A stretch of DNA of 64,000 bases from a virus. Taxonomy: Duplodnaviria; Caudoviricetes. The translations under genes were made by a program, and so were the position numbers. Location of the stretch: IMG/VR virus record IMGVR_UViG_3300031555_001696. One strand, 5' to 3'. The notes under the pieces are model-generated. The model was not told the origin of the DNA, did not search any database, and saw only the letters and a program-made list of their open reading frames with translations. Below, piece after piece: positions 1 through 64,000 of the stretch (positions are counted from its first letter, which is position 1; every line of letters begins with the position of its first letter).

Positions 1-1273
1 CTTGTTGATAACATGATTGATTTGCTGAGTAAGTATCGACACGAATGTAGCGAGCATGGCGTTTGTGTTCTGCTTTGACACATATTTTACGGAAAAGGAA
101 CTTCTTATTAAGCTCATCTCTTCTTCCAAGCATTACATCGGTGATATGCGGATCTCTACTTTGCAGCTCTTTGATCGGGCAATCGATTCTAGTGAATTGT
201 GCAAAAACATTAATAACTTTTTAAATGTTATGAATGTAGATTGTTTTCTGCGGTATGAAGACGATAATGGAAAGAACGTTTTTGATTATCTTGTGACTGG
301 TACAAAATCGTACGAGATTGCAAACCTTCCTTCTGGAGAAGAGCAGAATAATAAGAGAAACCTTGTGCTCGCCTTTAATCAAAGTGATTTTTCCACTGTT
401 GCATCACGTAACCGCATCAGTAATTTTCAAAGTGATATCAACGATTTTAAATATATTGTACACTCAAAGCTCCAGGATGACTTTATTATCGGAAACGAAG
501 CAGATGGCAATGTAATTAAAGCGGGAACAAAAACAAGTCGTGCATTTAATCAGGTATGTCATCACTATGGAGTTGAGAAGCTTCATCCTGAAGAAGTTAC
601 AGTACAGAGAAATGGACAGCCTGTGACTAAAACCGTATATCCGTATGATAAGTTGTTTGCAAGTTACGCAGACATTGTTTCCGAAGCACAAAGAAAATTA
701 AACTTTGTCATTAGCGTAAATCCTTTGGATTATCTTACTATGTCTCACGGCGTTAACTGGAAGAGTTGTCATAACATTACTAGCGGTGGATGGAAGGGAG
801 GATGCCTTTCCTATATGTTGGATAGCACTTCAATCATCACATATGTCTTGACAGAAATGAATAATCCTATTCACGAACAGCCTAAGGTATATCGGCAGAT
901 GTTCCATTATGATAACGGTTTGTTCATGCAGAACCGTTTGTATCCTCAGGGAAACGATGGCGCAACCGATCTCTATTCTAAGTTTAGAGGATTTGTTGTA
1001 GATGAATTCAACGAAATTCTCAATGGAGATGGAAATTGGTCTGTTGAAGTTGGATATGATACCTGTACGAAACATACCGTTAGCGAAGGTGTTCATTATA
1101 GAGATTATCATTCAAACAGAAGTTGTTCCATTTTTTATCCCAGCGACAAATATGACGCACTTAAAGAAAGAATCATGACAATTGGGCATAAGGGAATTTG
1201 TGTGAGATGTGGCAGAGAATTCACGTCTGGTAGCAGACTGTGCCACGCTTATTTAAGTGAATGTGTACTTTAA
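1..1273 (+). CDS. Conserved phage hypothetical protein; 5' end lies outside the window, apparent +1 frameshift at 73-79
   Basis: ORF 56-1273 (405 aa, motif SVNPLDYLTMSHGVNWKSCH). Frame 1 is open from base 1 (LVDNMIDLLSKYRHECSEHGVCVLL) and stops at CTT-TGA, where the long frame takes over. Confidence 0.6.
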
Positions 1274-1293
1274 GGAGGACAATATGAAAAGAC

Positions 1294-2037
1294 GTGATAA
1301 CTTTGGTTAAAGTAAAAGAAGATTTAACTGGACAACGGTTTGGAAGATTGACTGTGATAAGTCAAGCAGAAGATTACATAAGTCCAAGTGGCGTTCGTGT
1401 TGCAAAATGGAATTGTTTATGTTCGTGTAATGAGCACAAAACTATACAAGTGTTTGGCAGTAGTTTAAAAAATGGCAACACCAAATCTTGTGGATGTTTA
1501 CAAAAAGAAACTGCGTCGAAAAAACATAAAAGAGAAAACACTTTCGATTTGGATAGCGAAGATTATGGCATTGGTTACACGTTCAAAGGAGAACCATTTT
1601 GGTTCGATAAAGAAGATATTAATGTAATACAGAAATATTGTTGGTATTATAATGACGCAGGATATCTAACTCACAAAGAAAAGAACGGTGTGATATTTTT
1701 GCATAGGCTTGTTATGGGAGTAACAGATTCCAGTATTCAGGTTGACCACAGATTTCATCCTCCAAAGCCACAGCATAAGTTTGACAACAGAAAATCAAAT
1801 CTTAGACTCGTAACCAATCAGCAAAACCAAATGAACAACGCACCAAGCAAGAATAATACAAGCGGTAAAACTGGAGTTTCTTTTGATAAGTCTAGAAATA
1901 AATGGTCTGCGTACATTTGGGTTGATAAAAAGAAAATTCACCTTGGAAGATTTGACAACAAACAGGATGCCATAGATGCACGAAGAGCAGCAGAGCTCAA
2001 ATACTTTAAGGAGTATCGTTATATGGCTACCGACTAA
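1294..2037 (+). CDS. HNH homing endonuclease with C-terminal AP2 domain
   Basis: DLTGQRFGRLTV...WNCLCSC...TKSCGC N-terminus; LHRLVM..VDH..DNRKSNLR HNH core; NTSGKTGVSFDKSRNKWSAYI..HLGRF AP2 motif. Confidence 0.9.
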   Translation: MITLVKVKEDLTGQRFGRLTVISQAEDYISPSGVRVAKWNCLCSCNEHKTIQVFGSSLKNGNTKSCGCLQKETASKKHKRENTFDLDSEDYGIGYTFKGEPFWFDKEDINVIQKYCWYYNDAGYLTHKEKNGVIFLHRLVMGVTDSSIQVDHRFHPPKPQHKFDNRKSNLRLVTNQQNQMNNAPSKNNTSGKTGVSFDKSRNKWSAYIWVDKKKIHLGRFDNKQDAIDARRAAELKYFKEYRYMATD

Positions 2038-2052
2038 CAGAAAGGATTTAAT

Positions 2053-3090
2053 ATGGATAAGAAAAATCTTGAAAAGATTTATAAGATGACGCAAAAAGAA
2101 CTTAAGTCTTATGCTGTTGCGTATCTGAGGTCAATGTTTGACAACATTGTTGCAGAAGACGGATTTGTCTATGCAAAAGGAACTGTTCCCGTGCTGTTGG
2201 TTGCTCATTTGGATACAGTTCACAAAGAGCCTGTTACGAAGATCATTTATTCGGAAAATGGTAATAAGATTTCGAGCCCTCAAGGCATTGGTGGAGATGA
2301 CAGAAATGGCGTAGCAATTATTTTTGAACTTGTTAAAAAGCTGCACTGCTCCGTTCTTCTGTGTGAAGACGAAGAAAAGGGAGGTATTGGTGCACATAAG
2401 TTCGTTAATGCAACTTATGATGTCGATGACAGAAAAGAAAAGTATGTTGAACATCTTGATGTTAACTACATGATTGAGTTTGACAGAAAAGGAAACAGCG
2501 ACGCAGTGTTTTATAGCTGCGATAATAAAGATTTTATCGATTTTGTAGAAGACACAACCGGATTCAAGTGTGCGTTTGGAACTTACTCTGACATCTCCAC
2601 TCTGATGCCCGCATCTAAGTTGAGCGGCGTTAATTTGTCTAGTGGATATTATAGTCCTCATAACGTTAATGAATATGTAATGTATGATGATATGATTGAC
2701 ACAATTGACGCAGCGGAAGTGTTAATCAAAGAGAAATGCGATGGTCCGTTTGTGTATGTCGCCAAGAAATATACACCTCCTAAGTATTCTTATCCCAGAT
2801 ATAACTATCCGCAATATAATTATGGTTATATGGGCGGACACTATGGTTATGGCGACGGATATTCTTACCACGGTAGTGTATTTAATGAACCTGAAAGAGA
2901 TAAGGAAGACCTTGCCGTTGTTGCAATAAACGACACCGATATGGAATTGGAAGTTATCATTACTGGCTTGGATATGAGTGAAGAGACGATTACAGTAACT
3001 GGAGAAACCAAGGCAGAGTGCTGGATGAAACTTTTCCTTGAAAACCCCAGTCTTTGCTTCAATGACATCGTGGATTATTCCTGGGGGTAA
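2053..3090 (+). CDS. Zn-dependent peptidase (M20/M28-like)
   Basis: AHLDTV, GGDDRNG, EDEEKG, EFDRKG and GYYSPH metal-ligand motifs. Confidence 0.75.
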   Translation: MDKKNLEKIYKMTQKELKSYAVAYLRSMFDNIVAEDGFVYAKGTVPVLLVAHLDTVHKEPVTKIIYSENGNKISSPQGIGGDDRNGVAIIFELVKKLHCSVLLCEDEEKGGIGAHKFVNATYDVDDRKEKYVEHLDVNYMIEFDRKGNSDAVFYSCDNKDFIDFVEDTTGFKCAFGTYSDISTLMPASKLSGVNLSSGYYSPHNVNEYVMYDDMIDTIDAAEVLIKEKCDGPFVYVAKKYTPPKYSYPRYNYPQYNYGYMGGHYGYGDGYSYHGSVFNEPERDKEDLAVVAINDTDMELEVIITGLDMSEETITVTGETKAECWMKLFLENPSLCFNDIVDYSWG

Positions 3091-3095
3091 GCCGA

Positions 3096-3302
3096 ATGAT
3101 GCATAAAAGTTTGAACAACGCATATGCAAGAAGTCCTTGCGCTTATTGCAAACTACATAAATGTAGTCTAACAGTTAAGCAGGTTAGACAAAAGCAGTGT
3201 TTACAAAAAAGTTGTTGGCACTTAAAGAAATATGAGCACGAATGGTGGATTCAAAGAAACGCCATTAAGCAAAAGAAAAAACAAAACAAAAAGGAGAATT
3301 AA
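3096..3302 (+). CDS. Small Cys/His-rich basic protein, paralog of 23629-23853
   Basis: AYCKLHKCSLTVKQVRQKQCLQKSCWHL aligns with AYCKYHHCGMTVKQMKCKNCLGKCCHYL. Confidence 0.7.
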   Translation: MMHKSLNNAYARSPCAYCKLHKCSLTVKQVRQKQCLQKSCWHLKKYEHEWWIQRNAIKQKKKQNKKEN

Positions 3303-3304
3303 TC

Positions 3305-3721
3305 ATGGCAGACATTAAGGTAAATAAGAACGCAGTTGAGATTCGGAGTGAACTCAACGCTAATGGAACCAAGGTCGAGTACATTGTAATCGACGGGCAG
3401 AAGATTGGTATCATGGGTAGCGTAAATGAGGCTGACCGTGCTTCTGCAATTAAGGCACTGAATGCTGCATATGTCGCTAGCAATGGTAACATCTGTGAAA
3501 TGATGCAAAAGCTTTACACTATGGCAACCATTGAGGAAAAGGAAATGGTGCCCGATGAAGTGGTTGAGATTTGCGGTGTAGAAATCATCATGTCCTACAG
3601 TAAGGCAAAAGCATACACTATGGACGGTGAAGAAATTGCAAGTTGTGATGACCTGCCTACTATGCCCAAGGATGCTGTTAAGGCTGTACTGATGGCTCGT
3701 GTTGAAACTGCTTTGAATTGA
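3305..3721 (+). CDS. Hypothetical protein
   Basis: 138-aa ORF with AAGGAG RBS. Confidence 0.75.
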   Translation: MADIKVNKNAVEIRSELNANGTKVEYIVIDGQKIGIMGSVNEADRASAIKALNAAYVASNGNICEMMQKLYTMATIEEKEMVPDEVVEICGVEIIMSYSKAKAYTMDGEEIASCDDLPTMPKDAVKAVLMARVETALN

Positions 3722-3917
3722 GGTGTTTACTATGGCAAGATGCGATTGGCGGTTAAAGCCATGTCTTCAATTTCTGTGTGAAAAAGAAATTGTGTATCTA
3801 CTGCCGTCTATCGTATATGTACCATGGCGGCGTCGGCATCTCCACATGCCATCTATGGAAATACACTGGTTAATTTTTGGCATTACATATGGAGAATGGT
3901 TGAGCAAATAAAATAGA

Positions 3918-3942
3918 TAGGCGGGGCGTAATACCCCGCCTA
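3918..3942 (+). terminator. GC-rich hairpin (terminator or stabiliser)
   Basis: TAGGCGGGG / CCCCGCCTA inverted repeat; no U-tract follows. Confidence 0.45.
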
Positions 3943-3960
3943 CAGAAAGGAAATTAAAAA

Positions 3961-5967
3961 ATGAAGAAAACTACTATTGACGCAAGCTTGCTGCCTCATG
4001 TTTGGTTGACATGGGAAACCGCTAAAGGAACATTTTATCTAGATAGTGCAACCGGAAAAAAACAGATTGAAAAACCGGATATCAAATTTTCTTACTATTA
4101 CAATCCCGACTATATCTTACTGAAAAGTGGATCCAAACCTCGGTATGGATACGCAAAGTATCACGCAGATATTGAAATGCTTGAATTGGCAGAAGTAACA
4201 ATTACCACCACTAGAAAAGAAGAAGTAAAGGAATGGAGATATGCTGGTGAAAAGTATTTCCTTAAAAAGGATAAGACGGTACTTGATGAAAACGGAAATG
4301 TAAAACCCAATAGTTTTATTCTTTCTGCATATCATCGCTCTTATGACTTTAAGGGATTTTTAGGTTTCTTCTATCGTATTGGATATTACAAGAATACCGA
4401 AGAGTTCAAGAAGTTCCTTGGTTCTGATACTTATACTGTTGGTAGCGGCAGAGTTGTAAATGTTTCTTCTGTATGGCATATCCAGGAATGGTATAAGACA
4501 AGTCAGAAAGTTCGTGGTGCAGGTAAACAGCAGAAATTGACTGATAAGCTTGTTGAAATGCAAGTAAAGGATGTTGCCGAAATTAAAGCAAAATATCCTA
4601 TTAAGAATCCTGAAAATAGTTGGAGAGGTAATGGACTCATTGAGTTTGAGCGACTTGAAGACGGATGGTCTGTTTTGAGAGTTTTCAATAGATATAGCGA
4701 CGATTTTATTGAAAAAGAAAGAATGTATCTTCATGATGATGGTGCAAGCCGTATTGTTGCACCGACTAAGGATGGATGGATTCCAGCAAGACAGCTTCAT
4801 ACTTGGGTTTATTTTGAAATTGCAAATAAATCGGAAGCAATGGAGAAGTGTAAGCGGCTCAAGTACATTATTCCCCATGTAGAAAAGGAAAACAAGGAGC
4901 ATATTAGAAATTGTCTCATTTCTATTCTTCGTTTTCCTGAGATTGAGCAGATGATCAGTCTTGGGCATAGAAGTGCAGCTAGATATGTGATGAATTCTCA
5001 AACACCTAGAGCTGATATGAAATACATATTTGGCGGATACTACAACGAAAAGGAAAATTCTATTCTTCGTAAAGTCGGACTGACCAAGCATCAGCTCGAT
5101 AAGCATTTGTCTACTTATGAAGGAAACAATTATTCTATGAATAAGTGTGCAGGCGCTTTACTGGAAATGCGTAATTTCTTTGGAGAGAACTTAATCCATC
5201 TTGATAATGAATCTTTTGATAATTATTATGATGGATTTTTTGCTATCCATCGTGGTTATGGCAGAAAGGTATTCTCTCAGTTGGAATATATGAATATTGA
5301 CAGAATTAAGTTTATCAAGAATGCATTTAGACTTGGCAAAAAGAATCCTAATGTTTATACCATTATTGACGATACGCTTAATCGTTATAACTCCCTTAAT
5401 CGTGGAACTCAGCCAGAGATTAATTGGTATTTCGATAGTTATTCCGATGTTGTCAGAGCACATGACGCAATTGACACTTTGAAGCGAGCACAGGATGAAG
5501 AACGTAGAGCATTGTGGGACTTGCGGGTGGCAGAACGTCGAAAGAAGGAAGAAGAAAAAAGAGCGAAGATTGACGAAGAACGTAAGCAGTATGAATATGA
5601 GGATGATACATATGTAATCCGACTTCCAAAAGACCTGAACGAAATTGTAAGCGAGGGAAGCAAGCAACGCATTTGTATTGGCGGGTATACAAGTAGTCAT
5701 GCCCTTGGACATACAAATCTCTTCTTCCTGCGGCGGAAAAGCGAGCCTGATGCTCCGTTCTATGCAATTGAAATGGACAACGGTAAGCATATTGTACAGA
5801 TTCATGGATTTTGTAATTCTTGGCTTGGAAATCACCCAGAGGCAATTCCTACTGTAGTACGGTGGCTGCGGAAGAACGGAATTAAGTGTAGTGAAAAGAT
5901 TCTAACTTGTAAGGCAAAGGGCTACGGCGCAATCAATGACTATGTACCCATGCCTGTTGTGGATTAA
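3961..5967 (+). CDS. PcfJ-like domain protein
   Basis: 668 aa; C-terminal IRLPKDLNEIVSEGSKQRICIGGY...LFFLRRKSEPDAPFYAIEM...VQIHGFCN is typical of PcfJ. Confidence 0.8.
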   Translation: MKKTTIDASLLPHVWLTWETAKGTFYLDSATGKKQIEKPDIKFSYYYNPDYILLKSGSKPRYGYAKYHADIEMLELAEVTITTTRKEEVKEWRYAGEKYFLKKDKTVLDENGNVKPNSFILSAYHRSYDFKGFLGFFYRIGYYKNTEEFKKFLGSDTYTVGSGRVVNVSSVWHIQEWYKTSQKVRGAGKQQKLTDKLVEMQVKDVAEIKAKYPIKNPENSWRGNGLIEFERLEDGWSVLRVFNRYSDDFIEKERMYLHDDGASRIVAPTKDGWIPARQLHTWVYFEIANKSEAMEKCKRLKYIIPHVEKENKEHIRNCLISILRFPEIEQMISLGHRSAARYVMNSQTPRADMKYIFGGYYNEKENSILRKVGLTKHQLDKHLSTYEGNNYSMNKCAGALLEMRNFFGENLIHLDNESFDNYYDGFFAIHRGYGRKVFSQLEYMNIDRIKFIKNAFRLGKKNPNVYTIIDDTLNRYNSLNRGTQPEINWYFDSYSDVVRAHDAIDTLKRAQDEERRALWDLRVAERRKKEEEKRAKIDEERKQYEYEDDTYVIRLPKDLNEIVSEGSKQRICIGGYTSSHALGHTNLFFLRRKSEPDAPFYAIEMDNGKHIVQIHGFCNSWLGNHPEAIPTVVRWLRKNGIKCSEKILTCKAKGYGAINDYVPMPVVD

Positions 5968-6105
5968 ATAACGATACGCCGAAAAAGGGTTAACAGTAGG
6001 CGAGCTCACAAACCAGTAACCCTGCGACCTGTAACAAGGGCAACACCCACCGCTGTAAGAGCGTGTACGCTGTTAGGTGAGCCACGAAAAAGAAAGGAGA
6101 TAATT

Positions 6106-7064
6106 ATGACGCTAAGAGAATTTCTTCGGACGAAAACAAATGCGCAAGAACTTTGTGTAATTCGTGAAGACGGATGGATTGTTGCATCTTTCTGGATTGA
6201 CTACGAAGATTTGTTCTGCGGTTATCTAAGCAACAAGCTTGGTGATAAAAAGGTAAAACTTGACAGTTGGGATTATCTGACGATTGTAAATAAGAACAAT
6301 GCAGAAATTAAAATTCCTTGTCATTACATTGAAGTATAAAGGATTAATTTAATAGATGAGGTTATATGGAAGTTGTAACGATAATATATAAATCACGATA
6401 TGATGATTGTCAAGAAATTGTCGGTGTTGCTATGAATATGGATGTGGCAAAAGAATATGTTGAAAAGTTAAAAACAGCAAATCTATACGCATATGGAGAA
6501 AAATATGGAACATATTATTTTGAAACCCATAACGTAATCAAAGAGGTGAATACAAATGTTTAACACTTATCATGCTGGAAACACAACAAATAGTGTTAAT
6601 ATTAACGCAGTTACTGGTGCAATTCTTAAGAATCATTCTCATAGTTGGTTTGAACGGTTTCATTTAGATAGCGAGAGAGCAAGACGCCTTCTTAAAGAGG
6701 GAGGGCATCAGGCTACAAAAAGGGAATATGATTCTTCCGACTATCGTGGATTGCATTCTCATACAGTTAGAGATCCAGATAACGACATTATAGTTCTTCA
6801 AATGGTTATCTGTGGCGACATGGAAGTAATGGCAGAACTTGTATATGCCAAGGATTATGAAGTTCGGGAGGACGAACCTAAGTGAATATATATACCTTTA
6901 AACTCATTAGGCCCGCACAAGATAAACCGGGATATGTCCAAGTAAACGAAATGAAGATTCAAGCATTTTATTATGAAACAGCACTTAAGGACGCATTATA
7001 TGAAGCACACAAATTTGCTATCGAACATAATATTCCTTATTACAGAGTGGAAGGTGAGATGTAA
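6106..7064 (+). other. Run of four small hypothetical genes (6106-6339, 6366-6563, 6556-6885, 6882-7064)
   Basis: Tightly packed + strand ORFs with GGAG/GAGG RBSs. Confidence 0.7.
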
Positions 7065-7394
7065 ATGAAGCTTTGGGTGGATGATGTTAGACCTGCGCCT
7101 GAGGGATATATTTGGTGTACAAGTGTCAATGGAGCAAAAATATCTATACAAGCTCATGAATTTGATAAGCGAACAGGGCCAACTAAAGAGTCTTATACAG
7201 AAGAAATTGAACTCATTGATCTTGATCACGATGCAGGCGATTATGCTTGTCAGGGCGGCGACTACATCAAGCTTCTCTACTGGCTTGAAGAAACTGGTCG
7301 CAACTATCCTATCAGAATTCACAGTATGAATCCAGTTGGAAGAGAAAACATGAGAGCAATTATTCGACGTAATGGATGGACGGAGGTAATGTAA
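7065..7394 (+). CDS. Cyclic-phosphate-processing receiver-domain protein
   Basis: KLWVDDVRPAP...IDLDHDAG...IHSMNPVG motifs of this receiver-fold family. Confidence 0.75.
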   Translation: MKLWVDDVRPAPEGYIWCTSVNGAKISIQAHEFDKRTGPTKESYTEEIELIDLDHDAGDYACQGGDYIKLLYWLEETGRNYPIRIHSMNPVGRENMRAIIRRNGWTEVM

Positions 7395-8057
7395 ATGATT
7401 AGTAAGTATGATCTTATTCGATATGCAAAAAACAAACCAGAATGTTGGTTTCATATCGACGACGAAGAAAATGTGATTAATAAGGAAACGGAAGAGATTG
7501 TTTGTAGACTTGATACTCTAACTCAATACTTTAGAGAAAAGATGCATTGTGATTTTGAGTGCGTGCATCATTGTCATGGAACTCTTGAAACCACATTACG
7601 GTGTAAGGAATGTGGGACTGTAATCTTCTCTCGTGATGACGAAGAATATGATCCTAACTTATGCTGTCCTACTTGCGGTGGATATGAAACACATTTTGAA
7701 TATTGGACCAAAGAACAAATTGATAACGACATCAAAAAGAAAAATACTATCGAGTTTCTTGAACAGTGGACAAGAGATGATGAAGAAGCGTATAAAAGAC
7801 GCAAGCGACGTAATGGAAAGTATGATAGCGAAATATGGAATTGGACTATCCGTGGAAAAAAACATGGTATTAAGTTTGAGCTGAAATGTGACAATCTATT
7901 CAAAACCGGTCTTAAGGGATTACATTTTGAAATTACATGGATGGATCGCGATGACTTGAGTTTTATTCATCGTAAATGGTGGAGAATTCCTCTGTCTATT
8001 TCGTATTTGAAAGTTATGATTGAAATTCACAAACGACGTAAGGAGAAAAGCAAATGA
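7395..8057 (+). CDS. Hypothetical Zn-finger protein
   Basis: 220 aa with CKECG and CPTCG motifs. Confidence 0.7.
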   Translation: MISKYDLIRYAKNKPECWFHIDDEENVINKETEEIVCRLDTLTQYFREKMHCDFECVHHCHGTLETTLRCKECGTVIFSRDDEEYDPNLCCPTCGGYETHFEYWTKEQIDNDIKKKNTIEFLEQWTRDDEEAYKRRKRRNGKYDSEIWNWTIRGKKHGIKFELKCDNLFKTGLKGLHFEITWMDRDDLSFIHRKWWRIPLSISYLKVMIEIHKRRKEKSK

Positions 8058-8341
8058 TAATCTGTGCGGCACTAAAGATTCAAGTAGAAGGACTTGATCA
8101 TCCTACTATCGTTCCGTGTATCCGGCACGGACATGGACTCCAGATTCTAGAAGATCTAGGTTACGCACCGAAAACAAAATATAAGGTGCTGGAGCAAGGA
8201 TTTGTAACTCAAGATATGGTGTTTATGAACAGAGAGGAAGCTTTTCAGTACGCCTATGAGATTGGTCAGCTTTCTGTTACAACCAAATGGTATCATAAAG
8301 ACCACGGACATGATGAATTGTATTCTGAGGATTTGTACTAA
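8054..8341 (+). CDS. Conserved phage hypothetical protein
   Basis: IICAA...RHGH...EQGFV..FMNREEA..LYSEDLY pattern. Confidence 0.75.
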   Translation: MIICAALKIQVEGLDHPTIVPCIRHGHGLQILEDLGYAPKTKYKVLEQGFVTQDMVFMNREEAFQYAYEIGQLSVTTKWYHKDHGHDELYSEDLY

Positions 8342-8356
8342 CGGAGGCAATGTAAC

Positions 8357-9178
8357 ATGACTAAGAACAGAGAAATTGCAGAATTTATTTTCAGCAAGAT
8401 AAAAGAATTTGGGTACGAACCGTATGATATCAAATACGGAAATGGATATTTTATCTTCGATATGGGTGATGATTCGGTGATTCACTTCCGGTGCAAAGGA
8501 GTTTGGAAACACTGGAAGTTTGGTATGTGGATCAACTCTGAGCTGCTAGAAGCATCCGAAGAAGACAAAAAGAAATATAAGCTTATTTCCGTGTTCGCAC
8601 AGTATGACACGCAGATTGACAAATTCAAGCCTAGCAGAAGTGAACTGTTGGTTGAATTTAATGCAAAAGACTGGAATGAAGAAGAGAAAGACAACGGATT
8701 GTATACACTTGAGCTGCAGTGCATGCTTGATATGATGAAGAACCATCCTTTCTTGTGTTACAATGGAATGTGCGGCAAAGACGCTTATTACACAAGACAA
8801 AAATCTTTTATCTGGGAGTTTATAGAGAATGAGTCGTATAAGGCACGAAAGAAATTTGTAAAAGCAATGCAAACCGCATTTTGGCTTCCGTACACTAAGA
8901 CAAAGATTTTCTTCGCAAAGCATAATAATTATGTAAAGAGCATTGAATTGTATGACTTTGAAAAGGAAAACCCTGGTTGGAGTACAGACTATTTGTATCA
9001 GGTGCGAATTACTTTTACGGCGGATAGTAAAGACGATAATGAGGTTAAATGGTTGAACAAGTGGTTTAAGAAGGATAAGTATGGTAAATTTGATGAATAC
9101 GATAACGTAATTGAGATTGGCGATCTTCACAAAGACGGAAATAAAGAAGCGTACTCTTACGCATGGGATTCAAAATAA
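8357..9178 (+). CDS. Hypothetical protein
   Basis: 273-aa ORF with GGAGG RBS. Confidence 0.75.
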   Translation: MTKNREIAEFIFSKIKEFGYEPYDIKYGNGYFIFDMGDDSVIHFRCKGVWKHWKFGMWINSELLEASEEDKKKYKLISVFAQYDTQIDKFKPSRSELLVEFNAKDWNEEEKDNGLYTLELQCMLDMMKNHPFLCYNGMCGKDAYYTRQKSFIWEFIENESYKARKKFVKAMQTAFWLPYTKTKIFFAKHNNYVKSIELYDFEKENPGWSTDYLYQVRITFTADSKDDNEVKWLNKWFKKDKYGKFDEYDNVIEIGDLHKDGNKEAYSYAWDSK

Positions 9179-10526
9179 AAATGTAATTTTATGATGTGTA
9201 TGCCTATGTATATCTATAAGGTTGAAATCAATTTATTTAGAGAAGATGGAACATATGATGCAAACTTATTGTGCAGAAGAAAAGACGATTGTAATGACAA
9301 GTGGAAAATTTCTTCTTATTGTTCGGCAAGCACATTAGAAGGAGTATTTGAATGGGCAGAACAATGGGTAAAAGTATACGGAGAATAAATGATAATTTTA
9401 TGAGGTGGAATTATGACAGTTAAACAGCAAGTATTGGAGATTATTCAAGACGAAATTGAAAGTGTTAAGCATAACTTTCCATTTACTCATGATGATGAAG
9501 TGAAATTAGATAAACTCATTGATGTGTATGATTTAATTGATAGCATGATTAAAGAATAAAATGACGATTTTAAGAGGTAATAGACATGAATGTTGAGCTT
9601 ACTATTCAAGAAATGTTCGACTCCTGCCCCACTCTATTCAAAGAACGAGCGGATTGTCTCGACCATTTGTTTTTGGTGATTGGAAATGGATACGAATGGG
9701 TTAATGGCGAACTTGTAGAAGATTGCGGGGAATGTAATCTTACACCGGAAGAAATCGAAGGTCTATCTTTAAGACTTGTTAATGGTAAAGCTTATCAACA
9801 TAATAAGTTATCTTTGCGAGCCGAATCTCAGTTGTATGAAAGTCAACGTGTCCGTGAGGGTTGGTATGAAGAAATGACAAGAATGCGTCCAGGCTTTGAT
9901 GTTGGTAAGACAAAAGAACTGCGTCAATTATATATTGATAAATTGCCAGACGATGTATATTACAAAGAACCTATTCGCAAGAAAAGATGGTATTGTTTTG
10001 TCAATATCCCTGGACATGAAAGAATCGACTTCCATACTAAATATGCGTTTCTTTTCAATTATCCAGACGGTATTAAACCAGATTGGAAAGCGGCAATCGA
10101 AGAAACTAAAAATCTGTTGATTGAAGACGGTTTTGAATTACCCAAAACCACATAAAAGAGTGATTTTAACACGGAGGTAAGGTTATGAAAGTAAGAGTGA
10201 ATGTTCCTCTTAGGGGTACAAGGGAATACTTTGGTGATTATAACCCAATAACTATCCCAAATGTCGGTGATGATTTTGGTGATATGTATGTTGTCACAGA
10301 GAAAATGATTGATGGAAATGTTTGTACATTGGATGTACAACGAAAAGAAAAAGAAAGCGAATAAAAGTGTGGTTTTAAGAGGTAAAATTATGGAACGAAA
10401 CGTGAAATGTCCTAAATGTGGATTTGCAAAAACAGTACATGTATCCGTTTTACAATGGCGTTGTCCAAATTGTAAGCATTGGATTAAAGTCGATAAGATT
10501 GACAGACCAATAAAACAATGATTTTA
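9176..10526. repeat. Gene-junction motif TAAAA-N6-TTTTA, cluster 1 (about 6 copies)
   Basis: Copies at 9176, 9386 (degenerate), 9557, 10153, 10362 and 10511; each is at a stop codon and most precede an RBS. Confidence 0.65.
9586..10155 (+). CDS. Hypothetical protein
   Basis: 189-aa ORF with GAGG RBS, flanked by junction motifs. Confidence 0.75.
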   Translation: MNVELTIQEMFDSCPTLFKERADCLDHLFLVIGNGYEWVNGELVEDCGECNLTPEEIEGLSLRLVNGKAYQHNKLSLRAESQLYESQRVREGWYEEMTRMRPGFDVGKTKELRQLYIDKLPDDVYYKEPIRKKRWYCFVNIPGHERIDFHTKYAFLFNYPDGIKPDWKAAIEETKNLLIEDGFELPKTT

Positions 10527-10539
10527 CACGGAGGTAAAT

Positions 10540-21316: not shown

Positions 21317-22270
21317 GTGATTAAAATGCTGAATAAAATACGAGCAGTTATGTTTGGTCATGCAGTCGGTGATGCGCTCGGCGTTCCAGTGGAATTTCGA
21401 AGTAGAGAGTATTTGGATCGTAAACCAGTAACGGATATGATTGGATATGGCACATATAATCTTCCTGCAGGATGTTGGTCAGACGATACTAGTATGTCGC
21501 TATGCGCACTTGAAAGCCTAGCTAAGGGAACTTTGGATTTCGATGACATTATGAAAAATTTTGGCAAATGGTGTTATCGTGGCGAATTCACTCCAGAAGG
21601 TTTTGTGTTCGACATTGGAAATACTTGTAGCTATGCTATTGATAATTATGTTTATGGTAAAATGTCTGCGCATAGTTGCGGTCTTTCTGATATAATGTCA
21701 AATGGAAATGGATCGCTGATGCGTATTCATCCTTTCGTATTGTATGCAGTATGTAATAATATCAATAACAGTAATTTTACGAGGATGATTATTCAAGCAT
21801 CCTCTTTAACTCACGCACATTGCATTTCAACGGATGGCTGTGTAATTTATGCTTATGTTTTAAGAGAGTTGCTCGCAAATCCATCAAAAAGTTCTGTTTA
21901 TCGAGCATTAAACACTGTTTCAGTTGACGATATTTATTATCCTCCCAATAAATATTATAATAGACTTTTGTGTCAAGACATTAGTTTGATTGATAGAAAT
22001 GAAATTAAAAGTTCTGGATATGTAGTAGATAGTCTTGAGGCTGCAATTTGGTGTTTGTTGACGACAAATAGTTATAATGAATGCGTGTTGAAAGCAGTAA
22101 ATCTGGGTGAAGATACTGATACGGTTGCGGCAATTGCAGGCGGATTGGCAGGTGCGTTGTATGGATTTGACGCAATTAATAAGGATTGGCTAGACACTCT
22201 GAAAAAGAAAGATTATATTGATAATATGTGCGATAACGCATACGAAAGGTGGTGTATGAATGATATGTAA
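21317..22270 (+). CDS. ADP-ribosylglycohydrolase (DraG/ARH family)
   Basis: GHAVGDALGVPVEF, WSDDTSM, GNGSLMR, THAH and GEDTDTVAAIAGGLAGA motifs. Confidence 0.95.
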   Translation: MIKMLNKIRAVMFGHAVGDALGVPVEFRSREYLDRKPVTDMIGYGTYNLPAGCWSDDTSMSLCALESLAKGTLDFDDIMKNFGKWCYRGEFTPEGFVFDIGNTCSYAIDNYVYGKMSAHSCGLSDIMSNGNGSLMRIHPFVLYAVCNNINNSNFTRMIIQASSLTHAHCISTDGCVIYAYVLRELLANPSKSSVYRALNTVSVDDIYYPPNKYYNRLLCQDISLIDRNEIKSSGYVVDSLEAAIWCLLTTNSYNECVLKAVNLGEDTDTVAAIAGGLAGALYGFDAINKDWLDTLKKKDYIDNMCDNAYERWCMNDM

Positions 22271-22979
22271 AGTATTTGATATTCATTCACATGTAGTTCA
22301 TGGCGTAGATGACGGATCATTAAATGTCGAAATGTCAATTGACATGTTGCGTGATGCATATAAACAAGGAGTTCGCACGATCGTATGTACATCACATAAT
22401 AGTTGTAACACGAAAAATTATATAAAAAACTTTAATGAGTTGCAAAAGCAGGTAAAAATAGAAAATATTAATATAAAATTATATAGAGGTTGCGAAGTTT
22501 ACTGTGAGGATGATATTATTGAAGAGCTTATTGACGAACTGAACGACAGAAGCATTCTAACTATCAACGGAACAAACTATGTGTTAATAGAATTTAATCC
22601 GTATGAAACAGCAGATGTTATTTTGAAATGTGTAAAAAATATTTCTTTGGCGGGTTATATTCCTATTCTTGCTCATATCGAAAGACACTATGGCTTGTCT
22701 ATGGAACCGAAATATATTAATATGTTGCAACAGTATGGCTGTTTGTTTCAAATTAACGCCTATAGTATTGTGGAAGAATCTGATAAACTTATTCGAAATT
22801 TTGCAAGAAAGTTATTGTATGAAAGGTTGATTACTTTTATTGGATCTGATGCACATAGAAGTAATCGTAGACCATATATGATTGATAGTGGCGTTGATTA
22901 TATTTATAAGTATTGTGAAGTTGAATATGCAAAAGATATTTGTTATCGAAATGCACAACAAATATTAGACTTAAATTAA
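22260..22979 (+). CDS. PHP-family tyrosine phosphatase (CpsB/CapC/YwqE-like)
   Basis: DIHSH..GVDDGS, CTSH, AHIERH and GSDAH motifs. Confidence 0.9.
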   Translation: MICKVFDIHSHVVHGVDDGSLNVEMSIDMLRDAYKQGVRTIVCTSHNSCNTKNYIKNFNELQKQVKIENINIKLYRGCEVYCEDDIIEELIDELNDRSILTINGTNYVLIEFNPYETADVILKCVKNISLAGYIPILAHIERHYGLSMEPKYINMLQQYGCLFQINAYSIVEESDKLIRNFARKLLYERLITFIGSDAHRSNRRPYMIDSGVDYIYKYCEVEYAKDICYRNAQQILDLN

Positions 22980-23008
22980 GAGACTGTTATAATGCAGTCT
23001 CTTTTTTT
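22978..23008 (+). terminator. Intrinsic terminator
   Basis: AAGAGACTG / CAGTCTCTT stem followed by a T-tract. Confidence 0.7.
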
Positions 23009-23026
23009 ATTAAGGAGGAAGTAATT

Positions 23027-23539
23027 ATGACTGTCGAAGAAATTAAAATCGCCAATTCGACATACCGGCGGAGTGGATCTTCTGTGTTTGATAAGAATGG
23101 AAACGTAAGATCTGTTGTAACACGATATGTGGAAAACCATGTGAATAAGTGTAAAAAGATTTTGGATTATGGTTGTGGTACGGAATTTGTCCAAGGAAAC
23201 TATCTACGGCAAAAGGGTTTTGATGTTGATGGATGGGATATTGGAGATAATAAACCACAAGATTGTGTTGACGAACTGCTGCAGATTTATGATGTTGTAT
23301 ATGCATCTAATGTATTGAACGTTATTAGTTCAGTACCAATGTTGATTGAAACTTTGGATCAGGTATATAAATGTCTTAAGATTGGTGGATGGTTTATTTC
23401 AAACTATCCTGCAGCACCTCGTAAAATGGATATTGATGTACGTTTGCTTGGAGATATTATTCAAGGCAAGTTTGGAGGAACAATTCAGATGGTTGGTGGA
23501 ACAAAGTCAACCCCAATTTGGTGCATAGTAAAACTGTAA
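23027..23539 (+). CDS. Class I SAM-dependent methyltransferase
   Basis: ILDYGCG, VDGWD and YDVVYASNVLNV motifs; start reassigned to the ATG after GGAGG. Confidence 0.8.
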   Translation: MTVEEIKIANSTYRRSGSSVFDKNGNVRSVVTRYVENHVNKCKKILDYGCGTEFVQGNYLRQKGFDVDGWDIGDNKPQDCVDELLQIYDVVYASNVLNVISSVPMLIETLDQVYKCLKIGGWFISNYPAAPRKMDIDVRLLGDIIQGKFGGTIQMVGGTKSTPIWCIVKL

Positions 23540-23628
23540 ATTTATTAGCAGATTATTATTAAAAACAGGGTTGACAAAACAAAATTAATGTAGTATTATA
23601 ATCACAAGATAGAAAGGAGCAAATAATA

Positions 23629-24531
23629 ATGGAGTGTCTTTTCAATACTAATTCTAATAATGTTGCTGCATATTGTAAGTATCATCATTGTGGAATGACC
23701 GTCAAGCAAATGAAGTGTAAAAATTGTCTTGGCAAATGTTGTCATTATTTAGTTAAAAATGAAAAGCATGATTACTGGAGACAAAGAGAGGTAAAAAAGC
23801 AACAAAGAAAAGCTCGCAAACAAGCAATTAATGAATATGTAGCTAGATTTTAATTGGAGGTAATATGTATGAATAAAGAAAGACGGAAGAAAGTATTAGA
23901 TGCAATTGCTGCAATTAATAAAATTGAAACGATTATTCAAAATATTTTGGACGACGAACAGGAAGCATACGATAATATGCCAGAGGGGTTGCAAACTTCG
24001 GAAAATGGAATGATTTCTGAAGAGGCACAAGAAAATCTAGATGCGGCAATTGAATCTTTAGAAGAAGCAATCAGCTATCTGGAGGAGATTTAAATGAAAC
24101 AAAATTACTTTGTTCATAATAATAATCGGTATGACAAGGGGACTATTGTTGTACTGTCAAGATTTGATATTTACTCTAAAAGAGTATGTGATACAAAAGC
24201 TAAATTTTTATATTATGATACAGAAACAAATGAGTACATTGTTGAGCTTTATGGGAAAGAATATAAATATGACAAGACGTACTTTAACGACAGTTTTATT
24301 GGTATCTATGATCCAAATGTACAACATACTAATGTCAAAAAACAAACAGAAAGATCATACACCTTTACTGACGAGTTAAATATTGATGGGCTTTTGATTG
24401 CATGGGCCTGGTATGTTTTTATTATGGCAGTAGGTGTTATTTTTTACGACAGAATTGGTATTTGGATTCTAGCATCTGTTATATTTTTTAACTACAGAAA
24501 TAAAAAGTTAAAGGAGGCTGGCTATAAATGA
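23629..24531 (+). other. Three small genes (23629-23853 Cys/His-rich, ~23854-24093, 24094-24531 with C-terminal TM segments)
   Basis: ORFs downstream of the TTGACA promoter at 23571. Confidence 0.7.
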
Positions 24532-25502
24532 GTGGGCGATATGAAAAAGAAAAGAAATTTGAAGATCGAATTACAGAAAAATTAAAATCTTCTCCGCCAA
24601 TTATGACTGATTACTACTATCATTTAACTGGCGCAGGAAGATCTCCAATGACATCTTATAATTATCTTATGAATGTAATGTCATTTGTTGAATTTACATA
24701 CAAAAACAATATTCCAGATGATTTTTATAAAAAAATCAAAGCAGTCGATATTAATAAATATATTGCATCTTTGCGCACAAGGGAGATCAATGGCAAAACG
24801 GAGCGTACGTCTGATAGTTTCAGAGCAGTGCAATGGTCATCTTTGAATTCTTTTTTTCAATTCTTAATTCCAGAGTATATCAAAGAAAACCCTGTTGCAT
24901 ATACAAGTAGGCCTAAAATGAAGGATAAACCAAGTGTCACATATTTAACAGGAGAAGAGATTACTGCTCTTCTAAAGCATGTTGAATTCAATGCAAACGA
25001 TAGACTTGTAAATAGAGATCTATGCTGGATGAAGCTAGGTTTCAGCACTGGACTTCGTGTATCTGCAATTCTTCAAATTGACATTAGTGATATTGATTTT
25101 GAAAATAATCAGATACGAGTAACTGAAAAAGGCGATTATGATGAATATATTATGTTTGGCGAAAATCTAAAGGAACAGTTGTTGGCATGTATTAGAGATA
25201 GAAAATATATCTGTGATAATATCGATACCGATGCATTGTTTATATCACAAATTGGAAACCGATTAAGCGTAGATATGCTTTCAAAACTTTTGAAGCAATA
25301 TGCTAGTAAGATAACAAAAAAGAAGATTACTCCGCATGTTATGAGACACTCTTGTGCAACTAATCTTTATGAAAAAACTGGTGATATCTATTTATGTTCT
25401 AAACAGCTTAATCATAAGAATGTTGCAACAACAATGAGATACGCAGAAATCTCTAAGGAAAAACAAAGAGAAGCAACAAATATTCTTGACAACTTAATTT
25501 GA
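24528..25502 (+). CDS. Tyrosine recombinase (XerC/D-like)
   Basis: TGLRVS, EKG, TPHVMRHSCAT and LNHKNVATTMRY give the full R-K-H-R-H-Y catalytic set. Confidence 0.92.
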   Translation: MSGRYEKEKKFEDRITEKLKSSPPIMTDYYYHLTGAGRSPMTSYNYLMNVMSFVEFTYKNNIPDDFYKKIKAVDINKYIASLRTREINGKTERTSDSFRAVQWSSLNSFFQFLIPEYIKENPVAYTSRPKMKDKPSVTYLTGEEITALLKHVEFNANDRLVNRDLCWMKLGFSTGLRVSAILQIDISDIDFENNQIRVTEKGDYDEYIMFGENLKEQLLACIRDRKYICDNIDTDALFISQIGNRLSVDMLSKLLKQYASKITKKKITPHVMRHSCATNLYEKTGDIYLCSKQLNHKNVATTMRYAEISKEKQREATNILDNLI

Positions 25503-25568
25503 TTGTCAAAATTTACAGATTGACAAACACATGTTTGTTCTAATAAAATAAAATTAACCCCACAAGGA

Positions 25569-26495
25569 GTGGAAAGTATGTACAAAAAAGAAAGAAAAGA
25601 GGAATTTATAAAGGATATACTGAGAAGTAGAGTAATACAAAAAACAACTTTATATGCTATCTTTAAAAAGACAGCGCCGTTTGAAGAAAAGTTCAAAAAG
25701 GATTGTTGCCAGTTTAATAAAGAAGAAGCAATGGAAATGTTTTATGAGTTTAAGTGCAAGAGCATCTATACGTTACTAAATAACAATACGATCATGAAAG
25801 CGTATAGTGCTTTTGCAGAATATTATCACGGGATTAAATCAGATAAGGTGTATGAAAGCTTTACGATATCTGATTTGAAACCATGTGTTGCAGAAAGTAA
25901 AAATAAACTAATAACACGAGAAGATTTGGATGATATTAAGATCCAGCTATTAAATGCAGTTGATAGATGTATTGTCGAAGCGTTATGGGAAGGAATTTCT
26001 GGAACGTCAATGCGAGATATTACAGGGCTTCAAGAAGAGCAGCTAGATAAGACAAATAAACAATTGCACTTTGAAGATGGTCGTGTGTTAAATTTAACAG
26101 ATAAATTATATGAGGATTTAATTAAAGCATTTAAGCAGATCGAATATATATGCTATGGAGAAACCCTACGAGTGAAAAAACTGGTTGGTTATGGGCGTTT
26201 ATACAAGGAGAGGGACAATGCCATTGGACAGCTAGATTCAGAAGACAGACGTTTCAGATGGATCTACAGGAAGGTGCAGATATTTAGAGACCATGTTGGA
26301 ATGCCATGGCTAACAATGAAGATAATTCAAAACAGTGGATTTGCGCATTATTTAAAACTTGGAATGGATAAGAGCGGACTTGCAATTAAAGATTTCTTAA
26401 AAACAGAAGAAGGAAATGAGTTGCTGGTAAGATACGGCTACGAGTCAAGATTTGCGATTGATAATGTGATCCACAAATATAAAGATTATGTATAG
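25569..26495 (+). CDS. Integrase-fold DNA-binding protein, probable MrpR(YopR)-like repressor
   Basis: MYKKERKEEFI N-terminus and degenerate recombinase motifs (LWEGISG..DI); next to a Tyr recombinase, as in SPbeta-like phages. Confidence 0.55.
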   Translation: MESMYKKERKEEFIKDILRSRVIQKTTLYAIFKKTAPFEEKFKKDCCQFNKEEAMEMFYEFKCKSIYTLLNNNTIMKAYSAFAEYYHGIKSDKVYESFTISDLKPCVAESKNKLITREDLDDIKIQLLNAVDRCIVEALWEGISGTSMRDITGLQEEQLDKTNKQLHFEDGRVLNLTDKLYEDLIKAFKQIEYICYGETLRVKKLVGYGRLYKERDNAIGQLDSEDRRFRWIYRKVQIFRDHVGMPWLTMKIIQNSGFAHYLKLGMDKSGLAIKDFLKTEEGNELLVRYGYESRFAIDNVIHKYKDYV

Positions 26496-26558
26496 AGACG
26501 GAAGTTGTAGTTTTTTATTTATGAAGAGATATGATGGCATTCGGAGGGTAAACAGAAG

Positions 26559-27568
26559 ATGAATTTAGGTATTGAAAAATTTATAGAAGAGTTAAATAAA
26601 ATAAATGGGAAGCGCGTAAAAATAGACATTGTTCATAAACTTTATGGAAATCAGACAATTGAATATGACCTTTGTATTCTTAATGACAAAGGTCGTCTTG
26701 GTTTCTGTATTAACGAACAAGAGATTTATATAAACAAAGGGTATATCTTGGACTGTGGTATAATAAAGGGTGTGTATTTTTGGACAGATAAGATCATGGC
26801 GATAAAAATACAAACAACTTAATGTGTAGGTAAAACTACAGGGAAATGGGGTGCTAACTAGCAAAGGGATCTATACAAGTCAGGGGACTTGACAAAATAG
26901 AAAAAGTATGATATAATACAGCCATCAGATAAACAATACAAAATGAATGTGTTGAAAGTTGGTGGGAAAGGAGAACGAGCATGGATGGAACAAGAGAAAG
27001 AAAGAGTGTGGCTTCAATGTACTAACTGCGGCTGTATACATATAATTGAGCGAAAGATCCCAATTGAAAAAGTTTTTATAGATTTATATTGCAGTAAATG
27101 TGGAAATGGAAGAGCTTTAAATTGTGGGTATAGTGAAGACGATTTAAGTATATTGAAAGACTCATTTTTAGATGAACGTTATTATTAACAATACAAAATG
27201 AATTAAAAGGAGATTAAATTATGGTGTATCAGAGTACGTATGTGACAGAGGGGCTAGTATTTCATAGCAGAGAAGACACGGATGATTTTTGCATCGTGGC
27301 GCTGACTAAGAACCTAGACGGAAATACCTTTACTGTCGAAGTGGATTTTGATGATGAATGGCAGTGGGAATTTAATATGAGCAGTCCCGCAAATTATGAA
27401 ATGGTAAAGCACATGATTATGGATGTGATGTTTGCGTGTGATGATGAAGATGATGTGCTACTTGAACTAGATAGTATGTTTGAGGAAATGTTTGGTGATA
27501 TTGCAGAGTGGGAATGTGAAGCAACTTGTAATTGTGAGACTGGTTGCAATCATTGTGGATGTAAGTAA
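26559..27568 (+). other. Three hypothetical genes (26559-26822, ~26981-27188 Zn-ribbon, 27221-27568)
   Basis: ORFs with RBSs; promoter TTGACA-N17-TATAAT at 26889-26917. Confidence 0.65.
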
Positions 27569-27587
27569 TTTAAGGAGGATATAAATA

Positions 27588-28784
27588 ATGGCAAATAATT
27601 TTCAGTTTACGGGTAAGATTGCCCTAGGTAAAGACAGCGAGAAATTTCATCCTATTGAGAGAAAGGATTTTTCTAGTGGATGGACAAACACCACTGTAAA
27701 GTTTAATTGTATCAGTGATACGAATAGAGTACTGTGTGTTGCACAGGGCGGTAAGTGGACAGACGACAAAAAGAATACCGTTAAGACATTTAGCAAGTCC
27801 ACCACTGATGAAAACGGCAAGGTAACTAAGGGAGAAAAAATTGACATTCCTTGGGCAAAGCGATTCGACAAAGATCAGATTGATAAGGTTGCAGGATTTA
27901 AGAAGTTCGTCGTTGATACTGGCGACTATAAGATGAGATATAGACTACAGGATTTTGTAGCCGCACTTGAAAAGGGAACTGTAACCGATGAACAAATCGA
28001 AGAATTTGGCATTGATAATCTTGATGACGCAAAGACTGCACTAGAGAAGTCTCAGGCAAAGAGAAAGGAATTCTTGTCCGAGTGGGATTTTGCAGAGTAT
28101 ATGATTAAGGTGGCACAGTCCGACAAGATGAAGGACAAGCTGTTTAACATTTCTGGTGACTATGAAGTGCAATATAATGCTGATAAGGATAGATTTTACA
28201 CTAATTATCATGTAAACAGAGTTGTGCTTGCAGCCGAGGATGCAGAGCCTAAGACGGAAATGAAGGTAGACTTCTTCTTTGGTGAGGATGCTTGGGACGA
28301 CAGTAATTACGAAGAGACTGGGAGAGTTCTCGTAAATGGATGGGTTTCTTACTATGATAACAACTGTAAGAAGAACGGTTTCCAGAATATGACGGTTGTC
28401 ATCAGAGAAGAAAATGAAAAGAAAAGAAATGCCCTTAAGAGAAAGTTTACTTGTGACGATGGCATTAAGCAGATTGGTCTAACGCTAAGTGTTATTGAAG
28501 GAGCAGAGGTTATCGAGCTTACTATGGACATGCTTGATGATGAGACTCGCGAGGATATCGAGTGCGGTCTACTAGATTTCGAGGACGTTAAGAGAGAACT
28601 AGGCGGTAGAGCTATTGGCGATAGAATTAGCGAGCTAAGATTTGCAGAACTAACTCCTAAAAAGAACGTAGCAGAGGCTACAGTTTATACTGCGGATGAT
28701 ATGCATCCTGCAAGAGAAGATGTAGTTGAAGAAGAGGAAGAAGAAATTGTAGATCTATTTGAAGATGACGAAGATGATCTTTGA
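27588..28784 (+). CDS. Probable single-stranded DNA-binding protein
   Basis: 398 aa with a very acidic C-terminal tail; first gene of the replication module. Confidence 0.55.
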   Translation: MANNFQFTGKIALGKDSEKFHPIERKDFSSGWTNTTVKFNCISDTNRVLCVAQGGKWTDDKKNTVKTFSKSTTDENGKVTKGEKIDIPWAKRFDKDQIDKVAGFKKFVVDTGDYKMRYRLQDFVAALEKGTVTDEQIEEFGIDNLDDAKTALEKSQAKRKEFLSEWDFAEYMIKVAQSDKMKDKLFNISGDYEVQYNADKDRFYTNYHVNRVVLAAEDAEPKTEMKVDFFFGEDAWDDSNYEETGRVLVNGWVSYYDNNCKKNGFQNMTVVIREENEKKRNALKRKFTCDDGIKQIGLTLSVIEGAEVIELTMDMLDDETREDIECGLLDFEDVKRELGGRAIGDRISELRFAELTPKKNVAEATVYTADDMHPAREDVVEEEEEEIVDLFEDDEDDL

Positions 28785-28818
28785 TATGCATAAATGAATA
28801 AAAGGAGATTTGATATAA

Positions 28819-29967
28819 ATGGGTAAATTTGGACGTAAGGTAAATGTAGCAACCGACCTAAGCAAGTATATGATTGGCGTTATGGCACCGTCTGGTTTCG
28901 GTAAAACCACTCTAATGTACGAGATGTGCGAAAAAGAATTTGGTCCAGACGGCTATATCATCCTAGATATGGCGCAAGAAGATGGTGTTGCAGCACTACA
29001 GGGCGCAGTTGCTGAAAAAGTAACGACTTGGAAGAAGATGAAGGAAGTCGTAGATGATATTGTCAAGAACAAGGAGACTGATTATCCTGATCTAAAGGTA
29101 GTTATCATGGACACTTTGGATGCAGCATTTGAGGCCGCAGAACAGTATGCTGTTGATACATACAATAGAGAGAATATGGGCAAGCAAGGATTCACTAAGG
29201 CTTCAAGTATCAACTCTGTAGAAGGCGGCTTTGGTCGTGGCCTGGAAAAGGTAATTGAGTATGTTAAGAAGGAAATTGTTCGTTTAAATAGTGTTGGTGT
29301 TGGAGTATATTGGACCGCACACGTAAAGGAAAAGGATCAGGTAGATCTATTTACTGGCACTCAGTATACGACTCTGACCGCAAACATGTCTATGAAGTAT
29401 TTCAATGCAATTAAGAACTCTTCTCATATTGTTGCATTTGGTTACTTTGATAGAAGCATCGAGAAGCAGGCTGTAGGTGAGGTAAATCCTATTACCAAGA
29501 AGGCAAAGGAAAGAAAGTCTGTTCTTGCTGAGGCTAGAAAGCTAAAGTTTAGAGACGATGCTATGATTGCAGATGCAAAGAGTAGATTTTCCGAGATTAC
29601 TGACGAGATTGATCTAGATGCAGACCTGTTTATTAAGGCAATTAAGGATGCTATTGAAGCTGAAAGAGGTAAGGGTTGTTCCACGGCTACTCCTAAGGCA
29701 CCTAAGAAGTCCACTCCTGCACCTGTAGTAGTTGAGCCCGAAGACGACGAAGATGACACTTCTATTCCATTTGACATTGATGACGACCTAGACGCTCCTG
29801 TCGAAGTAGATTTCGCTGCTCTAAGAACCGAAATTCGCAATAAAAATAAGACAGGTACTGCCGAGCAGAAGAAGCAAGTTAAGGCAATCATCGCATCTAC
29901 TGGTGTTAAGCTAGATGAAATTGAAGATGTAAATGTTCTAACTCAAATTCTAGAAGTTTTTGAATAA
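28819..29967 (+). CDS. AAA-family ATPase (Sak4/AAA_24-like)
   Basis: APSGFGKTT Walker A, VVIMDT Walker B, TAHVKEK. Confidence 0.8.
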   Translation: MGKFGRKVNVATDLSKYMIGVMAPSGFGKTTLMYEMCEKEFGPDGYIILDMAQEDGVAALQGAVAEKVTTWKKMKEVVDDIVKNKETDYPDLKVVIMDTLDAAFEAAEQYAVDTYNRENMGKQGFTKASSINSVEGGFGRGLEKVIEYVKKEIVRLNSVGVGVYWTAHVKEKDQVDLFTGTQYTTLTANMSMKYFNAIKNSSHIVAFGYFDRSIEKQAVGEVNPITKKAKERKSVLAEARKLKFRDDAMIADAKSRFSEITDEIDLDADLFIKAIKDAIEAERGKGCSTATPKAPKKSTPAPVVVEPEDDEDDTSIPFDIDDDLDAPVEVDFAALRTEIRNKNKTGTAEQKKQVKAIIASTGVKLDEIEDVNVLTQILEVFE

Positions 29968-29976
29968 TAACACTTA

Positions 29977-30007
29977 AGGTGGGGTGGGAAACCACCTCAC
30001 CAATTTT
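29977..30007 (+). terminator. Intrinsic terminator
   Basis: GGTGGGGTGG / CCACCTCACC stem followed by AATTTT. Confidence 0.65.
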
Positions 30008-30074
30008 ATAATGTACATAAATATGTACAAAAGCGGCTATTTTGTAAATATTTATTTACGTTAGGAGGTACAAT

Positions 30075-30596
30075 ATGAGATGCAAATGTAGACAATGCCA
30101 AACAAATTTAAATACACAAGACGCATACAAGACAACAATTAATAATAAAAATGCTTATTTCTGTAATCAGGATCACTATGAAAAGTTTTTGCACAGTGAA
30201 GAAAAGAAAAAGAAAAAGCAAGAACAAGAGGCACAAACAAGAGAAAAGTTTTATAATTTGTTCTGTGAAATTCTAGGAGTTAATGGGATTACGAACACTG
30301 CTCTGTGGAAAGAAAAAACAGAAATTAATAAGGTGTTTTCAGACGAAGTTATGATCTCGTATTTGGAAGAGAATAAGGGCTGGATTACTACTGCTGTAGG
30401 ACGTCTTAGTGGTGGTGAATATGGCAAAATTCGCTACGTGAGCGTGATTCTGCGGAACAAGTTGGGAGATTATAAGCCAAAGGTGACTACCAAAGAAATT
30501 GTGCAGCCTAATATCCAAGATGAGCACTATGAAACAAAGTTTAAACTAAAAAAACGTAGAGGTTTTGAAGATTTGGAGGACGATTGTGATGAGTAA
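30075..30596 (+). CDS. Zn-finger replication-module protein (possible helicase loader or initiator)
   Basis: CxxC...FCxxxH; directly upstream of the helicase. Confidence 0.55.
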   Translation: MRCKCRQCQTNLNTQDAYKTTINNKNAYFCNQDHYEKFLHSEEKKKKKQEQEAQTREKFYNLFCEILGVNGITNTALWKEKTEINKVFSDEVMISYLEENKGWITTAVGRLSGGEYGKIRYVSVILRNKLGDYKPKVTTKEIVQPNIQDEHYETKFKLKKRRGFEDLEDDCDE

Positions 30597-32154
30597 TGAT
30601 GTATTTATTACTGGTGTAAAAGAAAAATACCCAAAAGAACTATTAGAAGGTAGAGTTAATGTTGAAGCGAACGTTATCGGATGTATGGTTTCAGATATGC
30701 TGTTGGCTGAGGATACAAATATAGATTCTTCAAAATTTCTAACTAAGGATGCAAGATTAATTTTTGGGATTATCAAAACGCTTAGAGCGAAGCGCTGTGC
30801 AGTATTCGATGAGGTGTCCGTACTGACGTATGTCTCTGAGGACATAAAAGAGAAGTTAGATATACTTGGCGGAGTTTGTGCTGTAAAAAATATTGCAGAT
30901 TGTGTTAATATTAGAAACTATGATGCCTACTTAGATAATTTGCTTAAGTCAAATATTATTCTGGACATGCATACTTTCGGTTTTAATCTTCTTGATCCTA
31001 TTGAATATGAAGGGAAAACTATTAAACCTTTAAAACTGTTTTCCAAAATGACTAGCGAGCAGGTTACAGATTGGTATACTGCTAAGTTGGAAAGTTTTGG
31101 AACTGGATATAGTAGTAAAGTGCTAGAAGAAGAGGAGCTTGATTTAACTGATGATTTTATCGCAAGTCTTGAGAGTGGAGAAGAAGCAGGAACTCCATTT
31201 GAATTCTTTGATGATGATGAAGATGGGAACCCCGTCCCTGCATTAAAGTACTTTTCAAAGCAGGTTAATGGAATTCCAGATGGCATGACTATTATTGGCG
31301 GATTTTCTAATGTAGGTAAGACGACTTTGATTTTAACACTGCTCATGTCGATGCTGCATGAGGGACGTAAGTGTATGGTTATTTCTAACGAGCAGAGATC
31401 TAAAGTATTTAAGGTTGGATTTTTATTGCTAATCCTAACAAAGCACTTTAATTATTATAATCTGACAAAAACAAAGCTGACTAACGGAAATATTACCGCA
31501 GAGGATAGAAAATATATTAAGAAAGCGCAAGAATATTGGAGAAAGCATTATAAGGGTCAGATATGGTTTATCAGTATTCCAGATAGTGATGTCAATTTTG
31601 CAGTTAAAAAATTCAGAATTGGTATTTTAAACAAGGGAATTCAGACTTGTGTTTATGATACATTCAAGTGTGACTTTTCTTCAAATGGAGACGATAACAC
31701 ATGGGTTTCTCTTATTAAAGACAGCCGTAAGCTTGAGGCGTTGAGTCGTAAATATCCAGGTACACAGGTTATTTGTAGCCTACAGTTGGCAATCAATAGT
31801 CTTGGTAAGTTGTTTTTGGATAGTTCTGTCTTGAGTATGAGTAAGCAGATCAAAGAGGTTTGCGACCTTATGATTCTATGTAGAGCGATGTATCAAGAAG
31901 AGTTTGATTCTAGCAGTAAGTTCTACTGCAAGCCATTTAAGACTGTACAAAATGAACAAACGGGTGAATGGGAAAATGTAGACTGGGTTCCAAAGCCAGA
32001 TACAGTATATAGAGCCGTATTTATTGAAAAGAGCCGCTCGTCAGGTTCGGTCAGCTCAGATACTGGAATTGGTTATATTTTCTCATTCCAAGGACAGTGG
32101 GGATTATGGTCTGATGCAGCGAAAGCGAAATTTGCACACGGATTTATTCAGTAA
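30589..32154 (+). CDS. DnaB-like replicative helicase
   Basis: GGFSNVGKTT Walker A, SNEQ, VYDTFK, LQL and EKSR motifs. Confidence 0.85.
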   Translation: MSNDVFITGVKEKYPKELLEGRVNVEANVIGCMVSDMLLAEDTNIDSSKFLTKDARLIFGIIKTLRAKRCAVFDEVSVLTYVSEDIKEKLDILGGVCAVKNIADCVNIRNYDAYLDNLLKSNIILDMHTFGFNLLDPIEYEGKTIKPLKLFSKMTSEQVTDWYTAKLESFGTGYSSKVLEEEELDLTDDFIASLESGEEAGTPFEFFDDDEDGNPVPALKYFSKQVNGIPDGMTIIGGFSNVGKTTLILTLLMSMLHEGRKCMVISNEQRSKVFKVGFLLLILTKHFNYYNLTKTKLTNGNITAEDRKYIKKAQEYWRKHYKGQIWFISIPDSDVNFAVKKFRIGILNKGIQTCVYDTFKCDFSSNGDDNTWVSLIKDSRKLEALSRKYPGTQVICSLQLAINSLGKLFLDSSVLSMSKQIKEVCDLMILCRAMYQEEFDSSSKFYCKPFKTVQNEQTGEWENVDWVPKPDTVYRAVFIEKSRSSGSVSSDTGIGYIFSFQGQWGLWSDAAKAKFAHGFIQ

Positions 32155-32214
32155 TTACGCTTGACAAATTAAAATGTTTATGATAATATTAACAACACGA
32201 AATTAATGTAGGAG

Positions 32215-33231
32215 GTGAAAGATGTGCTCAATAAAATCAAAGAACAGCTTATAGAACAACCAGAGAAATTAGTTGACTTGTTGTCAAATTTTGGCTTTGA
32301 GCACATTAATCACCGAGGAAGTGAGATCCGCTTTGCTAGAGATTGGCAAGGCGGCTCCAATATATCTATTAGATTAAAAAACAACCCATATTGCTGTGTT
32401 TCTGACTGGTCAAGAGGTATAAGCACTGATATTATAAGCTACATAATACAGGAAAAAAGTGTTCATTTCCGTGAGGTTTTACAGGCTGCAAAGAAAATTT
32501 TAAACCTTGCGGATGATTGGAGACCACAACAGAGACGTGAACTTTTTGGTGGCATTTATAGTGGATTGTTATGCCAGAATAGAGAGGTCAAACTAAAAAC
32601 TTATGATGAATCAATACTAAACAAATATGAAAGATGTGGAAATTTAAGATTTTTGCGAGATGGAATTAGTTTAGATGCGCAAAAATTTTTTAATATAAGA
32701 TTTTCTGTCGAAGACAATGCCATCATTTTGCCACTGCACAATGAATTTGGAGATTTAGTAGGCGTTAAGGCAAGAATCAATGGAGAACCTCAAGAAGGCG
32801 AAAGCAAATATTATTATCCTGTGCCAACACAAGTAAGCCAAACATTATATGGATATGATGCAAATTATCAATATTTATATGGCAATGATATTATTGTGGC
32901 AGAATCTGAAAAAGCAGTTGCTCAAGCGTATACTTTTGGCGTAAGGAATATCGTAGGAATTGGGTCAAGTGCTGTTAGTGAAAAACAGAGTAAGCTATTA
33001 TTGCAATTACAACCAAAGAGAATTATTTTGGCATTTGATGAAGGTCTGGCATTTGAGCAAATACAAAGGAATGCAGATATAATTAAAAGTCATTGCGGTA
33101 TATTCGAGGTTGAAATTTGGTACTGGGATGCTGATCAAGATTTAGATATCCCAAGTAAGTCAAGCATGACGGATTTAGGGCGAGAAAAGTTTGATGAAAT
33201 TATGGGCGAACAATTGGTAAGAATATATTAA
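32215..33231 (+). CDS. DNA primase (TOPRIM)
   Basis: VAESEK and LAFDEG TOPRIM motifs; sits between helicase and RecJ. Confidence 0.8.
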   Translation: MKDVLNKIKEQLIEQPEKLVDLLSNFGFEHINHRGSEIRFARDWQGGSNISIRLKNNPYCCVSDWSRGISTDIISYIIQEKSVHFREVLQAAKKILNLADDWRPQQRRELFGGIYSGLLCQNREVKLKTYDESILNKYERCGNLRFLRDGISLDAQKFFNIRFSVEDNAIILPLHNEFGDLVGVKARINGEPQEGESKYYYPVPTQVSQTLYGYDANYQYLYGNDIIVAESEKAVAQAYTFGVRNIVGIGSSAVSEKQSKLLLQLQPKRIILAFDEGLAFEQIQRNADIIKSHCGIFEVEIWYWDADQDLDIPSKSSMTDLGREKFDEIMGEQLVRIY

Positions 33232-33243
33232 TGAGGTGATTTA

Positions 33244-34896
33244 GTGGAAAAGAAATGGAATATACGGCACGATTGTCGTGGAATGGAAACAAATGAAATT
33301 ATAGATGTTATTTTAGCAGACAGAGGTGTAGAAGATTCAATGGCGCTGCTGTATCCGAATGATGATTGTCTTGTGCCGTTTGAAAAAATGAAGAATATAG
33401 ATAGAGCGGCTAAAATTATTACTAAAAATATTGAAAATGATGGTAGTTTTTTTGTGCATTTTGACTGTGACGTTGACGGAATTTCTGCAGGATCTGTTGC
33501 AGTACGTTGGTTAAGAAACCATACAGATAGAGTGTTATATGGAATTAATCAAGGCAAAGAGCACGGAATTGCAAACCTAGATCTTGAGTTGTTAAAAGAT
33601 GTGGATGTTTTGTGGATTGTAGATTCTATTGAAACAAAAATGTTTCCTTATGAAAGAATTCTAAAGGATTGGAATGGTCAAATTATCATAACAGATCACC
33701 ACCTGTTATCTACTGGTATGCAAAAGCAAATGGAAAGAACAGGTCAAATTACTCTAGTAAGTTCCGCAGTAGATTATCCGAATCCTGCCCTTAGTGGAAG
33801 CGCAACAACATGGAAGTTATGTGCGTATATGGATTGGCTAGAATTAGATGATTATAGCGATGATCTTGTAGATTTAGCCTGCGCTGGTTTAGTTGCGGAT
33901 ATGTGCGATGTGGGTGTAGAATCTCCAGAAAACAGATATATTTGTTACAAAGGGTTTTCCAATCAAGTAAATCCTGCGCTTAAGAAAATTAATGGATCTT
34001 ATGAATTTAATTCTGGTGCGGTTAGCTTCGGTGTTGCACCTCTTATTAATGCAGCCAACAGACTCTCAGAAAATGAAAAGGCAATGAATCTTTTCTTGTC
34101 TGAAAATTCTAAAGAAATTACAAAGTTAGTTAATGACTTAAAGTATTGCAAGGAGTATCAAAACATAGAAATCGCAGATGTTATGCCAGATCTAGAATCG
34201 CAGGCGGAATCTCAAATGGATAAGAAGGTTATGTTTTTCTTTACTGAAACAAATGCTGAGGTAAAAGGTTTAATCGGAAACAAGTTGCTTGAGAAGTATC
34301 AGCGTCCAGTTATTGTTCTCAGCAGCAGAATTACGGTAAATGAAGAGACTGGCGAAATTGAAAAACATGAATATTTCGGATCGGCTCGTGCAGTTGGCGT
34401 AAAGAACTTCAAAGAATATATGGATAACACCGGGATGTGCGGAACTGGTGGGCACGAGAACGCGTGTGGCGTGTGGCTAGACGCAGAAGTTCTACAAGAT
34501 TTTCAAAATTCTCTTGAAGACGCTCTGAAAGATGTAGCGTTCGTACAAGAAACGACGGTAGACATCCAGATTGACCAAGAGCAAATTACTGACGATTTAA
34601 TTAGGCAATTAAAGATGCTAAATAGAATCTCTGGACAAGGCTGGCCGCAGATTTCTGTTATGGTAAGTGGAATTACGGACTATCAGGTTGGTGCAATGAG
34701 TAATATGAAACATTTGAAACTTATTGCCGACAAAGGCAAACTTTTGTACATAAAATGGAATTTTTCCGGGGATTGGGACCAGTTTGATGGACCAGTTAGT
34801 GCTATTGGAACGCTTGATAATGGTTTTTTTGGTCGGACTTACTATCGGCAGTTAATCATGTCAGATTTTAAGGTTGACAATTTGGAAGATTTATGA
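33244..34896 (+). CDS. recJ: RecJ-like ssDNA exonuclease (DHH family)
   Basis: DCDVDG, TDHH, APLINAANRL, GSAR and GGHENACG motifs. Confidence 0.9.
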   Translation: MEKKWNIRHDCRGMETNEIIDVILADRGVEDSMALLYPNDDCLVPFEKMKNIDRAAKIITKNIENDGSFFVHFDCDVDGISAGSVAVRWLRNHTDRVLYGINQGKEHGIANLDLELLKDVDVLWIVDSIETKMFPYERILKDWNGQIIITDHHLLSTGMQKQMERTGQITLVSSAVDYPNPALSGSATTWKLCAYMDWLELDDYSDDLVDLACAGLVADMCDVGVESPENRYICYKGFSNQVNPALKKINGSYEFNSGAVSFGVAPLINAANRLSENEKAMNLFLSENSKEITKLVNDLKYCKEYQNIEIADVMPDLESQAESQMDKKVMFFFTETNAEVKGLIGNKLLEKYQRPVIVLSSRITVNEETGEIEKHEYFGSARAVGVKNFKEYMDNTGMCGTGGHENACGVWLDAEVLQDFQNSLEDALKDVAFVQETTVDIQIDQEQITDDLIRQLKMLNRISGQGWPQISVMVSGITDYQVGAMSNMKHLKLIADKGKLLYIKWNFSGDWDQFDGPVSAIGTLDNGFFGRTYYRQLIMSDFKVDNLEDL

Positions 34897-34928
34897 TATA
34901 ACAATACAAAATTAATGGAGGTGAGCTG

Positions 34929-37900
34929 ATGCAAAATTATCATCGTCATACATCTTATAGCGAAGGTGATAGTGCAGCAATGCCAGAAGATTATGCAAAA
35001 AGAGCCGTAGAACTTGGGCATAAAGTTATCAGTAGTGTAGAACATGGATGGCAAGGCTATTATCATGCAGCCTTTGAACTTGCTAAAAAATACGATCTTA
35101 AATTTGTGTTCGGAACAGAGGCATACTGGGTGAAAGATCGTCAAAAAGAATATGAAGAACGAGACAAGATCACTGGAGAGATTAAACTAACAAAAGACGG
35201 CACTCCTAGAATGGCAAAGGATAGAAGCAATAACCACATAATTATTCTTGCTAAAAACGAAACGGGTAGAAGAGCCATCAATCGTATTCTGTCAGATGCC
35301 AATGAAACTGGATATTATTACAAACCTAGATTGGATCTAGATTTGATTTTTTCTTTACCTCCTAATGATGTGTTTATTACAACTGCCTGCGTTGGCTTTT
35401 GGTCATATGAGGATTCCGACGATATTGTGGTAAGATTACATAATCACTTCAAAAACAACTTCATGTTGGAAATTCAAAATCACAATACAGATAAACAAAA
35501 ACAGTTAAATCAACATATTAAAGAATTGGCGGAGAAGTATAATATTGAAATGATCGTTGGGCTTGATAGTCATTATATTTATCCTGAACAATCCGTAGAA
35601 AGAGACGACATTTTGGCAGGTAGAAATATTAAGTTTGATGATAACGAAATTGGATGGTATATGGACTATCCAGATGATGAAACTGTTCGTCATCGGTTTA
35701 GAGAACAAGGTGTTTTTGATGACGCTACCGTTCAAAAAGCAATGGACAATACGGACATTTTATTGACGTTTGATGATTATGATAATGTACCTGTTTTTAC
35801 TACAGATATCAAATTACCTACGCTTTATCCAGACAAAACTCAAGCAGAACGCAATAAAATCTATAGTACACTTATTAGTAAACTCTTTAAGGAATATATG
35901 AAAGATGTTCCAAAAGAACAGTATAAAGAGTATTTTGAGGGCGTTAAACAAGAAGTATCTGTTTACAAAGAAACAGGAATGGTTGACTATCCACTCATTG
36001 ACTATGCAATTATCAAAAGAGGCGTAGAAAAAGGCGGTCTGATTACCACAACAGGAAGAGGATCTGCGGTTGGTTATTTTACCAACACTCTATGTGGTTT
36101 TAGTAAGGTAGATAGATTTATTTCTCCAATTAAGCTATATCCAGAAAGATTTATTAGTAAAACTAGAATTCTTGAGACTAAATCGTTACCGGACTTGGAC
36201 ATGAACCTTGGCACGGTGGAGATTTTTGCAGAGGCACAGGAAGAAATTCTAGGCAAAGACCATGCTTATCCAATGATTGCTTTTGGTACTCTAAAAAAGA
36301 AATCTGCATTTAAGCTCTATGCTCGTGCCAACAATCTTGATTTTGAAATTGCCAATGCTATTTCTAGACAAATTGAAAAATACGATGAAGCGGTAAAATA
36401 TGCGGACGATGATGAAAAAGACGATATTGATATTTATGATTATGTAGATGAAGAATATCGTGAATACATAGAAAATAGTGAAAAATATTGGGGTGTTATT
36501 GATCATAAAAATAAAGCTCCATGCGCTTATCTTCTGTATCAAGGCAGCATTCGAGAAGAAATCGGTTTAATTAAATGTAAGAGTGAAAGTACGAAGAAAG
36601 AATATATTACGACTGTAATTGATGGTGCTATTGCTGAAAAGTATAAATTCCTCAAGAACGACCTATTAAAGGTAGATGTGGTAATGCTAATTGATATGAT
36701 CTATAAAAGAATTGGCATTCCAGTGCATTCAGCTACTGAAATCAGCAAACTCGTTGAAAACAATCAAAAAGTTTGGGATATTTATGCAAATGGTTATACA
36801 ATTGGTGTCAACCAATGCGAAAAAGAATCAGCAATGAAAAAACTTAGAAAATATCAACCTAAGAATATTTCTGAGCTATGTGCGTGGATTGCGGCAATTC
36901 GTCCAGCGTTTAAGTCTATGTATTCTAAGTTTGAATCTAGGGAATCATTTGAGTATGGAATTAATGCGTTTGATAAAATTCTGCAAACACCACAGTTCCC
37001 ATATTCGTACATTCTATATCAAGAGCAGACCATGAACACTTTGAACTATGCGGGATTTCCTCTGGACGAGTGTTATGGTATCATTAAAGCTATTGCGAAG
37101 AAACATCCAGAAAAAGTTAAGCCGTTAAAAGATCGCTTTATTGAAGGATTTAAGAACAGAATTATTCAAGACGATAATGTAGACCCAGATAAAGCACAGG
37201 AGATGAGTGAAAAAGTATGGCAAATCATTGATGATTCATGTGGATACGGATTTAATTCAGCACATGCTTATTGTATGGCTCTCGATAGCTTATATTGTGC
37301 ATGGCTAAAAGCAAATTATCCATACGAGTTTTATGAAGTATTGATGCAAGTTTATTCTGACAAGGGTAAAAAAGATAAAGTTCAGGCACTAAAACAAGAA
37401 ATGAGAGTAGCTTTTGGCATTGAAGAAGGCGAGTATAAATTTGGTGCAGATAATAGGCATTTTGTAGCAGATAAAGAAAAACATTGTATTTATCCATCTC
37501 TATTGTCAATTAAGGGGCTTAGTCAAGGATGTGCTAATGATCTTTATGAACTATCTCAGAATAATAAGTTTGATAACTTCTATGATTTATGGAAAGCCAT
37601 AAACTCAGTTAAAACTCTTAATTCTGCTAAAATTGCAACTCTGATTAAAATGGATTATTTTAAAGATTTTGGTGGTATTGAAAAAATAGAAGAATTTATG
37701 AAAGCAATTGAAAATCTGCATGGAAAGAGCCAGTTTAAAAAAGACAAACTTCCAGATCAGTATGCCGATATAATTAAAAAGTATACAGAAGAGACAGATA
37801 AGACATATCGTAAATTTGATTATGATGCTGCCTTGTATGAAATTTTAAATAACATTCCAGATAAAGAAACCAGTGTTAAGAAACTTATTCAATATCAAAA

Positions 37901-38201
37901 TGATTTGTTTGGATACGTAACATATAAAAACCCGAAATTAAAAAATATTGGTTTGGTAACTTCCATTGACGTAAGATATAGTCCAAGGGTTAATATTTAT
38001 ATGCTTGATACTGGAGAGGAAATCAGCGTTAAAGTTCCAAAACAATCCTATCAGAAGCAACCTTTCGATTCTGGCTCTATCTTAAAATTTTACACCGAAG
38101 ACCGGCCTCGTAATATCAAGGTTAACGGAGAATGGCAAAAGGATTATAGTACTATGGAGAAATGGATCACCTCATACATCATCAAACACGCAGATTTATA
38201 A
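34929..38201 (+). CDS. dnaE: DNA polymerase III alpha subunit (DnaE-type)
   Basis: PHP HRHTSYS, GRGSAVG, PDLDMN, LKNDLL and YGFNSAHAYCMA motifs; 1090 aa. Confidence 0.95.
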   Translation: MQNYHRHTSYSEGDSAAMPEDYAKRAVELGHKVISSVEHGWQGYYHAAFELAKKYDLKFVFGTEAYWVKDRQKEYEERDKITGEIKLTKDGTPRMAKDRSNNHIIILAKNETGRRAINRILSDANETGYYYKPRLDLDLIFSLPPNDVFITTACVGFWSYEDSDDIVVRLHNHFKNNFMLEIQNHNTDKQKQLNQHIKELAEKYNIEMIVGLDSHYIYPEQSVERDDILAGRNIKFDDNEIGWYMDYPDDETVRHRFREQGVFDDATVQKAMDNTDILLTFDDYDNVPVFTTDIKLPTLYPDKTQAERNKIYSTLISKLFKEYMKDVPKEQYKEYFEGVKQEVSVYKETGMVDYPLIDYAIIKRGVEKGGLITTTGRGSAVGYFTNTLCGFSKVDRFISPIKLYPERFISKTRILETKSLPDLDMNLGTVEIFAEAQEEILGKDHAYPMIAFGTLKKKSAFKLYARANNLDFEIANAISRQIEKYDEAVKYADDDEKDDIDIYDYVDEEYREYIENSEKYWGVIDHKNKAPCAYLLYQGSIREEIGLIKCKSESTKKEYITTVIDGAIAEKYKFLKNDLLKVDVVMLIDMIYKRIGIPVHSATEISKLVENNQKVWDIYANGYTIGVNQCEKESAMKKLRKYQPKNISELCAWIAAIRPAFKSMYSKFESRESFEYGINAFDKILQTPQFPYSYILYQEQTMNTLNYAGFPLDECYGIIKAIAKKHPEKVKPLKDRFIEGFKNRIIQDDNVDPDKAQEMSEKVWQIIDDSCGYGFNSAHAYCMALDSLYCAWLKANYPYEFYEVLMQVYSDKGKKDKVQALKQEMRVAFGIEEGEYKFGADNRHFVADKEKHCIYPSLLSIKGLSQGCANDLYELSQNNKFDNFYDLWKAINSVKTLNSAKIATLIKMDYFKDFGGIEKIEEFMKAIENLHGKSQFKKDKLPDQYADIIKKYTEETDKTYRKFDYDAALYEILNNIPDKETSVKKLIQYQNDLFGYVTYKNPKLKNIGLVTSIDVRYSPRVNIYMLDTGEEISVKVPKQSYQKQPFDSGSILKFYTEDRPRNIKVNGEWQKDYSTMEKWITSYIIKHADL

Positions 38202-38210
38202 AAAATAACC

Positions 38211-38247
38211 AATTAGGCAGAGTGAAATTTAGTAACTTTGCCTAATT
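38211..38247 (+). terminator. Hairpin after dnaE (terminator)
   Basis: AATTAGGCAGAGT / ACTTTGCCTAATT inverted repeat. Confidence 0.6.
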
Positions 38248-38314
38248 GACTTTTGGAAAATTTTTGTTATAATAACAGTACAAAATTAATAACCAAGATG
38301 TTGTGGAATAAGAG

Positions 38315-41300
38315 GTGATTATAATGATTATCGTTCCTTTTCGGTATCGCCCCAGGACTTATAGAAAACAAATTCATAAAACATCAGAAATAGTTGGAGT
38401 TACTTGCAAAGTTATAATAATTATATCTTTTTTGGAAAAATGGATTCCATGTGTAAAAGAATGCATGATAGACGGCGAACCCACTATTCGTTTTGATTCT
38501 CAATACAAAAAAGGAGAACAATATGGGTTTGAAGTAAAAGTTAGGTTAAGTAAAAAAGAATATGAAAATAATCAACTAAACCTAAAAGATTACGTTTGTG
38601 AAAAAGTGAAGGAACAGAGTGACTATCAAAATATTCTTAATGATTGCATAGAAAAATATGCAGATGGCAGAGAGTATACGGTGGAAACATTTATGCCTGA
38701 TGATCCAGACGCTATTGATATTAAATGGGTTCATCATGAATGCGAAGAATATGTTCCTATTTAAGTCTTACAATACAAAATTTAAGAGGTGATAATTGAT
38801 GAGATGGATTATTGATTATATTCGTTCTTGTTTTTGCAAGCACGAAATGGAACTTCTATGGGAGTATAATAAGCCGAGCAGTTGCTATTATTGGGCTGTT
38901 TTTAGATGCAAAAAGTGTGGCTATATTCAAAAGATTAGCCATTAAAAATAAAATTTTAAGAGGTAAAATTATGGATAGATTTACATGGAAAGCACCTGAC
39001 GAAACATACCAAATTGATGATTACAAAGTAGTTCATACAGTAACTTGTTTTGACGAAGATTTTAAGAACGTATTTACCATTTATGAAGGAGTTGCAATTG
39101 ACAAGCTTGGCCAGTATGAAGATTTAGAAGAGCAAGATAGATTATTAGTTTTGCCGTGTAAAATTGGAACAAAGGTGTATAGAATTGTTCCAGACCGTTC
39201 AGTTGTTTGGCCTGACCAAACAGAATACAAAGTAATATGGGATAGTTTTAAATTAAATGATATTTATGAATTTGGCAAAACCGTATTTCTTGATGAAGAA
39301 GAAGCAAAAATTGCATCAAAGAACAAATCAAAATGAAGTTTTAAGTGGTGAGAATATATGTTATTTTTATATAGAATTTTTTGTGGTTTAATCTCTGGCG
39401 TTCTAGTAGATACATCATGGGAAAATGCTAGGGATAGAGTAAGAGAATATTATAAAGATGACAAACAGTATTTGGAATATTGGGAAAAAGAAAAGAGATT
39501 GTGTGGAGATGATAATGTCCCGCTGATTGAAATCTATGACCTGTCTGAACGATTTGAAGAGGACATTAATTATATCTTTCCACTTGTACTATAAAAATAT
39601 ACTTTAAGGAGTGATTATAAATGAGTATACAACTTAATCCCCTCGAACGCAACGAGTTAGAGAAAGCCATGCTTGGTCGAGGTGTAGACTACGAAACCGC
39701 ACAGCTGATTCTCAAAGACTTTGATGCGAGAGTAAAGAACTTAGATGCGGCGTATTCTGATCACGCACGAAGAGTGGCGCTCTTGGAGAGCATGAGACCG
39801 AAGGAGCCGATTCCTCTTAGGACAATTATTAGACCGTAAGGGTAGAGGTGAGACTTATGTATTTTATCACAGTTTTTGAAAAAATTGAACCCAGTGAAAT
39901 GTATCTCGCAGAGTTTGGAGATCAAAGAACCTGGGGCTATTATCCAGAGTATGAATATGCGGCAGAAGTTTTGCATGAAAACGTAACCGATATGCACGAA
40001 GGTTGTTATGAATACGCTCTTATTGAAAATATTGACTATGGTATCTGCGCTATTGCGGATGAACGCCAGTGGTTTAAGTGGGATGCAGAAAAGCGTGGAT
40101 ATTTTGAGATTGAAGAGCCTGAATGCGTAAAGCAGATTTGCAATTTTGCAATTGGGTAATAAAAGTAAAGTTTAAGAGGTGTGTTTATGAAAGAGATGAG
40201 ATGTAAGGTTTGCAATCATAAGTTTGAAAGATTTACATACTTCGTTGTTGGACATGAAGATGATGGTGAAGAAATTTATATGTGCGAAAACTGTTTCTTT
40301 GAACTGGCATTAAATAAGTTGAATTGCAAATCGGTTAAAATGGATTATAATTGTGAAAATTATTATGACCCAGTTCTTGATTTTGAAGATGATTTTTAAC
40401 ACATAAAAGAAGATTTTTAAGTGGAGGATTATAAATGATTTGGATTATTATTGGTGGCATTGTATGTATAGCGGTAATTATCAATATCTGTTGCGACACA
40501 TGGAATGATTTGTGCTATAAGTTTTTCTATTCACTTATTACGATTATGCTTTCTTTCTGCATTACTGGATTTGTTCTGTTTGGTGCTAGTGGTATAACGA
40601 GTTGTATCGCAGAGATTGAATATGATGCTGTTTCGGATACAAAGATTATTGCATTAAAGGACAATCAAAATGTGAACGGAAGTTTCTATATTTTGGGTGG
40701 TTATGTAGACGAAGACCTATATTACTACTACGCTACTGAAACAGAGTTTGGTTACAAGACGGAAAAAATGAAAGCTGACAACGCATATATTAAGTATACC
40801 GATAATGAACCGCATATTGAAAGATATGTCGGAGATTTTGCAAATGAAGGTGCTTACTTCTGGGGTTTCCCGATGTGCGATGACAGATACATTATCTATG
40901 TACCCGAAGGTACTGTAACGAATGAGTTCAATGTTGACTTGGAATAAAATTCTTGTTTTAAGAGGTAAGGTTATGGGAACTGAAATATTTACATGGGCAT
41001 TTGATGAATTCAAGGAACGAGAAGTGCGTGTTATTGAATCACCAGAACTTCCCATGTTAGTAGCTGAAAGCGACAATGCGTACAAGCGTGGAAATCGTAG
41101 CAAGATTACTGTTGTAAAACGCTTTCCAATTTTGTATCGGTTTGTCGAATATGAGCAGGAGAACAAATAATAAAATTCTCATTTTAAAATAGGTGTAAGA
41201 TTATGGACAAAAATTGTGTGGAAGATATTTGCAGAGTATTAAATGATATTGTTTTTGCGTTTGAAATTCTAAACTATAAAAACAACTCTTATATTAATAG

Positions 41301-42694
41301 CATTGTAAAAGAATTAAAATCAGATATTGAAGAGATAGAAAATAAATATACATAAAATAGGATTTTTATGAGGTAATACATATGATTGATTATAAAAATA
41401 CAATTAAGCAATTGGAATCTTGCGTTTTTACTTGCATTAATCCAAAGCTTGCAAAGGAAGCGGCAACAACTATTCGGTTTTTGGCAGAACAATTAGATAA
41501 GGCAGAACAATGTATTTACGCCATCGAAGACGCACTTGACAGAGGAAACGATAACGATTGGGCAAGAGAAGCAATTGCAGAATATGAAAACGGACAATTA
41601 AAACAATATAATGGGTGGAAAATATGACTAACGAAGAACGGGTGAGAAAAGAAATTCTTACAACAAAAGCTCTTGCAAGATACTTGGTCGTCTACAATGA
41701 TGATTGGGGAATGTATTATACAAGTGATGGCAACGGATTCTATTGGAAAGAAGATGCGATTAACTATGAAATAAAGTGGTTGAAAAGTGAAATTGACACA
41801 TAAAAGAAGACTGTTAAGAGAGGCGGAATAACTTATGCTAGACAGTTATAACAGTATCTTTGGATATAATATTATCGGAGTACCATATATGGCAGATCTC
41901 GTACGAGCCCGTACACATAAGAAAAAGCGTATTAATAAAAAGTGGCGCAAGCGTTATGGCGTTAGGGAAGTGCCGTGGAATAAATTTTATATCGAGGGGA
42001 GCAGGATTTATTGCCATCCGAAGATGATTGAAACAATTAAAGCTGAAATTTATATGAGGTAGTTTTATATGATTAAAAGGAATTGGACCCAAAAGCTATT
42101 TGGTTATTGTCCTTGCTGTGGCAAATGGTTTCGCAGAGTAAGAACAGAAAGAAGATTAACTAGATATATAGACGATGCAGCTAATTGGTTGATTGCATGT
42201 AAAACATGCCAAGATCATGATGATGAATATTGGTCCGCTATGTGGGAAGATTATTATGGGAGTATTTAGAGGAGGAATGATTGATGGGCCTTGACAACGG
42301 TATTGAGGTAAGGCGCACGCCCGAAGCTAATAAAATTGCAGAACTTACTATTTTTAACAAGGATTATGACAAAGAACTAAAATATGATTTCGAAATTTGT
42401 TATTGGAGGAAATGCTGGGGTCTAAGGAATGATATCCTGTTCCTTATCGGAAAAAGATGGGCTCCTGAAGAAGAGTATGAGTTTGCTCTAACCAAGAACG
42501 ATGTAGATAGCATTATTGAACTTCTAGGTTCTTACAACGAAGACACCTGGGAGGACTCTATTTGGGAATGGACTTCAGATGAAGACGGATGGTCTTATTC
42601 TGAGCGTATTAAGCAGGATATTGAGTCGCTCAAACTGCTGCGTCAACTTATGGATAGGTATGAACTAGAAGTATATTTTTACGATTCGTATTGA
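38315..42694 (+). other. Array of small accessory genes (e.g. 38315-38764, 38971-39336, 39358-39594, 39621-39839, 39848-40159, 40181-40399, 40435-40947 membrane protein, 41382-41627, 41615-41803, 41835-42062, 42069-42269, 42281-42694)
   Basis: Contiguous + strand ORFs with RBSs, many separated by the junction motif. Confidence 0.7.
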
Positions 42695-42703
42695 GGTGTA
42701 TGT

Positions 42704-43231
42704 ATGAATTTAACGAAAGTAAGTAAATATCTGGCTTTAATTCTACGTCACAAGCCGGAAACTATTGGAATTACTCTAGATAAAAATGGTTGGGCCAATG
42801 TAAAGGATCTCATCAAAGGCGTAAATAAAACTTACAAGTTGGACATAGCTATGCTAGAGGAAATTGTTGCAACAGATGATAAGCAACGATATTCTTTCAA
42901 TGAAGACAAGACATTAATTCGTGCAAATCAGGGACATTCCGTGGACGTTGATGTTGAGCTAGAAGAGGCAGTACCTCCAGAATATCTGTGGCATGGTACA
43001 GGAACAAAGTACGTAGAGAGTATCAGAAAGACTGGTCTTATCCCTAATTCTAGGCTATACGTACATATGTCGGAGAGTTATATGACTGCAATGGATACTG
43101 GTGCCAGACATGGCAAACCTATGGTATTTTGCGTGAAAGCGGAAGATATGTATAACGATGGTTATAAGTTTTATAAGTCTAAGAATGATGTTTGGCTTAC
43201 AAAATTTGTACCAGTAGAGTATTTGGGTTGA
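42704..43231 (+). CDS. kptA: RNA 2'-phosphotransferase (Tpt1/KptA)
   Basis: SKYLALILRHKP, DKQRY, IRANQGHS, HGT and RLYVHMS motifs. Confidence 0.93.
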   Translation: MNLTKVSKYLALILRHKPETIGITLDKNGWANVKDLIKGVNKTYKLDIAMLEEIVATDDKQRYSFNEDKTLIRANQGHSVDVDVELEEAVPPEYLWHGTGTKYVESIRKTGLIPNSRLYVHMSESYMTAMDTGARHGKPMVFCVKAEDMYNDGYKFYKSKNDVWLTKFVPVEYLG

Positions 43232-43262
43232 TGAATAAAAGCTGAATTTAAGAGGTAAGGTT

Positions 43263-43514
43263 ATGTTTATTGGAGATATTGTAAAACATTTCAAGTGGGA
43301 AACAATTTCTGATGAAGAAAGAAAACAAAATAAATATTTATATTGTATTAAAAATATTGCAGAGCATACAGAAACAGGAGAAAAGCTGATAGTGTATCAG
43401 GCAATGTATTTTCCGTTTAAGACTTATGCGAGACCATTTGAAATGTTTTTTGAAGAGGTAGACCATAACAAGTATCCAGATATTAAACAGAAGTACAGAT
43501 TTGAAGCATTTTAA
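43263..43514 (+). CDS. DUF1653-family protein
   Basis: KHFK...[17 protein letters not shown]...ARPFEMF...QKYRFE. Confidence 0.85.
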
Positions 43515-44076
43515 TATATTAAAAGTTTAATTTTATGAGGTGACATATGCATTTAAGGTTTGTTGGAAAAGATAAATCAATGGGATTGTCTCGTGGTAGA
43601 GTGTATGATGTACGAATAAAAACAACAAATAACAATATTTGGGTTATAATTCCAAATATTCTTTTTGGTGCGTGGAAATGCCCGTATTCGTCTCCGCAAA
43701 GTTTTGCAGCAAATTGGGAGTCGGTATAAAAGATTAATTTTTAAGTAGGTGAAAGTAATGGAAAATACTTGTGTATGTTGTGGAGAAATCATTCCAGAGG
43801 GCATGCAGGTGTGCCATGCGTGTATGAGTGAAACTCCTATAGTTCCGCAGAGGCCGTATATGCAGTTTAATTGCCCGGAATGTGGAGCAAAACTGGAAGT
43901 ATGGTGCGATGCACTTGAGGATGAAACACCCGCAAAATTTGATAGTTTTTCATACGAGAAGCGGTATCTGATCAGACATTGTCGCAGTTGTGGATGTGAC
44001 TGGGAAAACGAGTGGTGGACTGAATGGGGCGATGTTGGCGAGTCGCAGTTGAGAAGAAAGTTTTGTGGATAAGAAG

Positions 44077-44895
44077 ATGAGTGATAAGTATACTTTATTT
44101 GCGTGTTCTGATATCCATAGTGCATATACACCGTGGATGAAAGCACTAAACGCAGCAGGATTTGATGAAAATAATCCTAAACATAAAATCGTAGTATGCG
44201 GAGATTTGTTTGACAGAATGGACGAATCCCTGCGGGTATATGATTTTGTTGAGGATATGTTGAAAAAGAATAAATTAATTTATATTTTAGGCAATCACGA
44301 AAGTCTGATGACAGAGTGTATTGAACGTGGTTATCCTGCTAGACACGATTGGAGTAATGGTACGGCAAAGTCTATCATTGACCTAGCTCCGCATGCAGAG
44401 AGTTTTTATGATGCATGTCATGTTGTATATGATAAAGTTACGCCTTTGTTTGAAAAAGCTGTAAATTATTTTGAAACTAAAAATTATATTTTTGTACACG
44501 GATGGATTCCGCTGACTTGTAAAGATAATTTACCTTATTATTATACTAGAAATAGAAAGTTTGAGTTTAATCCAGATTGGCGTCATGCACATTTCTCCGA
44601 ATGGGAACAAGCTCGTTGGCTAAATGGTATGGATATGGCGAGTAAAGGCTTGGTTGAACCTGGGAAGACTATAATTTGCGGACATTGGCATTGTAGTTAT
44701 GGACACTATATGCAAGCTATGAGAGACGCTATCGCTGCGGGAAATAGTGCTTTTGACGTTGAGATGGATGAATTTGGCGATACTGCAATTTGGGATCCTT
44801 ATTACGATGATGGTATTATTGCCATCGACAAGTGTGTAGCTTATACAAATGAAATCAATGTATTAAGGTTAGAAGACGAATTTTTGGAGGAATAA
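44077..44895 (+). CDS. Calcineurin-like metallophosphoesterase
   Basis: SDIHS, CGDLFDR, GNHE, FVHG and GHWH motifs. Confidence 0.9.
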   Translation: MSDKYTLFACSDIHSAYTPWMKALNAAGFDENNPKHKIVVCGDLFDRMDESLRVYDFVEDMLKKNKLIYILGNHESLMTECIERGYPARHDWSNGTAKSIIDLAPHAESFYDACHVVYDKVTPLFEKAVNYFETKNYIFVHGWIPLTCKDNLPYYYTRNRKFEFNPDWRHAHFSEWEQARWLNGMDMASKGLVEPGKTIICGHWHCSYGHYMQAMRDAIAAGNSAFDVEMDEFGDTAIWDPYYDDGIIAIDKCVAYTNEINVLRLEDEFLEE

Positions 44896-45050
44896 TGAAA
44901 AAGCTATCTATAGAAGAAAGAGTAGAATTTTTACGATGGAATGGGTTTAATCCTATACATTTATGGGGTAATATATATCTTGTTCGATATTGGTCTAAAA
45001 GAATCTCAGACTGGCCATTTTATACGATTAAAATTTTCAAGGAATAGGGC

Positions 45051-45079
45051 TTGACAAATCAAAAAAGATGTGATATAAT
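45051..45079 (+). promoter_or_regulatory. SigA-type promoter (near-identical copies at 45450, 45527, 45939, 48547, 49206, 51787, 54111, 59636)
   Basis: TTGACA-N16/17-TATAAT, usually with an extended -10 TG. Confidence 0.8.
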
Positions 45080-45583
45080 ACGGCCAGTTCAAAAGAACAA
45101 AACAAAATTAATTAAAGAGGTAAAGATTATGAGTTATTTTGCAATCGAATCCAATCAGAAGTGTTATGAGCATGTGTTGATCAAGGACAATAACGGCAAT
45201 GCCGTGTTTAAGAACTATTTAGACATGACGTACGATGAAATGAAGGATCAAGAGGATCTTGAGGAGTTTGTAGTTGCTGTTATGGAAGCTGCTAGTGAAG
45301 AAGGCGCACAGACTATTGTAACTCTTATTGGTGACGATGATGTGTTTATTTGGAGCATTATCATCGGTATGGATGGCGAGGATCTGAGATACGTACTGGT
45401 GGATTGGAAAAAGGACGGCAAGAGTTATAGATATGAGCCCGAAGGGGACTTGACAAATTAAGGAAAATATGATATAATACCGACAGTTCAGTTGAGAGCC
45501 ATTCAATCGTGAGATTAAGAAGGGGCTTGACAAATTGGAAAAGATGTGGTATAATACAAACACATTAAACGATACAAAATTAA

Positions 45584-45961
45584 TTGAAAGGAACAAGAAA
45601 GATGATTAAGTATTTTGTAAACGAAGAGAAGCGGCAGGTTATCGGTCTACTAGAAAACACCAGGTGGGATGCAGTTAGAAAGATTAACAAGATGATTGCT
45701 GATACCGATTTTTGTTTCTGTCCTAGTGAGAAATATTGGATGCCTAACGAGTACCGAGTGGTAGTTCAGTGCGATGACCGAGACGAGTTTAATCCCGAAG
45801 TTGGCAAGAAGATTGCGAAGCAGCGAATTCTAGATCGGTATTATCCGGCACTAGATAAGCGGGTCAACAAGTTTTTTGATGCTGCACTAGTGTTCAATGG
45901 CAAGGTATTTAAGACTCCTGCGGAGCTCAAAGAAGCACTTGACAAATTAAAAGTTTTGTGA
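45584..45961 (+). CDS. Hypothetical protein
   Basis: 125-aa ORF with CDDRDEFNPEVGKKIA motif, downstream of tandem promoters. Confidence 0.7.
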   Translation: MKGTRKMIKYFVNEEKRQVIGLLENTRWDAVRKINKMIADTDFCFCPSEKYWMPNEYRVVVQCDDRDEFNPEVGKKIAKQRILDRYYPALDKRVNKFFDAALVFNGKVFKTPAELKEALDKLKVL

Positions 45962-46051
45962 TATAATCCTAACAGTTCAAAATTAATGGAAGGCAACAAT
46001 GTTTGAGGGTTGCTGATGTCGGCTGGTGAGGTTCTGGTTGGCAAAGAATAA

Positions 46052-46126
46052 GGGCCCATAGCTCAAAGGAAGAGCTCCCGGCTCATAACCGGGTGGTTGC
46101 AATGTCAGGATTTGCTGGGCCCACCA
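46052..46126 (+). tRNA. tRNA-Ile2/Met (CAT), atypical T-loop
   Basis: GGGCCCA/TGGGCCC acceptor; CCCGG-CTCATAA-CCGGG anticodon arm; ACCA end. Confidence 0.75.
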
Positions 46127-46130
46127 CCAT

Positions 46131-46207
46131 GGCAACATAGTTTACGCTGGATAAAACATAGCCGTCCGAAGGCTAGAAAGATGGATCGTCACCATCTGTT
46201 GTCACCA
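46131..46207 (+). tRNA. tRNA-Arg (CCG), atypical T-loop
   Basis: GGCAACA/TGTTGTC acceptor; TAGCC-GTCCGAA-GGCTA; ACCA end. Confidence 0.75.
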
Positions 46208-46211
46208 ATTC

Positions 46212-46338
46212 GACCCGCTAGCTCAGTTGGTTCAGAGCACCGCCCTTTTGTCAGATGCAGGTTAGCTTCACTCAGTCCGATTCTGAGATCTGGTGCCAAA
46301 GGCGGGTGTCCTGGGTTCGAATCCCAGGCGGGTCACCA
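46212..46338 (+). tRNA. tRNA-Lys (TTT) interrupted by a 49-nt tRNA-like insert (46250-46298)
   Basis: Removing the insert gives a canonical 78-nt cloverleaf with CCGCC-CTTTTAA-GGCGG, TTCGAAT T-loop and ACCA end. Confidence 0.8.
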
Positions 46339-46430
46339 CTAAATTATTTGACAAAAGATGACTGCATATTAGAAACAACAAAATACAATAACATATCGCA
46401 TCATCGCAGATTTATCGCGAAGGTGATTAT

Positions 46431-47192
46431 GTGATTGGTATTTATAAAATTGAAAATTTGATAAATGGTAAAGTTTATATTGGTCAGTCAAGAAACATTG
46501 AAAAGAGGTGGACGGCTCATCGAACTAGACCATTTAATCAGAACTCAAAACAATATGATTTAGCGCTATATCGTTCTATTAGAAAATATGGGCTTGAAAA
46601 TTTTAGCTTTGTAGTTTTGGAAGAAACATTAATCGAAGATTTAGATAATAGAGAAAAATATTGGATTGAATATTATGACTCTCACAACAAAGAAAAAGGA
46701 TACAATTTGACGGATGGTGGTAACTCTGCAACGTCTACAATATTGACCAAAAAACAGGTTGATGAAATTAAACTTCTACTTGAAACAGATATGTCACAAC
46801 AAGATATTGCAGATAAATATAATGTTGATCAAAGGTCTATCAGTTATATAAATACAGGTGAAACTTGGATAGATCAGGGAAGAACATATCCTATTCGGTC
46901 ATTTTCAATATTGGCAAGCAACAAAAAATATTATTGTCAAAATTGCGGCAAAGAAATTGTAACAAAAAACGCTACTTTATGTGTTGACTGTTACAGTGCT
47001 TCTAGAAGAAAAGTTGATCGTGCTAGTCGAGATGAATTGAAACATTTAGTAAGAACAACATCATTTTTACAAATAGGAAAGATATACGGAATTTCAGATA
47101 CTGTAATTCGTAAGTGGTGCAGATCATATGGAATTCCATATAAACATAAAGAAATTAAATCTTATTCTGATGAAGAGTGGGATGAAATTTAA
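46431..47192 (+). CDS. GIY-YIG homing endonuclease in the tRNA cluster
   Basis: IGIYKIENLINGKVYIGQS...R...E...GYNLTDGG, followed by HTH and Zn-finger segments. Confidence 0.9.
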   Translation: MIGIYKIENLINGKVYIGQSRNIEKRWTAHRTRPFNQNSKQYDLALYRSIRKYGLENFSFVVLEETLIEDLDNREKYWIEYYDSHNKEKGYNLTDGGNSATSTILTKKQVDEIKLLLETDMSQQDIADKYNVDQRSISYINTGETWIDQGRTYPIRSFSILASNKKYYCQNCGKEIVTKNATLCVDCYSASRRKVDRASRDELKHLVRTTSFLQIGKIYGISDTVIRKWCRSYGIPYKHKEIKSYSDEEWDEI

Positions 47193-47247
47193 AAAACATA
47201 AATGTCATGCTTGGGCTTATTGCCGACTGAAAAATACAATCCTATAT

Positions 47248-47401
47248 ATCCCAGTAGCTCAGTCGAATAGAGCAACTGCCTTCGTCAACTTGGAGGAAAT
47301 GGAAACTCACTATCGCTAAGTAGATAGAGATTATTGGTTCAAGTCCAATAGTTGGCACCATAAGCAGTAGGTCACAGGTTTGAGTCCTGTCTGGGATACC
47401 A
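47248..47401 (+). tRNA. tRNA-Arg (TCT) interrupted by a complete nested 77-nt tRNA-like gene (47284-47360)
   Basis: Removing the insert gives a 77-nt cloverleaf: ATCCCAG/CTGGGAT acceptor, ACTGC-CTTCTAA-GCAGT anticodon arm, ACCA end. Confidence 0.82.
47284..47360 (+). tRNA. Nested tRNA-like element with an 8-nt anticodon loop (GCTAAGTA)
   Basis: GTCAACT/AGTTGGC acceptor, GAG/CTC D-stem, CTATC/GATAG anticodon stem, ATTGG-TTCAAGT-CCAAT T-arm, ACCA end. Confidence 0.75.
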
Positions 47402-47406
47402 AATAT

Positions 47407-47484
47407 GGCCCATTAGACAAGTTGGCTACAGTCACCAGCCCTTCACGCTGGAATTCGAGAGTTCGAATCTCTCATGGGTCACCA
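47407..47484 (+). tRNA. tRNA-Glu (TTC)
   Basis: GGCCCAT/ATGGGTC acceptor; CCAGC-CCTTCAC-GCTGG; TTCGAAT T-loop; ACCA end. Confidence 0.88.
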
Positions 47485-47709
47485 AATTCCAGACGACCGG
47501 AAAATCGGATGCCGGCATCTAACGATGTATGAGTGGAGTAATTCGTCACTCCTGGAATAATTAATTAAATTGCATTGATATGGGTGCCACGAAGCTCAAT
47601 AAGACGCCCTAAGAAAGGCGCAACGAGTTCCTGTGTATGGTAGTATTTACCGAACAGAGAAGCTGTGGTAAATGGAGTGAAATGAACAGCCCATATCCGC
47701 AATATATAT

Positions 47710-47785
47710 GCCGTAGTAGCTCAATTGGTAGAGTACGAGTTTTCCAAACTTGGGGTTGCGGGACCATGCCCCGTCTACGGCTCCA
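47710..47785 (+). tRNA. tRNA-Gly (TCC), atypical T-loop
   Basis: GCCGTAG/CTACGGC acceptor; CGAGT-TTTCCAA-ACTTG; TCCA end. Confidence 0.82.
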
Positions 47786-47829
47786 AATAGATTCCGGTCT
47801 ATTAATCTACGAAACGGAGGACTTTGCCT

Positions 47830-47877
47830 ATGATTGTCTGCAGCAAATCTAACAAGGAGGATAATCCTCCCGCTTAG
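47830..47877 (+). CDS. 15-aa micro-ORF MIVCSKSNKEDNPPA
   Basis: GGAGG RBS at 47816-47820; paralog at 50401. Confidence 0.5.
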   Translation: MIVCSKSNKEDNPPA

Positions 47878-47919
47878 TAGTGGGTTTGGCCGTTCCCGGT
47901 AAAAACGGCCAGTAAATAT

Positions 47920-48030
47920 GAAGCAGTATCCAAGTGACCAAAGGAGCCCAACCGGTAAGCTGGGTGCGTATAACGGTTATCCTAGGTAGTATGTGCGCTT
48001 CGCAGGTTTGAATCCTGTCCTGCTTCACCA
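47920..48030 (+). tRNA. Atypical Tyr-like tRNA with an irregular anticodon arm and an enlarged variable arm
   Basis: GAAGCAG/CTGCTTC acceptor, CCAAAGG D-loop, GTA in the loop, GCAGG-TTTGAAT-CCTGT T-arm, ACCA end; 111 nt. Confidence 0.55.
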
Positions 48031-48039
48031 AGTAAATAT

Positions 48040-48134
48040 GGCGAGATACCGAAGTGGTCATAACGGCCTGGCCTTGAAAGCCTGTGTGTCGGCTTCGATC
48101 CGACTCGGGGGTTCGAATCCCTCTCTCGCCGCCA
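48040..48134 (+). tRNA. tRNA-Ser (TGA)
   Basis: GGCGAGA/TCTCGCC acceptor; CTTGAAA loop; long variable arm; GCCA end. Confidence 0.88.
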
Positions 48135-48302
48135 GCCCGTTAGGGACTTTTTGAACTGACTATAAATCTCACACAACGCTACCTGGGTGTCATACGGGTT
48201 GATTGAATAAAGGTGTTGTTTATGTTTGAGGTTAGCTACCTCCAGGCTTAGCAGTGCCGTGGGATTGGAAAAGTTGCGAACTACCAGTCATTAAACTGCT
48301 AA

Positions 48303-48531
48303 TATGTGGTGGCGGAATAGACAACTCAAAAGGTTGGTAAAACTGAACGAACAAAGATATTGATAAATGTCAGAGATTGTGTAAGTAATAGTAGACGCAC
48401 GAAGGGTATCGTGGAAATGCAAGGTTGCACGCCGAATCAAAGCTACCAGGAGTGAGGTATCGCCTGTAAGCTATAAGACTTATAGTGTAAAACCAGTATT
48501 TTCATGTGAGGTGCAAATCCTCACCCACATA
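48303..48531 (+). ncRNA. Expanded tRNA-like RNA (~230 nt)
   Basis: TATGTGG/CCACATA termini; Leu-type D-arm halves GGCGGAATAG and GTAGACGC; TGAGG-TGCAAAT-CCTCA T-arm; two large insertions. Confidence 0.55.
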
Positions 48532-48610
48532 ACAAAAAACGCCCTCTTGACAAAATGAGAATTGTATGATATAATACGCACAGTTCAAGAGAACCATACA
48601 AAATTAATAT

Positions 48611-48682
48611 TGGGGAGTCGTCAAGCGGTAAGACATAACACTTTGACTGTTACATTCGGGAGTTCGAATCTCTCCTCCCCAG
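48611..48682 (+). tRNA. tRNA-Gln (TTG), no encoded CCA
   Basis: TGGGGAG/CTCCCCA acceptor; TAACA-CTTTGAC-TGTTA; TTCGAAT T-loop. Confidence 0.9.
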
Positions 48683-48683
48683 C

Positions 48684-48740
48684 GTTCTACATATTCCAAG
48701 CCTCCACGTGGCGTAGAATGGGTAATGCTAATTGGAATAT
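48684..48740 (+). ncRNA. Minimal HDV-like (theta) self-cleaving ribozyme at the tRNA-Gln 3' end
   Basis: P1 GTTCTAC/GTAGAAT (G.U first pair), P2 ATATTCCAA/TTGGAATAT, P3 GCC/GGC, L3 TCCACGT, GG for P1.1, J4/2 GCTAA. Confidence 0.85.
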
Positions 48741-48750
48741 AATTTAATAT

Positions 48751-48829
48751 CGGGATGTAGGGGAAGAGGAACCCCGCTCGGTCTGGGCCCGAGACATTAC
48801 TGCGTCTTCGAGTGGCGTCATCCCGACCA
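48751..48829 (+). tRNA. tRNA-Pro (TGG)
   Basis: CGGGATG/CATCCCG acceptor; CTCGG-TCTGGGC-CCGAG; ACCA end. Confidence 0.8.
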
Positions 48830-48855
48830 TAAAAAATACAAAAAGGAGATTTAAT

Positions 48856-49196
48856 ATGTTTGACGAAAATGGTGATTTTGTTCTGAAGGTTAAATTTCAG
48901 GATACGTACAAGGCACTTGCAAACTATATCAACCATGGTCTTGGTATTAAACGTGATGATGTAGAAAGGTATCTTGAAGATTTTGCTCGTAAGGTTGTAA
49001 ATGAATATGATTTTTCCCTGTAGTTAAACGAGTAATAGATGAGAAGATGACGCAGGTATTTAGAGAAAAATATTCTTATTTGCCAGATAAAGGCTTGAAG
49101 TCTTATCTTGAAAAAGTCGTAAAGGATGAAATCTCTAGACAGGTATCTGAAACTGTAAAAGAACAAGTCAAAGTGGTTCTGAAAGAACAGCAATAA
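48856..49196 (+). pseudogene. Frameshifted hypothetical gene
   Basis: AAGGAG RBS; 55-codon ORF stops at 49023; the -1 frame continues coding-like from GATTTTTCCCTG to TAA at 49196. Confidence 0.5.
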
Positions 49197-49281
49197 AAAT
49201 ACCTCTTGACAAATCGAAAAATTTATGATATAATACAGACGCTTTAAAAGAAACAACACAAAATTAATGGAGGAATTAAAA

Positions 49282-49935
49282 ATGACTACTGAAAAGATGA
49301 CTGTACATCGCGCCCTGTCTGAACTCAAGGTAATTGATGATCGTATCTCTAAGGCGATCCGTGAAACCACCTATGTTTTAGCAGTTAAGCACTCTGCCGA
49401 AAAGATCAACGGCAAGACTGTTCAGAACTTCAAGGAAGATATGCGTAGCGGCTACCAGAAGGTTACCGATCTAATTGCTCGTCGTGATGCAATGAAGAGA
49501 GCGGTTGTGCTTTCCAACGCAACTACCAAGGTTACCATCGGTGGTAAGGAAATGACTGTGGCTGAAGCCATTGAACAACATAACCACGGAATGGAATTCA
49601 AGGCAGCTCTACTGCGCCAGATGAACTCTGCTTATGTTTCTGCTCAGAACGAACTGAACCGTAATGGTGGTGAGGCTCTGGAAAAGAAGGCAGAACAGTA
49701 TGTGCTAGCAGTGATTGCCGCACAACCCAAGGAATCTAAGATGTCTGTTGACAGCGATGTAATGAAGGCACTTCGCAAGACTTACATCGAGAACAATACT
49801 TATGATCTTGTAGATCCTATGGATATTGCAAAGGTCATTGAGGCTCTGGATGTTGAAATCAATGAGTTCAATGCAGAAGTTGACGCTGCACTAAGCTGCT
49901 CAAATGCACTAACTGTTATTGAGTTCGAGTATTAA
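49282..49935 (+). CDS. Helical/coiled-coil hypothetical protein upstream of a large ncRNA
   Basis: MTTEKMTVHRALSELKVIDDRI...EVDAALSCSNALTVIEF; own SigA promoter at 49206. Confidence 0.8.
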   Translation: MTTEKMTVHRALSELKVIDDRISKAIRETTYVLAVKHSAEKINGKTVQNFKEDMRSGYQKVTDLIARRDAMKRAVVLSNATTKVTIGGKEMTVAEAIEQHNHGMEFKAALLRQMNSAYVSAQNELNRNGGEALEKKAEQYVLAVIAAQPKESKMSVDSDVMKALRKTYIENNTYDLVDPMDIAKVIEALDVEINEFNAEVDAALSCSNALTVIEFEY

Positions 49936-49942
49936 GTAAACT

Positions 49943-50371
49943 AACTTGCTGCTTAACGAAAACTTTAAACGACTGCTTATCTCTTCTTTTTTAATCATTT
50001 AGAGTGATATTAATAAGGTAAAGAAAATGATTACTAATAGCCTTCAAGGCACAAGCCTGCTAAGCTTACTAAAAACAATGATCTTTTATGATGAGAAGAT
50101 TATTATTACAATACATAATATTATTGGATATGTATATTAATAATGAAATTGACTGTAAAGATTAACGTTAAAAGCTCAAGGTTTAAGGCTCAAGACTCAA
50201 GGTTTATTTTTAGTCAAAGGTCGTTCATTAAAGATATAAAGAGGGCTAAGAAATTTCGAATATTATTGTAATACGAATCGAGCCCACAAAGTTTTGCAAA
50301 ATCCACGATTATAGGTTTGGGTTAGTAGTCTAGGCCCTAAAGTTGACCTCGTGGCTGTTAAGTAGCAAGTT
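49943..50371 (+). ncRNA. Putative ~430-nt structured RNA with internal heptamer repeats
   Basis: 15-bp closing stem AACTTGCTGCTTAAC/GTTAAGTAGCAAGTT; seven tandem AANNNNN heptamers at 50157-50205; no ORF. Confidence 0.6.
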
Positions 50372-50400
50372 CGAAATAATCCAAAGGAGGATATTTGCTT

Positions 50401-50448
50401 ATGATTGTATTCGCTAAATCCAACTTGGAGGAAAATCCGCCCAACTAA
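50401..50448 (+). CDS. 15-aa micro-ORF MIVFAKSNLEENPPN
   Basis: GGAGG RBS at 50386-50390; paralog at 47830. Confidence 0.5.
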   Translation: MIVFAKSNLEENPPN

Positions 50449-50485
50449 GCGGCGTCCTGGGCATGACGTTACAACTGCCCAATAT

Positions 50486-50562
50486 TGCGGAGTGGAGCAG
50501 TTGGTAGCTCGTTAGCCTCATAAGCTAAAGGTCGTTGGTTCAAGTCCAACCTCTCGCAACCA
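50486..50562 (+). tRNA. tRNA-Met (CAT), initiator-like body
   Basis: TGCGGAG acceptor with a bulge; TTAGC-CTCATAA-GCTAA; TTCAAGT T-loop; ACCA end. Confidence 0.8.
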
Positions 50563-50565
50563 AAT

Positions 50566-50658
50566 GCCGGGGTATTCGAACTGGAACAGAAAACAGACTT
50601 AAAATCTGTCGGTGCGATCACATCAAGCTTGCGGGTCCGAATCCCGTCCCCGGTACCA
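50566..50658 (+). tRNA. tRNA-Leu (TAA)
   Basis: GCCGGGG/CCCCGGT acceptor; ACAGA-CTTAAAA-TCTGT; long variable arm; ACCA end. Confidence 0.85.
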
Positions 50659-50661
50659 TAT

Positions 50662-50745
50662 ACAGGTGTGCGTGGAATTGGTAGACAGGACGGTCTCAAA
50701 ATCCGTTGTTTATACGTGTGGGTTCAAGTCCCACCACCTGTACCA
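50662..50745 (+). tRNA. tRNA-Leu (CAA)
   Basis: ACAGGTG/CACCTGT acceptor; CTCAAAA loop; TTCAAGT T-loop; ACCA end. Confidence 0.82.
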
Positions 50746-50829
50746 CCTGAACAAATGGCATAGTGTTATGTGTGGCTGACCAACCTTAAGGTCATTAACA
50801 TTAACTTTTTAAAGGAGAAATTAAACAAA

Positions 50830-51105
50830 ATGGAATGGTTTAAGCACAAGAAGCCGGTTGATTTTATCGAATCTAAGATGTCTAAGCTACATGCTCTACA
50901 GGACGAATCTAATGACGCAATTGATCTTGTTAGTCGTACAATTAAGCGACTCGAACTTGCCAATCAGGAAACATTAAACACTATTAGCGAGATTGATGAT
51001 TATTGTTCAAGCCTACAAGATGTACGTGACAGTTTGAATAAAAATTATACTCACAATTCCGCTGTTATCTCTAATTTTTCTAAGCTCATTGAAGTAGAAA
51101 ATTAA
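50830..51105 (+). CDS. Small coiled-coil hypothetical protein
   Basis: ATG after the AAGGAG RBS; followed by a hairpin at ~51114. Confidence 0.65.
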   Translation: MEWFKHKKPVDFIESKMSKLHALQDESNDAIDLVSRTIKRLELANQETLNTISEIDDYCSSLQDVRDSLNKNYTHNSAVISNFSKLIEVEN

Positions 51106-51142
51106 ATTAAATATAGGGGTGTTAACTACGCCCCTAATCTAT

Positions 51143-51217
51143 GCTGGTATAGCTCAGCGGCAGAGCGACGGATTTGTAATCCGTAGGTCGGGATCTCGGA
51201 ATTCCCTACCAGCTCCA
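51143..51217 (+). tRNA. tRNA-Thr (TGT), atypical T-loop
   Basis: GCTGGTA/TACCAGC acceptor; ACGGA-TTTGTAA-TCCGT; TCCA end. Confidence 0.82.
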
Positions 51218-51848
51218 TCATTAAATAAAAGGCAGGTAACAAAAATGCATAACGAACAGATAGCAATTGAACGACAGAGCATGCAAGATGAAATTCTAAG
51301 ACTTAAAACTATGTTGCAGGACATGGAGACAGACTGGGCGGAATGTGCCAGAACAGGAAAATCTCAGTGTTTCTTCTGTGCTTATGACGACACTTGCGAT
51401 GGGCGAGATTGCAATTTTGTTTGGTTGCCAACACAACTAAGGAGGAAGTAATATGACTACTATCGAAGCACTAAAAGTACGCATTAACATTCTACAGAAT
51501 AGAGATCCTGTAACTAATGAAAAAATCATTCGGAAGCTGCGCAGACGAGTTCGTGCATTGGAGAAGACCAATGCGTGATCTAGAACATCCAGAGATTACA
51601 TGTGCTCTTCAGACGGGCTACCCATCATGGGCTCAACCCAAAGAATATAACTGTGAAAACTGCGGATGCGATTTATATCTTGATGAAATTTATGACGACT
51701 TACACCACGATTATTTGTGTGAAGAATGTCTATTGCAACTTCATCGTAAACGCCTGTGGGAGTAATCCTGCAGGCTATTTTTATACTTGACAAATTCAAA
51801 ATATATGCTATAATAACAATACAAAATTAATGTAAGGAGGTAATTCAA

Positions 51849-52334
51849 ATACAAACTTTATATCATTATATATATTTAGGACTAATTAAGGTAATTGACA
51901 ACATAGTTACTACGGAGAAATCCCTGTTAACGCACCAAAACAAAGCGCTCGCTGCATCAATTCTAGTGGCAGTTTCGCAGTTTCTCTTCTACGTTCTTAT
52001 CAAAGAGGTTGTAGCAGATAGTAATCTAATTTCTATGATAGTGGTATCAGTTGCGTCTGGCATTGGTAGTTATATTGCATTTGGTATCAACAACAAATTC
52101 TCAAAGGAAACCGTGTACATTAACATCGTTACATCTAACGATAAAAATCAGATGAAGAGTTTTGCTGATCATATGAGAGCGGAGGGCATTAAGGTGGTTA
52201 CAGTGCCTACTTATGGCGACGATATTGAAAGAACACTAACTGCTCTTATTTTTGCTAATACACGGTATCAGTCAAAAATGATTGACAAATATGTTGAAAA
52301 TCATGCAGAGCTTTTTAGGGAGGTAATAAATTAA
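51849..52334 (+). CDS. Membrane protein (DUF2179/DUF5698-like), probable ATA start
   Basis: Frame stays open upstream of the GTG at 51966 back to an ATA 8 nt after GGAGG; three hydrophobic helices plus a soluble C-terminal domain. Confidence 0.55.
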   Translation: MQTLYHYIYLGLIKVIDNIVTTEKSLLTHQNKALAASILVAVSQFLFYVLIKEVVADSNLISMIVVSVASGIGSYIAFGINNKFSKETVYINIVTSNDKNQMKSFADHMRAEGIKVVTVPTYGDDIERTLTALIFANTRYQSKMIDKYVENHAELFREVIN

Positions 52335-53426
52335 ATGGGAATTTATATGGATCACGCCGCTACAACGCCAATTTGCGAGGCAGCGAAAAGGGTAATAATG
52401 ACTTATATGAATGACTTCGGTAATCCGTCTAGTCAACACGAGCTTGGTAGACAGGCTAGAGTTCTAATTGAAGATGCCAGAGAAAGAATTGCTAAGTGTA
52501 TTAACGCCGAACCAAACGAAATATACTTCACGAGTGGAGGCTCTGAAGCCAATTCATTGGTTGTAAATAATTATATTACTTTGTCTTCAAATTTTGAGCA
52601 TCATTCTTTAAATGCGCATTGTAAAAATGCATACATTGATAAAAATGGTTTTGTTGATACACAATTTTTCAGCACTATTTGTCATCCAAATGCATCATAT
52701 TTTGAATTAGAATCTTGTATGATGGTTAATAACGAAATTGGAACAATACAACCTATTAAAAATATTACAAACATTGCACATGGAAAACATATGCTATTCC
52801 ACACTGATGCAGTACAAGCAGTAGGACACATTCCCATTGACATTAAAGACATAAACTGTGATTTTCTCTCTGCCTCAGCCCACAAATTTGGTGGGCCAAA
52901 AGGTATTGGATTTATTTATATAAAAAATGGTGTAAAAATTGAACCTATTATTCATGGTGGTAGGCAAGAATCTGGATTAAGAGGCGGAACAGAAAATGTT
53001 CTTGGTATTATTGCCATGGCTGCAGCACTTGAAGATGCAGTAGAACATATGGAAGAACGCAATGCATACATAAAAGACTTAAGAGACAGATTGTTAGATA
53101 TGCTTCTACAAATCCCTGGTTCACATCTTAACGGTTCGCTTGAAAATCGTGTTCCTGGCAATATAAACATCCGTTTTTCAGGGGTTTCTGGAGCGAGATT
53201 GGTAACACTGTGTAGTTTGTATGGTATTTACATTTCCTCTGGATCGGCCTGCAATGAGGGGATTTCTGAGCCTAGTCATGTTCTTAAAGCAATCGGCTTG
53301 AACGACGAAGAAGCTCTGAGCAGTATCCGCATCACTCTTGGACATACAAATACAGAAGAAGAAATTAATACAGCAGCAAACATTCTTACATCATTAGTTG
53401 AAAGGATTAGAGATGAAAACACATAA
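52335..53426 (+). CDS. iscS: Cysteine desulfurase (IscS/NifS family)
   Basis: YMDHAATTP, GNPSS, FTSGGSEAN, HTDAVQA, SAHKFGGPKG and SSGSAC motifs. Confidence 0.93.
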   Translation: MGIYMDHAATTPICEAAKRVIMTYMNDFGNPSSQHELGRQARVLIEDARERIAKCINAEPNEIYFTSGGSEANSLVVNNYITLSSNFEHHSLNAHCKNAYIDKNGFVDTQFFSTICHPNASYFELESCMMVNNEIGTIQPIKNITNIAHGKHMLFHTDAVQAVGHIPIDIKDINCDFLSASAHKFGGPKGIGFIYIKNGVKIEPIIHGGRQESGLRGGTENVLGIIAMAAALEDAVEHMEERNAYIKDLRDRLLDMLLQIPGSHLNGSLENRVPGNINIRFSGVSGARLVTLCSLYGIYISSGSACNEGISEPSHVLKAIGLNDEEALSSIRITLGHTNTEEEINTAANILTSLVERIRDENT

Positions 53427-54114
53427 CGTACTTTGGAGCATTATTATAGTAATCTGTATTGTCATTCCTTTAATGGCTTCAATCTATTGGGAAAAACAAT
53501 GTCACATTATTGAAGCACAGCTGGTGGAGTCTCACAACACTCATATCTCTGAACTTCATAAGTTAGATCAAAAATGTGATGGTCTGCTAGATGATATCAA
53601 GATTTTGGACGAACAGCTTATTGCTAAGAGCAACCTACTAAATGAAGTCCAAGAAAAGCTTGAACAGGCTAATATACTTATCGATGCATATAAATCGGAA
53701 AAATACTTCGTGTCTTATATAGTAACAGAACAAGAAATTGAAATGATTGCACAGACAATATGGGGCGAGGCTAGAGGGCTTAATACATATGAACAATCCT
53801 TGGTGATCTGGTGCATTTTAAATCGTGTAGATGATGGAACATGGGGTAATACAGTTGCAGAGGTCGTCACGGCAAAGTCTCAGTTTCACGGGTATAGTAA
53901 TAGCCATCCGATTACAGATGAACATAAAGCTCTAGCTCGGGACGTTGTAACACGGTGGCAGATGGAAAAATATTGCCAGGGCAATGTTGGAAGAACGCTT
54001 CCGCAAGAATACCTTTATTTCCATTCTGAACATGGACATAATGTCTTTACAAGCAACTATCGTCGTCCGTACAACACTTATGATTACAGCTCTGGTTTTA
54101 ATCCTTACTCTTGA
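53413..54114 (+). CDS. SleB-like cell wall hydrolase with an N-terminal anchor and coiled coil
   Basis: IAQTIWGEARG...VIWCILNRVD...VVTAKSQF...YLYF. Confidence 0.8.
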   Translation: MKTHNVLWSIIIVICIVIPLMASIYWEKQCHIIEAQLVESHNTHISELHKLDQKCDGLLDDIKILDEQLIAKSNLLNEVQEKLEQANILIDAYKSEKYFVSYIVTEQEIEMIAQTIWGEARGLNTYEQSLVIWCILNRVDDGTWGNTVAEVVTAKSQFHGYSNSHPITDEHKALARDVVTRWQMEKYCQGNVGRTLPQEYLYFHSEHGHNVFTSNYRRPYNTYDYSSGFNPYS

Positions 54115-54160
54115 CAATACGAAATTAATGTGATATAATATAAACACAAAAGACCACAGG

Positions 54161-54196
54161 GGCCAATATAGGAGAAATCTTATATTGGCCTTTTTT
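54161..54196 (+). terminator. Intrinsic terminator
   Basis: GGCCAATATAGGA / TCTTATATTGGCC stem followed by a T-tract. Confidence 0.75.
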
Positions 54197-54354
54197 AAGG
54201 AGATTATTATGGTAGATAAGAACAAGAAGAAGGAAGAAGCGAAGAGTCAGCGTAACTTGTGGACTATGAATCCTGTTACACGCATTGTTGAAAGCAGAAA
54301 GAAGTATAAACGCAGTAAGGATCGCAAAGATAGGAAGTTATATGAGGATTAATC

Positions 54355-54771
54355 ATGAAGCTTACAAAATCACATAGGGCTTATTTTAAGGCTGCAAAAA
54401 GCATGAGCGAATTGTCAGACTTTAAACAGCATCACATCGGAGCCGTCGCCGTATCTGGGCATAAAATTATTTCATCTGGATATAATTCTTATAAAACTAA
54501 TCCAACACAGAAGCGTCTTAATGTTCATAGATTTAATGCAGATACTCCGGCTACGCTTCATGCTGAACTAAGTTGTCTTTTGCCGTTAATTAATCGTCGA
54601 GACATAGACTTTAGTGATGTGTCGATCTATGTTTATCGAGAATATAAAAATGGAGATCTGGCACTTGCAAAACCGTGTGCGTCGTGCATGGCACTATTGA
54701 GAAGCCTGAAAATTAGACACATATATTATACCGGAGACGGTAGCTATATTAACGAAGAAATTATTTATTAA
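54355..54771 (+). CDS. Cytidine/dCMP deaminase-fold protein
   Basis: HIGAV..SGYN...HAE...AKPCASC motifs. Confidence 0.8.
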   Translation: MKLTKSHRAYFKAAKSMSELSDFKQHHIGAVAVSGHKIISSGYNSYKTNPTQKRLNVHRFNADTPATLHAELSCLLPLINRRDIDFSDVSIYVYREYKNGDLALAKPCASCMALLRSLKIRHIYYTGDGSYINEEIIY

Positions 54772-55376
54772 AGGAGAATAAAAAAATGAGCCAGCAAGAT
54801 TATTTTGAAGACATGTGCAAACGTTGTTTTATTCGTAACACAAATCTCACTAAGAAAGAGATCAAAAAGATTGTTTTGAGCGAAGAGCGTTATCGGTGTA
54901 GTTGTTGCGGGAAAACAGATTTTATCGTTGAATATGTGGAGGAATGAGTAATGGCAGAAATTCTAGGACAGGGTACACTATATAAAGCATTTAAGGAACT
55001 TGGCATTGAGGCAACCAGAACATATAAGGGTAGCGAAAAGCCTTATTATCAGGTATGGGAGCTATCAAAGGAAGATTGTAAGAGACTTGAGTACGAATCT
55101 GAGTGGAATGACGAATGGGGTTGGTTTTGTTACTCTAACGGCGAGCACCGCGGCACAGCTTACGATTTCCTAACTATTAATGGTGTTGATGTTATTGCGT
55201 GGCAGGAGGATTGCAAGAAAGATACTTTTGAATGCCTTACTGATTATTTTAAGGATTGCCTTGGCGTTACCGACGGTAGACAGATGGCTTCGTATTCTGT
55301 GTATTTGGCAAAGACGAACGGTTGGTCATTAAGCGATTTATGGAAGAAGCTAGAAAGTTAAAGGAGTTATTATATT

Positions 55377-55832
55377 ATGACTACAGCAGAATGTAAGTTA
55401 GAAACAATTAAGCATATTGAAAATGTTAGAAAATATATTAGAATTTTCACAGATTCACTTACAAATCGTGGCATTAAGCATGATGCGTCTAAGTTGGAGA
55501 ACCCTGAGGTAGAAGCGTTTACTAAATGCACTCCAAAGCTCGCTAAGTTAACTTATGGTACGCCCGAATACAATGAATCATTAAATGAATTAGATACTGC
55601 ACTTCAGCATCATTACGCATGTAATCGCCATCATCCAGAACATTTCAGTAAGGGCATTGATGATATGACTTTAATCGACATTGTAGAGATGTTATGCGAC
55701 TGGAAGGCTGCAAGTATTAGACAGCATGATGGTAACTTATTGAAATCCATTGAGATTAATGCACAAAGATTTGGTTATGACGATCAACTAAAACGGATTT
55801 TTATTAACACGGCTAAAATTTTGGATGAATAA
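55377..55832 (+). CDS. HD-like protein (DUF5662-like)
   Basis: HDASK...HHYACNRHHPEH...EMLCDW. Confidence 0.7.
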   Translation: MTTAECKLETIKHIENVRKYIRIFTDSLTNRGIKHDASKLENPEVEAFTKCTPKLAKLTYGTPEYNESLNELDTALQHHYACNRHHPEHFSKGIDDMTLIDIVEMLCDWKAASIRQHDGNLLKSIEINAQRFGYDDQLKRIFINTAKILDE

Positions 55833-55846
55833 AACAGTTAAATGGA

Positions 55847-56416
55847 GTGATAATTATGGGAAAGCAGTTTTATATTGCTGATTGGCATTATGGGCACGCA
55901 AATTGTATTGCATTTGACAATAGGCCGTTCAAGAATGTTCAAGAAATGAACGAAGAACTCATTGAGCGTTGGAATAAGGCTGTTACTGATTATGACACTG
56001 TCTATATTCTTGGTGATATGTTTTGGTGCAATTGGAAGGATGCACTACCTGTTTTGGACCAGTTACACGGTAGAAAGATCCTAATTAAGGGCAATCACGA
56101 CAGATGTAACGAAAGCCAGTTTGTAAAAAAGTTTAGTAAGATTGTGGATTATTTGGAGATTAAGGATAATGATCGCAATGTCGTTCTTTGTCATTATCCA
56201 ATTCCTTGTTTTAAGAATCACTTTTACGGCTGGTTTCATGCATATGGGCATGTACATAATTCTTTTGAAGCAAATATGATGGAACACAATAAATATCTAA
56301 TGGAAGAACTTTATGGCAAGCAGTGTCAAATGTTTAATGTCGGCGCAATGATGCCATATATGGACTATACGCCTCGAACTTTGGACGAGATTTTATCGGC
56401 ACAGGAGGATAAATAA
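55847..56416 (+). CDS. Calcineurin-like phosphoesterase
   Basis: ADWHYGH, LGD, GNHD, LCHYP and YGHVH motifs. Confidence 0.88.
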   Translation: MIIMGKQFYIADWHYGHANCIAFDNRPFKNVQEMNEELIERWNKAVTDYDTVYILGDMFWCNWKDALPVLDQLHGRKILIKGNHDRCNESQFVKKFSKIVDYLEIKDNDRNVVLCHYPIPCFKNHFYGWFHAYGHVHNSFEANMMEHNKYLMEELYGKQCQMFNVGAMMPYMDYTPRTLDEILSAQEDK

Positions 56417-57307
56417 TGTTGAATGTATATGATAGAATAAAAGAAATTGTTTTTGACAACGGAATAAATATTATTTGTGGACAGTGGCCTGTTGAAATTA
56501 AGGATTATGAAGATTATTTCATTATTGAAACACAGGCAGAAATTGGGGATATTTCTCGTGGATGGCTTGGTAATGTTAAGTTTATATTGACGGGTAATAG
56601 TTTTGATGAAACTTCTTGTATGTCAGAAAAAAGCGTTAGCAAAAAGGTTGAGTACAAAGATGTATTATGCGTTCGTTGTACTTTTGATTTGATATCCGAT
56701 TGTGTAGTATCGTGGCAATATACTTTTAATAAATATTGACTAAAATTCACAAATGGCCAGGAGAAATCTTGGATATTTTGCCAACTTGATTTTTGGAAAA
56801 TATGTGGTATTATAACAGTACAAAATGAATTGAGGTGATTGATGTGGGTACCAATTTCTATATGATTACTAAGAATAAAAAAATGGCAGAAAAATATGCA
56901 CCATATTCTTATGAGCTGACAGACAGACCATATTTTGGTTATGAAATTCACGTAGCTAAGACTTCATGTGGTTGGCTTCCTCTTTTTCAAGGGCACAGGG
57001 ATGGCATCAATTCTGTGCGTGAATATAAGACGGCGTACAAAACGGGCGAATTTGAAATCGTAGATGAATATGGCAACATTTATACATGGGAAGAATTTGA
57101 TAAACGGGTGTTGCAGTTTAACGGCGGTATTCGAGGAGTTGCACCTATAATTACAATAGAAGTAGATAAAAATTCTAGATGGTATGATCCAAGAATGCCA
57201 GATTGCACTCCAGTAAGTCATTTTGAATATAAATATGGTTATTATTCTGCAAACGATTACTTTACAGACGAAGATGGATATGAATTTGACAGAAGGGAAT
57301 TTTCATA

Positions 57308-58420
57308 ATGTACAAGCTTGAATTAAGAGACTTTATTCTGTCTCACGATAATTGGGAAGAACTTTTAACTGCAGAACCATATTATCTTAAGATTTCTCGT
57401 GATGACGGGTATATCATGTTTAAATATAATCAGGTGTTTTCTGATTTTAATATTCCTCTAGTTCGTGAATCACGAGGAATTATTTTCAGAGAAAGCGATT
57501 GGAAGTGTGTGTCTTATCCGTTTCGAAAATTCGGAAATTATGGTGAGTCTTATTGCCCCGAAATCAACTGGGAAACTGCATCTGTTCAAGAAAAAGTCGA
57601 TGGGTCATTAATTAAATTTTGGTATGATAACGGATGGCATATTTCCACTAACGGCACAATTGATGCGTTTAAGGCTAATCTAAACGATGTTAAGTATGAA
57701 AACTTTGGACAACTTGTTGCTACTGCAATTCATAAAGTATTTGAAGATGAGCACGATTTTTTCAACATGCTTGACCCAAAATGTACATATATGTTTGAAC
57801 TAGTTTCTCCATACAACCGCATAGTTATCCCGTATGAGGAAGTTAAGCTATATTTCTTAGGAATTAGAGATATGAACGATGGAGAGGAATGGAATCCAGA
57901 AGAGTCTGACCTGTCTATGTTTTTCTCTATCCCTAAGCGTTATCCTCTACATTCTCTGGAAGGTGTACAAAAAGCAGCAAATGCGCTTTCTTGGGACGAG
58001 GAGGGTTATGTAGTTTGCGATGCAGATTTTAATAGAGTTAAAATTAAAAGCCCATCTTACGTAATGGCTCATTACGTGCGTAATAACAACACTATTAATA
58101 CTGAGCGGTTAGTACATATTGTTCTTGATGGAGAGCAAGAAGAATTTCTAATTTATGCTTCTGACTATGCTGATGAGCTTCGTAACGTCGAGGATATTAT
58201 GCATAATATTGCAAGCAAGTCAGTTGAAAGTATGAAGATAATATTCGGCGCATCTTATGAATTTGCTAATCGTGGAGAATATGCACGAGAGGTAATGAAA
58301 TATCCTGCATATATGAAAGACTTCCTATTCCGTTGTTTTGATGATAAGATTTTCTGGGATTATGCAAAGAGTTGGAGTATAGATAGATGGGTTAAAGCTA
58401 TTAATGAATTTAAGGGATAA
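57308..58420 (+). CDS. T4 Rnl1-like RNA ligase
   Basis: ESRGIIF, PFRKFGN, EKVDGSL (motif I), FEL, EGYV and RVKIKS motifs. Confidence 0.88.
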   Translation: MYKLELRDFILSHDNWEELLTAEPYYLKISRDDGYIMFKYNQVFSDFNIPLVRESRGIIFRESDWKCVSYPFRKFGNYGESYCPEINWETASVQEKVDGSLIKFWYDNGWHISTNGTIDAFKANLNDVKYENFGQLVATAIHKVFEDEHDFFNMLDPKCTYMFELVSPYNRIVIPYEEVKLYFLGIRDMNDGEEWNPEESDLSMFFSIPKRYPLHSLEGVQKAANALSWDEEGYVVCDADFNRVKIKSPSYVMAHYVRNNNTINTERLVHIVLDGEQEEFLIYASDYADELRNVEDIMHNIASKSVESMKIIFGASYEFANRGEYAREVMKYPAYMKDFLFRCFDDKIFWDYAKSWSIDRWVKAINEFKG

Positions 58421-58712
58421 AAAGAAAATGAAACATAATGTTGTTAAATCTATGATTGGAGGAATTATTACTATGATTATAGCAATTTTGATAATTATTT
58501 GCGCACCCGCTTTTTATTATTTTGGCGGCTGGATTACAGGCCATCTGCTTAGCTGGTTTATCGGTGACATTGTTGTAGATGGTATGAACTATCTGTTTAA
58601 TACTACAAGATTTACAGTTGATATGTTGCCTACTATTTGTGGTACTCTTGGTGTAATTGGGTCTTTCTTTAAGAGTACAACTACGACAAGTTCTAAGAAG
58701 TAAGGTGATAAG

Positions 58713-59615
58713 ATGTATATCCCGAAGTTTATAATGATGGTAGGTTTGGTTGCGAGCGGCAAGTCTCATATGGCTCAAAAACTCGCTATCGAACACAATG
58801 CTACAATTTTTAGTTCGGATGAACTTCGAGAAGAAATGTTCAATAATGTCAACAACCAAGATCATAACCAAGAACTATTTGTAGAACTTCATAGGCGCAT
58901 CAAGGACTGTCTTCGTAGTGGTAAAAGTGCCATTATGGATTCTACAAACATTAACTACAAGCGTCGTATGGCATTCCTAGCTGAGCTTAAGAGCATTCCT
59001 TGTGAAAAGATTTGTGTGTTAATGGGAACTCCATATGAAGAATGTTTGAAGCGTAATGCTGAGCGTGAACGCAAAGTTCCAGAACATGTAATTTTAAGAA
59101 TGTATAGCAATTTTAACATTCCTTATTGGTATGAAGGTTGGGACGACATTAAAGTTGAATATGGTGTGTTTAAAGGTTATTATGGCAAACTAGCAAGTTG
59201 GTATAACAATTATAAAGATTATAATCAATACAATTCTCACCATACATTAACACTTGGAGAACATTGTTATAGGGCTGCATTAGAGTTAATTGGTAGCAAT
59301 TCTGTCACGTTAGTACGTGCAGCATGGATGCATGATAATGCGAAGCCAGAAACGGCAACATTTATCAACTCCAGGGGTGAGGTAACTACCGAATGTCATT
59401 ATTACAACCACCAATATGTTTCTGGATACAAGGCACTCCTATTTGATTATAGCAATCTATTGGATGTTGCGATTATTGTAATGTGGCATATGCAACCTTA
59501 TTTCTGGGAGAAAGATAATAATGAAAAGTTGCATAGTAAGTATCGTAAGTTATGGGGAGATAATTTGTATCAAGATATTATGCAACTCCATGCGGCGGAT
59601 AAATTGTGGCATTGA
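58713..59615 (+). CDS. Polynucleotide kinase (AAA_33) fused to an HD domain
   Basis: GLVASGKS, SSDELR, DSTN; C-terminal EHC..HDNAKP..HQYVS..HM..HAAD. Confidence 0.85.
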   Translation: MYIPKFIMMVGLVASGKSHMAQKLAIEHNATIFSSDELREEMFNNVNNQDHNQELFVELHRRIKDCLRSGKSAIMDSTNINYKRRMAFLAELKSIPCEKICVLMGTPYEECLKRNAERERKVPEHVILRMYSNFNIPYWYEGWDDIKVEYGVFKGYYGKLASWYNNYKDYNQYNSHHTLTLGEHCYRAALELIGSNSVTLVRAAWMHDNAKPETATFINSRGEVTTECHYYNHQYVSGYKALLFDYSNLLDVAIIVMWHMQPYFWEKDNNEKLHSKYRKLWGDNLYQDIMQLHAADKLWH

Positions 59616-59714
59616 AAAAAAAATTAAAATACCTCTTGACAAATTAAAAATTTGTGATATAATACACTCACAACAAGACAAACAATACAAAATTAATTAA
59701 GGAGATGCAACAAA

Positions 59715-60227
59715 ATGAAAACGCTAATTGTAGTAGACATGCAAAATGATTTTATTGATGCCGCACTTGGCACACCTGAGGCGCAGGCAATAGTACCTAA
59801 CGTTAAAAAGAAGATTGCAGAATATGACGCTCGTGAAGACGCAATTGTTTTTACACGAGACACCCATTTTGAAGATTATCTTGAAACGAATGAAGGCAAG
59901 AACCTTCCTGTTAAGCATTGTATTATGGGAACTCATGGTTGGCAGATTGCAGATGACCTAGAAGTACCTTGTGCTAGATATCTAAATAAGCCTACTTTTG
60001 GTTGGCTTGGTTGGAAGTCATTTGATTTTGAAGACGATGATGAAATTGAACTAGTTGGTCTTTGTACTGATATCTGCGTGGTGTCTAATGCACTAATTCT
60101 AAAGGCAATGTTCCCTGAAGTTAAGATTACAGTGGACGCAAGTTGCTGTGCAGGCGTTACTCCTGAAAGTCATAAGGCGGCACTGCAGACTATGAAGATG
60201 TGCCAGATTAATGTTATTGGAGAGTAA
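59715..60227 (+). CDS. pncA: Nicotinamidase / isochorismatase-family hydrolase
   Basis: VVDMQNDF, TRDTH, HC, KPTFG and GLCTDICV motifs; first gene of the NAD operon. Confidence 0.8.
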   Translation: MKTLIVVDMQNDFIDAALGTPEAQAIVPNVKKKIAEYDAREDAIVFTRDTHFEDYLETNEGKNLPVKHCIMGTHGWQIADDLEVPCARYLNKPTFGWLGWKSFDFEDDDEIELVGLCTDICVVSNALILKAMFPEVKITVDASCCAGVTPESHKAALQTMKMCQINVIGE

Positions 60228-60230
60228 ATT

Positions 60231-61037
60231 ATGATTAAGTTAGATGGTAAAATAGTGCACCAAGAGCATTTTCCAGACAATTCGCTGAGAATTGAACCAA
60301 TCAATGACAATAGTTTCGATCTATCTTTTATGGGAATGACATCAATTCCTAAAAGAATTACTTGGCACTATGAAAGCGATGCTGAATTGTTCACTGTAAT
60401 TTGTCTAAGAAAGCATTTTGCAAATAAGGAAATGATTTTGGAAATGCCTTATTGTCCGCACGCTCGCATGGATCGAGTAAAGAACAACAATGAATTCTTT
60501 ACACTAAAGCATTTTGCAGACGTCATTAATAGTCTTGACTTCTCTGAGGTAAAAATTTATGATCCTCACAGCAATGTATGTACTGCGCTAATTAATAATG
60601 TAAAAGTAATACCTACATATAATGAGGTTCAAAAAGCTCTTAAGACAATTGGCTCAACCAATTTAGTTGCATTTTATCCTGATGAAGGGGCCATGAAGCG
60701 TGGCACTAGCTATTTGACTGGAGCATATGCGTTTGGTATTAAAAATCGTGATTGGCAGACCGGTAAGATTTTAGGACTAGAGCTAATAAATAAGGAAGTT
60801 GTAAATGCGAGAGATGTTTTGATTATTGATGATATCTGTTCTCGTGGAGGTACATTCCTACATTCTGCTAAGGCACTCAAAGAAGCCGGTGCCAGAAAAA
60901 TTTACCTGTACGTAACTCACTGCGAAAATACAATCCTGGATGGTGAGCTACTTACCAGCGGCCTAATTGAAAAGGTATACACAACAAATAGTATTTTTAC
61001 CAAAGGACATGAAATGATTGAGGTATTCGAACTATGA
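60231..61037 (+). CDS. Ribose-phosphate pyrophosphokinase-like protein (possible ADPR-PP synthase)
   Basis: MPYCPHARMDR, DPHS, PDEGAMKR, IIDDICSRGGTF and VTH motifs. Confidence 0.85.
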   Translation: MIKLDGKIVHQEHFPDNSLRIEPINDNSFDLSFMGMTSIPKRITWHYESDAELFTVICLRKHFANKEMILEMPYCPHARMDRVKNNNEFFTLKHFADVINSLDFSEVKIYDPHSNVCTALINNVKVIPTYNEVQKALKTIGSTNLVAFYPDEGAMKRGTSYLTGAYAFGIKNRDWQTGKILGLELINKEVVNARDVLIIDDICSRGGTFLHSAKALKEAGARKIYLYVTHCENTILDGELLTSGLIEKVYTTNSIFTKGHEMIEVFEL

Positions 61038-62518
61038 CAATTAATATTATGATGATGCTTTTTTCGGATACATATAAGCACACTCATCCTCGTATGTATC
61101 CTCGTAAAGAACCATTTAAAATGAAGAAGCTAGTTTCTTATTTAACAGCACGTAAGAATATGTCCCCTGCATTTCCTACAATGGTATTTGTTGGTATGCA
61201 GCCATTTCTAATGAATTATCTTATTGATGGTTTCAACAATCAATTCTTTGATCGGCCTTTGTGTGATGTAGAAGCAGAATATAAGCATTACATGGACATC
61301 CAGGTTGGTGTTGCTAATGTTGAGTGGGATGAAATTGCAGCACTACACGAACTTGGCTATTTGCCTCTTGAGATTCGTGCTTTACCTGAGGGCTCTGTGG
61401 TAAACATGGGTATTCCTGTGGTTGAAATGACTAATACTCATCCCGATTTCGCATGGGTTGTTCAGTGGGTTGAATGTATTTTGCAGGCTGAACTGTGGGC
61501 TCCCTGTGCATACGCAACTATCGGCAAGGCGTATCATGAGCTAGCTGATAAGTACTATAAGGATACCACAGATGGCGCTGACCCCTTCATGGCCATGGCA
61601 GACTTCGGTATGCGTGGCATGTCTTGTATCGAGGATTCTATTCGAGCATCTGCATCGTGGCTGCTAAGTTTCAACAAAACTTCCACTATTCCCGCTCTGC
61701 CGTATATTGATAAATATTATCATGCTGATTGTGCAAAAAATGGTATTGGACGTGGCGCTGTCTCTACGGAACATTCTGTCATGGGTGCCAACTTCGCTAT
61801 CGATGGCGATGAGATCACTTTCGTCAAGAGACTACTAACCGAACTCTATCCTAATACATCTTTCTCTATGGTATCCGATACATACGACTACTGGAATATG
61901 GTCAACAATATTATTCCTGCTTGTAAGGATGAAATCATGGCACATAATGGTAAACTGTTAATTAGACCCGACTCTGGTGATATGCTCACTATTTCTATTC
62001 GTACCATTGAGAAGCTGTGGGAAGTATTTGGAGGCAGTATTAATGCTAAAGGCTATAAGGAACTTGATCCTCATATTGGCCTGATTTATGGTGACGGTTG
62101 TACATTGAACCGTGTAGCTGATATTTATCGAACTCTTAAGGAACGTGGCTTTGCAGCGAATAATGTCGTGTTTGGCGTTGGAGCCTTCTGTTTCCATGCC
62201 ATGTTTGATGTTGGCGGCAAAATGACCGTTATTACACGTGATACTTTTGGTATGGCGATGAAGGCTACATACGGTGAATTTGGTGACAAGAAGTTGTTTA
62301 TCTATAAGGATCCAAAGACCGACGAAGGTAATCTAAAGAAAAGTCATAAGGGATGTTGTATGGTTAGAATGGACAACAAAAACGGTAGATATTTGTGTAT
62401 GGACAAATTCGAAGGTTGGGTTCCTGATCATATGACAGCCCTGGAGACGGTCTTTAAGGATGGTAAGATGATTAAGAGCTATGACTTTATGGACATTCGG
62501 AGGAGAATGTATGGTTAA
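61034..62518 (+). CDS. NAMPT/NadV-family phosphoribosyltransferase (possible Namat)
   Basis: SDTYKHTH, DFGMRG, STEHSVM, SDTYD, IRPDSGD, IYGDG and KDPKTD motifs. Confidence 0.9.
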   Translation: MTINIMMMLFSDTYKHTHPRMYPRKEPFKMKKLVSYLTARKNMSPAFPTMVFVGMQPFLMNYLIDGFNNQFFDRPLCDVEAEYKHYMDIQVGVANVEWDEIAALHELGYLPLEIRALPEGSVVNMGIPVVEMTNTHPDFAWVVQWVECILQAELWAPCAYATIGKAYHELADKYYKDTTDGADPFMAMADFGMRGMSCIEDSIRASASWLLSFNKTSTIPALPYIDKYYHADCAKNGIGRGAVSTEHSVMGANFAIDGDEITFVKRLLTELYPNTSFSMVSDTYDYWNMVNNIIPACKDEIMAHNGKLLIRPDSGDMLTISIRTIEKLWEVFGGSINAKGYKELDPHIGLIYGDGCTLNRVADIYRTLKERGFAANNVVFGVGAFCFHAMFDVGGKMTVITRDTFGMAMKATYGEFGDKKLFIYKDPKTDEGNLKKSHKGCCMVRMDNKNGRYLCMDKFEGWVPDHMTALETVFKDGKMIKSYDFMDIRRRMYG

Positions 62519-62972
62519 GATTATTGACGGCAATGTATTTGACTCGACAGCAAATATCATTTGCCACCAGTGCAATTGCCAAGGTGTTATGGGCTCTGGA
62601 GTTGCCGCAGAAGTTAAGAAGAGATACCCGCATGTCTTTCAGAAGTATAGACAAGATTATCTTGATGGCAAACTAGAACTTGGATATGTATGCTTCGCAA
62701 CAGCAAAACAAGATCAGGTAATTGCTAATATGTGCGGACAGGATCTGTTTGGCTACAACGGTTCTATGTATACAAATTATGACAAGCTCCAGGATTGTCT
62801 TAATAGGGTCAAGGAGTACGCAATGTTTGATTATGATGTAAAACCTGTTATTGCACTACCGTACATGATGTCGTGCTGCAGAGGCGGAGGCGACTGGAAT
62901 GTGGTATACAAGATGATCGAAGATACATTCGAGGATTTTGACGTTGAAATTTGGAGGTTTGACAATGGATAA
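62511..62972 (+). CDS. Macro-domain protein (ADP-ribose processing)
   Basis: GNVF..IICHQCNCQGVMGSGVA...GGGDW motifs. Confidence 0.88.
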   Translation: MVKIIDGNVFDSTANIICHQCNCQGVMGSGVAAEVKKRYPHVFQKYRQDYLDGKLELGYVCFATAKQDQVIANMCGQDLFGYNGSMYTNYDKLQDCLNRVKEYAMFDYDVKPVIALPYMMSCCRGGGDWNVVYKMIEDTFEDFDVEIWRFDNG

Positions 62973-63714
62973 TTTTGATGCAATTAAAGTAAAAAACGAT
63001 ATTATTAAATGGATTTCAGATTGGTTCTCTATTAATGGTCCAGACTGTAATGTGGTATGTGGAATCAGTGGCGGAAAGGATAGTTCTGTTGTAGCGGCGT
63101 TATGTGTAGAGGCGCTTGGCAAAGATAGAGTAATCGGAGTTCTGATGCCGCAGAACACTCAGTCTGACATTGATGATAGCTATGCAGTAGTTAAACACTT
63201 AGGCATTAAGCATAAAGTAATTAATATTGGACCAGTTGTTGATATGATGCTACTTCAATTGTCTATGTTTGGCGAAATGGAAATCTCCGAACAGACAAAG
63301 ATTAACCTACCTCCTAGAATCCGTATGACAACACTCTATGCAGTGTCTCAGAGTGTGAACGGCAGAGTCGCCAATACTTGCAACCTGTCCGAAGATTATA
63401 TTGGTTACAGCACTCGTTGGGGAGATAGTGTTGGAGATTTCGCACCTTTGGCAAATCTAACAAGCGAAGAAGTTGTTGCAATTGGAGACGCTTGTGGATT
63501 ACCTTATGAACTCACTCACAAAACTCCTTCTGATGGTCTGTGCGGGAAAACCGATGAAGACAACTTCGGTTTTACATATGAAGCACTAAATAAGTATATT
63601 CGCACTGGGATTTGCGAAGATGAAGAGGTAAAGGCAAAGATTGATGCTATGCATGAAAAGAACATATTCAAGTTGATGCCAATTCCGACCTTTAGCTACG
63701 AGGTGCATAAATGA
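62965..63714 (+). CDS. nadE: NH3-dependent NAD+ synthetase
   Basis: GISGGKDSS, NLPPRIRM, TCNLSE..GYSTRWGD, PSDGL..TDED motifs. Confidence 0.93.
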   Translation: MDNFDAIKVKNDIIKWISDWFSINGPDCNVVCGISGGKDSSVVAALCVEALGKDRVIGVLMPQNTQSDIDDSYAVVKHLGIKHKVINIGPVVDMMLLQLSMFGEMEISEQTKINLPPRIRMTTLYAVSQSVNGRVANTCNLSEDYIGYSTRWGDSVGDFAPLANLTSEEVVAIGDACGLPYELTHKTPSDGLCGKTDEDNFGFTYEALNKYIRTGICEDEEVKAKIDAMHEKNIFKLMPIPTFSYEVHK

Positions 63715-63995
63715 CAACTAAAAGCTTTATCATTAAAACCGTAACGAAAATTATCATATACGCGATCATCTCAACAATTGCACTAAGTATTCTAGAAAGT
63801 CCCATTATCACCAATGAAATTGCTATGGGCCAGATGGAAAACAGCAATGAGCTATATATGTTAATGGAAGCTTATAACAGGCTTCGCCACTTTATTTCAA
63901 TCATTTATGGTTGTATCACCGCACTATTTGCAGGAACAATCATTGGTGATACATACAAATTTCTTAAAACAAAAATCAACAAAGGAGAAAATTAA
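63711..63995 (+). CDS. Small membrane protein
   Basis: 94 aa with two hydrophobic segments. Confidence 0.65.
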   Translation: MTTKSFIIKTVTKIIIYAIISTIALSILESPIITNEIAMGQMENSNELYMLMEAYNRLRHFISIIYGCITALFAGTIIGDTYKFLKTKINKGEN

Positions 63996-64000
63996 TTATG

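What the first reader, a model, noticed from the sequence alone, without database searches (positions are those of the whole stretch)
46212..46338. Second interrupted tRNA: Lys(UUU) with a 49-nt minimal tRNA mimic ending in CCA
Seen: insert 46250-46298 folds into an acceptor stem (GTCAGAT/ATCTGGT), a T-arm (CTCAG-TCCGATT-CTGAG) and G-CCA, with only a 14-nt linker in place of the D and anticodon arms. It sits between positions 36 and 37, and removal gives CTTTTAA. It keeps just the top-half features RNase P recognises, and it is a second case with a different sequence, which argues against accident. Knowledge: tRNA-Lys(UUU) is the target of PrrC and of PARIS/AriB. Inference: same splicing strategy as the Arg gene, with a streamlined intron.
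Basis: partly seen in the sequence, partly recalled or inferred. Interest (0 to 1): 0.85.

Follow-up and report, generated by a model that had tools for sequence, protein, structure and literature searches.

The report
tRNA-shaped mini-intron in phage tRNA-Lys
A lysine tRNA gene of a large gut phage is split inside its anticodon loop by a 49-base insert shaped like the top half of a tRNA; this barely described type of phage intron is probably cut out by ordinary tRNA-trimming enzymes and resealed by an RNA ligase, but that has not been shown.

Summary
Window 46212-46338 is a tRNA gene (Rfam tRNA 53.9 bits) that carries a 49-nt insert at 46250-46298. Removing exactly those bases gives a normal tRNA-Lys(UUU) with discriminator A73.

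The insert has a 7-bp acceptor stem, a 14-nt linker, a 5-bp T stem with a 7-nt loop, then G-CCA. Its fold alone is no better than shuffled sequence. The support is comparative:
- Two homologous 48-nt inserts in related phages keep every pair, and 5 of 12 pairs show compensatory changes.
- A blind scan of 200 sources found about 28 nested cases. Each runs from base +1 to a 3' NCCA (two end in CAA).
- They sit at 34/35, 35/36 or 36/37 of Ile, Lys, Leu, Gln, Glu and Arg tRNAs, all with U34.
- A spliced-in-silico tRNA-Leu is 100% identical to the uninterrupted gene of sister phages.
- Each related phage checked but one has one copy per anticodon, interrupted or not. The exception keeps both, and its interrupted copy is decayed.

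Splicing itself is unproven, because no RNA data were available. An ATP-dependent RNA ligase is always present (Rnl1 here, DRB0094-type in relatives). Tpt1, the reverse transcriptase, RtcB and a splicing endonuclease do not track the inserts.

Devoto et al. 2019 noted such "enigmatic" introns in Lak megaphages. This scan has also found the class on other DNA. I class it as a new variant of a barely described kind.

The parts
45939..45967 (+). Sigma-70-type promoter (TTGACA, 17 nt, TG-TATAAT) upstream of the tightly packed tRNA trio 46052-46338
   Evidence: 12 of 12 consensus matches with an extended -10. Function is inferred.
46212..46249 (+). Exon 1 of tRNA-Lys(UUU): acceptor 5' strand, D arm, anticodon stem 5' strand, loop C32 U33 U34 U35 U36
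   Evidence: Rfam tRNA 53.9 bits over 46212-46335. Spliced in silico it is called tRNA-Lys(ttt).
46250..46298 (+). 49-nt tRNA-shaped insert (minihelix intron). Acceptor 5' strand 46250-46256, linker 46257-46270, T stem 46271-46275 and 46283-46287, T loop 46276-46282, acceptor 3' strand 46288-46294, discriminator G 46295, CCA 46296-46298.
   Evidence: 7/7 acceptor and 5/5 T-stem pairs. Only hit of a strict minihelix scan of the window. Covariation with homologues L003:19653-19700 and L049:21408-21455. Model R1 scores it at 55.7 bits.
46299..46338 (+). Exon 2 of tRNA-Lys(UUU): A37 A38, anticodon stem 3' strand, variable loop, T arm with TTCGAAT loop, acceptor 3' strand, A73, encoded CCA
   Evidence: outer acceptor 7/7, T stem 5/5. 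Contigs of uninterrupted tRNA-Lys(UUU) from other organisms align from exactly 46299.
46431..47192 (+). Free-standing GIY-YIG homing endonuclease gene lying between the two interrupted tRNA genes. Context only; a possible driver of spread or retention.
   Evidence: Pfam GIY-YIG 8.2e-09. NCBIfam TIGR01453 group I intron endonuclease, 86.8 bits against a cut-off of 56.
47248..47401 (+). Second nested case: tRNA-Arg(UCU) with a 77-nt full tRNA-shaped insert (47284-47360) between positions 35 and 36
   Evidence: Rfam tRNA 50.4 bits. Insert has 7/7 and 5/5 pairs and ends A-CCA. Spliced in silico it is called tRNA-Arg(tct).
57308..58420 (+). T4 Rnl1-type RNA ligase, the candidate sealing enzyme in this phage
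   Evidence: PDB 2C5U 3.8e-18. phrog_562 2.7e-51. TIGR02308 4.6e-21, below its cut-off.
58713..59615 (+). Polynucleotide kinase (P-loop, N-terminal half). RNA-repair context; not needed if both cuts are hydrolytic.
   Evidence: Pfam AAA_33 2e-23. phrog_505 polynucleotide kinase 1.4e-20.

Best explanation
The gene encodes a functional tRNA-Lys(UUU) whose precursor carries a 49-nt intervening sequence between U36 and A37. The insert is a reduced tRNA. It keeps the acceptor/T-arm minihelix, the discriminator and CCA, and lacks the D and anticodon arms.

The splice sites are set by the insert's own tRNA-like ends, not by the host tRNA.
- RNase P cuts 5' of insert base G+1. This leaves exon 1 with a 3'-OH after U36.
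- An endonuclease of the tRNA 3'-end pathway cuts right after CCA. An RNase Z that cuts after CCA, as described for Thermotoga maritima, is the model. This leaves exon 2 with a 5'-phosphate.
- The two exons stay held together by the outer cloverleaf. An ATP-dependent RNA ligase seals the nick in the anticodon loop. Here that is the phage's T4 Rnl1-type enzyme; in relatives it is a DRB0094-type ligase.

Shown: the gene architecture, the conservation and covariation of the insert, the exactness of the boundaries in relatives, and the presence of a ligase. Inferred: every enzymatic step, and that splicing happens at all.
For: Architecture:
- The insert has 7/7 acceptor pairs, 5/5 T-stem pairs, G53-C61 and G-CCA.
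- It is the only such element in the window.
- The homologous Gln inserts keep 100% of pairs, with 5 of 12 pairs compensatory.

Generality of the rule 'insert = +1 to NCCA':
- All 16 distinct inserts in the window and relatives obey it. The positions differ: 34/35, 35/36 or 36/37.
- All 19 genes spliced in silico are called as normal tRNAs.
- A blind scan of 4491 top-half-like segments in 200 sources recovers only such cases.
- Variable position with fixed insert ends points to recognition of the insert.

Exact boundaries:
- Spliced Leu(UAA) of L004 and L069 is 86/86 identical to the uninterrupted genes L075:19956 and L049:18752. Gln 35/36 is 95-96% identical to its uninterrupted counterparts.

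The host genes look functional:
- Outer acceptor 7/7 and T stem 5/5 in 18 of 19 genes, with compensatory differences between phages.
- One copy per anticodon per phage, interrupted or not.
- The one redundant interrupted copy (L049 Gln) has a damaged acceptor stem.

Fit to RNase P:
- The base before the insert is U in all classes except the window's Arg, where it is C.
- U at -1 and CCA pairing with the P15 loop are known RNase P determinants, and minihelices are known substrates (established knowledge: McClain, Guerrier-Takada and Altman 1987).

Ligase:
- Rnl1 in the window.
- A DRB0094-type RNA ligase next to a kinase-HD protein in five relatives.
Against: - No RNA evidence. No RNA run holds the sequence.
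- The insert's fold is not thermodynamically distinctive, and the MFE is another fold.
- No orthologue of this very Lys gene, with or without the insert, was found. Its boundaries rest on analogy plus the Lys identity evidence.
- The enzyme that would cut after CCA is unknown. In Bacillus subtilis, RNase Z is inhibited by CCA (established knowledge).
- Two relatives' inserts end in CAA, not CCA.
- The T loops of many inserts (TCCGATT here, GGCAGNA elsewhere) are non-canonical.
- RNA ligase and kinase modules are common in large phages for repair, so their presence is weak support.
- Rnl1 itself is absent from six relatives that carry nested tRNAs.
Confidence: 0.5

Rival explanations
1. [quoted passage not shown] These are healed by the phage kinase and phosphoesterases and sealed by Rnl1. 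Tpt1 then removes a junction 2'-phosphate, as in yeast-type tRNA splicing.
For: The window encodes Tpt1/KptA (42704-43231, 5.5e-47), a polynucleotide kinase, two metallophosphoesterases and Rnl1. Tpt1's only well-understood role is in fungal and plant tRNA splicing (PMC6097658 abstract).
Against: Tpt1 is absent from five relatives with nested tRNAs, two of them complete genomes. No splicing endonuclease domain (PF01974) or RtcB was found in them. There is no bulge-helix-bulge motif. This model does not explain why every insert keeps a tRNA acceptor/T-arm and NCCA. KptA in phages is already explained as RNA repair (PMC7824862).
Confidence: 0.15
2. The gene is not spliced. The insert is a selfish or accidental insertion that inactivated the tRNA. 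Either nothing useful is made, or only the excised minihelix and tRNA halves are made, possibly as decoys.
For: There is no RNA evidence of splicing. Hosts supply tRNA-Lys anyway. One interrupted gene in a relative (L049 Gln) is visibly decaying. A homing endonuclease gene lies next to the insert.
Against: Exons keep perfect cloverleaf pairing and canonical T loops in 18 of 19 interrupted genes, with compensatory changes across phages at 58-78% polymerase identity. The interrupted gene is the only copy of its anticodon in each phage checked except L049, whose redundant copy is the decayed one. Insert boundaries always restore a 7-nt loop.
Confidence: 0.15
3. The boundaries are shifted and the product is not tRNA-Lys. 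Removing 46247-46295 gives anticodon CCA (Trp). Intermediate shifts give UCA or UUA (suppressor-like).
For: ARAGORN intron mode reports Trp(cca) with a 49-nt intron. Any insert ending in CCA and followed by AA allows this reading.
Against: The shifted rule fails in relatives. L001 Ile 34/35, for example, would get a 9-nt loop (as read from the sequences). The discriminator is A73, which fits Lys; Trp has G73 in E. coli (established knowledge). The nearest annotated phage tRNAs are mostly tRNA-Lys and none is Trp. Uninterrupted tRNA-Lys contigs align from exactly 46299. The shifted insert would lose its 7-bp terminal stem.
Confidence: 0.03
4. A DNA-level rationale, compatible with splicing. The insert persists because it breaks the target site of a homing endonuclease that cuts uninterrupted tRNA anticodon-loop DNA. 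It spreads together with the neighbouring free-standing GIY-YIG gene (collaborative homing).
For: A GIY-YIG endonuclease gene of the group I intron type lies 93 nt after the Lys gene and 56 nt before the Arg gene. L001 has a GIY-YIG gene about 175 nt upstream of its interrupted Lys, and L005 has an HNH gene upstream of its interrupted Ile. There is clean presence/absence polymorphism among sister phages.
Against: Several nested tRNAs in relatives have no endonuclease gene next to them. Endonuclease genes are common in phage tRNA clusters anyway. No target site was tested.
Confidence: 0.15

Closest known systems
'Enigmatic' introns in tRNA genes of Lak megaphages (Devoto et al. 2019, Nat Microbiol, PMC6784885; read)
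   Same: Phage tRNA genes interrupted by short inserts. One intron, in tRNA-Thr(UGU), 'itself may encode a tRNA'. Alleles with and without the intron exist among related phages. No Rfam class and no mechanism.
   Different: Those are roughly 540-550-kb Prevotella megaphages. This is a phage with a DNA polymerase III alpha gene whose relatives have genomes of roughly 150-170 kb. Here the insert is reduced to a 49-nt minihelix without D or anticodon arms. That paper gave no rule for the boundaries, no covariation analysis and no candidate enzymes.
Archaeal and eukaryal tRNA introns (bulge-helix-bulge motif, EndA/TSEN endonuclease, RtcB or Trl1+Tpt1 ligation)
   Same: A short, non-self-splicing intervening sequence in the anticodon loop that needs protein enzymes and a ligase.
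   Different: No bulge-helix-bulge motif. The position is 36/37 (34/35 and 35/36 in relatives), not 37/38. No EndA-type gene in relatives. The insert is itself tRNA-shaped with CCA.
Group I introns in bacterial tRNA anticodon loops (for example cyanobacterial tRNA-Leu(UAA), inserted at 34/35)
   Same: Bacterial-world tRNA genes interrupted inside the anticodon, sometimes with homing endonucleases and patchy distribution.
   Different: 49 nt is far too short for a group I core, and no group I or II model matched.
tRNA-like small RNAs released from longer transcripts by RNase P and RNase Z (mascRNA from MALAT1; the mitochondrial 'tRNA punctuation' model)
   Same: A tRNA-shaped element inside a longer RNA that marks both cut sites for tRNA end-processing enzymes.
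   Different: In those systems the flanks are not joined again. Here the flanks are the two halves of another tRNA and must be ligated.
T4 tRNA-Lys repair (PrrC cut, Pnkp healing, Rnl1 sealing)
   Same: Sealing of a break in the anticodon loop of tRNA-Lys(UUU) by a phage Rnl1-type ligase. This phage has Rnl1 and a kinase.
   Different: In T4 the break is made by a host defence nuclease in a mature tRNA. Here the break would be programmed by the gene's own insert.

Membership tests
tRNA gene (Rfam RF00005), outer gene | Covariance-model score above the gathering threshold | tested here: met
   53.9 bits against 29 over 46212-46335, with the insert tolerated as an insertion.
tRNA gene (Rfam RF00005), outer gene | Canonical cloverleaf with a 7-nt anticodon loop once the insert is removed | tested here: met
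   Default ARAGORN calls a 78-nt tRNA-Lys(ttt). Acceptor 7/7, T stem 5/5, TTCGAAT loop, ACCA tail.
tRNA-Lys identity | UUU anticodon and A73 discriminator (E. coli LysRS identity set, established knowledge) | tested here: met
   The loop is CTTTTAA after removal and the discriminator is A. The best annotated phage matches are mostly tRNA-Lys at 82-85% identity.
tRNA-shaped introns of large phages (Devoto 2019 'enigmatic introns') | Insert inside the anticodon loop of an otherwise intact phage tRNA gene | tested here: met
tRNA-shaped introns of large phages (Devoto 2019 'enigmatic introns') | Insert is itself tRNA-like from its first base to a 3' NCCA | tested here: met
   7/7 acceptor and 5/5 T-stem pairs, then G-CCA. 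Covariation. It lacks D and anticodon arms, so it is a reduced form.
tRNA-shaped introns of large phages (Devoto 2019 'enigmatic introns') | Clean presence/absence polymorphism against uninterrupted orthologues | tested here: inconclusive
   Met for Leu and Gln in relatives (100% and 95-96% identity). No orthologue of this Lys gene was found.
tRNA-shaped introns of large phages (Devoto 2019 'enigmatic introns') | Removal at the RNA level | not testable with these tools
   No RNA run holds the sequence.
Archaeal/eukaryal BHB tRNA intron | Bulge-helix-bulge motif at the exon-intron junctions | tested here: not met
   In the fold of 46212-46338 the junctions lie at the base of a helix. The unpaired stretches are in the opposite arrangement to a BHB.
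Archaeal/eukaryal BHB tRNA intron | Splicing endonuclease (EndA, PF01974) available | tested here: not met
   0 of 5 related phage genomes, while the archaeal controls are positive. The host genome is unknown.
Group I intron in a tRNA | Catalytic core of a few hundred nucleotides that matches Intron_gpI | tested here: not met
   The insert is 49 nt. No intron family appears among the Rfam matches for 44000-52000 at E up to 1.
RNase P minihelix substrate | 12-bp acceptor/T-stem stack, 7-nt T loop, 3' NCCA, pyrimidine at -1 | tested here: met
   Base -1 is U36.
RNase P minihelix substrate | Actual cleavage by RNase P at U36|G | not testable with these tools
   Needs an enzyme assay or 5'-end mapping.
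T4-type tRNA repair module as the sealing machinery | An Rnl1 ligase that co-occurs with nested tRNAs | tested here: not met
   Rnl1 is present in the window, G005 and G007. It is absent from six relatives with nested tRNAs. Five of those carry a DRB0094-type RNA ligase instead.

The most novel reading that the evidence does not exclude
These inserts are a further class of intron whose splice sites are defined by tRNA end-processing (RNase P at +1, a cut after CCA), with ligation by an RNA-repair ligase.

They may also have arisen at the RNA level. A mature tRNA has a 5'-phosphate and a CCA-3'OH. A repair ligase could have sealed one by mistake into an anticodon loop opened by an anticodon nuclease, and the chimera was then copied back into DNA. 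That would explain three things: every insert runs exactly from +1 to CCA, the sites lie inside the anticodon, and all hosts in this clade are U34 tRNAs, which are typical nuclease targets.

The unspliced precursor might also serve as a nuclease-proof reserve of tRNA-Lys.
Probability: 0.12. Interest if true: 0.9.

Novelty: new variant of a known kind. Interest (0 to 1): 0.7.

Why it matters
Bacteria and their phages are thought to interrupt tRNA genes only with self-splicing introns. If these inserts are removed by RNase P, a 3'-end nuclease and an RNA ligase, that would be a splicing route not shown for any tRNA. It would also give RNA-repair ligases in phages a housekeeping role, and it would make an old idea directly testable: that the top half of tRNA acts as a processing tag. 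On the practical side, standard tRNA finders miss or mislabel these genes. Here the calls were 'no gene', 'Trp' and 'Met', so phage tRNA inventories and codon-usage inferences are biased. The interrupted tRNAs (Lys, Gln, Glu, Leu, Ile and Arg with U34) overlap the usual targets of anticodon nucleases, so there may be a link to phage-host conflict.

Tried and rejected
- RNA evidence: no RNA holder was listed for 45900-48900. Only DNA contigs could be laid. They showed no insert-less allele of this phage and no variation inside the insert. Cover was patchy.
- Orthologues of this Lys gene: none found. Tried an exact 26-nt 5'-exon pattern in IMG/VR, blastn-short of the spliced, insert and full forms against 79 related loci, and two metagenome scans with exon 2 and the insert T arm. 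Blastn of 45500-47500 against GenBank phages gave no match.
- Model R1, built from three family members, found no further minihelix copies. Its only extra hit led to a new nested tRNA-Glu in L080.
- MAFFT misaligned the 5' ends of inserts from different families. Pair statistics for the whole set were therefore computed by position from the two ends in a script.
- Energy-based support for the insert fold is rejected (z +0.72).
- Readings rejected: Trp(CCA) and suppressor anticodons, bulge-helix-bulge intron, group I intron (see the rivals and the membership test).
- Links rejected as general requirements: Tpt1 (0 of 5 relatives), the reverse transcriptase at 14423-15685 (1 of 5), RtcB (0 of 5), Rnl1 itself.
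- Similarity of the spliced gene to relatives' tRNAs did not separate Lys from Glu (0.74-0.76).
- Literature: ten full-text searches found no description of tRNA-shaped introns or of a mechanism. The 2026 jumbo-phage review mentions introns only in passing.

Full report
**What is in the sequence.** The window is part of a large tailed phage. It encodes a DNA polymerase III alpha subunit, RecJ, a DnaB-like helicase and NAD-salvage genes. Its polymerase is 77-78% identical to that of nine IMG/VR phage genomes of about 150-170 kb. DNA runs that hold it are animal faecal metagenomes.

A tRNA cluster spans 46052-51214. A perfect sigma-70-type promoter lies at 45939-45967. Behind it come three tightly packed tRNA genes, and the third is the finding.

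The Rfam tRNA model covers 46212-46335 at 53.9 bits and treats 49 nt in the anticodon loop as an insertion. Default ARAGORN misses the gene.

The sequence reads as follows:
- exon 1 (46212-46249) ends ...CCGCC-CTTTT
- the insert (46250-46298) is GTCAGAT, 14 nt, CTCAG-TCCGATT-CTGAG, ATCTGGT, G, CCA
- exon 2 (46299-46338) begins AA-GGCGG...

Removing the insert gives a 78-nt gene that default ARAGORN calls tRNA-Lys(UUU). Its outer acceptor stem pairs 7/7 and its T stem 5/5. It has a TTCGAAT loop and an ACCA tail.

**Is it more than chance?** By folding energy alone it is not. The 49-mer folds at -9.6 kcal/mol, no better than shuffles (z +0.72), and its minimum-energy fold is a different one. Two other tests support it.
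- A strict scan asked for 7/7 terminal pairs, 5/5 T-stem pairs, a linker of 8-25 nt and CCA. It finds exactly one element in the 64-kb window, this insert. Shuffled windows give 0.15 on average. The insert also sits at the one place where its removal restores a tRNA.
- The insert has homologues. L003/L069 (19653-19700) and L049 (21408-21455) carry 48-nt inserts with the same GTCA...TGG acceptor frame. Across the three sequences every pair is kept. Five of 12 pairs change on both sides. Slid controls pair only 22-53%.

**Which tRNA?** ARAGORN in intron mode slides the 49 nt three bases left and reports Trp(CCA). Intermediate shifts would give UCA or UUA. Four lines favour Lys(UUU):
- Only the rule 'insert = +1 to CCA' works in all relatives (next section).
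- The discriminator is A73, as in tRNA-Lys (E. coli identity rules, my knowledge).
- The spliced sequence matches phage genes annotated tRNA-Lys best (82-85% identity; none is Trp).
- In metagenome contigs, uninterrupted tRNA-Lys(UUU) genes of other organisms align to exon 2 from exactly 46299. The bases before that point read ...CCCTTTT.

**The wider family.** Related phages carry many such genes. I measured each insert from its two ends. All 16 distinct inserts have 6-7 of 7 acceptor pairs and 5 of 5 T-stem pairs. The G53-C61 pair never varies. The other positions show three to five pair types each. Then come a discriminator and CCA, or CAA in one pair of phages.

Some inserts are full cloverleaves. 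Three of them have a CUA anticodon and so look like amber suppressors. Others have odd 8-nt loops. The rest are 47-56-nt minihelices.

A blind scan tested 4491 top-half-like segments in 200 sources. A segment was kept only if its removal gave an ARAGORN-callable tRNA with the junction in the anticodon loop. This returned about 28 nested cases and nothing else. A further one, tRNA-Glu(UUC) in L080, came from the covariance model.

The hosts are Ile(UAU), Lys(UUU), Leu(UAA), Gln(UUG), Glu(UUC) and Arg(UCU). All have U34, while only 53% of the uninterrupted tRNAs in these phages do. The rough probability of this is 0.003-0.012. Earlier notes of this scan report other hosts elsewhere, so this may be local to the clade.

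The insert position varies (34/35, 35/36, 36/37), but the insert's own ends never do. The base before the insert is U in every class except the window's Arg, where it is C.

**Evidence that the interrupted genes work.**
- Exact boundaries. The Leu(UAA) genes of L004 and L069, spliced in silico, are 86/86 identical to the uninterrupted Leu(UAA) of L075 and L049. Gln 35/36 is 95-96% identical to uninterrupted Gln genes.
- Intact exons. 18 of 19 interrupted genes keep perfect outer stems, with compensatory differences between phages.
- Complementary distribution. Each phage has one gene per anticodon, interrupted or not. The window has no other Lys(UUU) or Arg(UCU). L003 has no other Gln or Ile. 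L001 has no other Lys or Ile.
- The exception fits. L049 has both an uninterrupted and an interrupted Gln, and its interrupted copy has a damaged acceptor stem.

These points argue that the insert must come out of the RNA.

**How it most likely works (inferred).** What every insert keeps is what tRNA end-processing reads: the 12-bp acceptor/T stack, a 7-nt T loop, the discriminator and CCA. D and anticodon arms are dispensable. At the Gln 35/36 site an 85-nt form and a 49-nt form share acceptor and linker motifs, which suggests reduction over time.
- RNase P would cut before +1. This leaves a 3'-OH on exon 1.
- A cut after CCA would leave a 5'-phosphate on exon 2. RNase Z of Thermotoga maritima does this, whereas the Bacillus subtilis enzyme is blocked by CCA (my knowledge).
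- The nick, held in the outer cloverleaf, is the preferred substrate of T4 Rnl1. The window encodes an Rnl1 homologue at 57308-58420 (PDB 2C5U 3.8e-18; phrog_562).

**What the neighbouring genes do and do not say.** I confirmed Tpt1 (42704-43231), the kinase (58713-59615), two phosphoesterases and Rnl1. They do not track the inserts.
- Tpt1 is absent from five relatives with nested tRNAs.
- RtcB and an EndA-type endonuclease are absent too.
- The reverse transcriptase at 14423-15685 is in one of five.
- Rnl1 is missing from six. Five of those carry a 480-500-aa DRB0094-type RNA ligase beside a kinase-HD protein (phrog_968 2.2e-63; TIGR02306 and PF09414 weak).

So 'some ATP-dependent RNA ligase' is the only constant. 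Such ligases are common in large phages for repair (PMC7824862).

A GIY-YIG homing endonuclease gene of the group I intron type lies between the two interrupted genes. L001 and L005 also have endonuclease genes near nested tRNAs, but other cases do not. A role in spread or retention is possible and untested.

**Comparison with what is known.**
- It is not a group I intron: it is 49 nt and has no Rfam intron match.
- It is not a bulge-helix-bulge intron: wrong junction geometry, wrong position and no endonuclease.
- The closest published precedent is in Devoto et al. 2019. They noted 'enigmatic introns' in Lak megaphage tRNAs, one of which 'itself may encode a tRNA'. They showed alleles with and without the intron but gave no mechanism (PMC6784885).
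- My ten full-text searches found nothing on mechanism. The library lacks most subscription journals.
- Earlier notes of this scan report the same class in many other phage genomes. So this is not a first sighting within the scan.
- What this case adds is the set of tests above: a minihelix form in tRNA-Lys of a non-Lak phage, the covariation, the exact presence/absence, the complementary distribution, and the ligase, Tpt1 and reverse-transcriptase checks.

**Verdict.** I class it as a new variant of a barely described kind. Interest is high because a simple experiment could establish a new tRNA splicing route.

Noticed in passing
window 48684-48739: HDV-like (theta-type) ribozyme match directly after tRNA-Gln(UUG) 48611-48683, the only tRNA here without an encoded CCA. 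27.9 bits, below the gathering score of 44. Fits the theta ribozymes described for gut phages (PMC10879173).
   Followed up: partly
window 49945-50033: Weak match to RAGATH-27 RNA (47.9 bits against a gathering score of 76.1, E 0.0003) just after the ORF 49267-49935, inside the tRNA cluster.
   Followed up: no
window 47284-47360: The inner tRNA-shaped insert of tRNA-Arg has an 8-nt anticodon loop (GCTAAGTA). ARAGORN gives it a 2-base anticodon. Homologous inserts in L005, L069 and L075 have a normal loop with anticodon CUA, so they look like amber suppressors.
   Followed up: partly
window 46052-46123 and 46131-46207: The two tRNAs before the finding score low (49.1 and 38 bits) and have unusual T arms. 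The first (anticodon CAT) is missed by ARAGORN. The second is called Arg(CCG).
   Followed up: no
window 42704-43231, 60231-63714: Tpt1/KptA (which uses NAD+) lies in the same window as an NAD-salvage set: a PRPP-synthetase-like gene, NAPRTase/NAMPT and NAD synthase. Tpt1 is absent from five close relatives.
   Followed up: partly
window 14423-15685 and 15775-16330: Reverse transcriptase with its best but sub-threshold match to group II intron RTs. It is followed by four diverged 44-nt repeats spaced about 170 nt apart. No template/variable-repeat pair typical of a diversity-generating retroelement was seen. Present in one of five relatives.
   Followed up: partly
L001:16724-16843 with L001:17020-18642 (also L002, L003, L004, L007, L049, L069, L075): A conserved tRNA-like element whose anticodon arm is replaced by about 40 nt, with no CCA. 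In several relatives it lies next to a 530-540-aa DUF2828/DUF7788 protein. It could be a tRNA-mimicking partner RNA of that protein. Not tested.
   Followed up: no
L080-L192 (IMG/VR loci): The unusual T arm GTAGG-GGCAGNA-CCTAC is not special to inserts. It occurs in many free-standing full-length tRNA genes of unrelated phages, often with a D loop that lacks GG. This suggests a phage-specific variant of the tRNA elbow.
   Followed up: partly
L003:19456 and L069:21064: ARAGORN reports a tRNA with a four-base anticodon (tttt) in two relatives. Possibly an 8-nt anticodon loop.
   Followed up: no
L080:3366-3442: A further nested case in a more distant phage: tRNA-Glu(UUC) with a 77-nt tRNA-shaped insert at 36/37. 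It lies about 450 nt after a nested tRNA-Leu(UAA).
   Followed up: yes

Follow-up and report, generated by a model that had tools for sequence, protein, structure and literature searches.

tRNA-shaped sequences interrupting the anticodon loops of two phage tRNA genes

Can a tRNA gene that carries a second, tRNA-like gene within its anticodon still yield a tRNA? This question is raised by the tRNA cluster of an uncultured phage of the animal gut (Caudoviricetes; IMG/VR record IMGVR_UViG_3300031555_001696), of which a stretch of 64,000 nucleotides, referred to here as the window, was analysed. A preliminary description of this DNA had pointed to a complete 77-nt tRNA-like gene in the anticodon of tRNA-Arg(UCU), and it had proposed a new type of intervening sequence that is excised by ordinary tRNA-processing enzymes, the halves being sealed by the RNA ligase and the polynucleotide kinase of the phage.

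Two interrupted genes and the ends of their inserts

The interrupted Arg gene reads ATCCCAG TA GCTC..GAGC A ACTGC CTTC, then the 77 nt, then TAA GCAGT AGGTC ACAGG TTTGAGT CCTGT CTGGGAT A CCA, which places the insert between anticodon positions 35 and 36 (Table 1). The Rfam tRNA model matches 47248-47398 with 50.4 bits and a single 81-nt insertion in the anticodon loop. When the gene is aligned to the uninterrupted orthologues of two related phages (L001 and L002), the gap covers exactly 47284-47360. No stem pair is lost from the exons; relative to L001, the anticodon stem and the T stem show compensatory changes, and the unusual T loop TTTGAGT is common to both. The sequence, the Rfam model and the orthologue alignment thus bear out the earlier placement of a 77-nt cloverleaf between positions 35 and 36 of an otherwise intact tRNA-Arg.

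The insert itself is called 'tRNA-???' with a 2-base anticodon by ARAGORN. It has a 7-bp acceptor stem with one G-U pair, a D arm with GG, the T arm ATTGG/TTCAAGT/CCAAT, the 3' end ACCA and a 5-bp anticodon-type stem, which is capped by an aberrant 8-nt loop, GCTAAGTA. The view of the insert as a complete inner tRNA therefore stands for the full cloverleaf from G1 to CCA, but not for decoding: the loop is not one of 7 nt with U33 and an assignable anticodon, and we rejected a decoding tRNA on this ground. Among the members of the insert family the pseudo-anticodon arm is variable or missing.

A second split gene, absent from the preliminary description, is that of tRNA-Lys(UUU) at 46212-46338; the Rfam tRNA model matches 46212-46335 with 53.9 bits and a 52-nt loop insertion. 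Here the insert lies between positions 36 and 37 and consists, in this order, of GTCAGAT, a 14-nt linker, the T arm CTCAG-TCCGATT-CTGAG, ATCTGGT, G and CCA. When it is taken out, the loop CTTTTAA is obtained, and every stem pair of the outer gene is intact. In the structural scan described below both inserts have 7/7 acceptor pairs, 5/5 T-stem pairs and NCCA, and the nested helices are present in the minimum-energy folds of the Arg and the Lys precursors.

Table 1. Features of the window and of related phages (window coordinates unless a record is named).
Feature	Location	Strand	Remarks
Tpt1/KptA RNA 2'-phosphotransferase	42704..43231	+	PF01885 5.5e-47; just upstream of the tRNA cluster
Metallophos	44065-44895		
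tRNA-Lys(UUU) exon 1	46212..46249	+	ends CCGCC CTTTT (positions 32-36)
tRNA top-half insert in Lys gene, 49 nt	46250..46298	+	acceptor/T-arm minihelix
tRNA-Lys(UUU) exon 2	46299..46338	+	AA, GGCGG, variable loop, T arm, acceptor 3' strand, A, CCA
GIY-YIG homing endonuclease gene	46431..47192	+	between the two split tRNA genes; PF01541 8.2e-9; phrog_7168 1.1e-37
tRNA-Arg(UCU) exon 1	47248..47283	+	acceptor 5' strand, D arm, ACTGC, loop CTTC (positions 32-35)
tRNA-shaped insert in Arg gene, 77 nt	47284..47360	+	G1 to A-CCA, full cloverleaf
tRNA-Arg(UCU) exon 2	47361..47401	+	TAA (positions 36-38), GCAGT, variable loop, T arm, acceptor 3' strand, A, CCA
Metallophos_2	55847-56416		
T4-type RNA ligase 1 (Rnl1), candidate sealing enzyme	57308..58420	+	phrog_562, 2c5u
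Polynucleotide kinase fused to HD-like C-terminal half	58713..59615	+	AAA_33 2e-23
Insert in tRNA-Thr(UGU), L004			site 34/35; insert 73 nt
Insert in tRNA-Pro(UGG), L013			site 35/36; insert 63 nt
Insert in tRNA-Asn(GUU), L014			site 35/36; insert 79 nt
Insert in tRNA-Asn(GUU), L012			site 35/36; insert 121 nt
drum RNA	L002 6547-6657; L006 13189-13300; L008 13965-14071; L010 14761-14871; L012 14319-14429		RF02958

The exact ends of such inserts were examined by a scan for acceptor stems of 7 bp that directly adjoin a T arm of 5 bp; once the candidate was removed, ARAGORN was further required to recognise a tRNA in which the junction fell within a loop of 7 nt. The unbiased set comprised the window and records L001-L015 (287 kb), and any 3' tail was allowed. 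The 19,530 structural candidates of this set gave seven ARAGORN-validated calls: five true nested cases, one register shift of a true case and one poor tRNA-Val. The last one (L013 12963-13020) has no CCA and was discarded as a false call. The true cases are the Arg and Lys genes of the window together with the Thr gene of L004, the Pro gene of L013 and the Asn gene of L014, and each of the five spans exactly from base +1 of the 7-bp acceptor stem to NCCA. An NCCA tail in 5/5 true cases, compared with a CCA tail in 319 of the 19,530 candidates, excludes chance for the nested cases. Exact removal leaves in all five a 7-nt loop and an anticodon that matches synteny or a missing isoacceptor; together with the orthologue gap, this boundary rule confirms that exact removal from the Arg gene restores the loop CTTCTAA, as had been described.

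The conservation of the inner elements is that of tRNA. Invariant across nine of them are U8, A14, G53, U54, U55, C56, A58, C61 and CCA, which are universal tRNA positions, and in the window-family elements, which are independent of the motif scan, T54, C56, R57 and A58 occur in 6/6 and U55 in 4/6. Pairing is found in 99.1% of the cells of 12 stem pairs and changes on both sides in 11/12 pairs, values that are partly circular, as pairing was a selection criterion. The middle part of the elements ranges from nothing up to a long hairpin. With model R1 the Arg insert reaches 60.2 bits, a score that is not independent, since the insert is among the nine sequences from which R1 was built. The model misses the 49-nt Lys insert, detects no free-standing copy of the element in the window and, below about 48 bits, does not separate inner elements from ordinary tRNAs.

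Neither outer gene is called by ARAGORN in its ordinary mode. With the intron option the two genes are read as Trp (CCA) and Met (CAT), and neighbouring tRNAs are also fused; this mode misplaces ends and is therefore unfit for setting insert boundaries. Standard tRNA finders miss or mis-assign split genes, so phage tRNA inventories and codon-supply analyses are biased, and the rule that an insert runs from +1 to CCA allows a simple annotation fix.

Metagenome contigs support the reality of both genes. More than 90% of the sampled words of a 10-kb stretch were found in six animal-faeces metagenome runs, and the whole nested Arg gene is bridged with zero differences by contigs of two runs that carry no flag as a possible source of this DNA (X4 record 4, 737 nt; X6 record 13, 651 nt). 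The Lys insert is also bridged by metagenome contigs. Since independent contigs bridge both nested genes, they are not an assembly chimera, an explanation that the preliminary description had asked to be checked. The same data supply alleles without inserts. Similarity to abundant tRNA-Arg contigs of other organisms ends exactly at 47283, and a bovine-gut contig (run X8, record 29) reads ACTGCCTTC joined to TAAGCAGT, followed by the next tRNA-Glu, at about 92% identity; judged by this junction, it is an intron-less Arg allele in a relative. Immediately ahead of 46299, run X7 has contigs with ..CACCGCCCTTTT, the sequence of a tRNA-Lys that is not interrupted. The intron-less alleles among the metagenome contigs break or join exactly at 47283/47361 and 46249/46299.

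A family of inserts and its place among known introns

Relatives were gathered from IMG/VR and ENA assemblies with the metallophosphoesterase gene 44065-44895 as anchor. This gave nine distinct related phages, each with a syntenic tRNA cluster, on contigs that reach about 150-175 kb, and in 9/9 of them the Lys(ttt) and Arg(tct) genes stand uninterrupted in the same places. Inserts of this kind are present in Thr, Pro or Asn genes of four relatives (Table 1). Having considered that the Arg case might be a one-off insertion with decay of the outer tRNA, the preliminary description also called for a search for split phage tRNAs whose insert ends in CCA: the four relatives have like inserts, the exons of the window have lost no pair, and scanning IMG/VR for a motif, together with a covariance model, revealed further nested Ile, Gly, Asn, Leu, Gln, Lys and Glu genes in other large phages. 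In total there are at least 16 nested genes from different phages, and exact removal gives a perfect 7-nt loop in all of them. No cultured relative was detected by blastn against phage records, in which 47150-47560 had no match and a 20-kb stretch had only a tRNA-Met match.

Two of the inner elements, L064 10591-10665 and L134 1316-1394 (minus strand), have the same acceptor stem (GTTAGAT/ATCTAAC) and the same T stem (ATAAG/CTTAT), and they reside in a tRNA-Asn gene in L064 and in a tRNA-Glu gene in L134. Identical element stems in two different outer genes suggest that the element moves between tRNA genes. As far as can be read from sequence, then, both genes of the window are interrupted by a mobile family of tRNA-shaped intervening sequences that occupies tRNA anticodon loops of large phages.

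The closest precedent comes from the Lak megaphages, for which 'enigmatic' tRNA introns were reported (Devoto et al., 2019, Nat Microbiol, PMC6784885, Fig. 4; preprint 10.1101/356790). In their tRNA-Thr UGU the anticodon-loop insert is itself a predicted tRNA, and presence or absence among related genomes defines its boundaries (PMC6784885). The likeness to the window is twofold: a phage tRNA gene, intact in all else, has a tRNA-like insert in its anticodon loop, and related genomes without the insert set exact boundaries. The Lak phages are Prevotella megaphages of about 540 kb with the insert in tRNA-Thr, whereas the family of the window has about 150-175 kb and the inserts of the window are in Arg and Lys; moreover, the Lak paper (PMC6784885) is without a boundary rule, a minihelix form or a mechanism. 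Our literature search found no mechanism for tRNA-shaped tRNA introns beyond Devoto et al. (2019). On these resemblances we assign the inserts to a barely described class of introns for which the Lak phages provide the precedent. The earlier claim of a new type of intervening sequence is weakened by this precedent. The window contributes two cases in one cluster, with the full-cloverleaf and the minihelix forms side by side, and to the class a nucleotide-exact boundary rule from an unbiased scan, intron-less metagenome alleles and a negative result on association with ligases.

Group I introns, such as those of cyanobacterial tRNA-Leu UAA and of tRNA-fMet, resemble the inserts in that they occupy the anticodon loop of a bacterial-type tRNA and are sporadic and mobile-like. 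However, they are ribozymes of at least 200 nt with a P1-P9 core, whereas the inserts of the window have 49-77 nt. A group I intron was rejected after an Rfam scan of 46000-47500 at E<=10, in which the inserts gave only tRNA matches and no Intron_gpI. The broader idea that the inserts are self-splicing or self-cleaving RNAs, e.g. a minimal ribozyme, draws on the fact that the known bacterial and phage tRNA introns are group I ribozymes, and on a weak HDV-like match elsewhere in the cluster (48684-48739). Against this, the inserts of 49 and 77 nt are far below group I size, neither of them matches any Rfam ribozyme or intron model at E<=10, and their conserved part is the top half of a tRNA; we consider such a ribozyme highly improbable. 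Given the length of 49-77 nt and the lack of a ribozyme model match, protein enzymes must act on the inserts.

Small introns at or beside the anticodon loop are also known from archaeal and eukaryal tRNAs, where removal depends on proteins and the exons are rejoined by an RNA ligase. The fungal route of tRNA splicing uses an Rnl1-related ligase, a kinase and Tpt1. Archaeal and eukaryal introns canonically lie at 37/38 in a bulge-helix-bulge, in contrast to the phage inserts, which lie at 34/35 to 36/37 and are tRNA mimics ending in CCA. A tRNA splicing endonuclease of the archaeal or eukaryal kind is not known from bacteria or from phages. A bulge-helix-bulge intron was rejected by inspection: on either side of the 7-bp acceptor helix, the junctions consist of 4-5 and 2-3 loop bases that are unpaired. 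A different likeness is offered by mitochondrial tRNA punctuation and by MALAT1 mascRNA, in which a tRNA-shaped element in a longer transcript directs cuts by RNase P and RNase Z. The flanks are not religated in those systems, whereas in the window they are the two halves of another tRNA.

The outer tRNAs and a possible route of removal

The inserts are probably removed at the RNA level, as the exons are intact and the exons of a same-site pair have evolved by compensatory changes. This pair consists of L012 and L014, with inserts at the same Asn site 35/36: between the outer acceptor stems there are two double-compensatory pair differences, and covariation is also seen in the inner stems. The tRNA cluster of the window has no Arg(UCU) or Lys(UUU) gene other than the split ones; in the long ORFs of the window, AGA makes up 47% of the Arg codons and Lys 8% of all codons.

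The split genes could also be young pseudogenes, with an inner element that is either a selfish mobile tRNA-like sequence or the sole useful product, freed by RNase P to the loss of the outer tRNA. The closest relatives found all lack both insertions. Additionally, exact or degenerate patterns of the Arg and Lys insert copies had no match in IMG/VR and JGI metagenomes, and a looser exon-1 pattern hit nothing beyond ordinary tRNA-Arg(TCG) genes, truncated half genes that resemble att sites, and chance matches. With no diverged copy of the two insertions of the window, they could be recent and still have to stand the test of selection. The homing endonuclease genes that crowd the tRNA cluster, the mobility seen in the shared element stems of L064 and L134, and the fact that Arg and Lys tRNAs can come from the host also speak for decay. 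However, all stem pairs of both outer genes are intact, the outer tRNA with a shared insert in L012 and L014 evolved by compensatory changes, the nested genes of different phages (at least 16) all give a perfect 7-nt loop, and the phage has no further copy of these two tRNAs, which no relative has lost and which serve codons in heavy use. Thus we regard pseudogenes as rather improbable compared with removal from the RNA.

How might this removal proceed? After transcription of the whole gene, outer cloverleaf and inner tRNA mimic would each fold on their own. A cut by RNase P 5' of the inner base +1 would leave exon 1 with a 3'-OH, and a tRNA 3'-end endonuclease acting just behind the inner CCA would give exon 2 a 5'-phosphate. 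The second cut could be made by an enzyme of the RNase Z/BN type that cuts after CCA, or by another enzyme; the Thermotoga maritima enzyme of this type is reported to cut after CCA, but with many RNase Z enzymes CCA is inhibitory or the cut falls behind the discriminator. Base pairing would hold the halves together as a tRNA with a nick in the anticodon loop. Nicked tRNAs of this kind are the natural substrate of T4-type Rnl1, and the Rnl1 of the phage would seal the halves. The predicted exon junctions are ..ACUGCCUUC^UAAGCAGU.. with the loop CUUCUAA for Arg and ..CCGCCCUUUU^AAGGCGG.. with the loop CUUUUAA for Lys.

Both inserts have the features of an RNase P substrate: an acceptor stem of 7 bp is stacked on a T stem of 5 bp with its T loop, and the 3' end is RCCA. 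Avoidance of N(-1)/N73 pairing, which would have spoken for RNase P site selection, is not seen by eye at the insert starts. Since the ends of the inserts (+1 and CCA) are the ends made by tRNA end-processing, the anatomy fits cuts by RNase P and by a 3'-end enzyme. The route as a whole, in which mobile tRNA-shaped inserts are removed by RNase P, a cut after CCA and Rnl1, seems to us a serious possibility that falls just short of being probable. More tentatively, one could speak of a third, ribozyme-free way of tRNA splicing in viruses that infect bacteria, in which a tRNA mimic is excised at +1 and CCA and a T4-type ligase reseals the exons; we lean slightly against so general a statement.

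The candidate sealing enzyme is well recognised. Its gene product matches phrog_562 (2.7e-51, residues 31-349) and the structure of T4 Rnl1, 2c5u (3.8e-18), with KvDG aligned to KeDG of the KxDG motif; PF09511 stayed above E 0.01 with the protein of the window, but it is a precomputed assignment on close homologues. Rnl1 is a core gene of the phage family, with 2649 homologues at E<=1e-40, and Rnl1 homologues are linked to the L013 and L004 records. The kinase half of the second enzyme is closest to the kinase domain of C. thermocellum Pnkp (4gp7, 6.7e-10). Its C-terminal half contains HHTLTLGEH..MHDNAK, which by eye is HD-like, and is not the phosphatase domain of T4 Pnk. Sealing by both enzymes had been suggested for the region 57308-59615; the two genes are indeed present, but ends of the RNase P/RNase Z type carry a 3'-OH and a 5'-phosphate, and the kinase would therefore not be needed. 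T4 Pnkp and Rnl1 offer the obvious comparison: they seal a break in the anticodon loop of tRNA-Lys(UUU), and the window encodes a homologous ligase and kinase. The T4 break, however, is made by PrrC, a host defence nuclease, in a mature host tRNA, whereas the break in the window would come from the removal of the insert from a phage pre-tRNA.

A census of ligases covered 15 IMG/VR records, seven with a nested tRNA and eight without a detected one. A clear ligase of the Rnl1 or Rnl2 type is present in 5/7 of the former, and 6/8 of the latter have a ligase. G007, a 99% complete genome with a nested tRNA-Glu, has no match to PF09511, PF09414 or phrog_562; G001, also nested-positive, has only a sub-threshold Rnl5-like ORF; RtcB is absent in the five carriers tested. 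We thus found no enrichment of RNA ligases in the carriers of nested tRNAs (5/7 versus 6/8, none in G007): ligases are common with or without inserts, and their co-occurrence does not discriminate. For the proposal that tRNA-processing enzymes excise the insert, the outcome is therefore mixed: the insert ends match those of end-processing, but co-occurrence of ligases gives no discrimination and one carrier shows no ligase match. The further suggestions, that the insert controls timing or shields the anticodon, are speculative.

RNase P-type ends would need neither healing enzymes nor Tpt1, and this keeps another explanation alive. A dedicated endonuclease of the phage or the host could leave a 2',3'-cyclic phosphate and a 5'-OH, with the tRNA shape as its recognition handle, and splicing would follow the heal-and-seal way of fungi: the kinase/HD protein and the metallophosphoesterases would heal the ends, Rnl1 would seal them and Tpt1 would clear the 2'-phosphate from the junction. 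In favour of it, the window has a full RNA-repair kit near the tRNA cluster (Tpt1, Metallophos, Metallophos_2, Rnl1, kinase/HD and NAD salvage), and if the cuts were of the RNase P/Z type, neither Tpt1 nor the healing enzymes would have a part in splicing. On the other hand, no candidate endonuclease was found, the exact boundaries from +1 to CCA would have no obvious reason with another nuclease, and the partner of the kinase looks by eye like an HD domain and not like the 2H cyclic phosphodiesterase that makes a 2'-phosphate. Besides, such repair kits are explained, in T4-like phages, as a defence against host anticodon nucleases. We consider this explanation unlikely. Two observations on the kit may be added: the window has Tpt1 yet no evident phage step that makes a junction 2'-phosphate, and the NAD salvage genes, at 59715-62518, are those of a nicotinamidase, a PRPP-synthetase-like protein and NAMPT.

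If the route through RNase P, a cut after CCA and Rnl1 is true, tRNA splicing by universal end-processing enzymes and a repair ligase would be a new logic for the bacterial world. It would also provide a physiological substrate for phage RNA ligases and give Rnl1 a housekeeping role in splicing beyond the repair of damage. Perhaps a splicing role would be found for Tpt1 as well; the natural substrates of bacterial-type Tpt1 are a long-standing puzzle.

Other elements of the tRNA cluster

The GIY-YIG gene lies between the two split tRNA genes, the same kind of place as that of segB in T4. Its enzyme might cut intron-less alleles, i.e. act by 'collaborative homing'. GIY-YIG or HNH genes are also found inside the tRNA clusters of L006, L008 and L014.

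Several other RNA elements were noted in the cluster. The HDV-like match at 48684-48739 (HDV-F-prausnitzii, 27.9 bits against a gathering score of 44) directly follows tRNA-Gln 48611-48683, a position in line with the published 'theta' ribozymes 3' of gut-phage tRNAs. A match to a RAGATH-27-like RNA at 49945-50033 (47.9 bits, below the gathering score of 76.1) comes right after ORF 49267-49935. Two tRNA-like genes, 46052-46123 and 51143-51214, score 49.1 and 54.4 bits with Rfam and are missed by ARAGORN; CAT is the anticodon of one, whose T loop has 9 nt, and TGT that of the other, whose T arm is aberrant and whose CCA is not encoded. In relatives, a drum RNA is kept within the tRNA cluster (71-82 bits; Table 1), and none is reported in the cluster of the window. 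Finally, L010 10001-11320 (P0019) and similar homologues of the anchor metallophosphoesterase, 437-439 aa in length, carry fused NUMOD4/HNH_3 endonuclease domains.
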